Shown here: positions 1 to 64,000 of the stretch, piece after piece
Layout: each line of letters starts with the position of its first letter
How positions within the stretch are numbered: position 1 is the first letter of the stretch
Assembly (NCBI GenBank): GCA_963575745.1
Contig: CAUYUJ010000026.1
Coordinates: 434,001-498,000, forward strand
Origin: Prorocentrum cordatum
Lineage: Eukaryota
Length of the DNA: 64,000 nucleotides
Direction of reading: 5' to 3'
Program-made: the position numbers and the translations under genes
The notes under the pieces: generated by a model
What the model was told of the DNA's origin: nothing
Seen by the model: only the letters and a program-made list of their open reading frames with translations
The model's database searches: none

Positions 1-2096
1 TTGAAAGGAGTGCGGATGTCTCTCGAAATGTGCCACTCGCCCCAGACGCGCGCACATGCGTCGTGACAGCTCCTACCAGCTACACGGATGCAGGTATGGA
101 GGTTTCAAGATGTCGTCCATCTTGGGTTTATTGAGCCGTTCATCTCCGCATTTTTTTCTGCTTGCTACCGCCTTGTTGTTTCGTCATGTTTCTGATCATT
201 GGTTCTGTTCTTCATATTCTCCCACCATGTCCTCATCATTTCTCTTCCCTATCCCGCCTCAATCCCCCTCTTCGTTCATCTTCCATCCCGCCCTCTTCCT
301 ACACGTTGTTCTTCGCAGCAATGGTCTTTCTCCTGTTCCTCCCTCTCCTGCTCCTCCTCCCCCTGCTTCTGCACACGGCTCGCATCCTGCGCCTGCTCCT
401 CCTCATCACGACCTTGCTCCTCTGCTCGCTGCAGCGTGCTACCGCTTGAGCTGCTCCTCCCCCCCTCAGTGGCCGCCGCTAGTGTCGTCGTGGCCGTCGC
501 CGTCGTCGCCACAGGGCCGTCGCTGCAGTCGGCGGCGTGCAAAAAAGACGACGGAAGCTTCGGAGAGTTGTCTGTCCTTAGGGGCCCTCGCTGGGCCCCT
601 GGGACCTGTCAAGCAACGACTACAGGATGAAAGTGGGTCCCTGGGCATGGGTCGAGATCTCTGGAATTCGACGTGGTGCAACAGGCATCCTCTCGGGAGT
701 CTGGAGTCGTCGCCCCAGCCACGGGGCGCCGGGAGGCCAAGATGTCGCTGTCCGTGAGCCCCGAGCAGCTCACGGCGTGCGTGCCGCTGCTGATGAGGGC
801 GACGCCGCCAGACAGCGCGGAAACGCTGGAGTGGTCTTCCTGCTCGCGCTCCTGCCTCGACCTCTCTGTATGCCCGCGCTCTGTCTTGCCGCGTCCATGT
901 CTCGCTGCCGTCTCCCGATGGAGAAGCAGCAAATGGCCGAAACACCAACCGTTGGAGCTCCGCGCAGATTTCTTGGGTCGGCCCAGGGGTCCCCCTGGCT
1001 GCGCCTCTGGCCCCGCCCCCAGCGCGCCCCGCGCGCCCGGGACGCGGGGTCCAGCGCCGAGCCAGGAGATCCGCGCGGAGTTCCGGAAGTTTCGGTTCAC
1101 GCCAGCTTCTCTTCACCGAGTCCGCGCGGTTAGCCTCCTTTTCTCCATGCGTTGCCACGTGCCTTCCTGATGGTGGATACCGCCTGTGTGCTGCGCCATC
1201 GGCTGCCGAGCGCAAAGATGGCCCGGTGAGGATATGCCCAGTGGATTGGCTGTAACACTGCAGCAGCGCCTGGGGCGATGATTAATGAGGTTTGCTCCTG
1301 GCCCAACCAACAACTATATTTTGATAGTTCCCCCCTCGCCCTTTTCAAGCGCGCGCGCGCCCCGATGTTCCACGGGGCAGTTGGAGACGAAGCGGAGATC
1401 CAGGAGGAGATGGGGGAGGAGGGAGAGGAGGAGGAGGAGGAGGAATAGGAGGAGGAGGAGGAGGAGGAGGAGGAGGAGGAGGAAGAGGAGGAAGAGGAGG
1501 AGTGCGGAGGAGGAGGGAGGAGGAGGAGCAGAAGGAGGAGGAGGAGGAGGAGGAGGAGGAGGAGGAGGAGGAGTTGGTGGAGGAGGAGCTGGAGGAGCAG
1601 GAGGAGGAGGAGACGGGGAATGTGGAGGAGGAGGAGGAGGAGGAGGAGGAGGAGGACCACCACTACCACCAATGGCATGTGCAGCAGGAGCAGCACATGC
1701 ATTGGCACGTCGTCCTGGCGGGCGTCGCATCCGACTTGACTCAAAGGGGCCAGCGGTCATGATAATGCTGCGTTCCAGGATGTCCGGGATTCTCCAGATG
1801 TCATAGTATGTGCCACGCGGGTTGCAGAAACACGGGGCCACTAGACACTCTGGACCCCTGGAACGTGACATGAGCCAATCTCACCATGACATCATTCCTG
1901 TCCCATTTTCACAGCCCCCCCTCTGGTCGAAATGAATTCAGTAATGCCCCATCGTCCGTCGTTGTCGACGTCCGCCGCCGTCTCCGCCAGGCAATGCTTC
2001 CAGCGGAGGAAGGGTGCGTCTCGGCTTGTCACTGTCGTCGTCGTCGTCGTCCGCCGCCAGCGCTGGCGCTGGAGGACGAGTGTTCTTGCTCGTCGC

Positions 2097-2146
<50 letters not shown>

Positions 2147-3688
2147 TCGCCGCCGTCGTCGTCACAATCCCCCCTCTAGTTTTTTCTTGCTCGGCATTCT
2201 GACGTCAAGGAGGGGTGGGACGGCTTGCCAGCTGTCCACGTGTCTTGGTGGCTCGCTCGGGAATTCCTGGAGGAGGGGACCTCAGGGCAGGGGGATCGGG
2301 AGGGGCAGTTGGTGGTGGGGCAGCCTGACAGCGCGGAGTCGTTGGAGCGGCCCGCCTCGAGGATCAGGAGGAGGAGGAGGAGGAGGAGGAGGAAGAGTGA
2401 CGATGAAAAGCGAGGAGGAGGGAGGAGGGCGTGGACCGAGGAGGAGGAGGAGGAGGCGGAGGAGGAGGACGAGGAGAAGGAGGAGGAGGAGGAGGAGGAG
2501 GAGGAGCAGGGAAAGGTGGCGCTCGCCGTCTCGACGGGGACTGGCCCGCTGGAGGCGGAGCGGCAGACGCGCCCCTTCCCAGGTCGTGTGAAGCCAGCGT
2601 GGCGCCCTCCCCGCTGTGTGACGCCATCCTTGCCGCGGTGGAGGAGCAGGTCCAGCGCAGCGTCACCACAGGACACGCCCACCACCGACGGCGGCGGCGG
2701 CGGCCACGGCCACGGCGGCGGCGGCGGCAACGGCGGCTACCACGACGACGACGGCGGCCACGACGACGGCGACGACCAGGAACATGCGGAGCCAGGGCCG
2801 GGATACATCGTTCCAGAGCAGAGCGCTCCAGAGCGCTTTGAAACGGCCGTGGTGCCCGATGCATCCTCCAGAACCGTATGGTCTCAGAGATCCTCGATGT
2901 ATCCCGATTCGACTTTGACCTGGTCCTGCCTTCGTCAGGACGCTAATGGCGGCGACGGCGACGACACGACGACAGGACGACGATACGACGATACGAGAGT
3001 GAAAAACGGAGTTTGCGGAACGCGCGCGATTTCTAGGAAATTCTTGGGGTTTCAGCTTCCTGTCGGGGGAGGTTGGCGGATCGCGGCTCTGTTGTTGGGC
3101 TTCTCTGGGTTCTCCTGGCAACACTCCTAGCTCTTGGGAGCTAGGCCTCTGCTGAAGAGCTCCGAGTCATCGTGGCTGGGTGCAGTCAGGGTAGGTTGCA
3201 GGTTCGCGCCCCGCGGGCCCAAACCGCAGTTACCCCAGACCGCAGTGATCCCGGAGAGTTCGGGCGCCCGACCCCTCCCGAATCATCAGGCCTGGAGGCG
3301 GTCAGGGAGTTACCCCGGACCGCAGTGATCCCAGATAATTCGGGCGCTAGACTTCTGGCGGCACGCAGTGGATGGGTGGGGGGCGGCGCGAGGGGGGGGG
3401 CGGGGGGGACGGGCGTCTAAGAAGGCGGGGGGCTTCTCCGAAGGCAGCGGCCTTCCTGGAAGCACCCAGATGCTCCGACAAAGGCTCCTTAAGAGCACAG
3501 AGAAGCCCATGGCCTTCTTAGAAGCTCCCCCGCCATCTCCGAAGGTCGCCCTCCTCGCGCTGGCCCTTCGTGTGCGGTGCCCGCTCGCAGGGGTCGGCGG
3601 TTCCCCGGGTGCTCTGGTGCAGGTGCGCCTCGCCGAGAGCCGCCATGGGGCGCCTGGATCGCCCCGCACGGCCTTCCCGCCCTGTCCC

Positions 3689-3874
3689 TGATGGGCCTGG
3701 TTTCCACCACCACCACCACCATAAGTTGGAGGGGGGAAGGAGGAGGACGAATAGGAGGAGGAGGACGACGAGTAGGAGGAGGAGGAGGAGGAGGAGGAGG
3801 AAGAGGAGGAGGAGGAGGAGGACCCCCTCCTCCGACTATGGTGGTGGTGGTTGTGGTGGAAAACAAGCCCATCA
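3689..3874. mobile_element. Foldback MITE with a (GGA)n core, copy 1
   Basis: TGATGGGCC...(ACC)n.../...(GGT)n...GCCCATCA; perfect 5-bp TSD GTCCC. Confidence 0.85.
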
Positions 3875-6493
3875 GTCCCGGCCTCACGGCTTCGAGTGGG
3901 GGATCGGCTACAGAACTGACTCGCTGGAAACATTTGATTTTCCCGCCCGATCTGCAGACAGTGCGTCTCTAATGTCTCGCAGATCTACGAGTATTCGACG
4001 CGTTTCTTGCATACTCGGCCAGAGTGTCAAAGTTGGAGTAAAGCAATGTTGTAGCCGATCCCCTCTTCGACGGACGAGGGATCGCAGACCCCTGGCGCCT
4101 CCGAGCAGCAGTCCGAGCCCAACGACACCGAGGCGGACCGCGCCGCGATGGGCCCCGGCAGGCTCGTGTCGAGTCGTGGCGGCGGCAGCCACACCGCGGG
4201 CCGGCAAGGTGGAGCGCCGCCGCTGGCACGGACGGACCCGCGCTGTCGGGAAGCCGCGATCGTCCTCCTATCTCCTCCTCCTCCTCCTGCTCCTCCTCCT
4301 CCTGTCCTCCGCCCCCCCTCCTCCCCAGCCTCCTCCTCCTCCTGCTCCCCCTCCTCCCCCTCCTCTTCCTTCTCCTCCCTCTCCCTCCTCCCCCTCCTCA
4401 CCTCCTCCTCCTCCTCCTCCTCCTCCTCCTCCTCCTCCTTCTCCTCCTCCTCCTTCTATGCGCGCGGTGACGCACGAGACCAGCGCTCAGGTCGTCACGA
4501 CACGAACACCCACTGCAAGGGACCTCCCGAAGAGCCAGAGCGCAGCCGAGCACAGGAGGGCGTGCTAGGCAGCTACGGGGCTTGGACATGCAGAAGCAGG
4601 GTGCGGACGACGCTGCAACGCCCTGGGAGAGCAGAGCATTGACAGCGCGATCACCAAATCTGCAACTGGCCGGGGAGCCCCCGCGCCATGCCTACGAGCG
4701 TTGCTCCACCCCCGGCGGGTGTGGGCAGGGGACCAGCGCTCAGGTCGTCACGACACGAACCTGCCGTACCCTGGCAACGCCCAGTCCCGCAGGCGAGCAC
4801 GCCCGTTTTCGCCTGGGCAGGGCGCAAGAAATGTGCACATATGAGCCACTTCACCGCACCGACCTCGGCCCCCCGGCACCCGAAGACGTGCTTTTGCAGC
4901 ATGCCTCCCCAGCGGTCTCGACCACCTCCCTCGGTAGTGTGTTCTGCTCCGGATCCGTTCTGGATGGCCCAGGGGGCCCGTAACCGGCGCCGAGGTGAGG
5001 GAGAGGGCGCTGGGATTGAAAAGCTCAGTCCGCCTATAGGGGGGCCCAGTGTGGGCCCGCCGAAACCCCGCTCGCGCACTGATCGGCAGACCAGGACGTC
5101 GGAGAGCTTCGGAGGCTGTCCGTGTACTCCCTAGGCCCTCGGAGGCCCTCGGAGGCCCTCATGACCAGATCTCCAACTCCTCTTCATGTTTTCAATCCCC
5201 GCGTTTTCCTCGATTTCGGCCTCTGTGGGGTCCTCGGAGGCGCCACGCGGAAGCGGTTGGGATTTGGGGGCCGCGGATTGAACAAATCACGTCGGCGCAG
5301 ATCAGGATAGACGGAGGATTGACAGCTCAGATCGGCGGATTTGACGGAGGCCCTAGCAGGCCATAGGAGGTCTTAGGAGGCCTTAGGAGGCCCCGGGAGG
5401 CCCAGGAAGTGGCAGAGGGTGCGTCCAGTGCCGCTTCGTTCCTTCGCGTTTGCTGGCGTCCTCACGGTCTTGTCCTGCCCAGACAGATGTGATAGTTATC
5501 CGATCGTCATGTCTGCAGCGCGCGTGAGCATAGCAAATGGGTTGATACATTGTTACACAGGCTTGCCTGCTGGAGCTCCTGCGTACTCGTAGAGAGGCGG
5601 TGAGTGGCTGGCCCAAGACCAGCGCCAGGTGTTTTTCAGATGTCCACCGGGCGCCAGGGATTTTCACAGACACGCGCCAATCGGGGGCCCCCACACGGTG
5701 TGGTGACCACGTCGCGTGGTGAGTCAGAGGGACCTCGGAGTCACCTTACGATTTGAGACTCGGGTCGTTCTCCGAGAACATCTCGGGCGACTGGGGCCTC
5801 CGAGGTCCCAAAGCCGTGCCGTCACGGACCGCGCAGTGAGGTTATTGGGGAAAAGGGTCCGTGCGGGAGGGCGTACACACAGTGTCGGGGCTCATGGTGG
5901 CCTTTGCCGGGCATGGCGGTGATGGTGATGCCTTGTCATCAGGAGGGAAAAAGACACACACACAGACACAAGTACCCGACGATCCATAGGACAATCTGAA
6001 AACATATGAGAAATTGGGGGAAGACGAGAATCACGAACATACGAAATATATGGGGAATGCTGGGATTCGTGTGTATTTATGTGTGTCCCTTGGCTCCTTC
6101 AAGTTCACCCCCCTGGCATCCGCTATTTTATTTGTTCAATCCGCGGCCCCCTTCCCTGGAGGTAGTTCCCCGCTCCTGATTCACGAACGGTGGCCGAGAA
6201 ATGTCCCCAGAGGCTCAAATCGACGGAACACGCCAGGACTGAAGAAGGCATATCCTCGGAGATCTGGGGGCTGGCTTCTGCGTGTTCTCACTCGCCCTCT
6301 CGCCTGCCTGCCTGCCCGGTCTCTTGAGTCCCTAGCGTGCCGTCGAGGAGCATTCGTCGCCGACGTTACGTTGTCCCAGGAGGCTGTTGCGGCTGCAGGC
6401 AGCTCGACGCTCGCGCAGCACCCGGACTTCCCCCCGCCGCCGCCGCCCTCCTTGCAGACCGCTCTTTCGCCGTGCAGACGTACCGATACGAAT

Positions 6494-6786
6494 TCGAGTT
6501 GACGTGCCGAGTTCACGTACCGAGTTGATGAACAGAGTTCACGGGGACAGGGTCGGCGTACCGATGTGAGCTGACGAGTTGACGTACCGAGTTGGCGTAC
6601 TGATGGTGAATTGACGGATCGAGGTGACGTACCCATGCGAGTTAACGGACCTCGTTGACGAACCGAGTTGACGAACCGAGTTGACGAACCGAGTTGACGC
6701 ACCGAGTACCGAGTTGACATTACGGATGGGAGTTGACGATCTGAGCTGACCTACCTACTGAGTTGGCATGCCGATTGTCGTTGACG
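6494..6786. repeat. Degenerate (CCGAGTTGACGWA)n minisatellite
   Basis: GAGTTGAC recurs at about 13-14 bp spacing. Confidence 0.85.
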
Positions 6787-7680
6787 CGGGGAGTCTCTAA
6801 AGAGCGCTCCCCTCTGGACAAGCCTGGCTGCAACACAGCCTCCCGTCCCAAGCCTCCCCCTCAGAAGTCTCGATGATCTACAGGACGTGTGTTAGCCCGA
6901 GCGTGTGTTTCTCCCGCTCGGTTCCGCCGATAGCGCGAGGCCTGTGTCGGCCCTCGTTGCGCCGCCTGCGTCGTATCGAAGGGCCTCGGTGGTGGAGAAA
7001 CGCACGACGATGCCGCTAACACATGTCCTGAGGATCATCGAAAGTCCCTACACATGGTTCATTTCTAACTCTTCGAAAGTTCTCTGATTTTCTGGGGGGC
7101 CACGTTGCCACCAGCAGTCATCCCTCTCCCGTTGCGGGCGACGACCCCTCCTGGAGCCACGAGGGCCCGGCGGGCCTGCCGCCCGGGCCGAGGCCCCGAG
7201 GCCGGCGGGGCGGCACGCGGAGCATGGCGCTCCCCGCCGCCAGGGGGGGGCCCTCCGGAGGCCCGCCACGACCCCCGGGAGGACTGCGGGCCGGCCGGAG
7301 GCGCGGGGCGGACGCTCGCTCGCTCCACTTCGGTATCGGTCATTGCCGCACTCGGTCGAGGGCCTATCGAAGGCGCCAAAAACAAACCTTCCCCCCCCCC
7401 CCCGGGCCTACGTAGCTCTGCAGCGTGTCAATCCACGCATTGAGCACCTGGCGGGTCTGCTCTCGTCCTCGCGCGACCTGCTCCCCTGTGCAGGACGGGG
7501 TGGGGGGACGAGGGAGGAGCGGGAGAGTTCGACTCCGCTTCGGTCCGCGAGCCTGGAAGGGCTGCGGGCCGTCGCCGCCCCAGCGCGCGCGTGCAGGCTG
7601 AGCGAGAGGAGGAGGAGGAGGAGGAGGAGGAGGAGGAGGAGGAGGAGGAGGAGGAGGAGGAGGAGGAGGAGGAGGAGGAG

Positions 7681-8590
7681 GTGCAATCCCAAGGGTCATC
7701 AACGATGTTGGAATATACCCTCCCTCCAAGCTCCCTCTTCATAAGCCCCTACAGCGGTTCATTTACAATGATGGAATTGCCTCGTTGGAAGACAACCGTT
7801 TGAGGACCCTGATGCATGCAGCATGCCAAAACATTGTTCTCGGGATTCCAACGCCTCGGATCAACCTGACAGTGGCGTCTTGACGATTCGGAATCTTGCC
7901 GGAACGCCATTCCTTGGACGTCAACACTGCGAATCAACGCAATTGTTGAATCATGATACCCTTACTCTTGCCAGACACCATTTCCAGTACGCTGATCATG
8001 GGAACCCATAGATCTCTTGCAAGTTCTAAAATCGAATACGCGCGGCGCAAAGGCGAGAGCCACATGTTGAAGAGGAACCGCCCCCAAAATGTCACACTCT
8101 TGCAATGGATTAACGCATGTACGCGGCGCTAGGGCGGCAAACCCATCAATTTGTTATCACGAATGTGCGCGGCGCTAAGGCGAGAGCCACATTTTGAAAA
8201 CCACCCGCCCTCAATCCATCAAATTCTTACAAGCTTTGTAAAACGAATGAGCGCGGCACTAAGGCCAGGGCCGCAGTTTGAAAACCACCCGCCCTCAATC
8301 CGTCAAACTCTTGGCAACTTGCTAGACGAATGTGCGCGGCGCAAAGACGAAAGCCACATTTTGAAAACCGCCCACCCTCAATCCGCCGAACGGTTACACA
8401 TGTTTACAACGAATGTGTGCGGCGCTAAGGCGAGAGCCACATGTTGAAAACGACCCGCCCTCCATCTTTGAAGCTGTTGCCAATTGTTAAGCTTTAGGGT
8501 CATACGTGGTGAGGAGGTCTCGGGCGAAACGCCCGGCCCGCCCTAAAAATTGGCCTCGGGGTGCGACAGGAAAGAACAAAGTTATCAGGA
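7681..8590 (+). repeat. Composite repeat block (unique head + ~83-bp tandem array + tail), copy 1
   Basis: Collinear with 9652-10510; array unit GAATGTGCGCGGCGCTAAGGCGAGAGCCACATTTTGAAAACCACCCGCCCTC. Confidence 0.8.
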
Positions 8591-9651
8591 AGCGGACTGG
8601 AGGAGGAGGAGGAGGAGGAGGAGGAGGAGGAGGAGGAAGAGGAAGAGGCGAAGGCTCTGAAGAGGGCGGAGGAGACGAAGGCGGAGGACAAAGGATGCGG
8701 AGAAGAGGGAGGAGGGTGGAGTGGATGAGAAGGGCGGATGAGGAGGCGTCGGAGGCGAGGAGTTCGGAGGACCAGGGAGAGGGGAAAGGGGGGGGATGAT
8801 GAGGAGGGGGAGAGCAAGACGATACTGGGGGGAGAGAGGAGGAGGGAGAAACGAGCGTGGCGGAAGGATTCGAAGGACAAGGAAGGAGGCGCCCTCAGGA
8901 TGTCGACTCCATCTCGATCACGATCAAGGTGAACGCATATAGGGCGGCAAGCGGCAATGATTCTCTGGTAGAGGCCCCCCCCTTCCGAACCGTGCCCGCT
9001 CCGCACTACTCCCTGCTCCATCATCCCTCCCCTTTCCTTCTCCTGTTTCCTCCTCCCTTCGCCTCCTCCCTCCCCCTGCTCTCCCCTCCACTCACCCCCC
9101 CCACCGTCCCCCATCCGTCCTCTCCTTATGCCCCTCTCCCCCCTCCCCCTCTGCGCTCCGCCTTTCCGTCCCTACCCCGCTGCCTTCCCCCTCCGCGCCT
9201 GCCTCCACGCCCCACTTCTCCCCACCGCCGCGCCCGCAGTCTCCTGCCTCTCCGTCCGCCCGCAGCTGGGTCGCGGCGTGGGGCGCTGGCTCCTCGACAG
9301 CCTCAGGGCTGGCGCCTATTTCACGGAGAAGAGCGACGAGGAGGAGGAAGAGGAGCAGGAGGAGGAGGAGAAGGAGAAAGAGGAGGAGGATGAGGAGGAG
9401 GAGGAGGAGGGGGAGGAGGGGAGGAGGAGGAGGAGGAGGAGGAGAGAGGAGGAGGAGGAGGAGGAGGAGGAGGAGGAAGAGGAGGAGGAGGAGGGAGAGA
9501 GGGAGGGAGGGAGGGAGGGGGAGGGAGGAGGGAAGGGAGGGAGGGGGAGGGAGGGAGGGAGGGAGGGAGGGAGGGAGGGAGGGAGAGGAGGAGGAGGAGG
9601 AGGAGGAGGAGGAGGAGGAGGTGGAGGGAGGGAGGGGGAGGAGGAGTTCCA

Positions 9652-10510
9652 GTGCAAACCCAAGAGCCATCAGCGATGTTGCAGTAAACCCTCCCCCCGA
9701 GTTCCTTCTTCACAGGCCCCTGCAGGGGTTCATTTCACTGAGGGAAGTGCCCCGTTGGAAGACAGCAGTCTGAGAATCCTGAACTGTGACAGGACTCCGT
9801 TCCTGGGGCCTCAACGCCGCGAAGCACAGTTTCTGTTGCGTCTTGACGAGCCTGAGCCTTGCCAGAACAGCAGTCTCGGGATATGAACAGCGCGAGTCAA
9901 TGTAACTGTTGCGCCCTAGCGATCCGACATCGTGCCAAACCACTCGTTCTGGGATGTTAACCATGTGAATCTCCGACGCTGCTTCGAACCCTTCAGACGA
10001 ATGAGCGCGGCGCTGAAGCGACAGCCACATTTTGAAAAGGGACTGCCCTCCATCCGTGAAGCTCTTGCAAGTGTTTGCGACGAACTTGTGTGTGTGGCGC
10101 TCAGGTGAGAGTCACAGTTTGAAAACCACCCGCTCTCCATCCGCGAAGCTCTTGCACATGTTAAGGCGAGTGTGCGCGACACTCAGGCGGGAGCCACATT
10201 TTGTAAACCACCCGCCCTCCATCCGCGATACTCTTGCACCTGTCAAGGCGAATGTGCGCGGCACTCAAGCGGGAACCACAGTTTGGAAAACCACCCGCCT
10301 TCCATCCGCGAACCTTTTTGCATCATGTTGACCCGAATGCGCGCGGCGCGCAAGCAAGAGCCACATTGTGAAAACGGCCCGCGTTCCACCCGTGAAACAC
10401 TTGCGAGTTCTCAGTTTAAGGATCAGACGTGGCAAGGACGTCTCAAGCGAAACGCCCAGCCCGCCCTACTGGCACGCCTCGGGGTGCGACAGGGAGGAGT
10501 TTCTTATTCA
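9652..10510 (+). repeat. Composite repeat block, copy 2
   Basis: Same head (GTGCAAACCCAAG...), array and tail (CTCGGGGTGCGACAGG). Confidence 0.8.
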
Positions 10511-10773
10511 TATGGAAACAGATCGTATGGAGGATGGGGAGGAGCATGGAGGGGGCAGAGAGCAGGAAGGAGGAGGAGGAGGAGGAGGAGGAGGAGGAGG
10601 AGGAGGAGGAGGAGGAGGAGGAGGATGGGCTCCTGGGTGGGCGGGGGCATGGCTGTGGCAGGGGCACTGTCACGCGTGGCCGCGTGTGCTTGGTGGACGG
10701 GCAGCCCACACGCGCGCCCTCCGCGAGCCCATTGGCGCCTGCATGCTCCGCGCGTGTCCCCAGCCGCGCGCGC

Positions 10774-10804
<31 letters not shown>

Positions 10805-12983
10805 TGTGGTGTGGTGTGTGTGTGTGTGTGTTTGTGTGTGTGTGTGAGTGTGTCTGTGTGTGTGCGTGCGTGTGTGCGTGTGTGTATGTATGTATGTGTA
10901 TGTGTGCGCGCATGCTCTCTTTCCCGACTTTAGGCGCCCTGTCGTTGCGCGCGGGGCCGCGAAACCAAACAGACTGTGTGCGTGTGTGTTTGTGTGCGTG
11001 CGTGCGTCCGTGTGTGAGTGTGTGTGTGTGTTCGTGAGTGTGTGCGTGCGTTCGTGTGTGCGAGTGTGCCCATGTGCATCGCGGCGGAACTCGCATTTGT
11101 ATGCCCTACATCTGCTCTTTCCGCCAGCGGAGTCACCCTGCCTAGCCGCCGACGCATCAAGTGCGCGTGTGTGTGTGTGTGTGCTGAAGTGTTCTGCGCC
11201 GCGCCGCTGCCGCGCGTGGTCGCGACGCTAACAAGTGCAGGCCGGTTTGCTTGCTCACCTTTGGAGCGTTTTCCGTTGCCCGGGGAAGCAACATTGCACG
11301 AACATGCATGTTCAGAGGTCCGAGCGGAGCTCCAGAAGGGGTATGCTCACGCAGTGTTTCTCTTTATTTCTTCTGTGTGTGTACTTATTCTACTGCTTTT
11401 GCACGCGGCTCGCCTTGTGCAGCCCCTGGCTTGCGAGGCCAAGTGGGATTTCTTTTAGTCCGCAGCTTACTCTGGCTCTCGTTGCCGTGGTGTCGCCTGG
11501 CCGCTGGGTGACAAGTGCGTGTGCTGTCCGTTCCTCCCACCCTTCCGATTCGCGTTCTGCCCTGCACCATCTGTTGTGTTGACTCTGGGTCGCCAGCGCG
11601 CCCTCAGAAGCACAGTAGCCGCGCCAGATAAGAAGCCAGCCTGCCAGCAGGAATCCTCCTGAGACGTCTTATTCCCCGACGGCCTGGGCACCCATTCGTG
11701 TGCATGACCAGTGTATGAGCCTATATGATGGCGAACCATGTGGCCCTATCTGATGGCCTTCGGCTCATCCTGCCACCGTGCCAGGTTTGTGGGTGCATAG
11801 CGTATTGGATGCTCGATGGGATTTCGTGGAAGGCTTCTCGGAGGCCTCTTGGAGGCTGTCTGTAGGTGTCTTTGGGGCCTTTGGGCCTCTTAGGGCCTCT
11901 CTTGGGCCTCTTGGGGGCCTCTTAGGGCCTCTTCGGGGCCTCTTCGGAGCCTCTAGGGGCCTCCTGGGTGCCTGTGGGGTCCTCCTGGGGGCCTCTTGGG
12001 GCGGAAGGCTCGGATTGTCGGTTCGTGCTTCCTCTCTTGGGTCCCTTTTGGGGCCGTCTTGGGGTCCTCTTGGGCCGTTTTGGGGACATATTGGGCCTTT
12101 TTGGGGCCATCTTGGGCCGTTTTGAAGCTGTATTGGGAGGCCTCTTGGGCCGCCTTGGGGCGGTCTTGGGGGCCTCCAGTCGTCTGGGGGCGTCGGGAAG
12201 CCGAAAAGGCGAGAACGCCACCATTTTCCAACAACCTTGGGAAACCACCTGGCAGCTCGCCATGTGGCACCCCGCCAGCCCCACGCCAAGGGGCCAGCAT
12301 ATATATGCGGGCGCAGCACCGCGCTGCATGCGTAGCCTTCGGCTGGGCCAGGGCAGGGCCAGACACAACACTGTATCGCGTGGCGTGTGGATGCCCGCAC
12401 CGACCACGACTCCTCTCAGGCCCTACCTCCGACCCCCTCACCTTCAGCCACCTCCTCTTCATCCTCGTCCTCCGTCCTCCCTCTCACCCATCTCCTCCTG
12501 CTCCTCCTTTCGCCGCCTCCTCCCTCTCCTACTCCCTCCTCGTCTTCCGCCTCCTCCGCCCTCCTCGTCGTCCACTACCTCCTCCTCCTCGTCCGACGCC
12601 TTCCCCCGCTTCCTCCTCTCCCTCCTCTTCCTCCCGCCAGTCTCCCTCCCCCTCGTCACAATGTCGGTATCTTCCTCCTCCTCTTCCTCCTCTTCCTCCT
12701 CTTCTCCTCCTCTTCTCCTCCTCCTCCTCCTCCTTTCTTCCTCCTCCTCCTCCTCTCCTCTCCTCCTCCTCTCCTCCTCCTCCTCCTCCTCCTCCTCCTC
12801 CTCCTCCTCCTCCTCCTCCTCTCCCACATCCTCCACATCCTCATCCCCCTCCTTATCCTCCTTCTGTTCCTCCTCCCCCTCCTCCTCCTCCTTCTTCTCT
12901 TCCTCTTCCTCCTCTCCTCCTAGCTACCATCTGCGCTGAAGCCGCAGTGGCCGCCCCCGTGGGACAGGCTTTCAGCACTCCCG

Positions 12984-13580
12984 CTGCCAGCGAAATATCC
13001 TCATGCCCCGGGCCTTAAAACTGCCAGCGGAATGCATCCTTCGCTTTAAATTGCCAGCGACATATCCTCACTCCCTGGTTTACAACTGCCAGCGAAATGT
13101 CCTCAACCCTTGGGCCTTAAACTGCTAGCGACATATCCTCACACCCTGGATTGAAACCGCCTGCGAAATATTATCACCGTCCTTGGCTTAAAACTGCCGG
13201 CTAAATATCCTCACGCCCCCGCGCTTGAAACTGCTAGCGAACTACCCCCGACCCCCTCGCTGGAAATTGCCAGCGGCATATACTCACCGCCCCTGGCTTG
13301 AGAGCGCCGGCTAAATATCCTCACGCCCTAAAGCTGCCAGCAAAATGTCCTCACCCCCCTCGCTTGAAACTGCCAGCAACATATCCCCACCGCCCCTGCC
13401 CTACAACTGCCACCGAAGTATCATCACCCCCAGGGATTGAGATATGCCGGCGAGGTATCCCCACACCCTTCGCTTGAAACATCCAGCGAAGGTTCTTCAC
13501 CGCCCTTGGCTTAAAACTGTCAGATAAATGTCTTCATCCCCTGCCAACGAAATATCCTCAACCCCCGGAAATAAAACTGC
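12984..13580. repeat. Minisatellite, ~36-bp period, ~17-18 units
   Basis: Unit approximately AAACTGCCAGCGAAATATCCTCACCCCCTGGCTTA. Confidence 0.9.
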
Positions 13581-13865
13581 CATATCACGGTTTTGGTGAT
13601 TTAGTTGTCACTTCAGCCAGTCAGTCAGTCATTCAGTCTACTTCCCGAACATCAAATTTCGGGCTGCGCCTGTAAAACACTAGTTTGGCCTCTCCGGGTT
13701 TTTGCCTCCCCCGGAGCCGCGAGAGGATCCCGCGCGAGGCCCGACTGCCGCCTCCGCGGCCAGACCACCAGGGTCCCAGCAGGCCCACCGAGCTCCCCAA
13801 AGCCCACAGGGCTTGCTTTGCCTACCGAGCCTCACTGCTCGGCCAAGACCGCGGCGCAGAGTAGC

Positions 13866-15054
13866 TCACCTCCCGCGCCTCGCCTGCCTGGCCTTTGCCA
13901 CCAGCGCAGGCCGCTGGGCCGCCCGCGCGCGCTTCAGCTCCGCCTGGAGCTCGGCGAATCGCCTACCCAGGCCCGTCGTCGACCACCACGCCCTCCAGCT
14001 GCGGGCTGTGCGCCTGGCCGCCCAGCCCCGATCGTCCAGTATCAGCCTGGCGCCCATAACCACGTGGCCCTTGAGCACGTGGAACCTGCCTGGCCCTCGG
14101 AATGGCTGCTGCGCGCGAGCGGTGGCCAGCGATGCCATGCACCCGTGCCATTCGTCCCCGGCCCCGTCGCCTGTGCTCAACTCGAGGCCGTCGGTCGCGT
14201 GCACCCTCTCCTCTCCCTTTTTCTCCTCATTCAGGCCGTCGGGCACGCCGCCGACGTCCGCCGACGGCGCAGGTCGGGTGCAGGGGTCCGCGCCGCCGAC
14301 ATCGCCGTCACCGTCGCCTCCTCTACCCACAAGCTCCGCCTCCATCGTCCACCATTGAGCCTCCGACGCCACGGGAGGTGCACGATGGGGTTCCGCCTTA
14401 CGCAGCCACGCCGCGAGGCGACCCTGCAACGGGCGGAGCGCTCGCGCCACCACGGCTCGTTCGCGAGCCCGCCATAGCCCATGCACACGAGACCGCCCCT
14501 GCCGCGTCTTGCGCCGGTGGCAGGCGGCGATGCGGCTGTTGCGGCCGCGGTCGCCTGCCGCTGGGCCTCCTCCTCGGTGCTGCACGTCGCGCCTCCCGCT
14601 GCACCCTGTTGAGCGAGCGTTGCGTCATGCTCCACCCCGCGGCGGCGGGCATTGTCGGATTGCGGCACACCACGCTCCGCCTGCCCACCGCGATCGGCGG
14701 CGCCAGCACCTCCTCGAGGTCCGCTTCCAGCATGGGCGCCACCATCGCCAAATGCTCCACGAGCTCCGACGCCACGGCCTTCAGCACGGGAACGACGCGC
14801 TCAGATTGCGCGACAGCCGCCCGCGCCGCCTCCCGCGCTCGCATGTCGGCCTCGAGCTCCGCGCAGCGGGCCTCGAGCTCAGCCAAGCGGCGCAGCGCCG
14901 ACGCCCGGCGCCCTGCCTCCATCCCACGGGCGGCTGCTTGCCTAGCGCAACGCGCTGGCCACAGCGACGGTGCCGCCGTCGCAGCCGCGGGCTGCTCTGC
15001 CGCCTCCCGGGCAACTGTACAGCTGACCGCAGCCATTTGCCGCCCAGCGGCCAT
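13866..15054 (-). pseudogene. Intronless coiled-coil ORF downstream of the SL relic, probable retrocopy, split over two overlapping frames
   Basis: ATG at 15054, 53 nt after the SL relic; heptad-like LRRLAELEARCAELEADMRAREA; the overlapping frame 14585-13866 continues. Confidence 0.45.
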
Positions 15055-15107
15055 CGCGCCACCCGCACCGCCCTCAGCGCGAGCCCGTCGTGCACCTGTG
15101 GATGCAG

Positions 15108-15122
15108 CTTGAGCCAAAATGG
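15108..15122 (-). other. Relic dinoflagellate spliced leader (DinoSL 3' part)
   Basis: The minus strand reads CCATTTTGGCTCAAG, identical to the last 15 nt of DCCGTAGCCATTTTGGCTCAAG. Confidence 0.85.
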
Positions 15123-16456
15123 GAGGGGGCCCTCTTGGGAGGCCTCCTGGAGGCCTCTTTGGGCGTCTTGGAGGCCTCTTGGGCTCTCTAGGGGCCATCT
15201 TGAGCGTCTTGGAGCGATTGTTCGGCGACTCGGGGCCCTCGTGGACCATCTTGGGGGGCCTCTTGGGGCCCTCTCGGCCCGTCTTGGGACCCTCTTGGGC
15301 CCGAAGAAATCACGCGACAAGATGCGGGGGAGCCCAGGGGGCACGCGGTAAGTCCAGTATGATTTTTGAATGTTGGGCCTGGATCCTTTAAATATTCATC
15401 TTGAGTGAGGGTTGAGGCTTATGGGATTGGGCCCAGGATCTGAGGACACGCCCACTCCGTGCCCAGCGGTACGGTGGCGGATAATCATTCCAGCAAGTTT
15501 TCTTCACGTATGCACCCATGGCATCGGTACGCCGTGCTACTTCACAACGAAGTTCGTGACTTCGAGCGCAGCCCGCCGACTGAATTCGTTGGCGCGTTGG
15601 CGTAATCAGGTGTGTTTGTGTGTCTTCATGCATCTCTTTTTCTGCACACGCAACCCTCTGCTAATTGCCCCCCCCCATCGGCACATTCTCGCCAGTTGTC
15701 AGCTTAGCGTAGCCCGCTACCGCCCTCGTTGAGGTGGACCCCTCGGCCGCGAAGTAAAAACTTGTGTGTGTATGTGCGCGCGCATTCCTGACCATCCATT
15801 GGCGAAGGATTGGCAGTAATTGACTTAGGATCGAGGCGCGCCCGATTGGATCTGGTGGAAGGTGGGGTTCGAGAGCGTCTGCGTGCTCGAGCCCGCCCGC
15901 AACCCCTCGTCTTCTGAGGCAGCGTCCGTGCTTGGGCGGCGAGGGTGGCTAGATAGGCAGGCTCGCTTGGAGGGGCCTCGGCCGCTGGCCATCCCCCTCG
16001 CGCCGCATCGAAGGCAGCTGGGCGCGTCCCGCCCTGGACCTCGCTGCGTGGGACCTGCGGGCCGGGGAGCTGAAAAGTGTGTTGGCGTGCGCGCGCGTGT
16101 GCGCGCGCGGCGTGCCCCGCGCCTGCCCCCTGCTGGGCCCTGGCCTCCTGCCGCGTGCCATCCTCCTCTTTGCCTGCCGCCGGCAGGTCGCGCCTCGTCC
16201 TTTCCGGGCACAGCCAGAAGCCACAGCCACAAGACTGAGAAGTTAACTTCTCCGGTCTGGCCCGCCAGATACAGCCCCCTCCTCGTCCTAGCCAACCTCC
16301 TGCCTCAGGGGCTGCTGAGTGCTCCGCGGCGTGGTTTGCGAAGTCAGGCTGCTGGCGGCGAGATCAGCTGGACCCCCAAGAGTCCCAGCCCAGTCCAGTC
16401 CTAGCCACTCTCTTCGAAACATCCCCCCGTTCCTCTACCTCCTCGCCCCCCACTTC

Positions 16457-16634
16457 TGATAGGCCTGTTTTCCACCACCGCCACCACCACCATCTGTTGG
16501 AGGGCAGTAGGAGGAGGAGGACGAGGAGGAAGAGGACGAAGAGGAGGGGGAGGACGAGGAGGAAGGGGAGGAGGAGGAGGACCCCCTCCCCCTCCGACTT
16601 ATGGTGGTGGTGGTGGTGGAAAACAGGCCCATCA
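16457..16634. mobile_element. Foldback MITE with a (GGA)n core, copy 2
   Basis: Same termini; perfect 5-bp TSD ACTTC; right end tandemly duplicated to about 16790. Confidence 0.85.
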
Positions 16635-18353
16635 ACTTCGGAGACCAGTCTCCGCGGAGGAGGAGGAGGAGGAGGAGGAGGAGGAGGAGGAGGACCCCCT
16701 CCCCCTCCGACTTACGGTGGTGGTTGTGGGAACCAGGCCCATCAATTTCGGAGACCAGTCTCCGCGGAGGAGGAGGAGGAGGAGGATGGATGGGGCAGCT
16801 TCAAAGGCAGCCCACGGCGCCGTCCAGCACGCTGGACGATGCCGAAGGCCACCAGAAGTTCGGTCTGGGCTCACGGCCCGCTCGGCCCGCGCGGCCCCCC
16901 GCGCGCGCCCGACGCCCGCCAGGATCTTCTGGCGGATGCCCCTTTCGTGGGCCCCCGCGCAGCGCGGCTCCCGCCGGGGCTGCCGCCCTGCGCCCCTCGC
17001 CGGGGCTGCCGCGCGACGGCGCGGGGCGCGCGCGCCCTGCGCGGGGTCCCGCCCGCTCGGGCCCAGCTTTGCCGTGCCGCTGCGCGCGCGGCCGCGACGC
17101 CGAAAACTGTGTGTATGTGTGTTTGTGCGTGTGCGTGTGAGTCTGTGTGTGTGTGTGTTGTGTGTGTGTGTGTGCGTGTGTGTGTGTGTGTGTGCGCGTG
17201 TGCGTGCGTGCGTGCGTGCGTGCGTTAGTGCGTGCGTGCGTACGTGCATGCATGTGTGTGCGTGTGTGTGTGTGTGCATGTGTATGCGTGTGCATGTTTG
17301 TGTGTGTGCGTGTGTTTTTGTGTGCGCGTGCGTGTGCGTGCGTGCGTGCGTGCGTGCATGTGTGTGTGCGTGTGCATGTTTGTGTGTGTGTGTTATGGCT
17401 GCTGACGGCTGCGAGGCCTTCAGTGGTCTCTGAGTGCTCGGCCGGGCGTAGGCGCGTGCGCCACATTGTTTTCCGACCGTGCGCGCCCTGTCGCCGCGCG
17501 CGGGGCCGCGGCGCCAAAACGTGTATGTGTATGTGTGTGCGTGTTTGTGTGTGGCCTGGTTCCGCACGCCCGATCCGCCGCTCGGACTTACTCGATTTGT
17601 CGCCGCGGGCGAGGCCGGTACCTTTCAACAAGTGTGAGAGAGAGAGAGCGTGTGTGTGTCAGAGAGAGAGAGAGAGTGTGTGTCTTCGTTTCCCGCTTTA
17701 ATTCTCTTCGACCTTCTACGCCTCGACGATGCGCGCGAGGCCGCGACGCCACAAGGTGTTTGTGTGGGTGCGCGTGTGTGCGCGTGCTTGTGTGTGTGTG
17801 GTGTGTGTGTGGGTGGTTGGATGGGTGGGTGGTTGGATGGGTGGGTGGGTGGGTGGAGTGTGGGTGGATGGGAAGATGGCTATAGGTGGGTGGGTGGGTG
17901 GGGGGGCGCGCGAACGTGTTGCCAGCTCCGGTGCGGGAGCCCCTGTTCGGGTGCAACCGTTGGGAGGTTAAGCTCAACACCGGCGCTGGTAAATCCGCGG
18001 TCGAAAACCGGCCTGACCCGGAACAGTCCCGTCGGATCCGGCTGAGCCTGTGAGTTGAGTTTAGTCTGGTCCTTCGCTTTGCCGGCCCTGATCTGGACCA
18101 GTGCCCCTTCAGCGACTTGAGCGTAGAATAGCCTTTGATCGTTCTGACGAAGACCTCCCAGGAGTTACCCCCTAACCCTTGTGACGCGCCTTGGGGACGG
18201 GCGGCCAGCGAAGCCACACCTCCACTTGGATCGGCGCGGGAGTTGCTAAGGAAATGAACGGGGGTAAAAAGTGAGTGCCAGGGTGGGCTATATCTGGCCT
18301 AACCTGGCTTACAAGTGGGTTACAAGTGCCATGAGCGGCTAAGGGGGTTATGT

Positions 18354-18513
18354 TTAAGTCGGGCCTGTCCCTGCACAGGAGGAATATTCAAAACTAGTCA
18401 AACAATACTATGGGGATTATTTGTTGACTATGTTTGAACATTTTTGGTGTATGTTTGGAATACTTTCAATATTTCGCCCAAAGCCCCGCTGTAGGGGGAC
18501 AGGCCCGACCTGA
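18354..18513. mobile_element. hAT-like MITE family 1, copy 1
   Basis: TIR TTAAGTCGGGCCTGTCCC.../...GGGACAGGCCCGACCTGA; 8-bp TSD GGTTATGT/GGTTGGGT. Confidence 0.8.
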
Positions 18514-19409
18514 GGTTGGGTAGCTCCGCGCAGTGGGCAAAGCCCAGTGAGCCTAAACCGTTACCCGCCCGACCTGCTTATGGCACCACCCCCTTTCTAG
18601 GCCAGGCTCGGCCAGACATCAGACGATCGGCACTCGTTCCATACCCCAGCTGGTGCCCCCCGCTCCCCCTTCTCAGGGCGCCAGGGGAGACAGGGCCTGC
18701 ATCACGCCCTCGCTCTGAGGCCTCGGATGCCAGGGACTCTGCCCATGCCCCCGCTCCGGCTCCTCGTGGGGTTGGGGCGCGAGCAGGGGCGTGGATCAAA
18801 CGGCGATCGCCCAGAGGTGACCCCCTTGGGCGTCTACTTGTATAGCCCCCCCGCCCCCCTAGCAGCCCCCGCGCCTCTCCGGGCAGGGTGCCCCAGTATC
18901 CGCTAGCCTCCCGCCCGCGCCGCAGGCGGAGCAACTCATCGTGTTCTCGCCAGTGGGCGCGCCGCACCTCACGTCGTGGCAGTCCGTGGACTACCTGGGC
19001 GGGCCGATGGTATATTCGAAGACCGACGACTACGTGATCCTGAGTGGGGGTGGGCATGGACCCTGAGATCCGGGCGCTGCGCTGTCGCACCCTGCGTGCT
19101 CGCCCAGTTTTCGGGCCCGTGGCCAGCACAGATCTAGCCGGCTCGAGACATGCATCAGGAAGACTTACGCAGTGGCGAAGCGTCCTGGCTCGCCTATAGG
19201 CCTGCCAAAGAATGTTCTGAGAACCTTTTGTGGTTTCCACGAAATGTCCTTAGAACATTTCTGGCTGGGACTGTCTTAGTTTAGCACATCGGGTTTATGT
19301 TCTAAGAACATTGTTTTTGTTCAAGGCTCCAGTCGTGATTTTTGTAGGTGTTGCATTCTGTTCGCAGCGTCGGATGTCAGGGGAGGATCCCCGCTCCCCT
19401 CGCGTCGTG

Positions 19410-19617
19410 TCGGGGCAACGTAAGACTCGAGCAAGCCGGAACTCGGGTTTGCCGACTTTTGTTTGACGAGCGCGTCCTGGATTTTGACGGTCCCGTTTTC
19501 GTGGGATGTCTGCAGCGGGAGCCCGCGTCAAATTTCAGATTGGGTCTCGTCATTTTTATGATGGCCCCCGTCAGACCAAACCTGAGTCCCTCGTTCCCGA
19601 GTCTTACGTCTCCCCGA
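19410..19617. mobile_element. ~207-bp MITE (TCGGGG-AACGTAAGACTCG TIR), copy 1
   Basis: TIRs; perfect TSD TCGTG; paralog at 49071-49275. Confidence 0.8.
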
Positions 19618-21390
19618 TCGTGGAAACGTGGAGAGGGATGTTGCTCTGTTTGTTTTTGCAGTGTTCGGCTGCTGAGGGCCTCCGCAGGGTCCCAGGACCT
19701 TCACAAAACGACTCGGGCGAAAGGCCTGTCCCAGGAAATGGATTGACATCTGGGGGCCGACTTGGTGGAAAGGCCAGAGAATGACGTCGGGGGGGTTGGG
19801 GGAGGAGGAGGAGGAGGAAGAAGAAGAAGAAGAAGAGGAGGAGGAGGAGGCGGGAGGAGGAGGAGGAGTAGGAGAAGGAGGAGGAGGATGAGGAAGAGGG
19901 GAGGAGGTTGAAGAGGATGAGGACGGGAATCGGGCAGTCCAAGAGGGTGGGTTGGGGGATCTAGCAAAAGGGTGGGATACGAAAGGCGATGCATGCCGTC
20001 GGCTCCACCGCAGAGCGCGCTCCTCGTTCCGGTGCTGCTGCTGCTGCCGTCACGGAGATCGGCCCGACCCTTCCGTTGCGCTTCTGCCGCGGGTGTTCTT
20101 GGGCCGCGGGGCTGGCTCGAGTAATTATTTGATCCGCAATGTGATATAAGATACCATAAACTGTCGCGGATCGTGGTTGGAGCCGCCCCCCGCGGTGTCG
20201 CCTCCGGCGCCGCGCCCTGCGCGCTCCGCGCGCCACGGAGGGGGCTCCCCGCGCGGACGGCCGATAATTGATGCTTATGCCGCACTTTGCTCCTCTCCGT
20301 TTTTTCGTGGGGTGCTGCCGAGCGCGAGACCGCTGGATGTGTCCTTGGGCCGTGGAGAGCTCGTTGCAGCAAATCTTCAAACGCAAGCATCCTGACGTCT
20401 GACGCCGTGCAGGATCCGCAGCGCCGCCCATTGAAGGACGACCGAAGCTGCTGCCGTCTCCATCTTTGCACGTGACATCTCGGGCTTGATCGTTCCGTGA
20501 GGGCCTGGGGGCCCGAAGCGGGACACGGGCGCCCGTCCTCGCCTGCTCTCCGCAGTGCCCCCGATGTCGGGGCCCGCCCCTCCAGACCCGCTTTTAGAAC
20601 CGATCTCCCGACCTCGCAACTTTCTATGTTTGTGCCTTTCGCCTGGCTGATTTTCAATTGTTGTCCAGTTTTTTAGGTTCCCAGGCTGACGACCCCCAGA
20701 CTGACTAAGTCTGAAACTGATTGGTTCTGCGTTTGTTTGGGAACCCTCACAAGGATTTTTGTTTGGTTTCAATTGTTTTCTTTTTATTTCAGATTCCCTG
20801 GCCAGCGATGCCCAGGCAGACTGAGTTTGAGATTAATTGGGTTGCTGTGGATCCTTCGCAAGGAGTATGTTTTGTATGTGTGTCTTTGGGTTTAATTTTT
20901 GATTCCCACATGCTTCGTGGGGCTATGGTTTTCTTCTCACCCGCGTCGCGCCTCGTCCTTCTCTCTTGTACATACACACCAGATCTACGCACATGTGCTT
21001 GACACACACACATGCAAACGTACAGACACATCTAGAAAGTCACATGATGCAGGCTCTATGTGTACAACTGCGAGACATCCTCGTGCGTGCAACTGCGAGG
21101 GACACTCGCGCACACACACACATACACACACACACACACACTTTACATACTCACTTGTGCAGCCCTCTGGTCTGCCAGTGCCTAGTTAGGCGGACGAGAC
21201 CCAGGAAGAGCGCCCAGCAAAAGGCAGGGCAGGAGCGAGATTTCGGTTGCTCGATCGTGACGTCGTATGCCTCGACACCCGCCGAGTGCTCTTGTTTTTG
21301 TTTTTGTATGTCCGCGGGCGCCTCGGAGAACCCCGCCCATTCCACCGCCATGGCTCCGGATCCGTCGCAGTTTGGGCGATTGCGTGGGTA

Positions 21391-21561
21391 TCGGAGGTGG
21401 ATAGACCTCCTACCCTGACACGTCGATTAGGGAATTGGCCGTTTTCGGTTCGCGAGAGGGCGACGCGGCCGTCATTTTTGCGTGTCCAGGTCCGTCGGTT
21501 TCGGTCCCAGGCCGATTCCACTAAGGGGAGGTTTACTAAAGGGAGGTTTGTCCACCGCCGA
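21391..21561. mobile_element. 171-bp MITE (TCGGAGG...CCGCCGA), copy 1
   Basis: TIRs; TSD GGGTA; paralog at 31414-31584. Confidence 0.8.
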
Positions 21562-22955
21562 GGGTAGGGCGGGAGTTTCCCCAACTGTTCGGAAGCTCAT
21601 CTGATAACGATGTCCGCCATATTTTGCCGTCGCTGTTTCCGCCGTACCTCTGCCGAAATATCCGGCCTATCTGTCCCCCGAGGCGGGAAGCATCGGCCCC
21701 ATCTCCGACACGAGTCTAGTCCAGATCGGAGACTGGGATCCGGAGTCGGGGCGCGGGGTCGGCTCTCCGTCCCAGGTCCGGGTTCTGAGACGCTCCAGGG
21801 GCCGTCGGCCCGCGGCGGCCGAAGTTGAGGAGGCAAACGCCGGGACCAAGTGCGGGGACCCGCGGGTGTGGTGACTTCGCCGCGGGGTGAGCCCACGGGG
21901 GTCTTCCGTCAACGGTCTTGGGGCTCGGTCGTTTTCCGAGGAACTCTCGGGCGGCTGGGGCCTCCCGGCCTCCCGGTCCCCCAGACCGTGCGGTGGCGGA
22001 CGGCCCGGTGAGGTCGCTGGGGATTCCGAGGTCGCCATGCGGTCCGCCACCACACGGTTTTGGGGCCCCGGATGAGGATGAACAGAAGGAGGAGGAGGAG
22101 GAGGAGGAGGAGGAGGAGGAGGAGGAGGAGGTGGTGGTGGTGGTCCGCCCCGAAGTCTGGGCACGGTATCTCGAGCTGGGCGCTGGGCAGGCGTCTCCTT
22201 CGAGGCCTGCGGCTCCACCGTGTCCGTCGCGGGCGACGTCTTGTGGTCCTGGAGGGCCAGCGGCGGCTCCTCCTGGCGGGGCGAGCGGGGAGGTGGCTTC
22301 CTGTGGATGCTCATCGGAGACGACGATCGGGGCTGATAGCTCAGTCGGGGGGTATCAATACATGTGTGGCGTTCCAGAGTTCAAAGAAGGAAAAGATACC
22401 CATGCCTCTACACCCTCGCCGTTTTTTATCCTTTTCGGGCCTCCTGGGAGGCCCTCGTCGCCACCGCTGGATCTGCCTCGAAATCCGGGTCAATCCGGGT
22501 CGAAATCTGGGGGTACCGGTATCGGTACCCAGTGGTTTCCCCAAGAGTGGGTCTCGCCTCCGAGGATCGAAGGAGTTGGCATCTCTTCCTCGGCGCAAGG
22601 CGGCGGAAGGCGGCGGAAGTACAACGGGGCTACCTTCGCTGGCGGAAGTTGGCGGAAGCAAAAGTCGGCCTTCCGAGAGATGGCAATGTTTTTGAGTTCA
22701 GGGTTTCCGGAATCGGCCATATGTCCTGCGTCGCCGATGTTGCATGTGTGGGGCGAGGCTTCCCGGCGAATGCTTGTAATACCCGCCCCTATCGTCGCCT
22801 CCGGGGTTTAGCAGAGGAGGCATGGCACAGATAGCAGCAGCCTCGGCACGTCTCCTCCGCAGCCGTTTGCCCCAGAGGCTTCACAAGTTGCAGTGCATCA
22901 GCAGGGTGCGGTTTTGCGCTGAGTCCAGGAAACCAGTCAGTCAGTCTAGTCTTCC

Positions 22956-23165
22956 TAGATGGGCGCAGAGTAGATGGGGTCGGAGGATCTCGCCGCATCG
23001 CCGAGCTCGATGTGGAGCCCGATTTTCTCGATGGGGCTCGATGTGGAGCTTAATTTTCTCCACGCTGGCGCCGCCGATTCACCGCCGACGCATTGTCGAT
23101 GCGTCGTCGATGCGTCGGTGACGCGGCGCGATCCTCCGACCCCATCTACTCGGACCCCATTTGGG
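22956..23165. mobile_element. MITE-like inverted repeat
   Basis: GAGTAGATGGGGTCGGAGGATC pairs with GATCCTCCGACCCCATCTACTC. Confidence 0.65.
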
Positions 23166-23618
23166 AGGCCGCTAGTCATTGCACGGAGAGAGATGATTCC
23201 ATGGCCACCCGACGGACTGGATCGGACCCACCCGCAGCCCCTGTGGGTCCAGACTCGGAGGGACGTTTTTTGGTTTTCCACGCGTAGGCCGAACCCATTG
23301 GGTCGCTCTGCGGGTGCGTGGGGACGTTGAGATCCGGGCGCTGGGTGTTTTTTCATGCTGGGCTTACGTCCGCCGATCCTCCTGCAGGGGGATTTTGGAT
23401 GAAAATGTATAAATCGTTTATAAAATACCCCAAAATTTTAAAAAATGCTAAAAAATCGCCCCCATATTATTTTTCGACGATTCTTGAAGATTTCTCCTGT
23501 GGAGGGACGGGCCCGGCTTGACGCTGGGCGTGTCCTCACGACGGCCTGGCCCCAGGGCTCCACGGAGCCATTCCGGCTCGCGAAGTGCCGCAGAAGAGGG
23601 GCGTCGAGGGTTCCAGTT

Positions 23619-23768
23619 TGAAGTCGGGCATGTCCCTCTGCAGGGGGGATATTCAAAAATAGTCTGGGGACTATTGTTTGATTATTGTTCGACCATTTTG
23701 GAGTTTTGTTGGGGTATTTTAAAAATTTTCGTCGAACATCCCCCTGTAGGGGGACCCGCCCGAATTAA
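23619..23768. mobile_element. hAT-like MITE family 1, copy 2
   Basis: Same TIRs; TSD TTCCAGTT/TTCCAGCT; an uninterrupted paralogous site lies near 24121-24150. Confidence 0.8.
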
Positions 23769-24835
23769 TTCCAGCTTGTGAGTTTTCCACGGTGCCTGTT
23801 TTTTGCTCTTTACGTCGGATCTGGGGGACCGAGGACGAGGGACGACGGAGGAGGGGGTCGGCGGGATGAGAGAACATAGAGGGGAGGCAGGATCGGCTGG
23901 AGAGGTGCCGCAGAAGAGGGGGTCGGAAGCTGGGCGAGGGCTGCTAAAACCGTGGCTGCTAAAACGGTCCTCCCAGAAGGAAAAAACAACTTCCCGGAAT
24001 GAGGCGCGGCACGCGAAACAGTCAACGGGCTTCTTCCTGGAAGGACGAAGGCAACTTCCCGGAGGTCGATTCTAGCAGCCACGGATTTAGCAGCCCTTGC
24101 CCGGCTTCCGAGAGGGGGTCGAGGGTTCCAGCTCGTAAGTTTTCCACGGTGCGTGTTTTTGTTGCTCTTGACATCGGACCTGGGGGACCGAGGACGAGGG
24201 ATGACGGAGGAGGGGGTCGGCGGGACGAGAGAACGTAGAGGAGAGGCAGGATCAGCTGGAGAGGGAGAACTTCTGGATTGCGCGGTCGCTGAAGCCGAGG
24301 CCTGTCGACAGTGGGCGGCGCTACAACTAGCAGAACATTTAGTGAAGCTAAAGGGTTCTGCACGGGCGCCAAGTAGACAAGTACATTACAGTACGATGGG
24401 ACCCCCGCGACAGAGCGGACGGAACGCGTCGAACCGAAGCAAGGAGTCCAGACCCTCCCAAGCCTCACCCTCACTGCCCTCCCCCAGAATAGGCGACTGT
24501 ACGGCAAACGCTAAAGGCGGCGGCAACTGATGACGTGCTGTGCCTCGTCCAGGGCACTCGGGGGGAGGGATGGAGGGAGGGAGGGATAATAATAAGCCGA
24601 GGAGGAAGAGTGAGACTGGGACATAGTACCCGAAACTCCAGCTCGGAAGAGCCTCCGCGACGGGCGACGGGACGCGTCGCTGTCTCCGTGGCCAGGCAGA
24701 AAGCAGCGAAACAGAACGCGGACGGTCCTGGTCTGCTGCTCTCAGCGTGACCCTGGTCACCAGTGCAGCAATCGATCGACGACACACAATGCACCTGTGA
24801 AAGTGGAGGCATCTTGGCGCCCGCGGAGCACATAC

Positions 24836-24875
<40 letters not shown>

Positions 24876-26719
24876 GTATGTATATATATATACACACCAG
24901 CACGATTTTCTACACGCAATCGGTGGAGGCTGTGCCGAGCAGACACGAGGGGGCACCAGAGGAGCCTCTAGGGTCCCACAGAGCCCCAGGAGGCGGGTCT
25001 GGCGCGGCCCGCCGCCCTACGGCCTCATCCTCCAGGCGCCGCAGCACGCCCAGAGCCGGCAGTCCTGGACCAGCGGGGAGTTCCGGGTCCGCCTTCTCAG
25101 CATGGACTCTATCTTGCACAGGTTCTGCGTAAGGAGGTGGACTGCTCCGTCCGTGGCCTGGATGTCCGCGGCAGGCTTCACGATCTGCACCCTCTGCATC
25201 GCCGACCGCCGAGGCGAAGCAGCCTCAGGCGGAGCAGCCTCCGGGGCAGCGTCGGCAGGATCGGCTCGCAGAGTATCGGCCTGCGCGGGCGCTGCCAGCG
25301 GCGGTGCATCCGGAGGCGCGGCCTGTGGTCGCACAGCGTCGGTAGTCTCACCTTGGCGCAGCTCTGGGACGGGCTCGAAGGGCGCAGCGGGCGCCGTCAC
25401 TGCATCCGCGGTAGCCGCGGCGACCACCTCGTCGAGCGCCTCGTCGAGCGCCTCGTCGACGCGCGGCTGGCCCCCTCGGGCACCGCGCGGGCACGCGAAG
25501 TCCTCGGAGTCGATCGTGGAGCACGAGTCGCTCTCACGGGACTCGGCCTCCTCCTGCTCCTCCTGGCTATCAGGCTGCGCGGCCTGTTGGGCCGCGGCGC
25601 CGGGGAGCGCATCGCCCGGCTCCGCAGCCGCCAGGCCGGCAGCACGCGGCGCCTCGGCGGCAGCAGCACCAGCAGGCAGAGGAACACCAGCACGGACACG
25701 ATGGACATCCACAGGAGGACCTCTGCCGGCCGGAGTGACCTCTCCACGGCCTCGTCGTCGTCGTCGTCGTCGTTGAATAGTCTACGCGCAAGGAAGGTGC
25801 GCGGCGTGGGCAGCTCGCGCCACCGTGGCCACGTGCCGGCAGCGAGCGGGGCGGTGGTGGCGGGCGGCCCAGCCCAGCCGGCGGAGTGCCGGCTGGACCT
25901 CGTCCGAGGCTGCGGCGCGGCTGCCCGCACACGCCTGAGCGCAGGCGGGGGCGGCGCGCACGAGGCTCGGCCGGGCAGCAGGTTGGAGCCCAGATGGGTA
26001 CAGGCTGAAGCCCCCGCCGGGCGAGCCTTTGGAGAGGGAGGAAGGAGGGAGGGAGGGAGGGAGGGAGGGAGGGAGGGAGGGAGGAAGAGGAAGAGGAGAA
26101 GGAGGAGGAGGAGGAGGAGGAGGAGGAGGAGGAGGGGAAGACAAGCTAGGTGCGCTATCGTCACATCTGACGTCCTGCCCCTCCCTCCCTTCCCTTACCA
26201 TGGCGTTTATCTCCTATCTATTCTTACAGTTGGATACACGACCAGGGCAATGATCCCAAGAGGGTACGCGATGGATGGAAAACCATGGCGTAGAAGAGCA
26301 CGGCAGAGCATAGCATGTCATAGCATGGTGTGGCATTGCGTAGTGAAGATTGCATCACAAAACATAGCATCGCAAAGCATGGCATTGCACAGCGGTGCAC
26401 AACACAGCATCGCATTGCATGCCGTGGCATGGGCCGGATGACTTGGAGGGTAAGTGGTCCGTCTGCCAGAGGACAGGGCCTGTCCCGAATGCCAGCTCCA
26501 TGTCCTCCGCAACCGTGCTTGCCCGCTGTGGGCATTTTCGAATGCCAAGTTCTGTCTAGAGGCGCGGGAACAAGGTCAGCGCTGCAGCGGCAGCTTGATT
26601 TTGATTGATCGAAGCTAGGAAATAATGGCGGCGCTGCAGCGGGAGCACCATTTCGGAAGAACCAGAAACGACTGGATTGAAACAAACACATCGGAAAATG
26701 ATCCTGGCGAAGGACCTAA

Positions 26720-27080
26720 CCATGTGCAGCTGTGTGTAACGCAGCTGTGGGTATCGTTCTCGGTGAACCTCCCTCTGGGGCCACGACGCGTGTGACGGGT
26801 GTGCCAAAATTGGCACGGGTACGCCGTGCGGACGCTGCCACCAGAGCCGTCGGTGCAGCCCCATGTGAGGCCACGAAACGTACGAGGGGTGCACCGAAAA
26901 GCAGGGTGGAACCACGTGGGGGCGCTGCCACTGGGGCCTTTGGGGGCCACGAAACGTGAAGGGGCGCGCCGAAATGAAGGGTGGAACTGCATGCGGAACC
27001 TGCCACTGGGGCCGTGGGTGGAACATTCTATGGGGCCACGACACGTGCGAGGGGTGCGCCGAAATGGAGGTGGAACTGCA
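26720..27080. repeat. Tandem GGGGCCACGA...GAGGGGTGCGCCGAAA repeat; also at ~45000-45195
   Basis: Four diverged units here and three near 45.1 kb. Confidence 0.75.
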
Positions 27081-27219
27081 TCTGGGACCTTCGGCATCCA
27101 GCGGACGCGGAGGTCCGGCCCCTGGTGGCGGCGCGCTGGGGCCACAGCCCCTCACATGTTGATGTGCCTGAAGCCCACGGAAGTGCCCACGAACAAATAC
27201 GAATGAAAGAACGAATCCT

Positions 27220-28234
27220 CTAATAATTGGCGTGGTCACAGAATCCTTGTTCCAAGCCCTCCCAGAAATCTGAATCCTTCGCGGTGTCCAACCAACTCGT
27301 TGCATCCACGTTGTGGCCAGCATCCTTGAGGTACTGGACAATGTCATATGCCCACCTCTTCTTCGGTCGGTGTTGCCGACGTCCGCGCGCCTGGGGGTCG
27401 TCTGCAGCGTGCCAAAGAAAAGACTTCAGCGCCCACCTGTCAGCCGGTATCGATGCCACTCGTGCCGCGAATCGCCAAACTTTGCGTCTCCAGGACACGC
27501 AACAGTTTTCAATGTGTAGCTTGTTCAAATGGTTATCCACGATCTCTGTTGCACGCCTTATCCAGTCCACCCAATTTTCGACGGTGTCTGAATCAAACGT
27601 TTGTCCTGCTCCGCTGTCGGCCGTAGACGACGGCGACGAAGAAGTTGTACATTCAGATTCTGGCTCTGCCGGTTGTCTCGCGTGTTTCCTGCCGATCCCT
27701 GATCCCAAACAGCATCCAGAGCATCCAGCATTGAGTGTTTTGTAATCTGTTTTGCGAGGCAGCCGACAGTGTCCAGCTAGAGGCACCGTACAGAACAGTA
27801 GGGGTAACAATGCTCTCAAATAGGCGAAGCCTGCATTTTAAAGAAGACGTCTTGTTCGTCAGCTCGCTTTTGTCCGTATAAACTTGATTCAAAAGTGCAA
27901 CTTGTTTTCCAAGATACTTCACAGCAACATTAGGCGGCACGATCTCAATCTGCATATAGTCCACTGTAGAGTGTGTTCTGCTCCCCCTCCCTGTGCCTTT
28001 CGTCGCACTGGTTATGATATTCGTCTTATCTGGGTGCAACTGTAAACCCACTGCGGCTGCTTCAACTCTCACGTCAGATGTCATTCGAACAACTTGCTGC
28101 CATCTTTGCCCGACAAGGAAAACGTCGTCCGCGAATATCATGCTTGTCAACCGGCTCAGCTCTGTGTATCCGAATTGTAATCCGTATTTTCTCTTGTGCC
28201 ACTTCTCCTTGACTGTCGGGAAAATGTTCTCCAG
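27220..28234 (-). mobile_element. 5'-truncated, frameshifted non-LTR retrotransposon (LINE, RTE-like) RT C-terminal fragment
   Basis: IFADDVFL, GLQLHPDKT, KYLG, RLRLFESIVTPTVLYGASSWTL; a second frame has WVDWIRRAT...WRFAARV...RPKKRWAYDI. Confidence 0.88.
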
Positions 28235-28409
28235 GAGGGGATGGGGGTCTGGAGAATGTCCTCCTTGACTGTCCGGAAAATCTCTCCTTGACTGGGGGTG
28301 GGTGGGGAGGCACGGAAAAGGGGGCGGAGGGCCCCCGCGCAGGTCTCAAGGCTGACGCAGCAAGTCTGATCATGCCAAGTCAAGTTCGCCCAAATATGGC
28401 CAGTCTCAA

Positions 28410-28634
28410 GCAGTGGCGAAGCGTCTTGGCTCGCCTAAAGGCCTATCAAACAAAGTTCTAAGAACCTTTTGTGGTTTCCACGAAATGTTCTTAGAACATT
28501 TCTGGCTAGGACTGTCTTGTTTAAACACATCGGACTTACGTTTTATGAACATTGTTTTTGTTCTTATACCTTTTCCGGATTCTAAGAACGTTTCGTAGTA
28601 GGCCTATAGAAATGCTGGGACGGTCGGCCCCTGC
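28410..28634. mobile_element. MITE GCAGTGGCGAAGCGTC...GACGGTCGGCCCCTGC
   Basis: Imperfect TIRs, TCAA 4-bp TSD; relatives at ~19169-19325 and 46591-47170. Confidence 0.75.
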
Positions 28635-29349
28635 TCAACAGATCGATCAGCCAACAAATTGGGAGCAGCTCGTCCCAGCACTTGCGTGCGTTACTTGCTT
28701 GCTTGTCTGCTAGTCTGGGCCGGTGCCCAGATGTCTTGCTGTTCTTCGCGGAGCAAGGCCCTGGGCAAGAGGCTGGAACTTACCCCCCTCCCCGAAGCCC
28801 GAGTTTTTCCACCACCGCGAAGACTGCCCTGCGGCGAGGCGAGGGGAGAAGGCGAGACGATGCAGGGGGAGGAGGAGATTGGGGGGGGGCGAGGGGGAAC
28901 GCGGCAGGCGCAAGTCTCGCGCCCGCGTCTGCGGTCCGACCGTATTCATCGCACGCTCCGCGACGCTGCTGCTGCTCCGCTTGCCAGGCGGGCGCCCCGT
29001 GCCGCGGCGAGCCTCCCGTCGCGTCGGCCACGCGCAGGGAGTGGCCCTCTGCCAGGGTGGCCTCTGGTGCGCAGCTCTCGGCGCAGACCCCCTCCGGACT
29101 GTCTCAGTCTCCCACGCGTTGCGGGGCAAGTGTCGCACGCACACGCGCGCACACACACACGCACACCTTGCAGATCTGACCGTGGAGGAAGGGGAGGGTG
29201 AGCAGGAGGAGGATCGAGGGATCCAGGGATTTTGTTGCAGCGGGTCGTTGGATTTCTTTGCAGCGGATTCAAAGTACGGGGAGGGAGAAAGTGAGCGTTA
29301 TGTAGGAGGAGGAGGAGGAGGAGGAGGAGGAGGAGGAGGAGGAGATGAG

Positions 29350-29457
29350 GAGGCGGATCTTGCGGACTGCCGGGGGGCGAGGACGTACGTGCAGACCGAG
29401 CTGTGGTCCCGCTTCGTGATGACCCCCGAGCAGTTCGGAGGCCCGGGCGATTACGAG
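29350..29457 (+). CDS. Candidate exon of an unidentified + strand gene
   Basis: AG|G...GAG|GT boundaries, 36 codons, EADLADCRGARTYVQTELWSRFVMTPEQFGGPGDYE. Confidence 0.45.
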
Positions 29458-31413
29458 GTCCGGGTGGCGCCGACCGGTGCAAGGGGCTGGCCTGTGGTGA
29501 GGTAGGCCCCGTTACAAGCGGATCAAGGTCGCGGTCGGGTGATCGGTCGGGGGTGCAGAGTGGGTGCCAGGGGCCGTGGTCTTGCAGTCCTCGATGGGCA
29601 TTGCGAGTGCGTGGCAGGCTCGAACTCTCTAGCTCGGCGGCTTTAGCGCAAGCTGCGCCCTTACATGTCCATGTGAGCGACGGAAGAAAACGTTATCGAT
29701 TACGCGGGCAATCGCGGGTAAGTTTCCCGCGTAAGGTCAGGCGTAGGCGCCCTCTTCTTCACGCAGTTTTCCACGCTGGCGGCCTGCTTCAGCCGCGGCG
29801 TAAGGTCGCAATGTCCTCTCGCGTTTGAGTTTTGTCTTTGGGTTGTGTGGGCCATTTTGCGCGCCCGGACGGCCGCAGGCCGCAGGATCGGTGGACCCCG
29901 CTGCCTTGGGCTCTTCTGTCCGCCATGGGGTGGAGGGGGCATGGCCCGCGAGCCGTCCTCCGCGACGCCTGCCATTCCCAGATCTCCGACGGTGTGGTTG
30001 TCCAACCTGGGTGCCTTTCTTCGACTTCGTCGGCCTCCAGTGGCCGCCTCCGGACCCCGGGGCCAGCATCAGAGACAGATCCTCGGGGAAAAGCTGGGCC
30101 TTGGGAAGGGGCTGGGACCCTCGAGGCCGCGGATGTCGGGATCCGATGCGGCAGGATGAGGGGAGGGAAGGGGGAAGCCGACTGCCGCTGGACCGAGGGT
30201 TGAGAGCAACCATGTAGCTTTGGAGGGGCACCCTTCGGATCTTCGCCCTTGGGCGCTCTACCTTGGAGCGGCTCTCGAGCTGCGTGCCTCCATGGGGCCT
30301 TTGGCGCTCGGCGAAGGGGCCCGTGCTCTTGACTCTTGAGGTCCGCGTCCTTGTGACCTTGTCTCGACCCTGCGCGCAAGAGGGACCTTGCCGGAGCGAC
30401 CCTTTGGTGCGGGCTCGCAGGGGTCCTCCCGGCACTTGGCTGGCGCGCTGGCACCTGGCCCGCCCGCGGCCCCCTGAGGCTGCGCACCAGAGGTCACCCT
30501 TGCCTGGGGTCACTCCTGCGTGTGGCCGAGGAAGCAAGGGAGGGAGGAGGAGGGAGGAGGAGGAGGAGCAGGAGGAGGAGCAGGGGTAGGCAGGGACACC
30601 GTTTTGCTCAACGCAGACCTCCTGAGATCTCGGCCCCTCATCTCGGACCCGCTTCTCACCCCGAGCCGCCTCTGGCAGCCCCAGGGCCTGGCAGACGCCC
30701 CCAGATGCCCCACGATGGCTAAGAGCCTCCCGTCGGGTGTCTTGTTCGACGCGAGGGGGCGAGGGCGAGGGTGGATGGGGAGCACGTGCGACAGGAGTCG
30801 ATGCTCTCCCTCGCAGGCGGGACTCGCGCGGCCCAGAGATGCCCTGGCGGGCCCAGCCGCTCAGGACGAGCAGCCCCTCGGGCCCCTCATCCCCCCCCCC
30901 CCAACAACACCTCTGCGGTCATCCCTCTGGGAACGAGCGACGAGGAACTGAGCAGCAGGACGAGCGACGATGAACTGAGGAGTTTTCGGGGACCCTGAGA
31001 TCCGACGTTGCGGAACATTGGAGCACTGCATCAAATCGCGGCCGTAGCCCTGAAGCTTAGATCTTTGCTGAACTTTCCGGCCGGATCGTTCTGTGATGGC
31101 CCCACTGCCCGAAACAGTGCAGGTTGCAGATGATGCTCGGGGATGCACCCTGGAGGTCCTGGAGGTTTCATGGGTGCTTCCCCCTCCTCCCCCGCCTGCG
31201 CTTACACCCCCTCGTCCTGCGTTTGGGGAGTGGGGGGGGAGGAGTAGAAGGCTCGCAGATCCACCGGGGATGTGCGCTCAACGCCCTCCCGACTTTAAGT
31301 TCAATGCGATTCGATTCGCAGTGCCAGCTGACGATGTGTGGGGCTTGTCGGAGGGCGCGCTTTGTAGTTAAATGAGAAAATTACACCCCCTCGTCCTCTC
31401 ATCGCCCTTGTTT

Positions 31414-31584
31414 TCGGAGGCGGATAGGCCTCCTACCCTGACACGTCGATTGAGGAATTGGCCGTTTTCGGTTCGCGAGAGAGCGTCGCGGCCGCCATTC
31501 TTGCGGGTCCAGGTCCGTCGGTTTCGGTCCCAGGCCATTTTCACGAAGGGAAGGTTTATTAAAGGGAGGTTTGTCCGCCGCCGA
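31414..31584. mobile_element. 171-bp MITE, copy 2
   Basis: TIRs; TSD TGTTT/TGTCT. Confidence 0.8.
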
Positions 31585-31727
31585 TGTCTGCCCCTCGCCC
31601 CTCTGGGGCCTCTCCTCGCCACTCCTCCACCCCCTCTGCCACTCCTGCCCTCTGCCGCTCTCAGCAGTCGGCCTCCCCGCTCCCTGCAATGGCAGATCCC
31701 GGCAGCATGCATCCTCTGCTTCTAATT

Positions 31728-31885
31728 TCAAGTCGGGCCTGTCCCTCTACAGGGGGAATATTCAAAATAGTCAAACAAATAGTTTGGGGACTATTTCGGG
31801 GGTATTTTTGTGCATCTTTGGGTTTTTTTTGAGTATTTGTAATTTTTCGTCCAAAACCCTGTAGAGGGGGACAGGCCCGACCTAC
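31728..31885. mobile_element. hAT-like MITE family 1, copy 3
   Basis: Same TIRs; TSD TTCTAATT/TTCCAATT. Confidence 0.85.
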
Positions 31886-32844
31886 TTCCAATTCCACTGG
31901 TAGCGTACGTGTCACCGTCAGTTCGCCCCTCGCTGAGCAAGGGCGGTCGTGCCAGTCACACTCTGTGCTGTGCTGCCAGATCGGCGGCCAACGCGGAGAT
32001 GTAGGTAGCAGGCGCCGAGGCAGACGCTGCAGGCGCATGTCCCCAGCATGGGGGAAGCGTTTATAGCTATCAACATGTGCAATAGCCGCGGCCCGAGATG
32101 CCTGGTTCTGGGAGGCTGTGGAGAATCTCGGAGCCTTTTGGGGGCGTCTTGGGCCGTCTTGGGGCGCTCGTGCTGCGTGTGGCCCATTCGGAGGCCGTCC
32201 TGGGGGCCCCTCGCTGCCGTTTTGGGGTTTTCTTGGGGTCCTGTTGAGTTGGGCCGTCTCAGGGGTCGCTTGGGCCGTCGTGGAGAGAGTCGACAAAGGC
32301 GAGAACGCTAAGTAAGGTTCTTCACAACCGGAATATCGATAGTTTTGGCCTCCGGAGGCGCTCTTGGAGGTCCTCTTAAGGCCGTCTTGGGCCGTCTTGG
32401 ATGTTTTTGTTTTGTCCTCTTGGGACCATATTGGACCGTCTTGGGGCCGTCATCGCTTGTATTGAGGCCATCTTGAGCCGTCTTCACGGCCTTTCAGACT
32501 CGCAACAGGCCCAGGAGGCCCAAATCATTGATTTTCATTCCCCACATCCAAAGTGGGGTTCTTGTTTTCTCTGGAAACTCCGCGCAGGAACCTCCTCACC
32601 TCACCCCCTCTCCTCTTCTGTCTTCGTGCGCTCACTCACTCACTCACTAGCTCACTCACTCACTCACTTACTCACTCACTCACTAACTCACTGACTCATC
32701 AGCACTTACTCACTCACACGTTCATGAACTCACATATGATGATGATGAGTGTGCGCATGAGAGAGTGTGATGATCATCATCATCACCAGTCAGTCAGTCA
32801 GTCACTCACTCGCTCACTCGCCTTGGGCCTCGTCTGTGAGTAAA

Positions 32845-33290
32845 TTGTGAGGAAGTCTCAAGCGTGAGCCCCCTCCCTATGGGGCCCGCGGATCATGTTA
32901 TTAATCCGAGCGGGTCAGCAAATTCTATAACTGTCGCCACTTGGCTCTCGCGCTGCCAGAACGCCATTCCTAGGCCACATTTGTGAGTGAGTTGCGAGGA
33001 AGTCTCAAGCGGGAGCCCCCTCCCTATGGGGCCCGCGGATCATGTTACTAATCCGCGCGGGTCGTCCAATTCCTATAACTGTCGCCACTTTTGGGCTCTC
33101 GCGCTGCCAGAACGCCATTCCCAGGCCACATGTTGAATGCCCGGAGCCAACTGTAGGCCACTTCGTGTTCTTCGCGCTCCCAGGACATTATTCCCGGGCC
33201 ACATTTTGAATGCCCGGAGCCAACTGTAGGCCTTTTCGTGTTCTTCGTGTTTCCAGAACACCACTCCCGGGCTACTTTTTGAATGTCCGG
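32845..33290. repeat. Local tandem duplications (~150-bp and ~75-bp units)
   Basis: GAGGAAGTCTCAAGCG...CCCTATGGGGCCCGCGGATCATG occurs twice; GAATG(C/T)CCGGAGCCAA occurs three times. Confidence 0.8.
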
Positions 33291-35005
33291 AGCCAAAACA
33301 GGAGGGCGAGGCCGGGGGCAACGTAGGGAGCGGGGGGAGGGCCCGCGCCAGGGCGAGAAGAAATATACGCAGAAGAGACAGCCAGGACACCTCACCAACC
33401 ACGAGGACTGAGGGTTTTTCTTTCCATATTCGCCTAGGGGATTCTCATGTGGGGTCCTTCCGTCGGAGTAATGTTTTTTGTTTTACTTGTATTGGCCCAG
33501 AAGAGGTCCGCCATTCTTGGGTCGGTGGATGTGGGGTGGCCTCGGGGGGGGTGAAGGGGGGAGAGTAGCACAATACGATATGTAGCAATTATGCAATCAG
33601 TGGATACATTGCATACGTTGCATGTTGGTGGCGTGTCAGAAATGTTGTAGCCTGGCGCTCTTGAAAGAGCGGCGGATTTGGCAGCGCTCCCGCGCATTTC
33701 TACGAAGGCAGCATATCCAGATTCTCTTGAGCACGCGCAGTAAAGTCTTTGTCGGGCCTACTGGGGTATCTTGGGCGCCTTTGAGGCCCTCTTTGGGGTT
33801 TCTTTGGGGGTTCTTGGGGCTTCTTGAGCGCCTTTTGGGCTATCTCGGGGCGCTCTTGCGCCGTCTGGCCTCTGCGGAGGCCGTCTTGGTGGGCTCTCGG
33901 GGGGCCTTTGGGGCCGTCTTGGGGGCCTTTTGCGGTAATATTTGGGCCTTCGTGGGCCGTGCGGAGGCCCTCTTTGGAGCGTCGTGGGCCGTTTGGGGGC
34001 CACCTTGGAAGCGGCTTGGGCCCCCCCGAGAGCGCAAAAGGCGCGAGCGCGAAAAATCAACAGAAACAAATGCAAAAATCAATATGGTTGCCTCCGGAGG
34101 CGCTCTTGAGCGTCCTTTTGGAGCCCCCTTGGGCCATCATGGGGCTTCTAAGGTCTAAGGCCCTCCTGAGGCCATCTTGGGCCGTCTTGGGGCCGTCTTG
34201 AGCCGTGTTGAGAGCATCTTGAGCCGTCTTGAGACCAGCTTGGCCCCTCAGGAGGCTCAAGATGCCGAAATCATAGATTCCTTACAGGTTTTGGACAGTT
34301 TTTGCATCGAGGACGCCGGCGGCGCATCACCGGCCGCTCCCTGGGAGTTTGCCGAAGTGGTGCGCAGCATCGACAGTCGTGACGCGGCGCGTTTGCCAGC
34401 TATCAAATGGCCGTCGGCCCATCACGCGACCGTGCTTGGTTTTTGGGTCGGAGTCCTCATGGCGTAGGAAATGAAACGATTTTTGCTTCTGGAGGGCCTC
34501 TTTGGGGCGCCTTGCAATATTGTTTCAAACGTCTTGGGGACTCGTGGAGCCGTGTGGAGGCAATCTTCGGCGTTTTGGGGCGATCCGTCCATTCGTAGCT
34601 CTTTTGGACCGTTCCGGGAACCTTTTGGGACCTTTTTGGCTCGTTCTGGGGCCTCCTGAGGCTCCAAGTGTGCGGATGATGGATTTGCCCCTCCCCCCCC
34701 TCCCACCCCCTTCCAAACCAGCCGGACCAGGCCCCGGGGGAGGGGTTTGGGGAGGGGGAGGCATCTCACACGCTGTGACCCCAAGGGGTCGGCGGATTTT
34801 GTGTTTGGGGTATACTTGAATCGAAGAGGAGATGAGCATACATCGCGGAAATCGCGCTTCTCTCTGTCTCTCTCAGTCTTGGCCCTTCACGAGCTTATCG
34901 CCATCATTAACTCCTCCCCGTCCTCCTCTTCATCCTCATCATCCCCCCTACAGTCGACCATCGCCATATCCACAGCGATGCACGAAGAACGAAGGGGCAG
35001 GGAAG

Positions 35006-35086
35006 GTCCAGTGCGAGCTGACGGACGGATCGTTCGAGGCTTCCCTTCAGTTCCAGGTCACGATCGAAGACGTGGGACCACCCGAG
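35006..35086 (+). CDS. Candidate exon, Ig/cadherin-like beta strands
   Basis: AAG|GTC...GAG|GT boundaries, VQCELTDGSFEASLQFQVTIEDVGPPE; joins in phase to 29350-29457. Confidence 0.45.
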
Positions 35087-35585
35087 GTCGGCGCTGGGGC
35101 AATTCCCCTCATCGTCCTCGGCATCCACTCCTTCTCCGCCTGCTCATCGGACTTCTGGTCCTTCTTCTCGTTCTCTTCCCTTATCATTATGCGGCAGCCT
35201 GCAAGTCGTACTAAGCCGCTGTGACTGGCAGTCACCGCCCGGGCACACCTCGCCAGAAGGAGGCCCTCTCCTCCGACGCACCCCTTGTTTTGTGACCGCG
35301 TGCTCGAACCCCCCCCCGAGTGCTCGAACCACTCCCCGGGGCCCAGCTGTTCGTCCTGAGCCGTTCTGTTGGCGGCCCCGGGGCGGGAAAGCGGCATCCC
35401 CAGCTGCCGCAGGCACACAGGAAACCAGCCGCTGCGATTTTTGCTTTGCGTCGCCAGGACCTCCTGGGAGGGATGGACGGTGGGACGCCTCCTGAACCGG
35501 AGCACGCGAGACCCGCACCCTCCCTTCAGATCCGACGCCACGGGCAAGCTGCAACATCGTAGAACAATTCCACCCGAGCCCCAGA

Positions 35586-36908
35586 CCGAGTCGTTTTTTG
35601 ACGGGCCCGAGGGCCGGGAAGGGCCCCCAGGGGCTGAACATAGCGAAAAACTTCCCGTCGTGTTTTTTTCACGACTCGAGGGGGTCTGGGGAGGAGGCGG
35701 AGCGCGCGGACCGGGAGCGGAGCACGCTCTCAGAGCATGACATCCTTCTGCACGTGTGCCGAGCGGCCGAGGCCTGCTCTGCACTGCTTGCTGCTGCTGC
35801 GCCTCCTCCTGCTCGTCCTCTCCCCCTGCTGCCTTCTCCCCTCTTGCCTTATGTTGCTCCCATCTTACTTAAGGAACACAGCATATCCCAGAAACAGTTT
35901 CGAGCACCTGGAAAAGTGTCGAAAGAGTGCCGAAACAGCGTCATGACTTTTTCACGACTCGAGGGGGGTCTGGTGCCCTGGGCCCCACCGTGCTGCGGCA
36001 GCTGCCCGCGCCCGGCCAGTCCGTTGAGGGCCCCAGGGCGCGAGGCCGGGCAGCGCCGCCCTCTGCGACGCACAAGAGCACGGCGCCGGGGCCTCGGGCG
36101 CGCGACCCGCGGCGGCCGGGCGCGCTCCGACGCGTGCCCGCCTTCTCCTCCTCCTCCTCCTCCTCCTCCTCCTCCTCCTCCTCCTTGCTCTTACGCTGGT
36201 CTCCTCCTCCCCTTGCCTCTGCCGCTGCGTGCCCCCCTCCCGCTCCCTCTCCCTCGGTTGCCTCGATTGACAGTGCGGCTCTCCGCTCTTGTGCGTCCCA
36301 CCACGCTTCCCCCCTGCCATCTGAACACCTCCTTCAGCTCGTCGGGTTGTCTGCCGCCGCGGCCGCTGCTCGTGCATCCTCCGTTGTCGCTGCTGACACT
36401 GCCAGCAAGCAAGCAGCAAGCGGGGTCTCTAGCCGTTGTTGGTGACGACGTTGCCCCCTCTACTCCTCCTCCTCGCTCTCCTCATCCTCCTCCTTCTCCT
36501 CCTCCTCATCGACGCGTCCACGCGGCGGGCCCCAGCCCGCACATGGATGTCCACGTCTCCGCTGTGCACGCCGTGCTCCAGCATTTTTTTAACGAGCGCA
36601 ACAATAAACATCGAACCAACAAAAAAAATAGCTCGAGAAGTCGCCGAGTGGCTCGGCAAGGCGAGAGGGGAGAAGGCAGCAGGGGGGAAAGGACGAGCGG
36701 GAGGAGGCGCCGCAGCAGCAAGCAGTGCAGGGCAGGTCCAGCCACACGTGCAGAAGGATATGTCATGCTCTGAGAGCGTGCTCCTCTCCCGGTCCGCGCG
36801 CTCCGCCTCCCCCTTCGAGTCGTGAACAAATCACGACTGGAGGTTTTTCGTTTTCTTCAGACCTTGGGGACCCTTACTGGCCCTCGGGCCCGTCAAAAAA
36901 TGACTCGG
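35586..36908. mobile_element. 1.3-kb foldback element with ~260-bp inverted arms
   Basis: 35586-35850 is the diverged reverse complement of ~36657-36908. Confidence 0.7.
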
Positions 36909-37520
36909 GATAAAAAACGGGTTCCGGTGAACGGGTCCGGACCCCTGGGGGTCGCGTCATGAAGAAATCATGACGTCGGGGGTTTGGGCCCCTCGCTTGC
37001 TGTAGCCAACTTCGGGCACCGCAGCGTCCCTCGACTGCCTCTGAGCGCGGTGGGGACTCTCGCCGCTGCGACAAGAAAGGTCCCAGCCAGAGCCTGGCCC
37101 ATCTCCGCCAGCAGCGCGACCTGGCGACGACTCGGGCCTCGAAGATCCAGGACGGAGGTTCGACGACGACGACCTCCCGGAGCCTTGGAGGCGTTTTTGG
37201 CGGTCCTCGCCGCCACACCTGGTCGCATCTCCAACAAACCCACCGGCCAGGATGGACGCCAGACCCATTTTGAGGAGGCTGTTGAAGGGCCTTGGGACAC
37301 ACAAGTAAATACACACCGATAACAGGATTCCCAATCGTTTCCCATATGTTCTGGATTTTTCTCCCCCCACACTTCCCATATTTCCTTATTTTTCCGCGGG
37401 AATCGACGATGAATTGTGTCTGTGTGTTCTTTTCCCTCCTGAGCTGTGCACGCTCGAGCTGCGTCCCCGCCCGCGGGGCCCGCGGGTCGGCGGTGCCCCG
37501 CGGCGGCGGGTCGCCCCGCC

Positions 37521-37616
37521 ATGCCGACGGTGCTGGTGGAGGCCAGCGGCCCCGGCGCGCCCAGGCGCCTGCAGCTGCGACACGTGGACCCGCGGAGCTC
37601 CGTGGGCGAGCTGAAG
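37521..37616 (+). CDS. UBL-HEAT gene exon 1 (start of the ubiquitin-like domain)
   Basis: GCC-ATG start; ends VGELK at AAG|GC. Confidence 0.7.
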
Positions 37617-39757
37617 GCCTCGAAGATTCAGTCGGACCTGTCCCTCTACATCCGGAATATTCGAGAAGAGTCCATAAATGGTACGGGGGCCATCGTCTGC
37701 ATATGTTTTTGCATCTTTTGAGTATTTGTTGGATCTATTTCCCTACCTAGGCTCTGCCTAGAGGGTTCTCACTCTCTTAGCTTAAAGGGGCCGGGCAGTG
37801 GAACGCGCCCCGGGCGGTTCCCCTAGTCCCCGCCCCGCGGTTCCCCCAGTCCCCTGGGAGCTTTAGCTTTAGCTTTTAGCTTTTAGCTTTAGCTTTAGCT
37901 TTAGCTTTAGCTTAGCTTTAGCTTTGCTTTAGCTTTGCTTTAGCTTAGCTTTAGTTTAGCTTCAGCTTAGCTTTAGCTTAGCTTTAGTTTAGCTTCAGCT
38001 TAGCTTTAGCTTCAGCTTAACTTTAGTTTAGCTTTATCTTAGATTTAGCTAGCTTTAGCTTAGCTTTAGTTTAGCGTTGGCTTAGCTTTAGCTTAGCTTC
38101 AGCTTAGCGTTAGCTTAGCGTTAGCTTAGCTTTAGCTTAGCTTTAGCTTAGTTTTAGCTTTAGATTTAGCTTAAGCTTATGTTTAGCTTAGCTGTAGCTT
38201 ATATCTAGCTTAGCGTTAGCTTAGCTTTAGCTTAGCTTTAGCGTAGCTGTAGCTTAAATTTAGCTTAGATTTAGCTTAGCTTTAGCTTAGCTTTAGCTTA
38301 GCTTTAGCTTAGCTGTAGCTTAGCTGCAGCTTAGCTTTAGCTTAGCTTTACTGTTACTACTAATGCTGCTTTCCTAGGGGCTCCAACTCCTAGGTAGGGT
38401 CGCACTGGGATAATTGAGTTTTTATCAAAAATCCCCCTGTAGGGGGACAGGCCCGACCTAACTCGAATAAGAGAAAGCCGTGGGAACAGACGAGCCAAGC
38501 ACCTTTCGGATAGCTATGCAGTCGAGATTACTGCGCAGGTCGCCCCTGCCAAGTCAAAAGGCACCTTGTGTCCCGTGTTTCGCGGCCCGTGCCATCTGCG
38601 TAACATTTCTGTGGCAGTATAGCCCTCGGAAGAGACTTGTGCCCTCTCGCTTGTCCTCTCCAATCGACCCCCACTGTAGGGTGTCGCGCCGTTGGTCTTG
38701 GTCCACCACGCTTTGGAGCGACACGCCTTTCTGAGCCTCCCGTCCCGCGGAGCGGAGCGACACCCCAGCTGGTCGCGAGGCACAGCGTGTCGCCGGGGCT
38801 GCCGGGGCGGCACGCTGTTCACACGTTCCCGACCACAGACTTCCCGAGTTCCGCGCAGTTTTTTGTTTTTCGGGGTCGGCGCCAGGGGCGCCGCTTCTCG
38901 CCGATCCAAGAAATCCGCGTGGAGCTCAGTCGATGATTCCGGGGACGTCTGTTAGCCCAATGTGTGTGTGTGTGACCCCGTTCAGCCCAGCTTGTCGATC
39001 ATCACATCGCTTTCGTCGTACTGCAGGGCCCCAGTGGGCAAGCACACGTTGGCGCTAACACACGCTCTGAGGATCATCGGCTCAGACAATGTATGTGTAT
39101 GCTGGTGGTCCTTCCTCTAAGGCCCGCGTCGCCTGGCACTGGGAGGCGCCACGGGGGGCGCGTGGAACGGACCGGCGCCGCCGGTCCTCCTCTGGCCCAG
39201 ACAGCCCCTTGAAGTGGAACGAAATCGGCTGCAGGTTTTGCCCGGCGTTCTTCCTCCCAGGGCCCCCAACATCGGGGGCGGCAAAGAGGGGGATGATGAC
39301 TAGGGGGGGTGGATCTCATGGCGTGGGCCATGATATCTCCCCAGGTTTCATGGCGCCTCTTCTTATTTCATTACGTCCCTGGCCCCCCCGCTGGGCCGCG
39401 CACATGCCGCCGGTCATGATTTGCACCCCCCCCCCTCTTGGACACACCCCTCTTGGCCGCTCCCGACAACAGTCCCCGAGGCCGTCAACGAACGCCTCAG
39501 GACGAATAACCAGTCCTGGGGAAGGAGTCCAGACCTCTGGGGGTCCGCGCTGAAGAGCCGCGACGTCGGAGATCTCGCCTGTGAGATGATGCCGTGGTCA
39601 CCCGACAGACTGGACCCGACCTAACCGCCGCCCCCGTGGGACCTGGTCGGCCGCAACCAGAGCGTTGAACGTTGGCAGGCACATGCGCACACACAAACAC
39701 ACACACAAAAACAAACACACACACACACAAACACACACACACATACACACGCACACA

Positions 39758-39793
<36 letters not shown>

Positions 39794-39870
39794 CGTACGC
39801 ACGCACGCACGCACGCACGCACGCACGTACGCACGCACGCACGCACGCACGCACGCACACGCACGCACGC

Positions 39871-39910
<40 letters not shown>

Positions 39911-42900
39911 TTTCAAATATCACATCAGACACACACTGACCAAACACGACGCCACCATTGCCTTCAGTAGAGTTATGGTTGATTGGTAGGTCGACGCTGT
40001 CAAATCAAGGGTACCCTTGTTTTCTGTGTTTCGCGACCCCTGCCCACTAAAGTTCGATGGCAAGATCGCCCTCGGAAGGGTCTCGTGCCCTCTCCAACCA
40101 GCCACGACCTGCAATGCCTGGTGTCGAGTGTGCTGGTCGTGCTCCTCCGCGATGCATCGATGCACGTCTCTCGACGTGGGATCGCCTGGCACCGCTGTGA
40201 CGCGTGCAGTCTTCCGTTCGGCGAGGGCCATCGCGGAGCCAGCTGCTCGATGCCCCCGCGAACAAACCAACGCACGAGGCCGACGCGTGCACGGGGCGCG
40301 GACGCCCGAGCGCTGGCGGGATCGCCCGGGAGCGCCGGCAGGTCCGCCTGCGGCGGGCCGGCGGGCCGCCCGGGACCGGGGCCCCGAGGCGGGCCCCGCG
40401 GGTCCGCGTGGGGCGGCCGCCGTGGGCCGCTCTGTGCAGGAGTGGGCTGGACGTGAGAGTGACCTTTCGCTGGAGTGACCTTTGGGTGCGGGCCCAATGG
40501 GGTCCCCTCGATCGCCGAACGCGATGCGATAGTAGCGTCTTGCGCGCCTGGGTTTGTCCCCCCCGCGGTGCCCCAAAAGCCGCGCACCAAAGGTCACTCT
40601 TACCTAGGGTCACTCTTGCGTGTAGTCGAAAGAGGAGCCAGGCGTCCTGGCGTCTCGAGGGGATCGAGGCCGAAGGTGTTCGTCGTCTTCGGCTTCTCGG
40701 AGCCAGGCAGCCTGGCGTCGCGACAGAGTCGAGACGGATCTGGTTCATCGTCTTCGGCCTCTCGGAGCCTCCTATCGGGCCTTGGGGCCGTCAGAAAGCG
40801 GCTCGGGACGAGAATTCGGCCCCGGCCCCGGGGAGGTGCTCGAGAGGTCGGAGACCCGTGTCTCGAAAAAGTCGAAACGCCTGATGCCTGGGGGGCGAGG
40901 AGTCACGGCCATGATGCGCTCCAAGATAGCTGATATCCCAGTTTTCTGGGAGTCGTCCTCTTGCTCCGCACGGGGTCCAGAAGCGAAGTCCGCCAGACAT
41001 CCTGGAGTTGCCGGAACGTGTCCTGGTCAATCGTATCATGACATCGTTCTCGCCTTCCTCTCTAGACTGGTGTATCGAAGAAGCTCCCTGGCCGAGGCTA
41101 GCAGGTCGCGTGCATGCTGCCATGTCCGAGCGTGTGGGCTCGGTGGTGTCCCGAGCAGCTCCCATCCCGGCCAGGTGGCCCCGTGCTGCCAGTGGCTGCT
41201 CCGAGACGGCCGGGCCCTGCGAGACGAGGAGCCCGTCGTGAGAACTTCCGAAGATGCCTTCCAGACGTCTGGCGCTCCGAACTGTCCGTCAGAGGAGGAG
41301 CAGGTACCCATACCAGTACCATCGGCTCGTGTTCCCCTTTTTGGGCCTCCTGGGAGGCCCTCGTCGCCACCGCTGGATTCGCCTCGGAATCCTGGTCAGA
41401 AGTCATCCTGCGAGAGGTCTGGGGAGTAGCGGTATCGGTACCCTTTGGTTTCCCCAGTCCGATGCGTGGGACCCCCGTGTTTGTGACCTCTTCCTCAGGG
41501 CCAGTTCTTCATCCTGGGTTGTTTCTGGACGGCCCCGGAACCCGACACTGGCCACCAGAGACCAGCAGTGGCGGACCCCCAGCGTCGACAGACCATTCGC
41601 CTCGGTCTCTTCGATCTCTTCGAGGCCTGATGTCTGGGTCTGGGCCTGCCCCCCCCTCCCCACGCGCGCCCAGAGGGCGCGGGCGCGGACCGCAGCTGCA
41701 GGGTCCCCGTGGCCGGCGGGGCCCCTCCTCGGGGCTGCTTAGTGGAGACCCATGCCCTGAGACACCCTGCTTGCCTCCAGGGTGCCCTGGGTTTCTTCGG
41801 TTGCGATCTGTTTTGCCATGGAAAGCGTGGCATGCCCTTACCAGAAATCAGTAGGCATCCTGGGGTTGCAGGGTTGGGCTTCATGTGGAAGGTTTCTGTT
41901 GGTCGAGCTCCCACTGTAAATTATGTCATTGCGAGCACCCCGTGTTTGACAGGCGAGGCCGAGACTGGCCCTCGGTTGCCGAAGGTGACACCAGACTGGT
42001 CGCCCCGGTGTGTGTGTGTGTGTCGAGGCGTCGGAATGTCTGGGCGGAGGCCACAGGGGCCCAGCTGCAGCCTGCCGGTCCCAGGGGCAACCCGAGGTCG
42101 GTTTGGGGTGTTGCGGCATTGGTGCCCTTTCCACCATGGCCCCCGAGCGCTCTCTCTGAGAGTTTTTCCAGGCCTCCCGAGCGCTCACGGCCGCTGTCGC
42201 TCGGACGACACACCCCCCGCACGGAGTTGTTTCCATGTCCCATATGTCTTCGACTCTGCTCCCCTCTCTTCGGCCGTACATTTTTCTTCGGTGCGCGCCG
42301 GGCCCAACAAAAAGACCCACACGGCCTAAAACAATGCCCCACGGGCCCGAAAGTTGTGTCGGGCTTGTGCATCACGGAAACAGGGAAACACGGAAACAGG
42401 GAAGCATTTCAGACATTGCGTCGACAAGTTTTACCACGGAGCATGCAATGCCAGAAGAAACAAATGCCCCTTGGGCCCGGAAAGAGTACGCAATGATTTT
42501 TGTGATTGAGTCTTTTAGTATAAGGATTCCAATGATCAGGGGAACACAGAAACAGGTGACCATTCGATGCACCGAACCGCGCCAGGAAGAACCGACAGAT
42601 ATCTGCTAATCCAGAACAGTTTCCCGCAGGCCTGACAACGTTTCCTTTTGTGGGCCATGTGCCATCTGGATTTCCTTTGCGGGCGGGAGGAAGGAAACAG
42701 GGAAACACAAAAAGAGGTATACACTTTAGACCCACTGTCGGCAAGGACCGACTCATACATCTGGCGCTCCATTTATGTTTTCGATGCGTGGACCCCTAAG
42801 GAGGTGTGGACATTTTCCCTAGCGCTGGCGAGTCATCATCAGTCGTCTTTTGAAGGTCCCGGAGCCCGTTGAGGGCCCCATGAGGCTGAAAACAGCCCCA

Positions 42901-45900
42901 AACCGGCCATTCCAAGAGCACTTGCTGCCTCGACCGGCCGGCAGAGGAGCTCGTCGGGGCCCACGAGGCGGACCCGCTGCTCCTGTCGCTGAGCACGACC
43001 TGGCCGCTCGCCTGGGCGGAGCTGGCGGCCGACCTGGCGGACGCCCGGGGCGCCGTGGTGCTCCCAGCCCTGCGGTCTGCGGCGGAGATGAGGCCCCCGT
43101 GGATGGGCACGATCGGTGTGGGCACAGAAAGAAGAGGTGCGCGAAGACCGACAGCAGGTTCTGCCCATTTCGAATTTTGTTCGCTGCCGGCGTCGTCGCA
43201 GACGTTGTCGATCTTAGACAGGAGGCCGCCTGCCCAACAGCGGCCGCTGTCGGTTTTGGGCAGCAGTTGTTGTTGGGCATTGTGCTCGTTTTGTCTGTGC
43301 CCACTTCGCGCGTCCAAAGTGACCACGCGCGGGGGGCAGCGGCCAGGTGGTGGATCCGAACCCTGCCCTCGCCGATCAACGATTCAGGCAGCTCTATTGA
43401 CGGCGGAGAGAGTGTTCGGACTATGTCGAGCACGCGGCGAAATCAGAACCCCACCCCCACCTCAGCATCGATTCGGGAGAATCAATGGTGAGGCCGTGGT
43501 AGGGTTCGGATGTTGGTTCCTTCAGGGGCAGCGATAGGGGGGGATAGGCAAAGGGGGGAATGCATCGACCCCCAATCGCCCAATGATCGCCGATAGGGGC
43601 CCGATAGCCCCAACCTGCCCAGGGAGGTGCGGATTTACGATCGGAGGCCTATCGCCGATCTATCGGCGATGTATCGCAGATTCCAGGTCGATGCATCCCC
43701 CCCTATGCCAGTCCCCCCCTATCGTTGCCCCTCCCTCCTAGGGGCGCGCGAAAGGCTTCGACGTTCGAGGTTTATCAGTGTTCGTCGGTTCTCGGCGGTT
43801 CCCAGCCTCGGGACGCCTCCCTGCGGCTGCGCCTCGTTTTGAGCGTTCCTGGGTTGCCCGAGTCGTCCACAACGGCCGCCAGGGAGCGATTTAAGGGCCA
43901 GCACGTCCTTCCCAGGCTAGCTCGCGTCGTGAAACAATCGCGACGGACGATTCTTTGGCCGTCTAGAAACGACACGGGATGGGAAACCGGTCCTTCAGGA
44001 AATGGGTCGGGTTTTTTGGGGGTCGGCGTTTTGACATAATCATGACGTCGGGGGCCATGGAACTGCGAAGGGGCCACAATGTCTGGTGGCCAGCACTCCC
44101 TCCCCAGACCTCTCCAAACAAACACAGTGATCACGGTTTTCATCGCTTTCGGTCTCCAGGGACCCTTGCAGGCCGCCAGGACCGTCAGGATGAAGAGCCA
44201 GCCTTGGGGAAAGGGTACGTAGGGGAACGAACAATGACATAAACATAATAACAGAACTCGGCGGCCCGCGCGGAGTTCAGAATTTTTATGCTTATGTCAT
44301 TTATCGTTCCCCTCAACTCTTCAGCTGATGTCTGAGTCTCGCGACAACCCATGCAGGCGTCAGGTTTGTGGCGGTTTTCGGACTCCAGAGGGGGGGGGGC
44401 TGCCCGGCTCCGTCATCGGCAAAACGGCTCGGGATGAGAAGTTGGCCCCCGAGGAAGGGGCCCGCACTTCCGGGACTTGCGGGGGTCTACGCTGCGAAAC
44501 ATCACGACGTCGAAGGTTGGGGAACGGTGCGGTGACCACACCATTTTGTGAAACAGCGAGGATTCGGGGTGGGTGGGCGCACGGTTTTGGGACCCTGTGG
44601 ATCGCTCCCAAGAGATGTCGCTGGCGCATGGGGCCTCCAAGGTCCCTGAACTTTGCGGTGACGGGCCCGTGCGGTGAGGTCTTTTGGGGTAGCGAGGTCG
44701 CCGCAGGATCTGTGACTGCAACGTTCTGGGATCCCCGAGAAGTCAGGAACTCCGTTGATACTGGCCAGCGCGATCCCCATCCCCCGCTCTCGGCAATCCA
44801 GGGGCGGCTTTCGGGCGCAAGGTCACTCAAAGAGAATCCGGGACAATATCATCGGTGCCAAGGGTGAGGGGTCGAGACCTTTGCGGCCGGCAGGCTGAAG
44901 ACCAAAGACCAAAGGCCCAACCCTATGCAACTGTGGGGTCCTCGAAGTAGATGGGAGGGAGGAGAGGGGGACCAGCAAAATGGCGAGGACGTGGACGAGG
45001 CCACAGCACTTGAGGGGTGCGCTGATATGGGGCGTATGCCCACCGGGGGTCGGTGGAGCACCCTGTGGGGCCGCGAAGCGTGCGAGGGGTGTGCAGAAAT
45101 GGCCGGGGCGCGCCGTGCAGACGCCCTCACTGGTGCCCTAGGCGGATCCCCTCTATGGTGCCACGACACGTTTGAGGGATGTGCCGAAATTGGCCTGCGG
45201 CAGGGAGAAGCCGAATGCGGATGAGGAGGAGGAGGAGGAGGAGGAGGAGGAGGAGGAGGAGGAAAAGGGGGGAGAGAAGGTGGAGGCGGGTGGCGCTGCA
45301 GGTTAGGAAAGACATGTGTTTGCCCTCTTGGCCTCGGGGCCATCAACAACAAACCCTGAATGAAAATTCTGCCCTAGGGCAGGATTCGAGAAGTTTTGGG
45401 GCCCACGTCACGAAACAATCGACGCCCCACCCCCTCATTGCAAGGAGGGATACATGCCGATACCGATGTCCCTCGTCGGCCTCCTGGGGGGCCCTCTTTC
45501 TCACGGCTGCATTCGCCCTGGAAACGCGCCTCGAGCGCATGGAGATTTTGGGGTCCGAACGAAGAGAGTTATTGGAGCTTTTTGTCGGATAATTTTCTTT
45601 GCCAGCACCAGGGGTGCTGGGGGTCAAGGGGGGCAAAAAGCACCCCGACCTCAACAATTGGCGTTTGCTCGGCAGTCTTGGGCGTTGGCGGGACAGCCCT
45701 GCCCGGTTCGAGTCCCTCCTGGGTGCACTTGCCACAGGGATTCGCCTGCAGGGGTGCTTTTCTTGGAGGGGGATCGGGCTGCTGGGTGTGGCGCGGGCCC
45801 TCCGCCAGGGCGAGCGCTGGCCTGCAGCGCGGCGACCTGCCACACGAGTTCATCGCTGCCCTGGCCGGGTGCCTGCAGCACCCCGACGCGGCCGTGCGCG

Positions 45901-48900
45901 ACGCCGCTGTGGGCACCATGGCTGCGCTCGGGCTCCACGGCGACCAGCCGCTCCTGGCTCTGGTCGTCGAGCTCCTGGAGCACCAGGACCGCACAGGCGG
46001 ACAAGGTGCCGATACTGCTGCCCTTCCCCAGGTTCCACTTCTGGCAGCTTTCCCCAGGAGGCCCTCGGCGCCACGGCCGGATTCGCCTCGAACTTCTGGC
46101 CAGAGCGCGCCCCGGGAGAACGCACCCCGGGAGAGAGGTCTGGGGAGCAGCGGTGTCGGTATGTTCGGGTGTCCCCAGGACAGGGACGTGCGGCTTGCGG
46201 CGGCGCGCGCTCTGGGACAGCTCGCCGCCGCGGGCGATGAGTGGGTGGCGAACGCCGTCGCGGCCCGCCTGGGCGCCGAGGACGTGCTCACGCGGCTGGC
46301 CGCCGCGCATGCGCTGGAGGCGGTCGCCGAGAGGGGCGGCGCGGGCTTCGCGGCGGCGCTGGAGGCCCGCCTGCGCGACCCCGACCGGGACCTCCGCCGC
46401 CACGCGGTGCGGGCCCTCGGCCGGCTGACGGCGCCGGGCACTCCGCGCGCCGCTGAGGCGGCGGCGCGGGCCCTGGAGGACCCCGACGAGAGCGTGCGGG
46501 AGGCCGCGCTGGAGGTGCTGGCCAGCGGCGGCCCGTGGGGCTCGGCGGAGGGCGTGGCCCGCCGGCTGGAGCACGCGCGCGAGGCTGCGAGCAGTGGCGA
46601 AGCGGCCTGGCCTGCCCCGTGGGCTCACCAGAAGTCGTTCTGAGAACCTTGCTGTGTGTGTGGCTTTGAAGGAATAGCCATCGGCGGCGAGCGAGGGGGG
46701 GAGTGAGCAGGAGAAGGCCTTCTCGGGAGGCGGCGGGGCTTCTCAGAAGCCCTCTGGCCTTTGAGGAGTTGTTGGCGTCTTCGGGGAAGGCTTAGACAAC
46801 TTCTCATAAGGCCCGGGCTTATCACTTCCCCCCCTCGCTTGCTGCCTAAACTAGCATGTCAGTATTGTTTCAGCCGACTTTGTGGATAACTGTAGATAAC
46901 ATCGTTTGCGCTATCAGAGCATCCTTTTGTCCCAAGAACATGCGAGCGACGAACAAAAAAACAGGGTCGATTGCGCGGACATTGTTGCGTAAGCTGCCCG
47001 CGTAAGGTCGCGCGGAAGTGCCTTCGTTCCCACTGCAGCGTGCGGGCTTGGCGGCCCGCGCGCGTAAGCCACCGCGTAAATTCGCCCTGCCATCTCGCGT
47101 AAGACCCGTTTCTTTTTCGTCGAACGTATCGTGGTAGGCCTACAGGGATGCCAGGACGGTCGGTTCCTGCTCAACGAGGAGGTGCGGGCGGCGGCAGCAA
47201 GGGCGCTGGGCGCGGCGGCGGCGCGCGGGGACGCCTGCGCCGTCGAGGCGGCTTGCTCCCAGCTGGCACACGGCGACGTGGACGTCCGCGCCGCCGCGTG
47301 CGCGGCGCTGCGAGCGGCAGAGGGCAGAGGTCAGCATCGTCTCACAAATAGGGTCAGGAGCATGTGCCTGGCGTGTCGCAGCTGCGGCCCCAGCGACACG
47401 CTATGCCAGGGGAGCGGATAGCGTATCGCTCCGCTTCGCGGGGCGGGAAGCTGGAACAAGCTTGGGACGCTGACGCTCGGGGACCGCGATGTGGATGGCG
47501 TGTCGCGCTGGGGCGTGGTGGGCCAGAACCGGCGCCGCGACACGCTAAACGAAAGCTCCTGACCAGATCCCCATCCCCACTGGGCCATACTGCGTATCCA
47601 GAATCCCTTCGCGTCGTGACAACATCACGACCGAAGCTTTTGTTGTCATTGTCAGCCTTTGGCGGCCCTGGCCGGCCCCCGTGGGCCGCCAAAAAACGAC
47701 CCAGGATGCAAAGCAAGTCCCGAGGAATGGGTCGAGACCTGTGGGGGTCGGCGTCGGCGTCGTGAGCAAAAACACGACGTCGTGGGTCTGGGGTCTCAGC
47801 CCCACCGGCCCACCCCCTCTGGGGGTTGGGATGGGGCCCCACGAAGCCCGAAGGGGCAGGCACACATCCCCCCTCCCCAGGTTGATAAGCCGGCCAGTGG
47901 GGATAGGGAGCGGTCCGCCGATGCTCGAGAGGGGACAGGCGCGCGGTGAGCCGGGCGATCGAGCTGTCCTCGCACCCCGCGCGCGACGTCCGACTCCTCG
48001 CAGTTCAGCTGTTCGGCGAGTTCGCGGGGGGCGGCGATCTGGAGGGAGCGGAGGCAGCGTTGGTGGTCCTCACGGAAGACTCCGACCCCGACGTCCGGGG
48101 CGCAGCTGTGCAGTCCCTCGGCGTCGCCGCACACGCGGGGAGGGAGCGCGGCAGAGGAAAGGGTTCCTATGCCGCTGCCCTTCCTCCGTTTTCGCTTTTG
48201 GCGGCTTCCTTGGATGCCCTACGGCTGGATTCGGCTCGATATACTGCTCAGAACGCACCAGCATCGCGAAGCAGCCCAGCGTCAAGGTGAGGAAGTGACG
48301 AACGACAACGGCAATGGCTGCCAGGCGCAACCAGCGAACAGTGCCCTCGCCGCGGTGGCCTCCTCAGCGCTGGGGGCGCTGGGGAGGCATAGCGCACCGG
48401 TAGGGGAGCAGCGGTATCGGTACCCGTTGCCGAGGAGCAAAAATGACACACACACACATTATTCATCTTGCGGAGGTCCGCGCGGATTTCTTGGATGGGC
48501 GCTGGACCACCCTCCCTGGCGCGCGGAGCGCGCCAGGGGCGGCGCCGGAGACGCCGCCAGGGCCAGGGTGGGGCCCTGCGCCGATCCAAGCAACCAGCGC
48601 GGACTTCCGAAATAATCTGCTTATGTGATTTTGGTATTCCTCGCTTTTGGTTTCACGAGGAGCGGGTCGTGTCTGCAGTCGTCGCGCGGCTGCGGGACGA
48701 CGTCCCTTCGGTCCGCCAGAGAGCCCTGTGCGCACTGGGCGCTGTTGCCGAGAGGGGCGACGAGCATGCGGCGCTAGCTGTGGCCCGCTGCCTGGGCAGC
48801 GCCAGTGCTGGCGTGCGGCTGGTCGTGGTCCAGGCGCTGGTGAGCGTGGCTGCTGTCGGGGCGAAGCACGCCATTCTTCGGCATGGTTGAACCGATCCCT

Positions 48901-49685
48901 ATCCCCATCCCCATCCACATCTCGAGCCCCACCGTCTCACCGCCTCAGTTGGAGGTATGCCCCTCGAAACCCGAAGAGAGCAGCCTATATCCTCATCAGG
49001 GGGGCAACTCGGCCAGTGGGGCCCAGCCCACGTTAGTGGGGATGGGGATGGGTTTAACGATGCTCAGTTCTCGGGGAAACGTAAGACTCGAGTGCGCAGG
49101 AGCTCGGGGTCGCCGACGCTTTTGACGAGCGCGTCCTGGATCTTGACGGTCCAGTTGTCGTGGCATGTCTGCAGCGGGAGTTCGCGTAAAATTGCAGACC
49201 TGGGTCTCGTCATTCTCAAGATGGCCCCGTTAGGCCAACCCGAGTCCCCCGAACCCGAGTCTTACGTCTCCCCGACATCCGAGGAGCAAAAAGCGGCATG
49301 AGCATGGAATTGCGGAGGTCCGCCCAGATGTATTGGATCGGCGCTGGGCCCCCCTGGCGCCGCCTCCCGCGAAGCCCCGGGCGCGCTCCGCGCGCCACGG
49401 AGGAGGGGGTAGCGCTTATCGAAGACCTTTGCGCCGACCTCCGAGAGCCGAGAGTTTATGTTCATGAAGTTGTTCGATCCTCTAGCCATAGCAGCGCTCA
49501 GTACGTGCTTGGACGACGAGGACGGCGAAGTTCGACATGCTGCAGCGCATGGCTTGAGCGTCGTGTCTACGAAGTTTGACGAGTACACCTGCGACGCCCT
49601 GGCTGCCCGTTTGCCCCAAGGTGCCGGCACCGCCGCCGCCTGTCACGCAGCGAGCTCGGCCCTGAACGCCCTCCACATTGCGTGA
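37521..49685 (+). CDS. Multi-exon gene for an N-terminal ubiquitin-like domain plus PBS-lyase-type HEAT repeats (~554 aa). Exons: 37521-37616, 39122-39145, 41175-41228, 42947-43074, 45809-45986, 46179-46583, 47179-47329, 47932-48143, 48660-48860, 49470-49685
   Basis: The joined exons total 1665 nt in one frame: [64 protein letters not shown]... then repeated LxDxDxxVRxAAxxALG. All introns end in AG; donors are GC, GC, GA, GT, GA, GC, GT, GA, GC. The last junction is the least certain. Confidence 0.78.
37627..38461. mobile_element. hAT-like MITE family 1, copy 4, with a nested insertion
   Basis: Same TIRs; TSD CTCGAAGA/CTCGAATA; expanded by 37741-38399. Confidence 0.8.
37858..38350. repeat. 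(TTAGC/TTTAGC)n satellite
   Basis: About 490 bp of mixed 5- and 6-nt units; AT-rich. Confidence 0.95.
43524..43732. mobile_element. MITE AGGGGCAGCGATAGGGGGG...CCCCCCTATCGTTGCCCCT
   Basis: Imperfect TIRs of about 45 bp; TSD CCTTC/CCCTC. Confidence 0.7.
45809..45986 (+). CDS. UBL-HEAT gene exon 5 (HEAT repeat)
   Basis: [26 protein letters not shown] donor. Confidence 0.8.
46179..46583 (+). CDS. UBL-HEAT gene exon 6 (HEAT repeats)
   Basis: [46 protein letters not shown]. Confidence 0.88.
47179..47329 (+). CDS. UBL-HEAT gene exon 7
   Basis: [11 protein letters not shown]...[16 protein letters not shown]. Confidence 0.8.
47932..48143 (+). CDS. UBL-HEAT gene exon 8
   Basis: [15 protein letters not shown]...[16 protein letters not shown]. 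Confidence 0.8.
48660..48860 (+). CDS. UBL-HEAT gene exon 9
   Basis: [17 protein letters not shown]...[12 protein letters not shown]. Confidence 0.8.
49071..49275. mobile_element. ~205-bp MITE, copy 2 (in the last intron of the UBL-HEAT gene)
   Basis: Collinear with 19410-19617; TSD not preserved. Confidence 0.75.
49470..49685 (+). CDS. UBL-HEAT gene terminal exon
   Basis: [17 protein letters not shown]...TGA; the 5' boundary is approximate. Confidence 0.72.
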   Translation: MFDPLAIAALSTCLDDEDGEVRHAAAHGLSVVSTKFDEYTCDALAARLPQGAGTAAACHAASSALNALHIA

Positions 49686-49844
49686 CGCTGTTGCAGGTGA
49701 CCTCGAAAGAGAAGCTCATCCGACCTTCATCCGTGTATAGTGAGCTGTTAGGGATGATGCGCTTCCGCACGGCAGAGTGAGCTTAAGCGTTTTGTGTGTG
49801 TGTGTGTGTGTGTGGTTTTATTTTTATTTATATCTATATCTATC

Positions 49845-49875
<31 letters not shown>

Positions 49876-50139
49876 CGGGGAACGGGACCTGGGGCCGCCA
49901 GATTGGTGCCTCGGACCCCCATGGGGGCCACGGGGCTCACTTCCCTATGTTTTTACAGGGTTTCGGCGTTCCAGGGCCTCCGAGGGAGGCCGCCAGGAGT
50001 GGACCTGCGCCCCCTGGGGGCTCTGGGGCTCACTTTCCCTGTGTTTTTGCCAGGTTTCCGCGTCCTGGGCCTCGGAGGCCGCCGCTTCCGACCCCCCGTG
50101 GGAGGACGGGGCGGCCGGGGAAGCCCAAAATAGTCCAGG

Positions 50140-51830
50140 AGGGCCTCCAGAGGCTCCCAAGACGGCCCAAGCGGGCCCCGAGTCGCCGAAAGACCGCTCC
50201 AGGACGCCCAAGATAGGCCCAAGACGGCCCGAGAGGCCCCCCAAGGCACTCCACGACGCTTCAAGACGCCTCTCCAGAGCGCTTCAAGAGACCGAAATCG
50301 TAAATTTTACGAAGGTTTTCGTACGATTTTGGCCTTCCAGCCTTTTCGGCCGTCCGACGTCCAAGACGGCTCAATAGGCCCCCAAGAGCGCCCCAAGAGG
50401 GCCCCAAGAGGGCCCCAAGACGGCCCCAGAGTCGCCCAAGACAGCCCAACAGAGCCCCAAGACGGCCCCAAGATGCGCCCAAGAGGGGGACCGGGGGACC
50501 ACGACTCCAAAATTCGACCCTCCCGCTTGAAGAGTGCCCCAGGAGGCTTCAATTAGCCCCCAAGAGGCCCCAGGAGGCCCCCAAGAGGCACCCAGGAGGC
50601 CCCCAAGAGGCACCCAGGAGGCCCAAACGAGGCCTAAAGAGGCAACAAAACAGCCCCGAGGAGGCCCCACAACGGTCCCAAAACGGCTTCCGAGAAGCTG
50701 TGAAACTGCCTTCACGACGTCCCCGACAGGCCAACCACGAGATCCAAACCAACACCCATGAGGCCTCTGACCCACCACCCAGGGCACGGCGGCGGGAGCA
50801 GTGACAGCACTTGTGCACAGCATGTTCCGGCGGGAGCCTTCCGGAACACGCTGCAGGAGGAGGAGGAGGAAGATCAGGAGGAGAGAGAGCTGGAGTGGGA
50901 GGAGGAGGAGGAGGAGGAGGAGGGGGACGAGGAGGAGGAAGAGGCCTCCAAGACAGCTCCAAGATAGCCGAAGAGGCTTCCAAGAGGGCACTGGGCGGCC
51001 CACGAGGGCCCCAAGGCGGTGCCTGAGGCGCCCAAGACGGCCCGAGAGGGCCCCAAGACGGCCCCAAGAGAGGCCCATGAAGGGAAACACGAACTGAGAA
51101 TCCGAGCTTCCTACCCAGAGAGGTTCTCGGGAAGTCCCAAGAGGCCCCCAATCGGATCCAAGAGGCTACCAAGAAGCTCCCAAGAGGGCCGAGAAGGTTG
51201 CAAGAGATCTCCCAAGGTGGCCCCAAGAGGCACAACTCATTGTTTTACGATAGGGCTTTGACGGGTTTTAATGTTTGTCGGCCTTTTGGCATCCCGATGC
51301 TCCAAGACGGCTCAAGAGGCTTCCAATACCGATCCAATATAGAGGAAGAGGGCCCCAAGACGGCCCGCGAGGGCCCAAAGACGGTGCTTGAGGCGCCCAA
51401 GACGCCCCGAGAGGGCCCCAAGAGCCCCAAGAGAGGCCCAAGAAGGGGAACGCGACCCAGCAGCAGAGCGTTCCCCCCAAAAGGCCCACAGGAGGCCGCA
51501 AGAGGCCCCCAAGTGGTCCGACGAGGACCCCAAAAGCTTCCCGAGGGCCCAAAAGGCCCCTAGGAGACGCCCAAGAGGTTTTAAAATAGCCCCAGAGTGC
51601 CCTCGATGCGTCAAAACTGCTTCCAAGAGGCCCCCGGGAGGCTTCCGGATTGCCTCAATCCGGCCGCAGGTGGCCTCAAGTCGGGCCTGCACGCAGCCAA
51701 GACGGCCAATGACGGCTTCAGATTGCAGAGCCGATGCCCCCAAGGGACCCTCAGACGCCCCCCCAAGAGGCACCCAAGAGGTGCCTCCAACAGCCAGTTG
51801 ACGAAGCATGCGGAACACCCCAGAAGCTCC
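50140..51830. repeat. Degenerate CCCCAAGA(CG/GG) repeat family; reverse-orientation tracts at ~11840-12200, 15125-15310, 32130-32520, 33765-34260
   Basis: GCCCCAAGACGG / GCCCCAAGAGG units recur throughout. Confidence 0.85.
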
Positions 51831-51942
51831 TCAGATGCCGTCGCGCGCCTGTGCTTGATAGCGTTGTCCAAGATCGTCCAGCGCCCCCCCAGCCTGGGCT
51901 AGAACCTGAGCGCGCGCGAAGCGCGCGCGATGGTTCTAGTAT

Positions 51943-52026
51943 ATGAACACGTTTACGGTCAATGTGTGGGCGAAGGGGTAATGAGCGAACGTTGGCCGCA
52001 TCAGAATGCATGGCAGCCTTTGTGGC
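51943..52026 (+). repeat. Split direct repeat A1 (84 bp)
   Basis: ATGAACACGTTTACGG...CCTTTGTGGC matches 59679-59762 with one mismatch. Confidence 0.95.
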
Positions 52027-52047
52027 TCAGGGCCTGGGAGGCCTGGG

Positions 52048-52332
52048 ATGCTCCCTGCTTGCGCCACCGCGCTCTCCACCGCCCCGCGGGCCCAGCGGCC
52101 TCGGATCTGCGGCTGGTGCGCTGGGCGCCTCGCCGAGGGCGAGAGTTTGGCCCTCGCGGAGGGCGGGACGTTGTTGGAGGTGTGCGAACTGTGCTACCTC
52201 CTCGCACTGGCGCGCCAGGGGGCGCGCGAGGCGCGGCTGGCGCCGCAGGAGCGGGCGCTGCTCGTCGAGCAGGCGCGGTTGCTGGCGGCGCAGATCACGG
52301 CGCTGTCGACCTTGTCGCCTGATGCCGCCTAA
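52048..52332 (+). CDS. Small upstream ORF (94 aa) of the retroelement with a CxxC-x21-CxxC motif
   Basis: ATG at 52048; MLPAC...RICGWC...VCELCYLL...; its 3' end overlaps the gag start. Confidence 0.4.
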   Translation: MLPACATALSTAPRAQRPRICGWCAGRLAEGESLALAEGGTLLEVCELCYLLALARQGAREARLAPQERALLVEQARLLAAQITALSTLSPDAA

Positions 52333-53940
52333 GGCCAAGGGCAAGGCCAAGGCCAAGGCCAAAGGCAAGGCGAAGGCGAAGGCCCTTCCTGCGCCTCTCG
52401 CTGCCGCCCGCGGGCGAAGCGCTGTCCGTGGCGGAAGACGTGGCGCTCGCGGGCGCGTTGGCGCAGCTGCTGGAGCGGCAGGGGCGCCCGTCGGCCTCGG
52501 AGGCGGCCTCGCGCCCGCAGCTGGAGGTGCAGCTGGCGGGGGGGCTGGAGGTGGCGCTGCTGGGGCGCCAGTGGTGCCGGGGCTCGGCGGCTTCCATGGC
52601 CTGCCTGGAGCCGTCGGCGTGGGCGCCGCGGGCGCCCCCCCCCCTGTCCTCGGGGCGCCTGGCGACGGCGCGGGTGGCGGCGGCGGCGGCGGCGTTGAAG
52701 CGGCGCTGGTTGGGGCGCTGGCCGCTGCAGGCGCTGGCGGTGCTGGAGGCGCGGGCGCGCCGCCTGGCGCTGGGCCCGCGGGGCCGGGCGCTGCCCTCGG
52801 CGTGTTGGGAGGCGCGGTCGTCCCGGCTGCGGGGCTGCAGCTTGGCGGGCTCGTCGACGGGGCCTGGACGCAGGCCTCCACCCTCATCGGGGCCAACTGG
52901 AGCCAGGGCCTGGCCGTGGAGCTGCCGACCCACGAGGCGACGGGGGCGAACAGTGGGACCGCGCTGTTCGAGATCGATGAGGTCGGTGTACCAGGTGCTG
53001 GAGGTCAGTATCTCAGCGCGCAGTTCAGGGGCGCGTCGTTGCCCGCCGAGGCGATGCGCTTTGACGGCGCCTTCCCTCCGCGGGGCGGCGGTCCTGCTGG
53101 GCTGCTGCACCTCTGCGCGCAGGTGCCTGCGCGGTGTGGCGAGCCTGCGCAGGCGGGCCGCGCCGTCCTGCACGTGGAGTGGCTGCGGCTGCGCTCGACC
53201 CACGGGCTGGTGGAGCCCTGGGTGCGCCCGAGCGTCTTCGGCGGCCGTGGCGGTGGAGCTGGTCGAGGCGGTCCCTCTCCCATCCCTGGCGGAGCCGCCG
53301 CCGAACGCCTGGCGGCGGCAGCTGCTGCCCGCGCGCTTGCGGTCGGAGGCGGTGGCAGCCGCGGGGTGACAGGCCGCGGCAGGCGTCGGGCTCGCAGTGA
53401 GTCTGGCAGCCGCAGTGATGGCGAAGGCGAGCCGCGTTTTCGCGACGCCCCCTCTCGCGGCGGCAGCGCGCGGCTGCTGGCGGAGAGGCAGCCTGGCGCC
53501 CTCTACGACGAGGCGATGCAGAACATCGCCCGCGTCATGGGCCTGCGGGAGGGGGCGGACGGTTCCGAGACGAGGCCGAAGGTGGTTGGCTATTTGCAGG
53601 CCATCGTGTTCGGCCACCACCCCGTGTCCCAGCTGCGGGTCAACACGGTGCGGGATCTCCAGACCTTGGCGACGGCGCTGGACCAGTTGGAGAGCGGCTC
53701 TCTGCCGCAGCTGAGCGACGCGTGCTGATGCAAAGGTTCAAGGCTCTGGAGCTCTCGCTGTCGAACGCGGGCTGGCAGGTTGCGAGCGAGCTCGAGATCG
53801 TCCCGGACGTGAGGCCGTCGCTGGCGTCGATGGGCGAGCAGGATCTAGCGCGGCGCTCGGCGCTGCTGAGGAGGCGCTTGGAGGAGGCCAAGAGCCGCGG
53901 GGCCTTCGGGGCGCTCGGCCGCGGCCAGGGGCGCGGGTGA
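52322..53940 (+). pseudogene. Gag-like ORF1 of the YR retrotransposon, frameshifted near 53722
   Basis: It is the first long ORF and starts MPPKAKGKAKAKAK. LATALDQLESGSLPQLSD continues after a frameshift into LMQRFKALELSLSNAGWQVASELE, a helical segment resembling ORF1 of dinoflagellate DIRS-like elements. Confidence 0.65.
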
Positions 53941-54417
53941 CCCGAGGGGGGGGGCGCGGGGGGGCCAGCGGCCGCGCTTCCCCTCTCGAGCCGCGCTCCA
54001 GCCAGCGCGGGAGCTCTCGCGCGGCAAGGGCAAGGGTCGAGGTCGCGGGCGTTTCCGCTACTTCCCGCTCCGAGGGAGCAGCCCCGCTCACGCTCCAGGG
54101 TCGCCAGCGGCAGCGCCTCGGGCCGAGGAGGCACCCGCCGCAGCGCCCTCAGGCCCCCGCGCGCGGACTCCGTCTCCCCAGACGGAGCGGACCCCCCGGG
54201 GAGACAGCCCCCACCCGCGCCGAGTTGTGCTAGCGGGGAGCCCCGAGCGCCGCACCTTCAGGCAGGACGAGCCAGCGGCGGCGGCGTCGGCTCCCCAGGG
54301 AGCAGGACGCGGTCGCCCGAGACGCCGCGGCGGCAGGGGACGCAACGCAGGGAGGGCCAACGGCTCGCGGCCCCGCCCGCCTGGCGGCCGCGGGACTGGC
54401 CCCCCGGCGGCGGCGCG

Positions 54418-56254
54418 GTGAAAGCCCGCGGTGACGATGCCCTTGCTGATGACGCCCGGGCCGCAGCAGCCGCTTCGTTGCAGGCTGCTGCGCCGTGCGG
54501 ACCGCCTGGGGCTTCGCCGTCGCGTTCGCTATCTGACCGCTGCGCTGCGACCCCGCTGCAGTTGCCGCCTGCCACTGCTGATGAGAACTCTTCTCGACAC
54601 GATCCACTGGAGGACTGGAGAGAGCTTACTGGGGCTGCTGGTGACTTGGTCCGTGAGCCTTATGACGTGGGCCCGATCCTTCTCAACCTCGTCAAGGATT
54701 TCCCTGGTTCGTTCGGTCGCTACGTCCGCGTCTCCCTCAAACCTCAGCTGCGCGAGCACATGGCCACCATGGGAGGTCGGCTGCAACGTGACTTGCTGCC
54801 GTTACCGTACCCTACCATCGTGAAGACCGACGTCGCGCGCGACGGCGATGACCTTAACGACTTGGACTGGGGGGCGCCCCACTGCAGGCTGGTTGCCACG
54901 GTGCTGGCGCTCAACGGGGAGGCAGGCTTCCGCTCGCTGAAGTTCGCGCGCCTCTGCCGCAGGCGCCCGAGCGCTGCTCAGCGGGCAGCCTTGGCTGCCC
55001 TGGGTCGCCCCCTGTACCTGGCGACGCGCATCGAGACCAGCCTGCCTGCAGAGCTCAACTGGGAGGACCGCCTGAAGGACCGCAAGATCGGCTACGGCGG
55101 CGCCGAGATCACCGCGCCTCATGTGCTGACCGTGGAGCAGGTGCTGGACGGCTTGCCGCCGCCTGGGGTTGCGGCCTCGATTGAGGCTGCCGAGGTCGCG
55201 ACGGGCTTCGTGCGCGACTCGTTGCTGGGCTCTGGGCTGGTGCTGCTGCCGCCTGCGCTGAGCCGTGCGGCGCCGACTTCGGTGCGGGCCCACGACGCCC
55301 CTGTCAAGTGCGAGGACGGGGTGCTGAGGCCCGTGCTCAGGCTCATCTCCAATCTGGTCCCGTCGAACGCCTGCCAAGAGTGCATCATTGGCGACGCGCC
55401 CGAGATGCCGACGATGAGCCAGCTGAACGGCCTGGTCTTGACGGAGTCTGAGGACTTGGTGTGGAGCGGCGCCGACATGAAGGCCTTCTTCTACGCCTTC
55501 CGCGCGCCGCCGCCGTGGTGGCCGTACATGGGGATTGGGCCGCCAGCGCCGTCGCGCCTACTGGGTCTCAAGGACGGCGGCACTACCCACATCTGCCTGC
55601 GCGTGATCGGCATGGGCTGGTTCAGCGCGGCGGGGGTCACGACTCATCTTCATCGCGACACACTGCGTCGCAGCAGCGCGGTGCCTCGCGGCCTGTGCCC
55701 CGGCTTGGAGATTACCCGGCGCCGCCGCCTGCCGCTTGGTGCAGAGAAGCCCTGCCCGCCTGCCTGGATGATGATCGACAACTTAGAGATCGCCGAGGCC
55801 GTCGACAAATCTGAGGCCGACAAAGCTGCGCGGGACGGTCCCCGAGCTGCTGTCTGACGCCCGTGCCTGCTACGAGGCCACGAGGTCGCCTGGGTCCCCA
55901 GGCAAGGACCTGCACCGCGTGGTGCGCGCTACCACGCTGGGCGAGCTTGTTGATGGCGTTGAAGGTGTCCGTCGGCCGCCGGCGGGATACATTGCTGCGA
56001 AGGCCAATTTCGCGCTCTGGGTTCTGGGCAAGAGGCGGGCCAGCATGCAATTGAAACGTGTTCTTCCTGGGCGCTGGGGTCGCGGGCACTGCGTCCGCCG
56101 CCCTCTGGCCGCAAGCTTCGCTTACACTTGGGAGTGGCTCAACGACCCGCGCTGTGGAGGCCGCTTCAGCGTGAGCGTGATCGAGGACTTGCTGATGTGC
56201 CTGGCCTTGTCGGGGCTCTGCGTGGTCGACATGAGGCTCGAGGTCGACCACCTG
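54418..56254 (+). pseudogene. Reverse transcriptase (DIRS-type) and tether region, frameshifted near 55830-55920
   Basis: Motifs RLISNLVPSN, WSGADMKAFFYAF, LRVIGMGWFSA and a degenerate YxDD-equivalent MIDN; the downstream frame has TTLGELVDG...GRW...RRPL. Confidence 0.85.
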
Positions 56255-56300
56255 GTGGCGGCCTCGGACGCGTCGGAGGCCGCTGGAGCCGTGGTGTACA
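56255..56300 (+). pseudogene. RNase H N-terminal catalytic strand (SDAS motif)
   Basis: VAASDASEAAGAVV is the DIRS-type (T/S)DAS motif. A TACA duplication at 56297-56304 shifts the frame; removing it reads into STALTERG and the DNMT. Confidence 0.8.
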
Positions 56301-56384
56301 TACAGCACGGCGCTTACCGAGCGCGGGCGCGTCGTCGCGGGCAGGCGCCAGCGGCCCGCGAACGCCGCCCGCGAGGAGGAGACC

Positions 56385-57383
56385 GCCCTGATCACCGTCT
56401 TTGACGGCATCGGCGGCGGGCGCGGAGCCTTCGTGATACTGGGCCTGGTACCAGCGGTTCGCCTGTCGTTTGAGGTTGACCCGCAGGCGGTCCGCGTTGC
56501 GCGGCGCGCTTATCCTGACACGCAGCACCTCGGGGATGTTACATCTGCTGACCCCGCTGCCTTGGCTAGCCTACTGCGGGCCCGCGGCCGCATCGCCCGC
56601 GCGGTGATCATCGGCGGCTTCCCGTGCCAGATCTACACGAGCTTGAACGTCGACCGCAAGGGCTCGTCGGACTCGCGCGCCTCGCTGGTCGATCACATGG
56701 CGAGGGTCATCCGAGGTCTGCGTGCAGCCATGCCCGAGGTGAGCGTTGACTTCCTTGGCAACAATGTTGCATCAATGGCCGAGTCCGACGTCCTTCACCT
56801 CAGCGGGTTGTTCGAGCGGACCCCCTTGGAGGTTGAGGCTGGTGACGTCGGCTGGGTGAGGCGTCCTCGTCTCTCCTGCCCGTCCTGGGACTTGCTGCCG
56901 TCGTACGAGGCCAAGACCGTGATGGTGCTGACCAAGGACGGGGCCTCTCGCCGCCTGTGCCGCGCGTCGCTGGAGGTGGAGCGCCCGCCGCTGGAGGAGT
57001 GGCTGCCGGCTGGCGCGCGCTGTCCTGGAGCGGAGGGGGACGCGCCCCTCCCAACGCTCGCTCGTTGGACTCTGCACTCGCAGCCGCGCCCCAGGCCCGC
57101 GGGCATCGGGGAGTGCACGGCTGCTGAGATAATGCGCTGGGAGGAGGCGGCCTTCGCGGCGCCGCCCTACCAGTTCCGTGACAAGTGGTGCATTCATTGG
57201 CCTGACGGACGGATCGCGCCTCCTGGCGCGGTGATGAGGGAGAAGCTGATGGGCTTCGCCGAAGGCCACACCGTGCCGTGCAGGACCAGCAGTGAGGCGG
57301 AGGCCGAGCCCGTCAAGTACGAGGGATTGAGGCGTTCGCTGGTCGGCAACTCGTTCCAGTGCGTGGTGGTGGCGTGGCTGCTG
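56385..57383 (+). CDS. DNMT3-like C5 cytosine DNA methyltransferase domain within the retroelement pol
   Basis: Motif I FDGIGG (56400-56417, in frame upstream of the track ORF), EVDP, GDV, motif IV GGFPCQ (56613-56630), motif VI FLGNNVASM (ENV altered), motif VIII RRPRL, motif IX EKLMGFAEGHT, motif X RRSLVGNSF. Confidence 0.92.
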
Positions 57384-57632
57384 GCGCACTGGGCTGTCGC
57401 TGCTGGGCTGCTGGTGGCGGTGCCGCCGTTCTCCGAGCTGCACGAGAGCGCTCGGGCCTGGGTTGGCGGGCGCAAGCTGTGGGCTGGCGACGTCACCTCG
57501 CTGCGACGCAGCCGTGCGAAGGTCGGCTCGGAGGTCTGCGGCGAGCTGGTGGCCCGCAGCGCAGCCGCATCGAGCGAACGCCAGCGGGCGGGTGAGCGGC
57601 CCGCCGCGGCGGCGCCGGCGACGGGCGGCAGC

Positions 57633-57866
57633 CTCGTCTACGTCGTGCGCGGCTCACGGCGCTGGAGCCTCGCCCCGTCCTGTTTCGGCAACCCGTTCGC
57701 AGTGAGCCCGAGCTACTCCCGCGAGGACGCGGTGGCGCTGTTTGCTGGATGGCCGCGCGGCCAGCCCGAGCTGCTTCGCCACCTGGGGGACTTGCGTGGG
57801 GCCAAGCTGGTTGGCCACTGCAATCAGTCCGAGACATGTGATGCAGATGTGTTGCTTGCAGAGCTG
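57633..57866 (+). CDS. DUF4326-like domain, in frame after the DNMT
   Basis: LVYVVRG...SCFGNPF...REDAVALF..W...LLRHLGDLRGAKLVGHC...CDADVL fits the DUF4326 pattern VYIGR..S.WGNPF..R..A...L.GK.L.C.C...CHADVL. Confidence 0.72.
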
Positions 57867-58021
57867 GCCAGACAGGATGCTACGTCTTGGCGTGATCCGG
57901 ATGTCTCGCGTGAGCTGGTGACTAGTCTTGCGATGGCGTGCCACGGTGATGGTGCGAACCTTCATTGTGACAAAAGCTCTGAGGAGCAGGTCTTTGGCAG
58001 TGGCGTAAGGCACGAGAGCTG

Positions 58022-58321
58022 GTGTGGGATCTCCCTGAACATATCCATGTGCTGGAGTGCCAGGGAGCGCTGATGATGATTCGATGGCGTGCTCAAGCTT
58101 TGGGCCGACAGCAGCGAGTCTTCTTGCACCTCCTCGACAGCATGGTCAACGTCGGTGCGCTCTCGAAGCGCCGCCCCAGCAGCAGTCAGCTCAGCAAGGT
58201 TGCGCGCAGCTTCTCGGCCTGTGAGCTAGCGATGGGCGCGCGGGCGGTGTTCAGCTTCACCTCATCAGCTCGGAACCCCGCGGGCGCGCCGTCGCGCCTG
58301 AAGCATGGGGAAGCAATCTAG
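58022..58321 (+). pseudogene. RNase H C-terminal part (DIRS-type)
   Basis: EHIHVLE, LHLLDSMV, LSKRRPSS and NPAGAPSR (canonical NPADxPSR); out of frame with the upstream DNMT/DUF4326 ORF. Confidence 0.85.
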
Positions 58322-59246
58322 CCCCGCCGACAGGCGCACAACCAGAGCTGGCCTTGGGAAGCTGCGGGATGCCCGGATCGGCGCTGCCACTCTCGCCAGA
58401 TATCGCCGGGCAGCCCAGCAGTTTGTTGACTACCTTAACGCCATGAGTCTGCCGTTGCCGTTCAGTTGGGAAGACATGGATGTCACATTACAAGACTACC
58501 TTGAATACTTGTGGGCCGAGGGTGCCACTAAAGGTCAAGCTAACGATACACTGAGTGGAGTACAGCACCTGTTGAGGACGCGCCGGCAGTGCCCAGGCGC
58601 GTGGAGATTGCTGTCAGTCTGGGGGCGCCTAGAGGTGCCGCAGCGTGCGCCACCGATGCCGCCGCTGGTGTGCAGCGCGCTCGCAGGCTGGGCGCTGGGC
58701 CGCGGAGAGATCGCCTTCGCCGCGACGATCCTCGCCGGCTTCCACCTCTGCCTTCGGACAGGCGAGGCTCTCGGCCTCTCCAGCGGCGTCATTCAGCTCA
58801 AGCCTTGCGGCAGAGGCGTGGTGTCGTTGCCCTGGACTAAGACAGCCTGTCAGAAGGGAGCACGAGAGACGGTGACGCTGGATGACCCGCTCGTAGGAGC
58901 AGTCGTCCATATGCAGCTGCAGCGTGACGGCCGTCCGTGGCCCTCGCCTCCTCGTGCCTTTCATTTGCTTTTTCGCACTGGCCTTCGAGAGATTGGTTGC
59001 GCGCATCTCGGCCTCGTCCCGTATAGTTTGCGTGGAGGCGGAGCTACGCACGAATATTTGTTCTCAGGCGACTTGCCTAAAGTGATGCTTCGAGGTCGTT
59101 GGAGCTCAATGAGGACAGCAAAGATTTATATTCAAGATGGGGCCGCAATTTTGGCCGAGATGCGATTTCAGCCTGCCGCCCGTTCCTCGTTCCAGACCTT
59201 CTCAGATACCTTGATTGCCCGTGTTCGGGCGCATTGTAGCAAATAA
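58305..59246 (+). CDS. Tyrosine recombinase of the retroelement (313 aa, intact ORF)
   Basis: TLARYRRA N-terminal helix, LCLRTGE (catalytic R), LPWTKT (K), PYSLRGGGAT, RGRWSS...AKIYI (W, catalytic Y); overlaps the RNase H end. Confidence 0.93.
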   Translation: MGKQSSPADRRTTRAGLGKLRDARIGAATLARYRRAAQQFVDYLNAMSLPLPFSWEDMDVTLQDYLEYLWAEGATKGQANDTLSGVQHLLRTRRQCPGAWRLLSVWGRLEVPQRAPPMPPLVCSALAGWALGRGEIAFAATILAGFHLCLRTGEALGLSSGVIQLKPCGRGVVSLPWTKTACQKGARETVTLDDPLVGAVVHMQLQRDGRPWPSPPRAFHLLFRTGLREIGCAHLGLVPYSLRGGGATHEYLFSGDLPKVMLRGRWSSMRTAKIYIQDGAAILAEMRFQPAARSSFQTFSDTLIARVRAHCSK

Positions 59247-59358
59247 CCTCGAATCTAGGCCAGGTGCGACTCTCCAGGGAGCTTGTGGGCGGCTTTCAGC
59301 CATATTTCGGAACACCTTGGAGAGCTTTTTGGAGAGCTTTTCGGGTGTTCTTGGAGTG

Positions 59359-59678
59359 GAGAGCTTCTCTCGGGCTTTTGGGCACAGCGTGGTGCGAGTC
59401 TGCTCCCTCTCGAGGCCCACTTGGGACGGCGTTCTGACCCCGGTCGTTGGACGACGGTGGTACACTTGAGGTGTGATTCCTGCCGTGGCCTCGGGGTGAG
59501 TCTTGGGGCTCGCACATGCTGGTGCCGTTGTCCCGAGGCATTCGAAGCTCTGTCAACAGCTTTGGCCAACGAGTAGAGGGAGTAAGAAGGGGCGAAGCCC
59601 AGGGTGAGTGTTCAACGTGAGTTGTGGCTCCCCCTTTATTCCCGATGAGCTACCGCTCTAACCCCCGCCTGCACACAC
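59359..59678 (+). repeat. Split direct repeat B1 (320 bp)
   Basis: Matches 59839-60158 at an exact offset of 480 bp; about 6 mismatches counted by eye. Confidence 0.95.
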
Positions 59679-59762
59679 ATGAACACGTTTACGGTCAATG
59701 TGTGGGCAAAGGGGTAATGAGCGAACGTTGGCCGCATCAGAATGCATGGCAGCCTTTGTGGC
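59679..59762 (+). repeat. Split direct repeat A2 (84 bp)
   Basis: Copy of 51943-52026, directly abutting B1. Confidence 0.95.
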
Positions 59763-59838
59763 CCGCCCACATCCGCCCTGTGCCATGCCGTCCAGGCATC
59801 TTCTCTGCCTGGCCGTTCTGCCTCGTTCAGCGTCTCGC

Positions 59839-60151
59839 GAGAGCTTCTCTCGGGCTTCGGGGCACAGCGTGGTGCGAGTCTGCTCCCTCTCGAGGCCCAC
59901 TTGGGACGGCGTTCTGACCCCGGTCGTTGGACGACGGTGGTACACTTGAGGTGTGATTCCTGCCGTGGCCTCGGGGTGAGTCATGGGGCTCGCACATGCT
60001 GGTGCCGTTGTCTCGAGGCATTCGAAGCTCTGTCAACAGCTTTGGCCAACGAGTAGAGGGAGTGAGAAGGGGCGAAGCCCAGAGTGAGTGTTCAACGTGA
60101 GTTGTGGCTCCCCCTTTATTCCCGATGAGCTACCGCTCTAACCCCCGCCTG

Positions 60152-60158
<7 letters not shown>
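59839..60158 (+). repeat. Split direct repeat B2 (320 bp), right end of the element
   Basis: Copy of 59359-59678; runs into a (CA)n(TA)n microsatellite. Confidence 0.95.
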
Positions 60159-60193
<35 letters not shown>

Positions 60194-61728
60194 CATATGT
60201 ATACTTATGTGTGTGAGGTTTGGATGTATGCATTGCCTTCATTTCAGCAGGAAGATGCGTGCACGAGTGTACGCGACGCCGCAGGGGCAATAGTACAACA
60301 TTGACAGCCAGTCGCCGTCCATCCACTTAGTGGATGGAAGCTCTGAAGAAGGACTGCCCGCGAGACCGAGGCGAGAGCTCGGTTTCTCGAGAAATATGAA
60401 GCTGCCACTCTTCATCCCTGTAGCCATTGGATGTTCTTTGGGGCTTCAGGATGGCTGTGAGGAGGTCCCCTGGTGGATCTCTCAGCAGCCCACCCTGCCA
60501 ATACGTCTGGCGCTGAGACAGGGAGTACGAAGGGGAGGATTACGAAGGGAGAGGGAAGGAGGAAAAAGAGACAGGCTGGGGGAGGGAACAAGAGCGATGG
60601 ACGGGGATGCGGGTGAGGTGGGGCATGGCTTTCAGGCGATCCTAATTGTTGGGGAATCGTATCCGGGAAGGGGGAGGATAGGCGACGGAGGACAAGGAGG
60701 TGAGTGGGTTGAGCAGGAGAAGGAGGGAGAGGGGGCGGACAACTGATTGGATTCCCTCTCAACCTTTCAGATCAAGCTAACACCGTCAAAGCATTATTTC
60801 CCTCCGCCTCGCCCTCCTTCAGCACAGTGGAAAGGAGCCTGCCTGCAAACAGGCCACCCCCATGGAAATGTCTTACACCCTTGCGGTGCGGGAGGCGCAT
60901 TGGGATTCTGGGTCCCCTCACGAGGTTCCCCTGGAGGTCTCACTGCCGGATTTCTCCTGGTCACCCTCGAGCACCTCTTCCTCCCTCTCCCCCGAGTTGC
61001 CATGAAGGACAAGGGTTCCCCAGGGAGACGGGACCTAGATCCGGGGCCTTCCTCCAGGACCAGCTTCTCATCCTCGAGCGTTTTGTTGACGGCCCCCGGG
61101 CCCGTGGAGAGCCCGTGGAGGGCCCAGAAGCAACAGACAGCCACCAGGACCCCCTCATGGTAGGTCCCTCGAGTGCCGTATCACGCGGTGGCCCCCAGTG
61201 CTACAGAGGCCCCGCCCCCGGAGGCAGAGAGCCAGGACGCAGTTCGGGGCTCAAGAGACACGGAGGTCACTCCGATCGGGGGTCGGTCAGAGCGCCGGGT
61301 CTTGCAGGATTCTGCAGGGCCAGGGTTGCATCGACTCGGCTCGGGTGCGGGACCCTGCAGAATGTTGCAGGATCCTGCAAAGCTTAGCAGCTTGACTGAC
61401 CTGGGCTTGGATTGACCCGGTCAGTAGATCCCCGAAACAGTTTGCTGCCGTGATCTGTCCGCGTCGACGGGAGAAGTGGGGCTCCTGCGCGATGGCAGGC
61501 GATCCGTAAGGTGAGCACCCCGCTCAGGGCGCTCAGGGCCCCCGTGGCCCCGCGCCACCTCCCGGGGGGGCGGGGGGGCGGCGGCCCACGGTGGAGCGTT
61601 CGCCTCTTGGTGCAGCGGAACTCGCTCCTTGCGCGGTCGCGGGAGGGTGGGGGTGGAGTGGGGGGGGGGGCGGGGAGGAGCAGGAGGAGGAGGCTTGCTG
61701 CTGGGGGTCCGTGCCCCCGAAGCTCAGA

Positions 61729-62053
<325 letters not shown>

Positions 62054-62799
62054 TCGACTTGCTGCGTGGTCGCAGGAGGAGGGCCCAAGCATTTGGCGGA
62101 TGGAGTTTTGTCACCAGTCGTGCCTTTTCGGTTCCGACATCCGGGGGGCAGTTTCCGGACCTCGGGTGCATCACAATTATTCTGGGCTGGAAAGAGATTT
62201 CTGGGGATGTGGATTCCCCCAGAGGCTATACATCGGGTGTCTGGGGGTGGCGGAGGGTTCTCAGGAGATCTCCAGGACTTCTGAGGGCTGAAGCGGAGAG
62301 CGAGACGGAGGAGAAGGAGGAGGAGGGGGAGGTGAAGGAGGAGGAGGAGGAGGAGGAGGAGCAAGGAAGGCAGGAGGAGGAAGGAGAGGGGAGGGAAGAA
62401 GGCCTCCCTGTGTCATCCCCCCCGTCGTCGCGCTCGTCGGCCCCACCAACGGCCACAACGAGCCATTTTCCGAAAGATCCCCTCCCTGCCGCACGGCAGA
62501 GAGGGGGTACAGGCTTCGGGGCAGTACAGACCGAAAAACAGCCGTCAGCAGCAGCAGCAGCACCAGTGGGAGGAAGGAGGAAGGAGGAGGATTAAGAGGA
62601 ACGGGAGGAGGAGCAGAGTTCTGAGTGAAGGAGCTTCCCTGGGCAGGACTGGCCTGCAGGGTTGGTCGGAGATCCGGCTGCTTGACCGGACATGATTACC
62701 CTGAGCCCCCCCCGCCAGACATCATTACCGGGATGCCGCGGCCATCGCCTTCGAAGGGACATGCGTTGAGCCTCTTCCGTTTCCTGGCGGCGCGCCGAC

Positions 62800-62988
62800 G
62801 GAGGAGGGAGGAGGAGGAGGAGGAGGAGGAGGAGGAGGAGGAGGAGGAGGGAGGGAGGAGGAGGAGGAGGAGGAGGAGGAGGAGGAGGAGGAGGAGGAGG
62901 AGGAGGAGGAGGAGGAGGAGGAGGAGGAGGAGGAGGAGGGAGGAGGAGGAGGAGGAGGAGGAGGAGGAGGAGGAGGAGGAGGAGGAAG
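62800..62988. repeat. (GGA)n microsatellite, one of many in the window (e.g. 1410-1655, 4270-4455, 7606-7680, 9340-9645, 12670-12920)
   Basis: Directly visible in the sequence. Confidence 0.97.
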
Positions 62989-64000
62989 AGAGAGTGATCA
63001 GACCTTCGCAGCAGCGAGGCTTCGAAGAAGGCTTGGAACGCGTCTCAGACGGCCGTAGTAGGCCTTCTGAGCCGCTTGAGGAGCTTCCGCCCACTCTGCA
63101 TTTCCACCCCGGGGCGCGGCACCTTTCACCCTTCGCCTCTCCTGGCTACGCGCGCTCCTTCTCCTCCGTTCGTCTCTTGCTTTCCCTCCTTCCTCTCGTC
63201 CTTGTCTCCTCCTCTCCGCTCCCTCGCGAAGGATCAGCATTGAACTGGCCAGGATCAGTGTCAGTTCTTGGCATCCGTTGTGTACGGTGTCGTGCGAGAA
63301 GCTGTTCCTGACCCCCCTCCGGCGCCGTACGGACCGTGGGCGCCCCCTGTGCGGCCCCGCCCCCCATCCTCAGGTCGAGCTTGTCGCGCCCTTCGCCGCC
63401 AGCGCGGCATGCGGCATGAGCTTCGACGCGTCGGGGTCAACTGACCCACTAGGCAACGCCACGTGCCGCGGCTTGGCGGGAGGAGGTGAGAATGAGGATG
63501 TTTGGATCGGACCTGGCAGTGCAAGGCAGGAGCATACCAGACCGGCGCGGATCAGTACCCCGCGCTAGCCCCCAGCCAATCTGGTGAGGCCTTTGCAGCC
63601 CGCGGCGCGTTCTGATCGAGGCCACCCCTCCTCGTGGGAGCTCCTTCTGCGAAGTCTCTGGAGGCTAAAGCAGGCGAGAGGCCTTCGTAGCCAGGGCCCA
63701 CAAGGTTATCGGCATGCGTTCGCGAAGCAGCCGGGCTTCGGTGATCGCCTGGCTGCTGCATATACGCAGTCCGGCTATGGCACCTGCCCGGCCAGAGCAC
63801 CTGGCGTCGATGTTGGCTTTTCAGTGCACTTGACCCTTGTGGTAGGGTGTACAAACAGGCTACTGTTTACCTCTAACGTCTTCGGCTGCTCAATGGATAA
63901 GACAGTTGTCTGAAGTCATGGAGCCAGCATCGCAAAGCGGATTTCGTTCGGAAAAGAGTAGACGCGGCCCGAATTGTCCTGGAGAGTTTCGTTCCGGATT

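What the first reader, a model, noticed from the sequence alone, without database searches (positions are those of the whole stretch)
56255..58321. Retrotransposon RNase H split by a two-domain cargo: DNMT3-like methyltransferase plus DUF4326
Seen: the first RNase H acidic motif (SDAS, 56264-56275) lies about 1.75 kb from the remaining motifs (HIHVLE, LDS, NPAxxPSR). The gap holds a complete C5 methyltransferase (motifs I to X) followed in frame by a DUF4326-like domain. Known: DNMT-bearing DIRS, LINE and LTR retrotransposons were reported in Symbiodinium (de Mendoza et al. 2018), so DNMT capture itself is not new. Inference: the polyprotein RT-RH(N)-DNMT-DUF4326-RH(C) would place a DNA-modifying module where cDNA is made, possibly marking the circular intermediate before YR integration. 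I am not aware of a description of this exact tandem-cargo layout.
Basis: partly seen in the sequence, partly recalled or inferred. Interest (0 to 1): 0.88.

Follow-up and report, generated by a model that had tools for sequence, protein, structure and literature searches.

The report
Methylase-carrying DIRS retrotransposon, decayed copy
This is a broken copy of a dinoflagellate jumping gene whose copying enzyme has a DNA-methylating module and a little-known second enzyme domain wedged between two parts of its RNase H; the methylase-bearing family is already known, while the second domain looks new.

Summary
SDAS (56264-56275) lies 1.78 kb upstream of HIHVLE/LLDS/NPAGAPSR (58040-58297). Between them is one ORF with Pfam DNA_methylase and DUF4326.

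The locus is an 8.2-kb DIRS-order element with A1-B1-A2-B2 split direct repeats, in Prorocentrum cordatum-like DNA. This copy is decayed. It has three frame-breaking indels and changes at 8 of 65 near-invariant residues.

Intact relatives read RT-SDAS-DNMT-DUF4326-RH(C) in one frame. So the cargo is not a later nested insertion.

The "split RNase H around a DNMT" layout is not special to this element. Of 145 dinoflagellate Pol proteins carrying all three parts, 124 have it without DUF4326, including Fugacium kawagutii models, the species of the published SymbioDIRS-Dnmt3.

DUF4326 appears to be the new part. It sits at three different places in these polyproteins: after the DNMT, inside the RT, and at the N-terminus. 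At least two origins are implied.

That SDAS is strand 1 of the RNase H fold rests on invariance (41 of 41 rows) and weak colinear Pfam hits.

Verdict: new variant of a known kind.

The parts
51943..52026 (+). Repeat A1 of the split direct repeats (left end of the element)
   Evidence: 84 nt, 98.8% identical to 59679-59762
51947..53728 (+). ORF1, gag-like by position only; very G+C-rich and low in complexity
   Evidence: 593-aa open frame. No Pfam family. No CCHC knuckle. Weak tblastn match to the N-terminal part of P0037
53941..55857 (+). Pol, first frame: N-terminal region and reverse transcriptase up to motif C (reads MIDN here, YIDN in relatives)
   Evidence: tblastn to P0016, P0015 and P0033. 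The motif C aspartate is kept in 41 of 41 rows of A2. Y to M at 55771
55822..55825 (+). Frameshift 1: one extra base relative to relatives
   Evidence: Frame change in tblastn, sequence. 2 related contigs lack one letter at 55822
56177..56299 (+). RH(N): helix-like VIEDLL... segment, then LVAASDASEAAGAVVY with the putative first catalytic Asp (SDAS 56264-56275)
   Evidence: Translation. S, D and A are invariant in 41 of 41 rows. Sub-threshold PF00336 hits cover the equivalent segment in 4 relatives
56297..56300 (+). Frameshift 2: TACA duplication
   Evidence: Sequence. Relatives read AVVYSTALTERGR. 4 letters are left out in 2 related contigs, depth 19 of 19
56385..57362 (+). DNMT3-like C5 cytosine methyltransferase domain, motif I to motif X; ENV reads NNV and the motif VIII W reads C in this copy
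   Evidence: PF00145 at 26.3 bits. Best PDB sequence hits are DNMT3A. Motif coordinates. Changed residues
57633..57857 (+). DUF4326 domain; the CHC...CHAD motif reads GHC...CDAD in this copy
   Evidence: PF14216 at 38.1 bits, aa 468-541. phrog_464, E 4.6e-11. Atlas nearest clusters are all DUF4326. Alignment of 28 element-borne copies
57986..57988 (+). Frameshift 3: about 34 bases missing (11 codons plus 1) relative to relatives
   Evidence: tblastn frame change, sequence. 33 extra letters at 57987 in contigs of X1, X2 and X3
57989..58321 (+). RH(C): GLWQW strand(s), HIHVLE (Glu), LLDS (Asp), NPAGAPSR (Asp changed to Gly here), then the Pol stop codon
   Evidence: Translation. Alignment A3. 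Conservation: E 38 of 41, D 41 of 41, D 36 of 41. hhalign register to E. coli E48 and D70. Atlas lead to RT_RNaseH and RVT_3
58305..59246 (+). Tyrosine recombinase ORF; its ATG at 58305 overlaps the end of Pol by 17 nt
   Evidence: ORF. 76% identical to the C-terminal part of P0010. No Pfam hit for this copy. Weak Phage_integrase hit in relative P0116 and precomputed PF00589 in P0071
59359..59679 (+). Repeat B1
   Evidence: 321 nt, 98.1% identical to 59839-60159
59679..59762 (+). Repeat A2
   Evidence: Copy of A1
59839..60159 (+). Repeat B2 (right end of the element, running into a CA microsatellite)
   Evidence: Copy of B1

Best explanation
The locus is a dead copy of a DIRS-order retrotransposon that integrates with a tyrosine recombinase. 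It has PAT/Ngaro-style A1-B1-A2-B2 repeats and lies in Prorocentrum cordatum-like DNA. It belongs to the DNMT3-bearing DIRS lineage first described in Symbiodinium.

In that whole lineage the Pol polyprotein reads RT, then a short segment with an invariant S-D-A (taken as RNase H strand 1 with the first catalytic Asp), then a DNMT3-like methyltransferase, then the rest of the RNase H (Glu in HINxLE, Asp in LxDS, Asp in NPADxPSR). In the window's sub-lineage a DUF4326 domain was added between the DNMT and RH(C).

How intact copies most likely work:
- RT makes cDNA.
- An RNase H assembled from the two segments around the inserted module removes the RNA. This is inferred, not shown.
- The DNMT methylates CG on the new cDNA. 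De novo CG methylation by the isolated DNMT domain was shown in yeast for two Symbiodinium relatives; for this family it is inferred.
- DUF4326 is predicted by others to be a phosphatase-like domain acting on phosphates linked to ribose. Here it would be an accessory enzyme acting on a nucleic-acid end or a nucleotide/ADP-ribose-type mark during or after reverse transcription. This step is speculative; I give it about 0.25.
- The recombinase from the overlapping ORF integrates the DNA.

The window's own copy cannot do any of this.
For: Element. Split direct repeats at 98-99% identity; ORF order; one copy in the window.

Host. 13 of 14 hits and 21 of 23 hits are named Prorocentrum cordatum.

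In-frame layout. P0015, P0016 (83% identity; 472 of 569) and P0033 (37% identity; a 1355-aa ORF on a 7.7-kb unnamed contig) read straight through SDAS, DNMT, DUF4326, HINVLE and NPADxPSR.

Family-wide split. Of 145 proteins with all three parts by local HMMs, 124 have RHN-DNMT-RHC without DUF4326, 18 have DUF4326 after the DNMT, 2 have it inside the RT and 1 has it at the N-terminus (with P0036 relabelled). Among named models, 17 of 19 'Skav' models and 2 of 2 Effrenium voratum proteins show RHN-DNMT-RHC. One Amphidinium carterae protein keeps both RNase H parts around a degenerate DNMT.

Conservation in A2 (41 rows, 26-92% identical to row 1). SDA 41 of 41, E 38 of 41, D 41 of 41, D 36 of 41.

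RNase H identity:
- Sub-threshold hits to one Pfam model, PF00336, fall colinearly on both sides of the DNMT in 8 of 81 proteins. Four hits match profile positions 22-130 and lie upstream; the SDAS segment was confirmed inside two of these. Four hits match profile positions 166-205 and lie downstream; NPADxPSR was confirmed inside three of these.
- hhalign against 79 bacterial RNase HI gives P 0.005-0.016. It aligns HINxLE to the E48 helix and LxDS to D70.
- Atlas look-alikes carry RT_RNaseH, RVT_3 and Peptidase_A17. The last is really an RH domain according to PMC6681497 (passage).

DNMT3-like. PDB best hits.

DNMT activity of relatives. PMC5890265, section 10 passage.

Decay of this copy..
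Against: No structure was predicted, so the claim that RH(N) completes the RNase H fold is not shown.

The RH(C) profile finds no RNase H in the PDB by sequence. It finds no RNase H family in Pfam.

The PF00336 hits are all below the curated cut-off (11.4-16.9 bits against 22.4). None occurs in the 7 window-family proteins scanned (P0010, P0014, P0015, P0016, P0024, P0030, P0033).

Joining RH(N) to RH(C) did not raise the hhalign score (21.0-22.0, against 21.4 for RH(C) alone).

No DNMT-less relative with a contiguous RNase H was found among the best 150 of 951 RT hits. So the ancestral, uninterrupted state was not seen.

Many P. cordatum proteins are gene models that skip pieces, so details of single models are unsafe.

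Nothing tested here bears on what DUF4326 does.
Confidence: 0.8

Rival explanations
1. The SDAS segment is not part of the RNase H fold. It would be the tail of the RT thumb or connection, or a relic of an older, degenerate RNase H. The working RNase H would then be RH(C) alone, perhaps with the conserved G-x-D-x-R-L-D segment supplying a strand and an acidic residue. On this reading the DNMT simply sits between RT and RNase H and nothing is split.
For: RH(C) is preceded in all families by a conserved G-x-D-x-R-L-D / W-x-W stretch (G in 41 of 41 rows, D in 34 of 41). That stretch could form extra strands.

In the P0035 family only about 14 residues separate SDAS from the DNMT, so a full strand 2 is missing upstream.

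hhalign gained no score from adding RH(N). No structure could be computed.
Against: S-D-A is invariant in 41 of 41 rows, as well kept as the RT motif C Asp. That fits a catalytic residue better than a linker.

RH(C) alone offers only three of the four carboxylates.

PF00336 sub-threshold hits run through the SDAS segment at profile positions 22-130 and resume at 166-205 after the insert, colinearly.

The pattern hhh-[ST]-D-A-S-x-x-G-G-G is the usual start of retroelement RNase H. This last point is recalled, not tested.
Confidence: 0.15
2. The three reading frames (RH(N), DNMT-DUF4326, RH(C)) are the native state. The cargo would be a separate overlapping ORF, or reached by programmed frameshifting, rather than part of one polyprotein.
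For: In the window, RH(N) and RH(C) share one frame and the cargo lies in another.
Against: Relatives are in one frame throughout.

Related contigs lack the +1 and the +4 and carry the missing bases at 57987.

The shifts are a 4-nt duplication and a roughly 34-nt deletion, not slippery sites.
Confidence: 0.03
3. The DNMT/DUF4326 block is a later nested insertion of another mobile element or host gene into this copy, or an assembly chimera.
For: None found beyond the frame changes at both borders of the block.
Against: The same order is found in 18 proteins of this sub-lineage. The DNMT sits in the same place in 124 more, across the orders Prorocentrales, Suessiales and Amphidiniales.

No repeats flank the block.
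Confidence: 0.02

Closest known systems
SymbioDIRS-Dnmt3 retrotransposons of Symbiodinium (de Mendoza et al. 2018, PMC5890265; passages and figure legends read, figures and the main supplementary PDF not seen)
   Same: DIRS-order element with A-coding-B-A-B repeats. A DNMT3-like domain lies inside the Pol ORF together with RT and RNase H. The tyrosine recombinase is in a separate ORF.

Proteins of F. kawagutii (17 of 19 'Skav' models) show the same RH(N)-DNMT-RH(C) order by my HMMs. They fall in one tree with the window's family.
   Different: The window's sub-lineage adds DUF4326 between the DNMT and RH(C). DUF4326 is not mentioned in that paper's text or in its 3 readable supplements.

The paper, as far as I could read it, lists domains by Pfam hits and does not say that the RNase H is interrupted. 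Its figure 1e may show the order RT-DNMT-RNase H; I could not see it.

The host is Prorocentrum, with G+C of 62-68%.
DIRS1-group elements with a Dam-like N6-adenine methyltransferase domain (Goodwin and Poulter 2001 and 2004, as cited in PMC3783388 and PMC5890265; only the citing passages were read)
   Same: A retrotransposon with a tyrosine recombinase whose Pol carries a DNA methyltransferase as an accessory domain.
   Different: There the methyltransferase is an adenine methylase placed after a complete RT/RNase H (order RT, RH, MT in PMC3783388). Here a C5 methylase lies between two parts of the RNase H.

DIRS1 proper has inverted terminal repeats, not split direct repeats.
KnitGypsy-Dnmt3 of Klebsormidium nitens (PMC5890265, passage read)
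   Same: Independent capture of a DNMT3-like domain into a retrotransposon Pol.
   Different: It has a Gypsy-type Pol with a DDE integrase. It is unrelated to the dinoflagellate elements according to the paper. No DUF4326 is reported.
DUF4326 proteins of phages and giant viruses (PMC7824862, PMC9503650 and bioRxiv 10.1101/2025.06.06.658234; passages read)
   Same: The same Pfam family, and the nearest Atlas clusters are phage or bacterial DUF4326.

[quoted passage not shown] That gives a precedent for pairing DUF4326 with DNA-modifying enzymes.
   Different: Those are stand-alone proteins of about 90 aa, or fusions in DNA viruses. None is part of a reverse-transcriptase polyprotein. Their function is only predicted.

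Membership tests
DIRS order (tyrosine-recombinase retrotransposons), split-direct-repeat type (PAT/Ngaro-like) | Terminal repeats arranged A1 - internal - B1 A2 B2 | tested here: met
   A1 51943-52026 and A2 59679-59762 (98.8% identical). B1 59359-59679 and B2 59839-60159 (98.1% identical)
DIRS order (tyrosine-recombinase retrotransposons), split-direct-repeat type (PAT/Ngaro-like) | Reverse transcriptase with a YxDD-type motif C in Pol | tested here: met
   YIDN/YLDD column: D in 41 of 41 rows and Y in 38 of 41. Weak RVT_1 hits in P0132, P0155, P0048 and P0063. The window copy reads MIDN. No Pfam RT hit for the window ORF; de Mendoza et al. also note that these RTs escape Pfam
DIRS order (tyrosine-recombinase retrotransposons), split-direct-repeat type (PAT/Ngaro-like) | Tyrosine recombinase ORF instead of a DDE integrase or protease | tested here: inconclusive
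   The 314-aa ORF 58302-59246 has no Pfam hit at E up to 0.1. It is 76% identical to the tail of P0010. Relative P0116 hits Phage_integrase at E 0.019 and P0071 carries a precomputed PF00589. The R...HxxR...Y reading of its motifs is recalled. No DDE or protease family was found in any ORF
SymbioDIRS-Dnmt3 lineage | DNMT3-like C5 methyltransferase inside the Pol ORF of a DIRS element, homologous to the Symbiodiniaceae copies | tested here: met
   The window ORF hits P0036 (E 1.6e-32). The P0036 region hits F. kawagutii and Effrenium models at 41-55% identity over 99-100% of RH(N)-DNMT-RH(C). All fall in one tree
C5 cytosine DNA methyltransferase (PF00145) | Score above the curated cut-off, plus the catalytic motifs PCQ (IV) and ENV (VI) | tested here: inconclusive
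   Score met (26.3 bits against 22). PCQ is present at 56613-56630. ENV reads NNV in this copy (E kept in 39 of 41 relatives) and the motif VIII W reads C. The family is a member; this copy is probably inactive
DNMT3 subfamily | Closer to DNMT3 than to other DNMT classes | tested here: met
   All 26 best PDB sequences for P0033 are DNMT3A, 3B or 3C (5.5e-10 to 1.9e-6), then plant DRM2 (2e-3). The window copy gives the same order. No DNMT phylogeny was run here; the class assignment of the Symbiodinium relatives comes from PMC5890265
DUF4326 (PF14216) | Score above the curated cut-off, plus the conserved GNP...CxC...CH motif | tested here: met
   38.1 bits against 25; relatives score 46-62 bits. 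phrog_464. The motif is kept in at least 90% of 28 element-borne copies. The window copy has C to G and H to D in it
Type 1 (retroelement) RNase H | Four conserved carboxylates (D, E, D, D) in the canonical order | tested here: met
   D in SDAS 41 of 41, E in HINxLE 38 of 41, D in LxDS 41 of 41, D in NPAD 36 of 41. The first lies upstream of the DNMT. The window copy has NPAG
Type 1 (retroelement) RNase H | Significant match to an RNase H sequence family or solved structure | tested here: not met
   No RNase H in the PDB by profile. No Pfam RNase H family for 12 RH(C) segments. Only sub-threshold PF00336 hits in 8 of 81 proteins, hhalign P 0.005-0.016 and Atlas leads at 0.85-0.91. CDD's DIRS-specific model cd09275 (named in PMC3783388) is not on hand
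Type 1 (retroelement) RNase H | RNase H fold in which the upstream strand pairs with the downstream part | not testable with these tools

The most novel reading that the evidence does not exclude
DUF4326 is a recurrent partner of the methyltransferase in dinoflagellate DIRS elements. It was recruited or moved at least twice and is tolerated at three sites in Pol: in the loop that already holds the DNMT inside the RNase H, inside the RT between motifs B and C, and at the N-terminus.

That would mean two things. First, it supplies an enzymatic step these elements need on their cDNA or against a host nucleotide/ADP-ribose-based defence. Second, both the RT and the RNase H of these elements are natural scaffolds for inserting whole enzyme domains, the RNase H carrying 450-550 residues of foreign enzymes inside its sheet.
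Probability: 0.35. Interest if true: 0.65.

Novelty: new variant of a known kind. Interest (0 to 1): 0.5.

Why it matters
DNMT-bearing DIRS elements are one of the few cases where a transposon carries the enzyme class that hosts use to silence transposons.

Two points here add to that picture.

First, the DNMT lies within the RNase H region across dinoflagellate orders, not merely 'in Pol'. It sits between the invariant SDAS segment and the other three catalytic motifs. If the fold is really split, the methylase is held next to the site where the RNA/DNA hybrid is processed.

Second, a Prorocentrum sub-lineage added DUF4326, a domain of unknown function. Others have linked it, by prediction only, to ADP-ribose/nucleotide processing and to DNA-modification systems of phages and giant viruses. 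Related elements carry it at other positions. That gives DUF4326 a new, eukaryotic, experimentally tractable context alongside a DNMT with a known assay.

The window's own copy is dead and has no importance of its own.

Tried and rejected
No model, so no fold search.

Complex prediction. Complex prediction of RH(N) with RH(C) (alignment A2, residues 590-650 and 1165-1316) met a full queue. It was declared unavailable. Nothing was folded.

Whole genome. None is held for this window.

Earlier findings. Three look-ups gave nothing.

RNase H by sequence:
- The A3 profile against the PDB gave only a spurious UNC18 hit.
- Pfam on 12 RH(C) segments gave no RNase H family.
- hhalign of RH(C), RH(N) and 15 joined variants against 79 bacterial RNase HI gave probabilities of 3-7% at best and no gain from RH(N). 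Global mode was meaningless.

DNMT-less relatives. I looked for one with a contiguous RNase H among the best 150 of 951 RT hits and found none. P0230 and P0194 have degenerate inserts.

Other collections. DNA of relatives was sought in metagenome contigs (P0016, P0033) and viral contigs (P0016) with no confirmed match. Alignment A2 was too divergent for that tool.

Sequencing runs. No RNA holder is listed, so nothing can be said on expression.

Tree test. The AU test on the 46-row tree with the mixture model did not finish. It was redone on 27 rows with LG+G4.

DUF4326 function. No PDB sequence match, no PADLOC family, and papers on DUF488 were uninformative.

Spliced-leader relic. A 21-nt motif recalled from memory had 0 matches with up to 3 mismatches.

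Codon positions. I counted by hand the codon positions of the differences listed. There was no third-position excess, and the count is uninformative because it mixes this copy's own decay with family variation.

My local 'DUF' HMM labelled P0036 as DUF-bearing. That was an artefact of alignment columns: Pfam is negative and the hit covers only linker positions.
Full report
**What is in the window.** The window has 56-75% G+C in 2-kb steps and no Rfam or tRNA hit.

Between 51943 and 60159 lies one element bounded by split direct repeats. A1 (51943-52026) recurs at 59679-59762 (A2, 98.8% identical). B1 (59359-59679) recurs at 59839-60159 (B2, 98.1% identical).

Inside are open frames in this order:
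- a G+C-rich ORF1 (51947-53728)
- Pol in four pieces: 53941-55857, 55787-56404, 56235-58073 and 57983-58321
- a 314-aa ORF (58302-59246) whose ATG at 58305 overlaps the Pol stop by 17 nt

tblastn with six relatives finds only this one copy in the 64 kb.

**Check of the observation.** SDASE is at 56264-56278. GLWQW is at 57989, HIHVLE at 58040-58057, LLDS at 58130-58141 and NPAGAPSR at 58274-58297.

The 612-aa ORF between them passes Pfam's own cut-offs:
- DNA_methylase: 26.3 bits against 22
- DUF4326: 38.1 bits against 25

The DUF4326 part also hits phrog_464 (E 4.6e-11). Its nearest Atlas clusters are all DUF4326 (score 0.91).

The window ORF's best PDB sequence matches are DNMT3A (E 1.2e-4). 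For the intact relative P0033, all 26 best distinct PDB sequences are DNMT3A, 3B or 3C (5.5e-10 to 1.9e-6), followed by plant DRM2.

One correction: motif VI reads NNV, not ENV, in this copy.

**Host and relatives.** The ORF's relatives are named Prorocentrum cordatum in 13 of 14 hits and in 21 of 23 longer hits.

P0016 is 83% identical (472 of 569). P0015, P0016 and P0033 (37% identical, unnamed) read in a single frame through ...LVTASDASEAAGA..., the DNMT, DUF4326...HINVLE...LLDS...NPADxPSR. P0033 is a 1355-aa ORF on a 7.7-kb contig.

A motif table over 37 proteins gives the same order wherever the parts are present. The cargo is therefore an in-frame part of Pol and not a nested insertion. 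No repeats flank it.

**State of this copy.** Relative to those proteins the window has three indels:
- one extra base near 55822
- an extra TACA at 56297
- about 34 missing bases at 57987

Contigs from public runs were laid at 90% likeness or more. Two contigs lack the extra base, and two lack the TACA (depth 19 of 19). Contigs of X1, X2 and X3 carry 33 extra letters at 57987.

Those contigs differ from the window at other letters too, so they are other copies. X1 may be the window's own source. None carries the TACA duplication, so I cannot say whether that indel is a mutation or an assembly error.

Decay is real in any case. The copy differs at 8 of 65 covered near-invariant columns, including YIDN to MIDN, ENV to NNV and HIN to HIH. 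NPAD reads NPAG. The DUF4326 CHC...CHAD motif reads GHC...CDAD.

**The split layout is family-wide.** I searched with the RH(N)-DNMT-RH(C) stretch of P0036, a relative without DUF4326. That gave 160 proteins, of which 120 are listed. Many cover 99-100% of the stretch. They include 'Skav' gene models of Fugacium kawagutii, other EukProt dinoflagellate models and Effrenium voratum.

I built four local HMMs (RHN, DNMT, DUF, RHC) from alignment A1 and ran them on all proteins in hand.

Of the first 156 proteins, 104 have RHN-DNMT-RHC in that order without DUF. In none do RHN and RHC lie side by side.

Of 145 proteins with all three parts:
- 124 have no DUF4326
- 18 have it after the DNMT
- 2 have it upstream, within the RT
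- 1 has it at the N-terminus

P0036 was relabelled as DUF-less, because Pfam is negative for it and my HMM hit there is an alignment artefact.

Among named models, 17 of 19 'Skav' models and 2 of 2 Effrenium proteins are RHN-DNMT-RHC. An Amphidinium carterae protein (P0194) keeps both RNase H parts around a degenerate DNMT.

The orders Prorocentrales, Suessiales and Amphidiniales are thus covered.

De Mendoza et al. 2018 describe SymbioDIRS-Dnmt3 as DIRS elements with A-coding-B-A-B repeats and the DNMT in the Pol ORF with RT and RNase H. I read passages and legends only. I could not see figure 1e or the main supplementary PDF. The element here is a member of that known lineage.

**Is SDAS part of the RNase H?**

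Evidence for:
- In alignment A2 (41 rows, 26-92% identical to row 1) S, D and A of SDAS are invariant. The other candidate carboxylates are kept in 38 of 41 (E of HINxLE), 41 of 41 (D of LxDS) and 36 of 41 rows (D of NPAD).
- Pfam model PF00336 ('DNA polymerase (viral) C-terminal domain') gives sub-threshold hits in 8 of 81 proteins scanned: 5 of 42 and 3 of 39. That it includes the hepadnaviral RNase H is my recollection, not a call.
- Four of these hits match profile positions 22-130 and lie upstream of the DNMT. For P0039 and P0057 I confirmed that they contain the SDAS segment.
- The other four match profile positions 166-205 and lie at the C-terminal end. For P0058, P0076 and P0277 I confirmed that they contain NPADxPSR.
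- One model matched colinearly on both sides of the insert is what a split domain predicts.
- hhalign of RH(C) against 79 bacterial RNase HI aligns HINxLE with the E48 helix and LxDS with D70, at P 0.005-0.016.
- Atlas look-alikes of RH(C) carry RT_RNaseH, RVT_3 and Peptidase_A17 (0.85-0.91). Peptidase_A17 is said to be an RH domain in PMC6681497 (passage).

Evidence against:
- All PF00336 hits are below the cut-off (11.4-16.9 bits against 22.4). None is in the seven window-family proteins scanned.
- The RH(C) profile finds no RNase H in the PDB or in Pfam.
- Adding RH(N) to RH(C) did not raise the hhalign score.
- No DNMT-less relative with an uninterrupted RNase H turned up among the best 150 of 951 RT hits.
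- Structure and complex prediction, the direct tests, were unavailable for the whole session.

I put the split-fold reading at about 0.75. Whether the insert sits after strand 1 or after strand 2 is open. The P0035 family has only about 14 residues between SDAS and the DNMT.

**DUF4326 is the new element of the story.** Besides the window's position after the DNMT, it occurs in two other places.

- Inside the RT, between the PMGW motif and YIDN. This is seen in P0034, P0035 and P0243 (all named P. cordatum) and in P0183, a 448-aa ORF on a 1.6-kb unnamed contig.
- At the Pol N-terminus. This is seen in P0206 and P0215, both unnamed.

P. cordatum also has DUF-less copies (P0037).

I built trees from RH(N), DNMT and RH(C) columns only:
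- The after-DNMT group is a clade (SH-aLRT 99).
- Its sister is the in-RT group. Joint support is 95 in FastTree on 145 rows and 93 in IQ-TREE quick on 46 rows.
- The N-terminal type sits elsewhere. Its sister P0191 (and P0309) lacks the domain.
- Holding all DUF-bearing rows together is rejected (p-AU 3.8e-5; 27 rows, LG+G4). The group was named after I had seen a tree, which weakens that test.

The DUF4326 cores are 31-40% identical between positions. Their GNP...CxC...CH motif is kept in at least 90% of 28 copies.

So the domain was gained or moved at least twice and is under constraint.

**Literature on DUF4326.** The word occurs in 9 papers of the library, none on retrotransposons or dinoflagellates. 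It does not occur in de Mendoza 2018. No paper combines Prorocentrum cordatum, genome and DIRS.

What is written about DUF4326, from passages read:
[quoted passage not shown] - It is fused to homologues of an anti-Avs protein in amoeba viruses (bioRxiv 10.1101/2025.06.06.658234).

All of these are predictions.

**Mechanism.**
- Shown elsewhere: isolated DNMT domains of two SymbioDIRS-Dnmt3 copies methylate CG de novo in yeast (PMC5890265, section 10 passage).
- Inferred: in intact copies of this family the DNMT acts on the cDNA made by the same polyprotein, as those authors proposed.
In Dictyostelium, DIRS-1 cDNA is mostly linear and single-stranded (PMC7192593).
- Speculative: DUF4326 adds a hydrolytic step on a phosphate-bearing end or mark of nucleic acid or nucleotide.
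- The element shows no CpG depletion (observed/expected 1.00, against 0.88 in the rest of the window). That neither supports nor refutes methylation.

**Verdict.** The finding is real. The DNMT-in-RNase-H layout belongs to a known lineage. The DUF4326 addition and its three positions appear to be undescribed. This is a new variant of a known kind, and the copy in the window is dead.

Noticed in passing
window 57004-57161: A 156-nt in-frame skip inside the DNMT's variable region is present in one contig each of runs X1 and X2. Gene models P0001 and P0010 lack about the same segment. This may be a sub-family with a shortened target-recognition region.
   Followed up: no
relatives P0034, P0035, P0183, P0243 (no window coordinates): About 125 residues containing DUF4326 are inserted inside the reverse transcriptase, between the PMGW motif and YIDN. 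This is a whole enzyme domain inside an RT palm region.
   Followed up: partly
relatives P0206, P0215: DUF4326 sits at the N-terminus of a DNMT-bearing DIRS Pol. The sister sequences P0191 and P0309 lack it.
   Followed up: partly
window 57948-57988 (remnant); A2 positions 1183-1189 of P0016: A conserved G-x-D-x-R-L-D segment (G in 41 of 41 rows) and a P-R...W-x-W stretch precede RH(C) in every family, with or without DUF4326. Its role is unknown. The window's 34-nt deletion lies between it and the W-x-W stretch.
   Followed up: no
relative P0194 (Amphidinium carterae, EukProt): A protein keeps SDAS and a good RH(C) but has a degenerate, motif-less stretch of about 300 residues where the DNMT should be.
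   Followed up: no
window 27656-28345 (-): A fragment of another reverse transcriptase (RVT_1, E 4.6e-5, below cut-off). No other family was detected in the neighbouring minus-strand ORFs.
   Followed up: partly
window 45378-46640 (+): An open frame with HEAT repeats (HEAT_2, E 7.9e-17). It is probably a host gene exon.
   Followed up: no
window 50380-51443, 61729-62052, 62800-62990: There are tandem repeats of 11, 21 and 22 nt (CCCCAAGAGNG type) just upstream of the element, a long (GT)n array and a (GGA)n array downstream. The element's right end runs into a CA repeat.
   Followed up: no
window 51943-60159 against the rest of the window: The element is richer in G+C (68% against 62%) and has a CpG observed/expected ratio of 1.00 against 0.88 in the rest of the window.
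   Followed up: no
relatives P0015 (1103-1137), P0030 (1042-1078): Weak hits to PF22751 'Active DUF488-N3 subclade' (E 0.1-0.17) overlap the C-terminal half of DUF4326. This may be a distant family link.
   Followed up: no

What the first reader, a model, noticed from the sequence alone, without database searches (positions are those of the whole stretch)
57633..57866. DUF4326-like domain as a passenger in a eukaryotic retroelement pol
Seen: VYVVRG, FGNPF, REDAV, LRGAKLVGHC and CDADVL match the DUF4326 signature, although the usual CxC and CH residues read GHC and CD here. Known: DUF4326 is uncharacterised and, to my knowledge, mainly phage and bacterial. Inference: in-frame fusion to a DNMT gives a contextual hint that it acts on nucleic acids or modified bases, for example as an accessory or reader module.
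Basis: partly seen in the sequence, partly recalled or inferred. Interest (0 to 1): 0.72.

Follow-up and report, generated by a model that had tools for sequence, protein, structure and literature searches.

The report
DUF4326 module in dinoflagellate retrotransposon
A small enzyme-like domain otherwise known from phages and giant viruses really is built into the copying protein of a methylase-carrying jumping gene of a dinoflagellate, as an optional add-on gained once by one branch of that family, although the copy in this window is dead.

Summary
Window 57636-57857 encodes a DUF4326 domain (Pfam 38.1 bits against a cut-off of 25; alignment-based model pLDDT 88, matching DUF4326 proteins of giant viruses). 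It lies in one stop-free frame with a Dnmt3-type methylase inside an 8.2-kb DIRS-like retrotransposon (A1-coding-B1-A2-B2 repeats, recombinase ORF). The nearest proteins are from Prorocentrum cordatum.

The domain is an optional cassette. It is present in one clade of DIRS-Dnmt3 pols (11 of 11 rows, one gain on the tree) and cleanly absent from Symbiodinium-type and other relatives. Where present it is as conserved as the RT core, and C-x-C...C-H is kept in most copies. It also occurs in other retroelement-like polyproteins.

The window copy is decayed: three frame-breaking indels, and G17V, C73G and H82D in the domain.

The function is not shown. My best reading is a Cys/His-loop enzyme acting on ribose- or phosphate-linked groups on the element's nucleic acids, beside the methylase and RNase H. 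This is a new variant of a known kind (SymbioDIRS-Dnmt3), of moderate interest. This scan had already noted DUF4326 inserted in phage polymerases on other DNA.

The parts
51943..52026 (+). Terminal repeat A1 of the element
   Evidence: 84 nt, 98.8% identical to 59679-59762
51947..53940 (+). Gag-like ORF1 region, split over two frames (51947-53728 and 53419-53940)
   Evidence: ORF list. The N-terminal part of the P. cordatum model P0019 shares its strings by eye. No family match.
53941..55857 (+). Pol, RT-like part (frame 1), with motifs GADMKAFFY 55468-55494, VIGMGWFSA 55603-55629 and MIDNLEI 55771-55791
   Evidence: Motifs located. No Pfam match even at E<=10. Atlas lead for the equivalent part of P0065: score 0.93 to a cluster in which 12% of members carry RVT_1. 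Other copies lack 1 nt at 55822, where the frame changes.
56261..56299 (+). ASDASEAAGAVVY, read as the first RNase H motif (frame 2)
   Evidence: Read by motif only. The columns are invariant in A7 and A8. The N-terminal-third RNase H HMM is not significant. Other copies lack 4 nt at 56297, where the frame changes.
56391..57430 (+). Dnmt3-type C5 cytosine methyltransferase domain (motif I 56397-56420, PC 56613-56630, motif VI reads NNV 56754-56774, GNSFQ 57345-57362)
   Evidence: PF00145 E 6.3e-6. Family profile against PDB: DNMT3A E 4.5e-18. Coordinates.
57633..57866 (+). DUF4326 domain (Pfam envelope 57636-57857), carrying G17V, C73G and H82D
57986..57987 (+). Site where other copies carry about 33-34 more letters (encoding ..GKVF.RQE.D..); the window frame changes here
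   Evidence: table 5c: four contigs in three runs. Relatives read ...GK[IV][FY]PRQE[IM]D....
57983..58321 (+). Rest of RNase H (frame 2): HIHVLECQ 58040-58063, LLDSMVN 58130-58150, RNPAGAPSRL 58271-58300
   Evidence: An HMM of seven contiguous RNase H domains matches this part of 12 of 12 related pols, at model positions about 47-153 only. Coordinates.
58302..59246 (+). Tyrosine recombinase ORF (314 aa stop to stop)
   Evidence: BLASTP E 5e-29 to residues 1810-2116 of P0238, a part that Pfam calls Phage_integrase (E 3.8e-6). Atlas score 0.99 to clusters in which 27-31% of members carry PF00589. No direct Pfam, NCBIfam or PDB match.
59359..59679 (+). Repeat B1
   Evidence: 321 nt, 98.1% identical to 59839-60159
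59679..59762 (+). Repeat A2
59839..60159 (+). Repeat B2, right end of the element

Best explanation
The segment is a genuine DUF4326 domain. It sits in the pol protein of a DIRS-like, tyrosine-recombinase retrotransposon that also carries a Dnmt3-type cytosine methylase, the kind described as SymbioDIRS-Dnmt3. The nearest proteins are from Prorocentrum cordatum.

Shown here:
1. The element is bounded by split direct repeats A1-coding-B1-A2-B2 (51943-60159).
2. DNMT and DUF4326 are one continuous coding unit in this copy and in 7 of 7 aligned relatives.
3. DUF4326 is a discrete cassette of roughly 95-125 residues between the end of the methylase and the later RNase H motifs. It is present in one clade of these pols and exactly missing in the others, which fits a single gain.
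4. Within that clade it is conserved like the RT core and keeps Y-x-G-R-G, G-N-P-F and C-x-C-x(4-6)-C-H-x-D.
5. The window copy is a decayed member. Compared with other copies it has +1 nt at 55822, +4 nt at 56297 and about 34 nt fewer at 57987. It also has G17V, C73G and H82D in DUF4326, ENV to NNV in the methylase and NPAD to NPAG in RNase H.

Inferred:
- The methylase plus DUF4326 are lodged inside the RNase H domain, after its first Asp motif.
- DUF4326 is a small enzyme. Its Cys/His loop, lying between a strand and a helix as in Cys-phosphatase and rhodanese active sites, handles a phosphate or ribose-linked group.
- Tethered to RT, RNase H and the methylase, it acts on the element's own RNA or cDNA, either on a blocked or modified end or on a base adduct such as ADP-ribose or phosphoribose, and not on free metabolites.

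The exact substrate is unknown.
For: Domain identity.

Element: repeats; DNMT3A as the best solved relative of the family profile, E 4.5e-18; recombinase by transitive homology. The A-coding-B-A-B layout and DNMT inside pol are as in de Mendoza et al. 2018 (PMC5890265, passages read).

Cassette nature: alignment A8 shows P0228, P0231 and P0232 aligned on both sides with the block missing. 13 of 19 related DNMT pols scanned lack PF14216 at E<=0.01, including five 'Skav' models. Metagenome loci L001-L005 jump from query residue about 1060-1080 (892 in L005) to about 1163-1231, and the linkers translated for L001-L004 show no DUF4326 motif.

Single gain: 11 of 11 DUF4326-bearing rows form one side of a branch, SH-aLRT 99, with 1 change on a 23-row tree from which most DUF4326 columns were dropped.

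Constraint: identity of P0065 to the P. cordatum copies is 44.3% in DUF4326, against 47.4% in the RT core and 43.9% in the DNMT N-half. The flanking linkers give 23.7% and 33.4%. C-x-C...C-H is kept in 20 of 27 P. cordatum models, counting P0101 which I read by eye, and in 16 of 17 environmental ones.

Decay of this copy: together with the invariant columns.

Enzyme and nucleic-acid context: weak Pfam overlap with DUF488 at the Cys loop. RapZ-C, rhodanese-like and phosphatase chains are among the weak VIA matches. Published predictions are in PMC9503650 and PMC7824862 (passages). Fusions to three classes of methylase, NADAR and the DarT1-type NADAR, RusA and AAA_25 are seen. DUF4326 is the only part that aligns between two otherwise unlike retroelement polyproteins (hhalign probability 99.1, E 4e-19).
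Against: No activity, ligand or substrate is shown for any DUF4326.

No solved structure matches convincingly. Foldseek against PDB gave nothing at E<=1e-3. The best VIA Z is 4.7, to YbiA/NADAR, and phosphatases score only 2.5-2.8. The loop is C-x5-C-H, not the C-x5-R of Cys-phosphatases. Three Cys plus one His could equally be a zinc site.

The module is dispensable for this type of element: many relatives lack it. A sub-lineage seen in the window and P0172 carries G17V and C73G; the closely related P0003 shows G17V but ends before the Cys motif.

RT and RNase H are not recognised by Pfam, NCBIfam or PDB sequence searches. The RNase H N-terminal motif is read by eye only: the best HMM hit at that site has E 1.2. 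The rhodanese-phosphatase placement beyond the passage in PMC9503650 rests on my recall of Burroughs and Aravind 2023, which I could not open.
Confidence: 0.5

Rival explanations
1. DUF4326 in the pol is a non-catalytic zinc-binding module. It acts as a nucleic-acid or modified-base binder (reader or adaptor) that positions the methylase or RNase H on the cDNA. The C-x-C...C-H residues are metal ligands, not an active site.
For: Three Cys and one His are the most conserved residues: 55, 56, 54 and 53 of the 56 other sequences. That pattern is typical of zinc sites (established knowledge). The domain is only about 85 residues, with few secondary-structure elements. No phosphatase or rhodanese structure matches above Z 3.6. 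RapZ-C, among the weak matches, is known to me as an RNA and sugar-phosphate binding domain (recalled).
Against: Other near-invariant polar residues (R18, N32-P33, R42, D84) look more like a substrate pocket than a simple metal knuckle. The published analyses predict an enzyme (PMC9503650, PMC7824862; passages). Frequent fusion to hydrolases of ADP-ribose (NADAR, and Macro according to those papers) suits a pathway enzyme.
Confidence: 0.2
2. The module works as in viruses, on free NAD+- or ADP-ribose-derived small molecules. It removes a terminal phosphate from an ADPr derivative, for example, and so blunts a host nucleotide-signal defence during retrotransposition. This function would be independent of the methylase.
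For: This is the explicit prediction for the viral versions (PMC9503650, passage read). Fusions to NADAR, DarT1-type NADAR and SLOG are seen here. The best BFVD matches are giant-virus proteins.
Against: In the retroelements it is never seen with NADAR, Macro or SLOG. It is always embedded next to DNA-acting domains, placed between methylase and RNase H in the 7 aligned relatives. The same domain is fused to Dam and C5 methylases, RusA and a helicase-type ATPase elsewhere. No NAD-based defence against retroelements is known to me in dinoflagellates (recalled).
Confidence: 0.15
3. The domain is a neutral hitch-hiker. A captured host or viral exon is carried along by an active element lineage and does nothing for it.
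For: Many related elements do without it. A sub-lineage with changes at two highly conserved positions exists in at least two copies. The window copy has lost a third.
Against: It is retained with its motifs across a clade whose members are only about 42% identical overall. Its conservation equals that of the RT core and exceeds that of its flanking linkers. Independent presence in at least two other polyprotein architectures, including a tandem pair, is hard to square with neutrality.
Confidence: 0.1

Closest known systems
SymbioDIRS-Dnmt3 retrotransposons of Symbiodinium (de Mendoza et al. 2018, PMC5890265; passages read)
   Same: DIRS-type element with A-coding-B-A-B repeats, a Dnmt3-type methylase inside pol and a separate tyrosine recombinase ORF. 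S. kawagutii-type ('Skav') proteins are detectable relatives at 32-36% identity over the methylase part.
   Different: This lineage carries an extra DUF4326 cassette after the methylase. The paper's main text has 0 occurrences of 'DUF', and the five Skav models scanned lack PF14216. Pfam does not recognise RT, RNase H or the recombinase here, whereas the paper names RVT_1, RNase_H and Phage_integrase hits. I saw neither the figures nor the supplements of that paper, so a domain drawn there but not named in the text would have escaped me.
DUF4326 (PF14216) of phages and giant viruses, as discussed by Aravind's group (PMC7824862, PMC9503650; passages read)
   Same: The sequence family and the predicted fold are the same. 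It has the same habit of being fused to or inserted into DNA-handling proteins, including R-M or methylase components.
   Different: Here the host protein is the pol of a eukaryotic retrotransposon and the partner is a eukaryotic-type Dnmt3. None of the NAD/ADPr domains (Macro, SLOG, NADAR) accompanies it in the retroelements examined.
RapZ-C / DUF488 / Cys-phosphatase-rhodanese domains
   Same: The domain has a strand, Cys-containing loop and helix arrangement. There is sub-threshold to marginal Pfam overlap with DUF488 and DUF488-N3a at that loop. RapZ-C scores Z 3.3, a rhodanese-like domain Z 3.6 and phosphatases Z 2.5-2.8.
   Different: All structural scores are below the level the tool calls meaningful. 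The loop is C-x5-C-H, not C-x5-R. The name of the clade is recalled from Burroughs and Aravind 2023, which I could not read.

Membership tests
Pfam PF14216 (DUF4326) | Score above the curated gathering threshold of the family model | tested here: met
   38.1 bits (whole frame) and 42.4 bits (peptide) against a cut-off of 25
Pfam PF14216 (DUF4326) | Same predicted fold as other DUF4326 proteins | tested here: met
   Model pLDDT 88.3. Six BFVD matches at E<=1e-3, five named DUF4326 and one named NADAR domain with protein tyrosine phosphatase, TMq 0.65-0.73.
Pfam PF14216 (DUF4326) | Full set of family-conserved residues (Y-x-G-R-G, G-N-P-F, C-x-C...C-H-x-D). This is not a formal criterion; it is taken as a proxy for an active copy. 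| tested here: not met
   The window copy deviates at 3 of the 18 positions conserved at 80% or more: G17V, C73G and H82D. Relatives keep them. It is therefore a member by descent, but this copy is probably inactive.
DIRS-like retrotransposons of the SymbioDIRS-Dnmt3 kind | Split direct repeats A1-internal-B1-A2-B2 | tested here: met
   A: 84 nt at 98.8% identity. B: 321 nt at 98.1% identity. B1 abuts A2.
DIRS-like retrotransposons of the SymbioDIRS-Dnmt3 kind | Tyrosine recombinase instead of a DDE integrase | tested here: met
   No direct Pfam, NCBIfam or PDB match. The ORF aligns at E 5e-29 to the part of P0238 that Pfam calls Phage_integrase. Atlas lead 0.99.
DIRS-like retrotransposons of the SymbioDIRS-Dnmt3 kind | Reverse transcriptase and RNase H in pol | tested here: inconclusive
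   No Pfam match at E<=10. RT motifs were read by eye. Atlas score 0.93 to a cluster in which 12% of members carry RVT_1. The RNase H C-terminal two thirds match an HMM built here from other retroelement-like proteins in 12 of 12 relatives, but that HMM's own sources were identified by motif and by weak PDB hits only (E 0.045-0.14).
DIRS-like retrotransposons of the SymbioDIRS-Dnmt3 kind | Dnmt3-type C5 methylase inside pol | tested here: met
   PF00145 E 6.3e-6. The family profile finds DNMT3A and 3B first (E about 1e-18), then DRM2, then M.HhaI.
Rhodanese-phosphatase superfamily | Rossmann-like fold with a catalytic Cys loop (C-x5-R) between a strand and a helix | tested here: inconclusive
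   A strand-loop-helix with an invariant Cys is present, but the loop ends in C-H, not R. Structural matches are weak, Z 2.5-3.6. Foldseek against PDB gave nothing.

The most novel reading that the evidence does not exclude
DUF4326 is a general de-blocking enzyme that mobile genomes tether to their polymerases. In this reading it removes a host-imposed or side-reaction group (ADP-ribose, phosphoribose or a terminal phosphate) from template, primer or nascent DNA. Protist retroelements would then have captured it several times: once into the RNase H/Dnmt3 unit of a DIRS lineage, and separately into at least two other polyprotein types, one of them with a tandem pair. That would make retrotransposon cDNA a target of nucleic-acid ADP-ribosylation-type immunity in eukaryotes.
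Probability: 0.2. Interest if true: 0.75.

Novelty: new variant of a known kind. Interest (0 to 1): 0.5.

Why it matters
DNMT-bearing DIRS elements of dinoflagellates are known. A second captured module of viral type, conserved next to the methylase and apparently lodged within RNase H, is not in the papers I could search. The term 'DUF4326' occurs in 9 papers. None is about dinoflagellates or retroelements, judging by their titles and by the passages I read in five of them.

The finding gives a eukaryotic, polymerase-tethered context for a widespread domain whose activity nobody has measured. There are natural with-and-without comparisons in sister elements, and a yeast methylation assay already exists for these DNMTs (PMC5890265). 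That makes the function of DUF4326 more directly testable.

The window copy itself is an ordinary dead transposon copy.

Tried and rejected
- No whole genome is held for this window, so copy counts and dN/dS could not be computed. The window holds only one copy.
- The single-sequence fold was poor, pLDDT 48.5, and was not used.
- Foldseek against PDB gave nothing at E<=1e-3. VIA wide gave a best Z of 4.7 to YbiA/NADAR, below the tool's level of trust. A DUF4326 profile against PDB sequences gave only chance-level rows.
- Pfam, NCBIfam and PDB sequence searches did not recognise RT, RNase H or the recombinase.
- The idea that the N-terminal 'FAG...PPC...' domain of the other DUF4326-bearing polyproteins is a C5 methylase was not established. 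The only PDB hit was DNMT2 at E 0.89 over the PPC motif. Pfam found no DNMT. hhalign against the DIRS-Dnmt3 alignment gave probability 0.16.
- An HMM of the RNase H N-terminal third did not significantly find the SDAS site: best E 1.2 in P0017 and 12 in P0228, both at that site.
- Complex prediction of the DNMT part with the DUF4326 part of P0065 returned no verdict, score 0.01.
- The look-up of sequencing runs listed no RNA holder, so nothing can be said on expression.
- Rfam scan of 51000-60600 found no ribozyme or other family above its threshold. There were only sub-threshold miRNA-model hits on a palindromic low-complexity stretch at 60149-60233.
- Burroughs and Aravind 2023 is not held.
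- Cluster look-ups of the nearest non-P. cordatum DUF4326 proteins gave no names, so the donor of the module is unknown.
The pol alignment was used instead.

Full report
**1. The observation**

The window between 56235 and 58073 is one stop-free frame of 612 codons. Pfam places PF14216 (DUF4326) on residues 468-541, which is nt 57636-57857, with E 2.5e-9 and 38.1 bits against a cut-off of 25. It places PF00145 (C-5 DNA methylase) on residues 53-162 with E 6.3e-6. The 101-residue peptide alone scores 42.4 bits.

An exhaustive phmmer search of 1.84 billion representatives gives 365 proteins at E<=1e-3, 13 of them at E<=1e-10. Of the 50 longest hits that I scanned, 47 carry PF14216; two of the other three are repeat proteins and one is a degenerate relative.

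A single-sequence fold was useless, with pLDDT 48.5. A model built on a 57-row alignment reached pLDDT 88.3 and pTM 0.76. Its six BFVD matches at E<=1e-3 are giant-virus proteins, five named DUF4326 and one named NADAR domain with protein tyrosine phosphatase, with TMq 0.65-0.73.

**2. The element around it**

GC content is 60-75%. The nearest proteins are gene models of Prorocentrum cordatum: 13 of 14 hits, the best at 82% identity. No genome is held for the window.

Two repeat pairs bound the element. A is 51943-52026 and 59679-59762 (84 nt, 98.8% identical). B is 59359-59679 and 59839-60159 (321 nt, 98.1% identical). This gives A1-coding-B1-A2-76 nt-B2. That is the arrangement de Mendoza et al. 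[quoted passage not shown]

A profile of the family finds DNMT3A and 3B as the best solved relatives (E about 1e-18), ahead of plant DRM2 and M.HhaI. The downstream ORF 58302-59246 has no direct Pfam, NCBIfam or PDB match. It does align at E 5e-29 with the C-terminal part of an S. kawagutii-type model, P0238, a part that Pfam calls Phage_integrase. The Atlas gives a 0.99 lead to integrase-bearing clusters.

RT is seen only by motif and by a 0.93 Atlas lead. Pfam finds nothing even at E<=10.

**3. This copy is decayed**

The pol runs through frames 1, 2, 3 and 2 in turn. Contigs of three public DNA runs, laid at 90% likeness or more, differ from the window in the following ways:
- 1 nt fewer at 55822 (14.4 of 21.8 depth in X1);
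- 4 nt fewer at 56297 (19 of 19);
- about 33-34 more letters at 57987 (four contigs in three runs), encoding the ...GKVF.RQE.D... stretch that the protein relatives also have;
- C instead of G at 57840, which turns the window's GAT (Asp) into CAT (His) (13.7 of 13.7 in X1, 2.1 of 2.1 in X2).

The three indels sit exactly where the window changes frame, so in other copies the pol is one reading frame. These contigs are other copies or strains. They do not show whether the window's own version is real or an assembly error.

Within DUF4326 the window deviates at 3 of the 18 positions that are at least 80% conserved in the other 56 sequences: G17V, C73G and H82D. G17V and C73G are shared with the P. 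cordatum model P0172. P0003 shares G17V but ends before the Cys motif. These two changes therefore mark a sub-lineage, while H82D is private to the window.

The window also reads:
- NNV where the family has the invariant ENV of methylase motif VI;
- NPAG where the family has NPAD in RNase H;
- MIDN where the family has YIDN in RT.

**4. DUF4326 is an optional cassette, gained once and then kept**

Seven aligned relatives (P0065, an environmental 1355-residue ORF on a 7.7-kb contig; P0062; and five P. cordatum models) all have DNMT followed by DUF4326. In them Y-V-G-R-G and C-H-C...C-H-A are invariant.

A search with the methylase part of P0065 returned 29 proteins. Of the 19 that I scanned, 5 carry PF14216 and 13 carry PF00145 without it. 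Those 13 include five 'Skav' models and the environmental P0228, P0231 and P0232. One has neither.

In the alignment, P0228, P0231 and P0232 match on both sides and simply lack the block from just before VYVGRG to just after CHA[DE]VL. Five of the six metagenome loci found with the pol alignment behave the same way: they match up to the end of the methylase and resume after the cassette. The linkers that I translated for four of them show no DUF4326 motif.

I built a 23-row tree from 11 DUF4326-bearing and 12 DUF4326-less pols. I left out P0062 (a fragment), P0237 (fused to another gene model) and further near-duplicates. Most DUF4326 columns fell below the 60% fill filter. On this tree the 11 bearers form one side of a branch with SH-aLRT 99, and one change suffices. 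The root is at the midpoint only.

Between P0065 and the P. cordatum copies, identity is 44.3% in DUF4326, 47.4% in the RT core and 43.9% in the catalytic half of DNMT. It is 23.7% and 33.4% in the two flanking linkers. C-x-C...C-H is kept in 20 of 27 P. cordatum models. Of the rest, three are variant and four lack the region; P0101 was counted after reading it. The motif is kept in 16 of 17 environmental proteins.

**5. Where it sits**

In the relatives and, frame changes aside, in the window the order is as follows: RT motifs, then ...V(S/A)SDASE.AGAV..., the methylase, DUF4326, and finally G.W.W....W....HIN.LE, LLDS and NPAD.PSR.

An HMM that I built from seven contiguous RNase H-like domains of other DUF4326-bearing polyproteins matches the last part in 12 of 12 relatives. 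It does so only over model positions about 47-153 of about 155. The first third of RNase H is therefore not there.

The SDAS site upstream of the methylase is where that third would be expected. It is the best hit of an N-third HMM in 2 of the 12 relatives, but at E 1.2 and 12, which is not significant. I therefore read the methylase plus DUF4326 as lodged inside RNase H, as an inference.

**6. It recurs in other retroelement-like proteins**

A profile of nine retroelement-type DUF4326 segments found 76 longer proteins. 18 are P. cordatum models. Many others are 870-1350-residue ORFs on 3-8.5-kb environmental contigs. Those I read have RT-like F/YxDD motifs and RNase H-like motifs downstream of DUF4326. 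One group gives weak PDB hits to RNase HI (E 0.045) and to a foamy-virus PR-RT-RNase H (E 0.1). P0166 has two DUF4326 domains in tandem.

Between these polyproteins and the DIRS-Dnmt3 pols, hhalign reports only the DUF4326 block, with probability 99.1 and E 4e-19. Their N-terminal 'FAG...PPC' domain could not be shown to be a methylase.

One P. cordatum model, P0103, has DUF4326 upstream of the RT motif C and the methylase. It is a partial gene model and I did not check it further.

**7. What it may do**

No DUF4326 has a measured activity, to my knowledge and in the 9 papers that hold the term. I read passages in five of them.
- Iyer et al. [quoted passage not shown]
- Iyer et al. [quoted passage not shown]
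- I recall, but could not read, Burroughs and Aravind 2023 defining a RapZ-C/DUF488/DUF4326 clade with predicted DNA-end processing roles.

My data are compatible with these predictions but weak. There is marginal Pfam overlap with DUF488 at the Cys loop. VIA Z is 3.3 to RapZ-C, 3.6 to a rhodanese-like domain and 2.5-2.8 to phosphatases. The top rows are YbiA/NADAR at Z 4.7 and 4.1. All of these are below the level the tool trusts, and Foldseek against PDB found nothing.

Context is the stronger guide. In this data set the domain is fused to C5 methylases (7 of 76), class I methylases (2), a Dam methylase (1), NADAR and DarT1-type NADAR, RusA and a helicase-type ATPase. In the retroelements it is wedged between a DNA methylase and RNase H. 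Earlier notes of this scan, which I did not check, report the same domain inserted into phage DNA and RNA polymerases.

I therefore commit, at about even odds, to the following reading. DUF4326 is a Cys/His-loop enzyme that acts on a phosphate- or ribose-linked group on the element's own nucleic acids, beside the methylase.

The rivals are a zinc-binding reader or adaptor (0.2), action on free ADPr-type signals as proposed for viruses (0.15), and a neutral hitch-hiker (0.1). The last is weakened by sections 4 and 6. It is helped by the many relatives without the cassette and by the sub-lineage with altered G17 and C73.

**8. Verdict**

The thing is a new variant of a known kind: a DIRS-Dnmt3 retrotransposon lineage with an added, conserved, viral-type DUF4326 cassette. 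UniProt already labels several of the P. cordatum models 'DUF4326 domain-containing protein', but I found no paper that discusses it. The figures and supplements of the 2018 paper were not seen.

The window copy itself is dead. Interest is moderate. The value lies in the natural with-and-without series and in a testable link between DUF4326 and polymerase- or methylase-bound nucleic acids.

Noticed in passing
window 56261-56299 and 58040-58300: The methylase (and DUF4326) appear to be inserted inside the RNase H domain. The first Asp motif (SDAS) lies upstream of the DNMT, and the E, D and D motifs (HINVLE, LLDS, NPAD) lie about 580 codons downstream. DUF4326-less relatives and metagenome loci show the same split.
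   Followed up: partly
proteins P0056, P0178, P0181, P0184, P0188, P0201, P0203, P0166: Other long environmental polyproteins with RT-like and RNase H-like motifs carry DUF4326 after an N-terminal 'FAG...PPC...E(N/H)P' domain of unknown family. P0166 has two DUF4326 domains in tandem. The only hint for the N-terminal domain is a DNMT2 match at E 0.89 over the PPC motif.
   Followed up: partly
window 57642-57644 and 57813-57815; proteins P0172, P0003: YVVRG and GHC (instead of YVGRG and CHC) are shared by the window and P0172. P0003 shares YVVRG but ends before the Cys motif. A sub-lineage with two altered conserved residues therefore exists in more than one copy.
   Followed up: partly
window 55771-55791; alignment A7: The RT motif C of this whole family reads Y-I-D-N (consensus YIDNLEI) rather than the usual Y-x-D-D. 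The window copy reads M-I-D-N.
   Followed up: no
protein P0103 (P. cordatum, partial model): Here DUF4326 (residues 251-326) lies upstream of the RT motif C and of the methylase (563-670), a different position from the rest of the family. This could be a second arrangement or a gene-model artefact.
   Followed up: no
window 50100-51500: Upstream of the element lies a long array of imperfect 10-11-nt periodic CCCAAGAGGGC-like repeats (families D1 and D2). They give open frames on both strands.
   Followed up: no
window 60149-60233 and 61700-62100: A palindromic low-complexity stretch just after repeat B2 hits several miRNA models below their thresholds on both strands. Further on there are long (TG/CA)n and GCGTGCGT-type microsatellites.
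   Followed up: no
window 51943-52026 vs 59679-59762; 59359-59679 vs 59839-60159: The terminal repeats are 98-99% identical although the coding region carries three frame-breaking indels and several lost catalytic residues. This suggests that an already defective copy was mobilised or duplicated.
   Followed up: no
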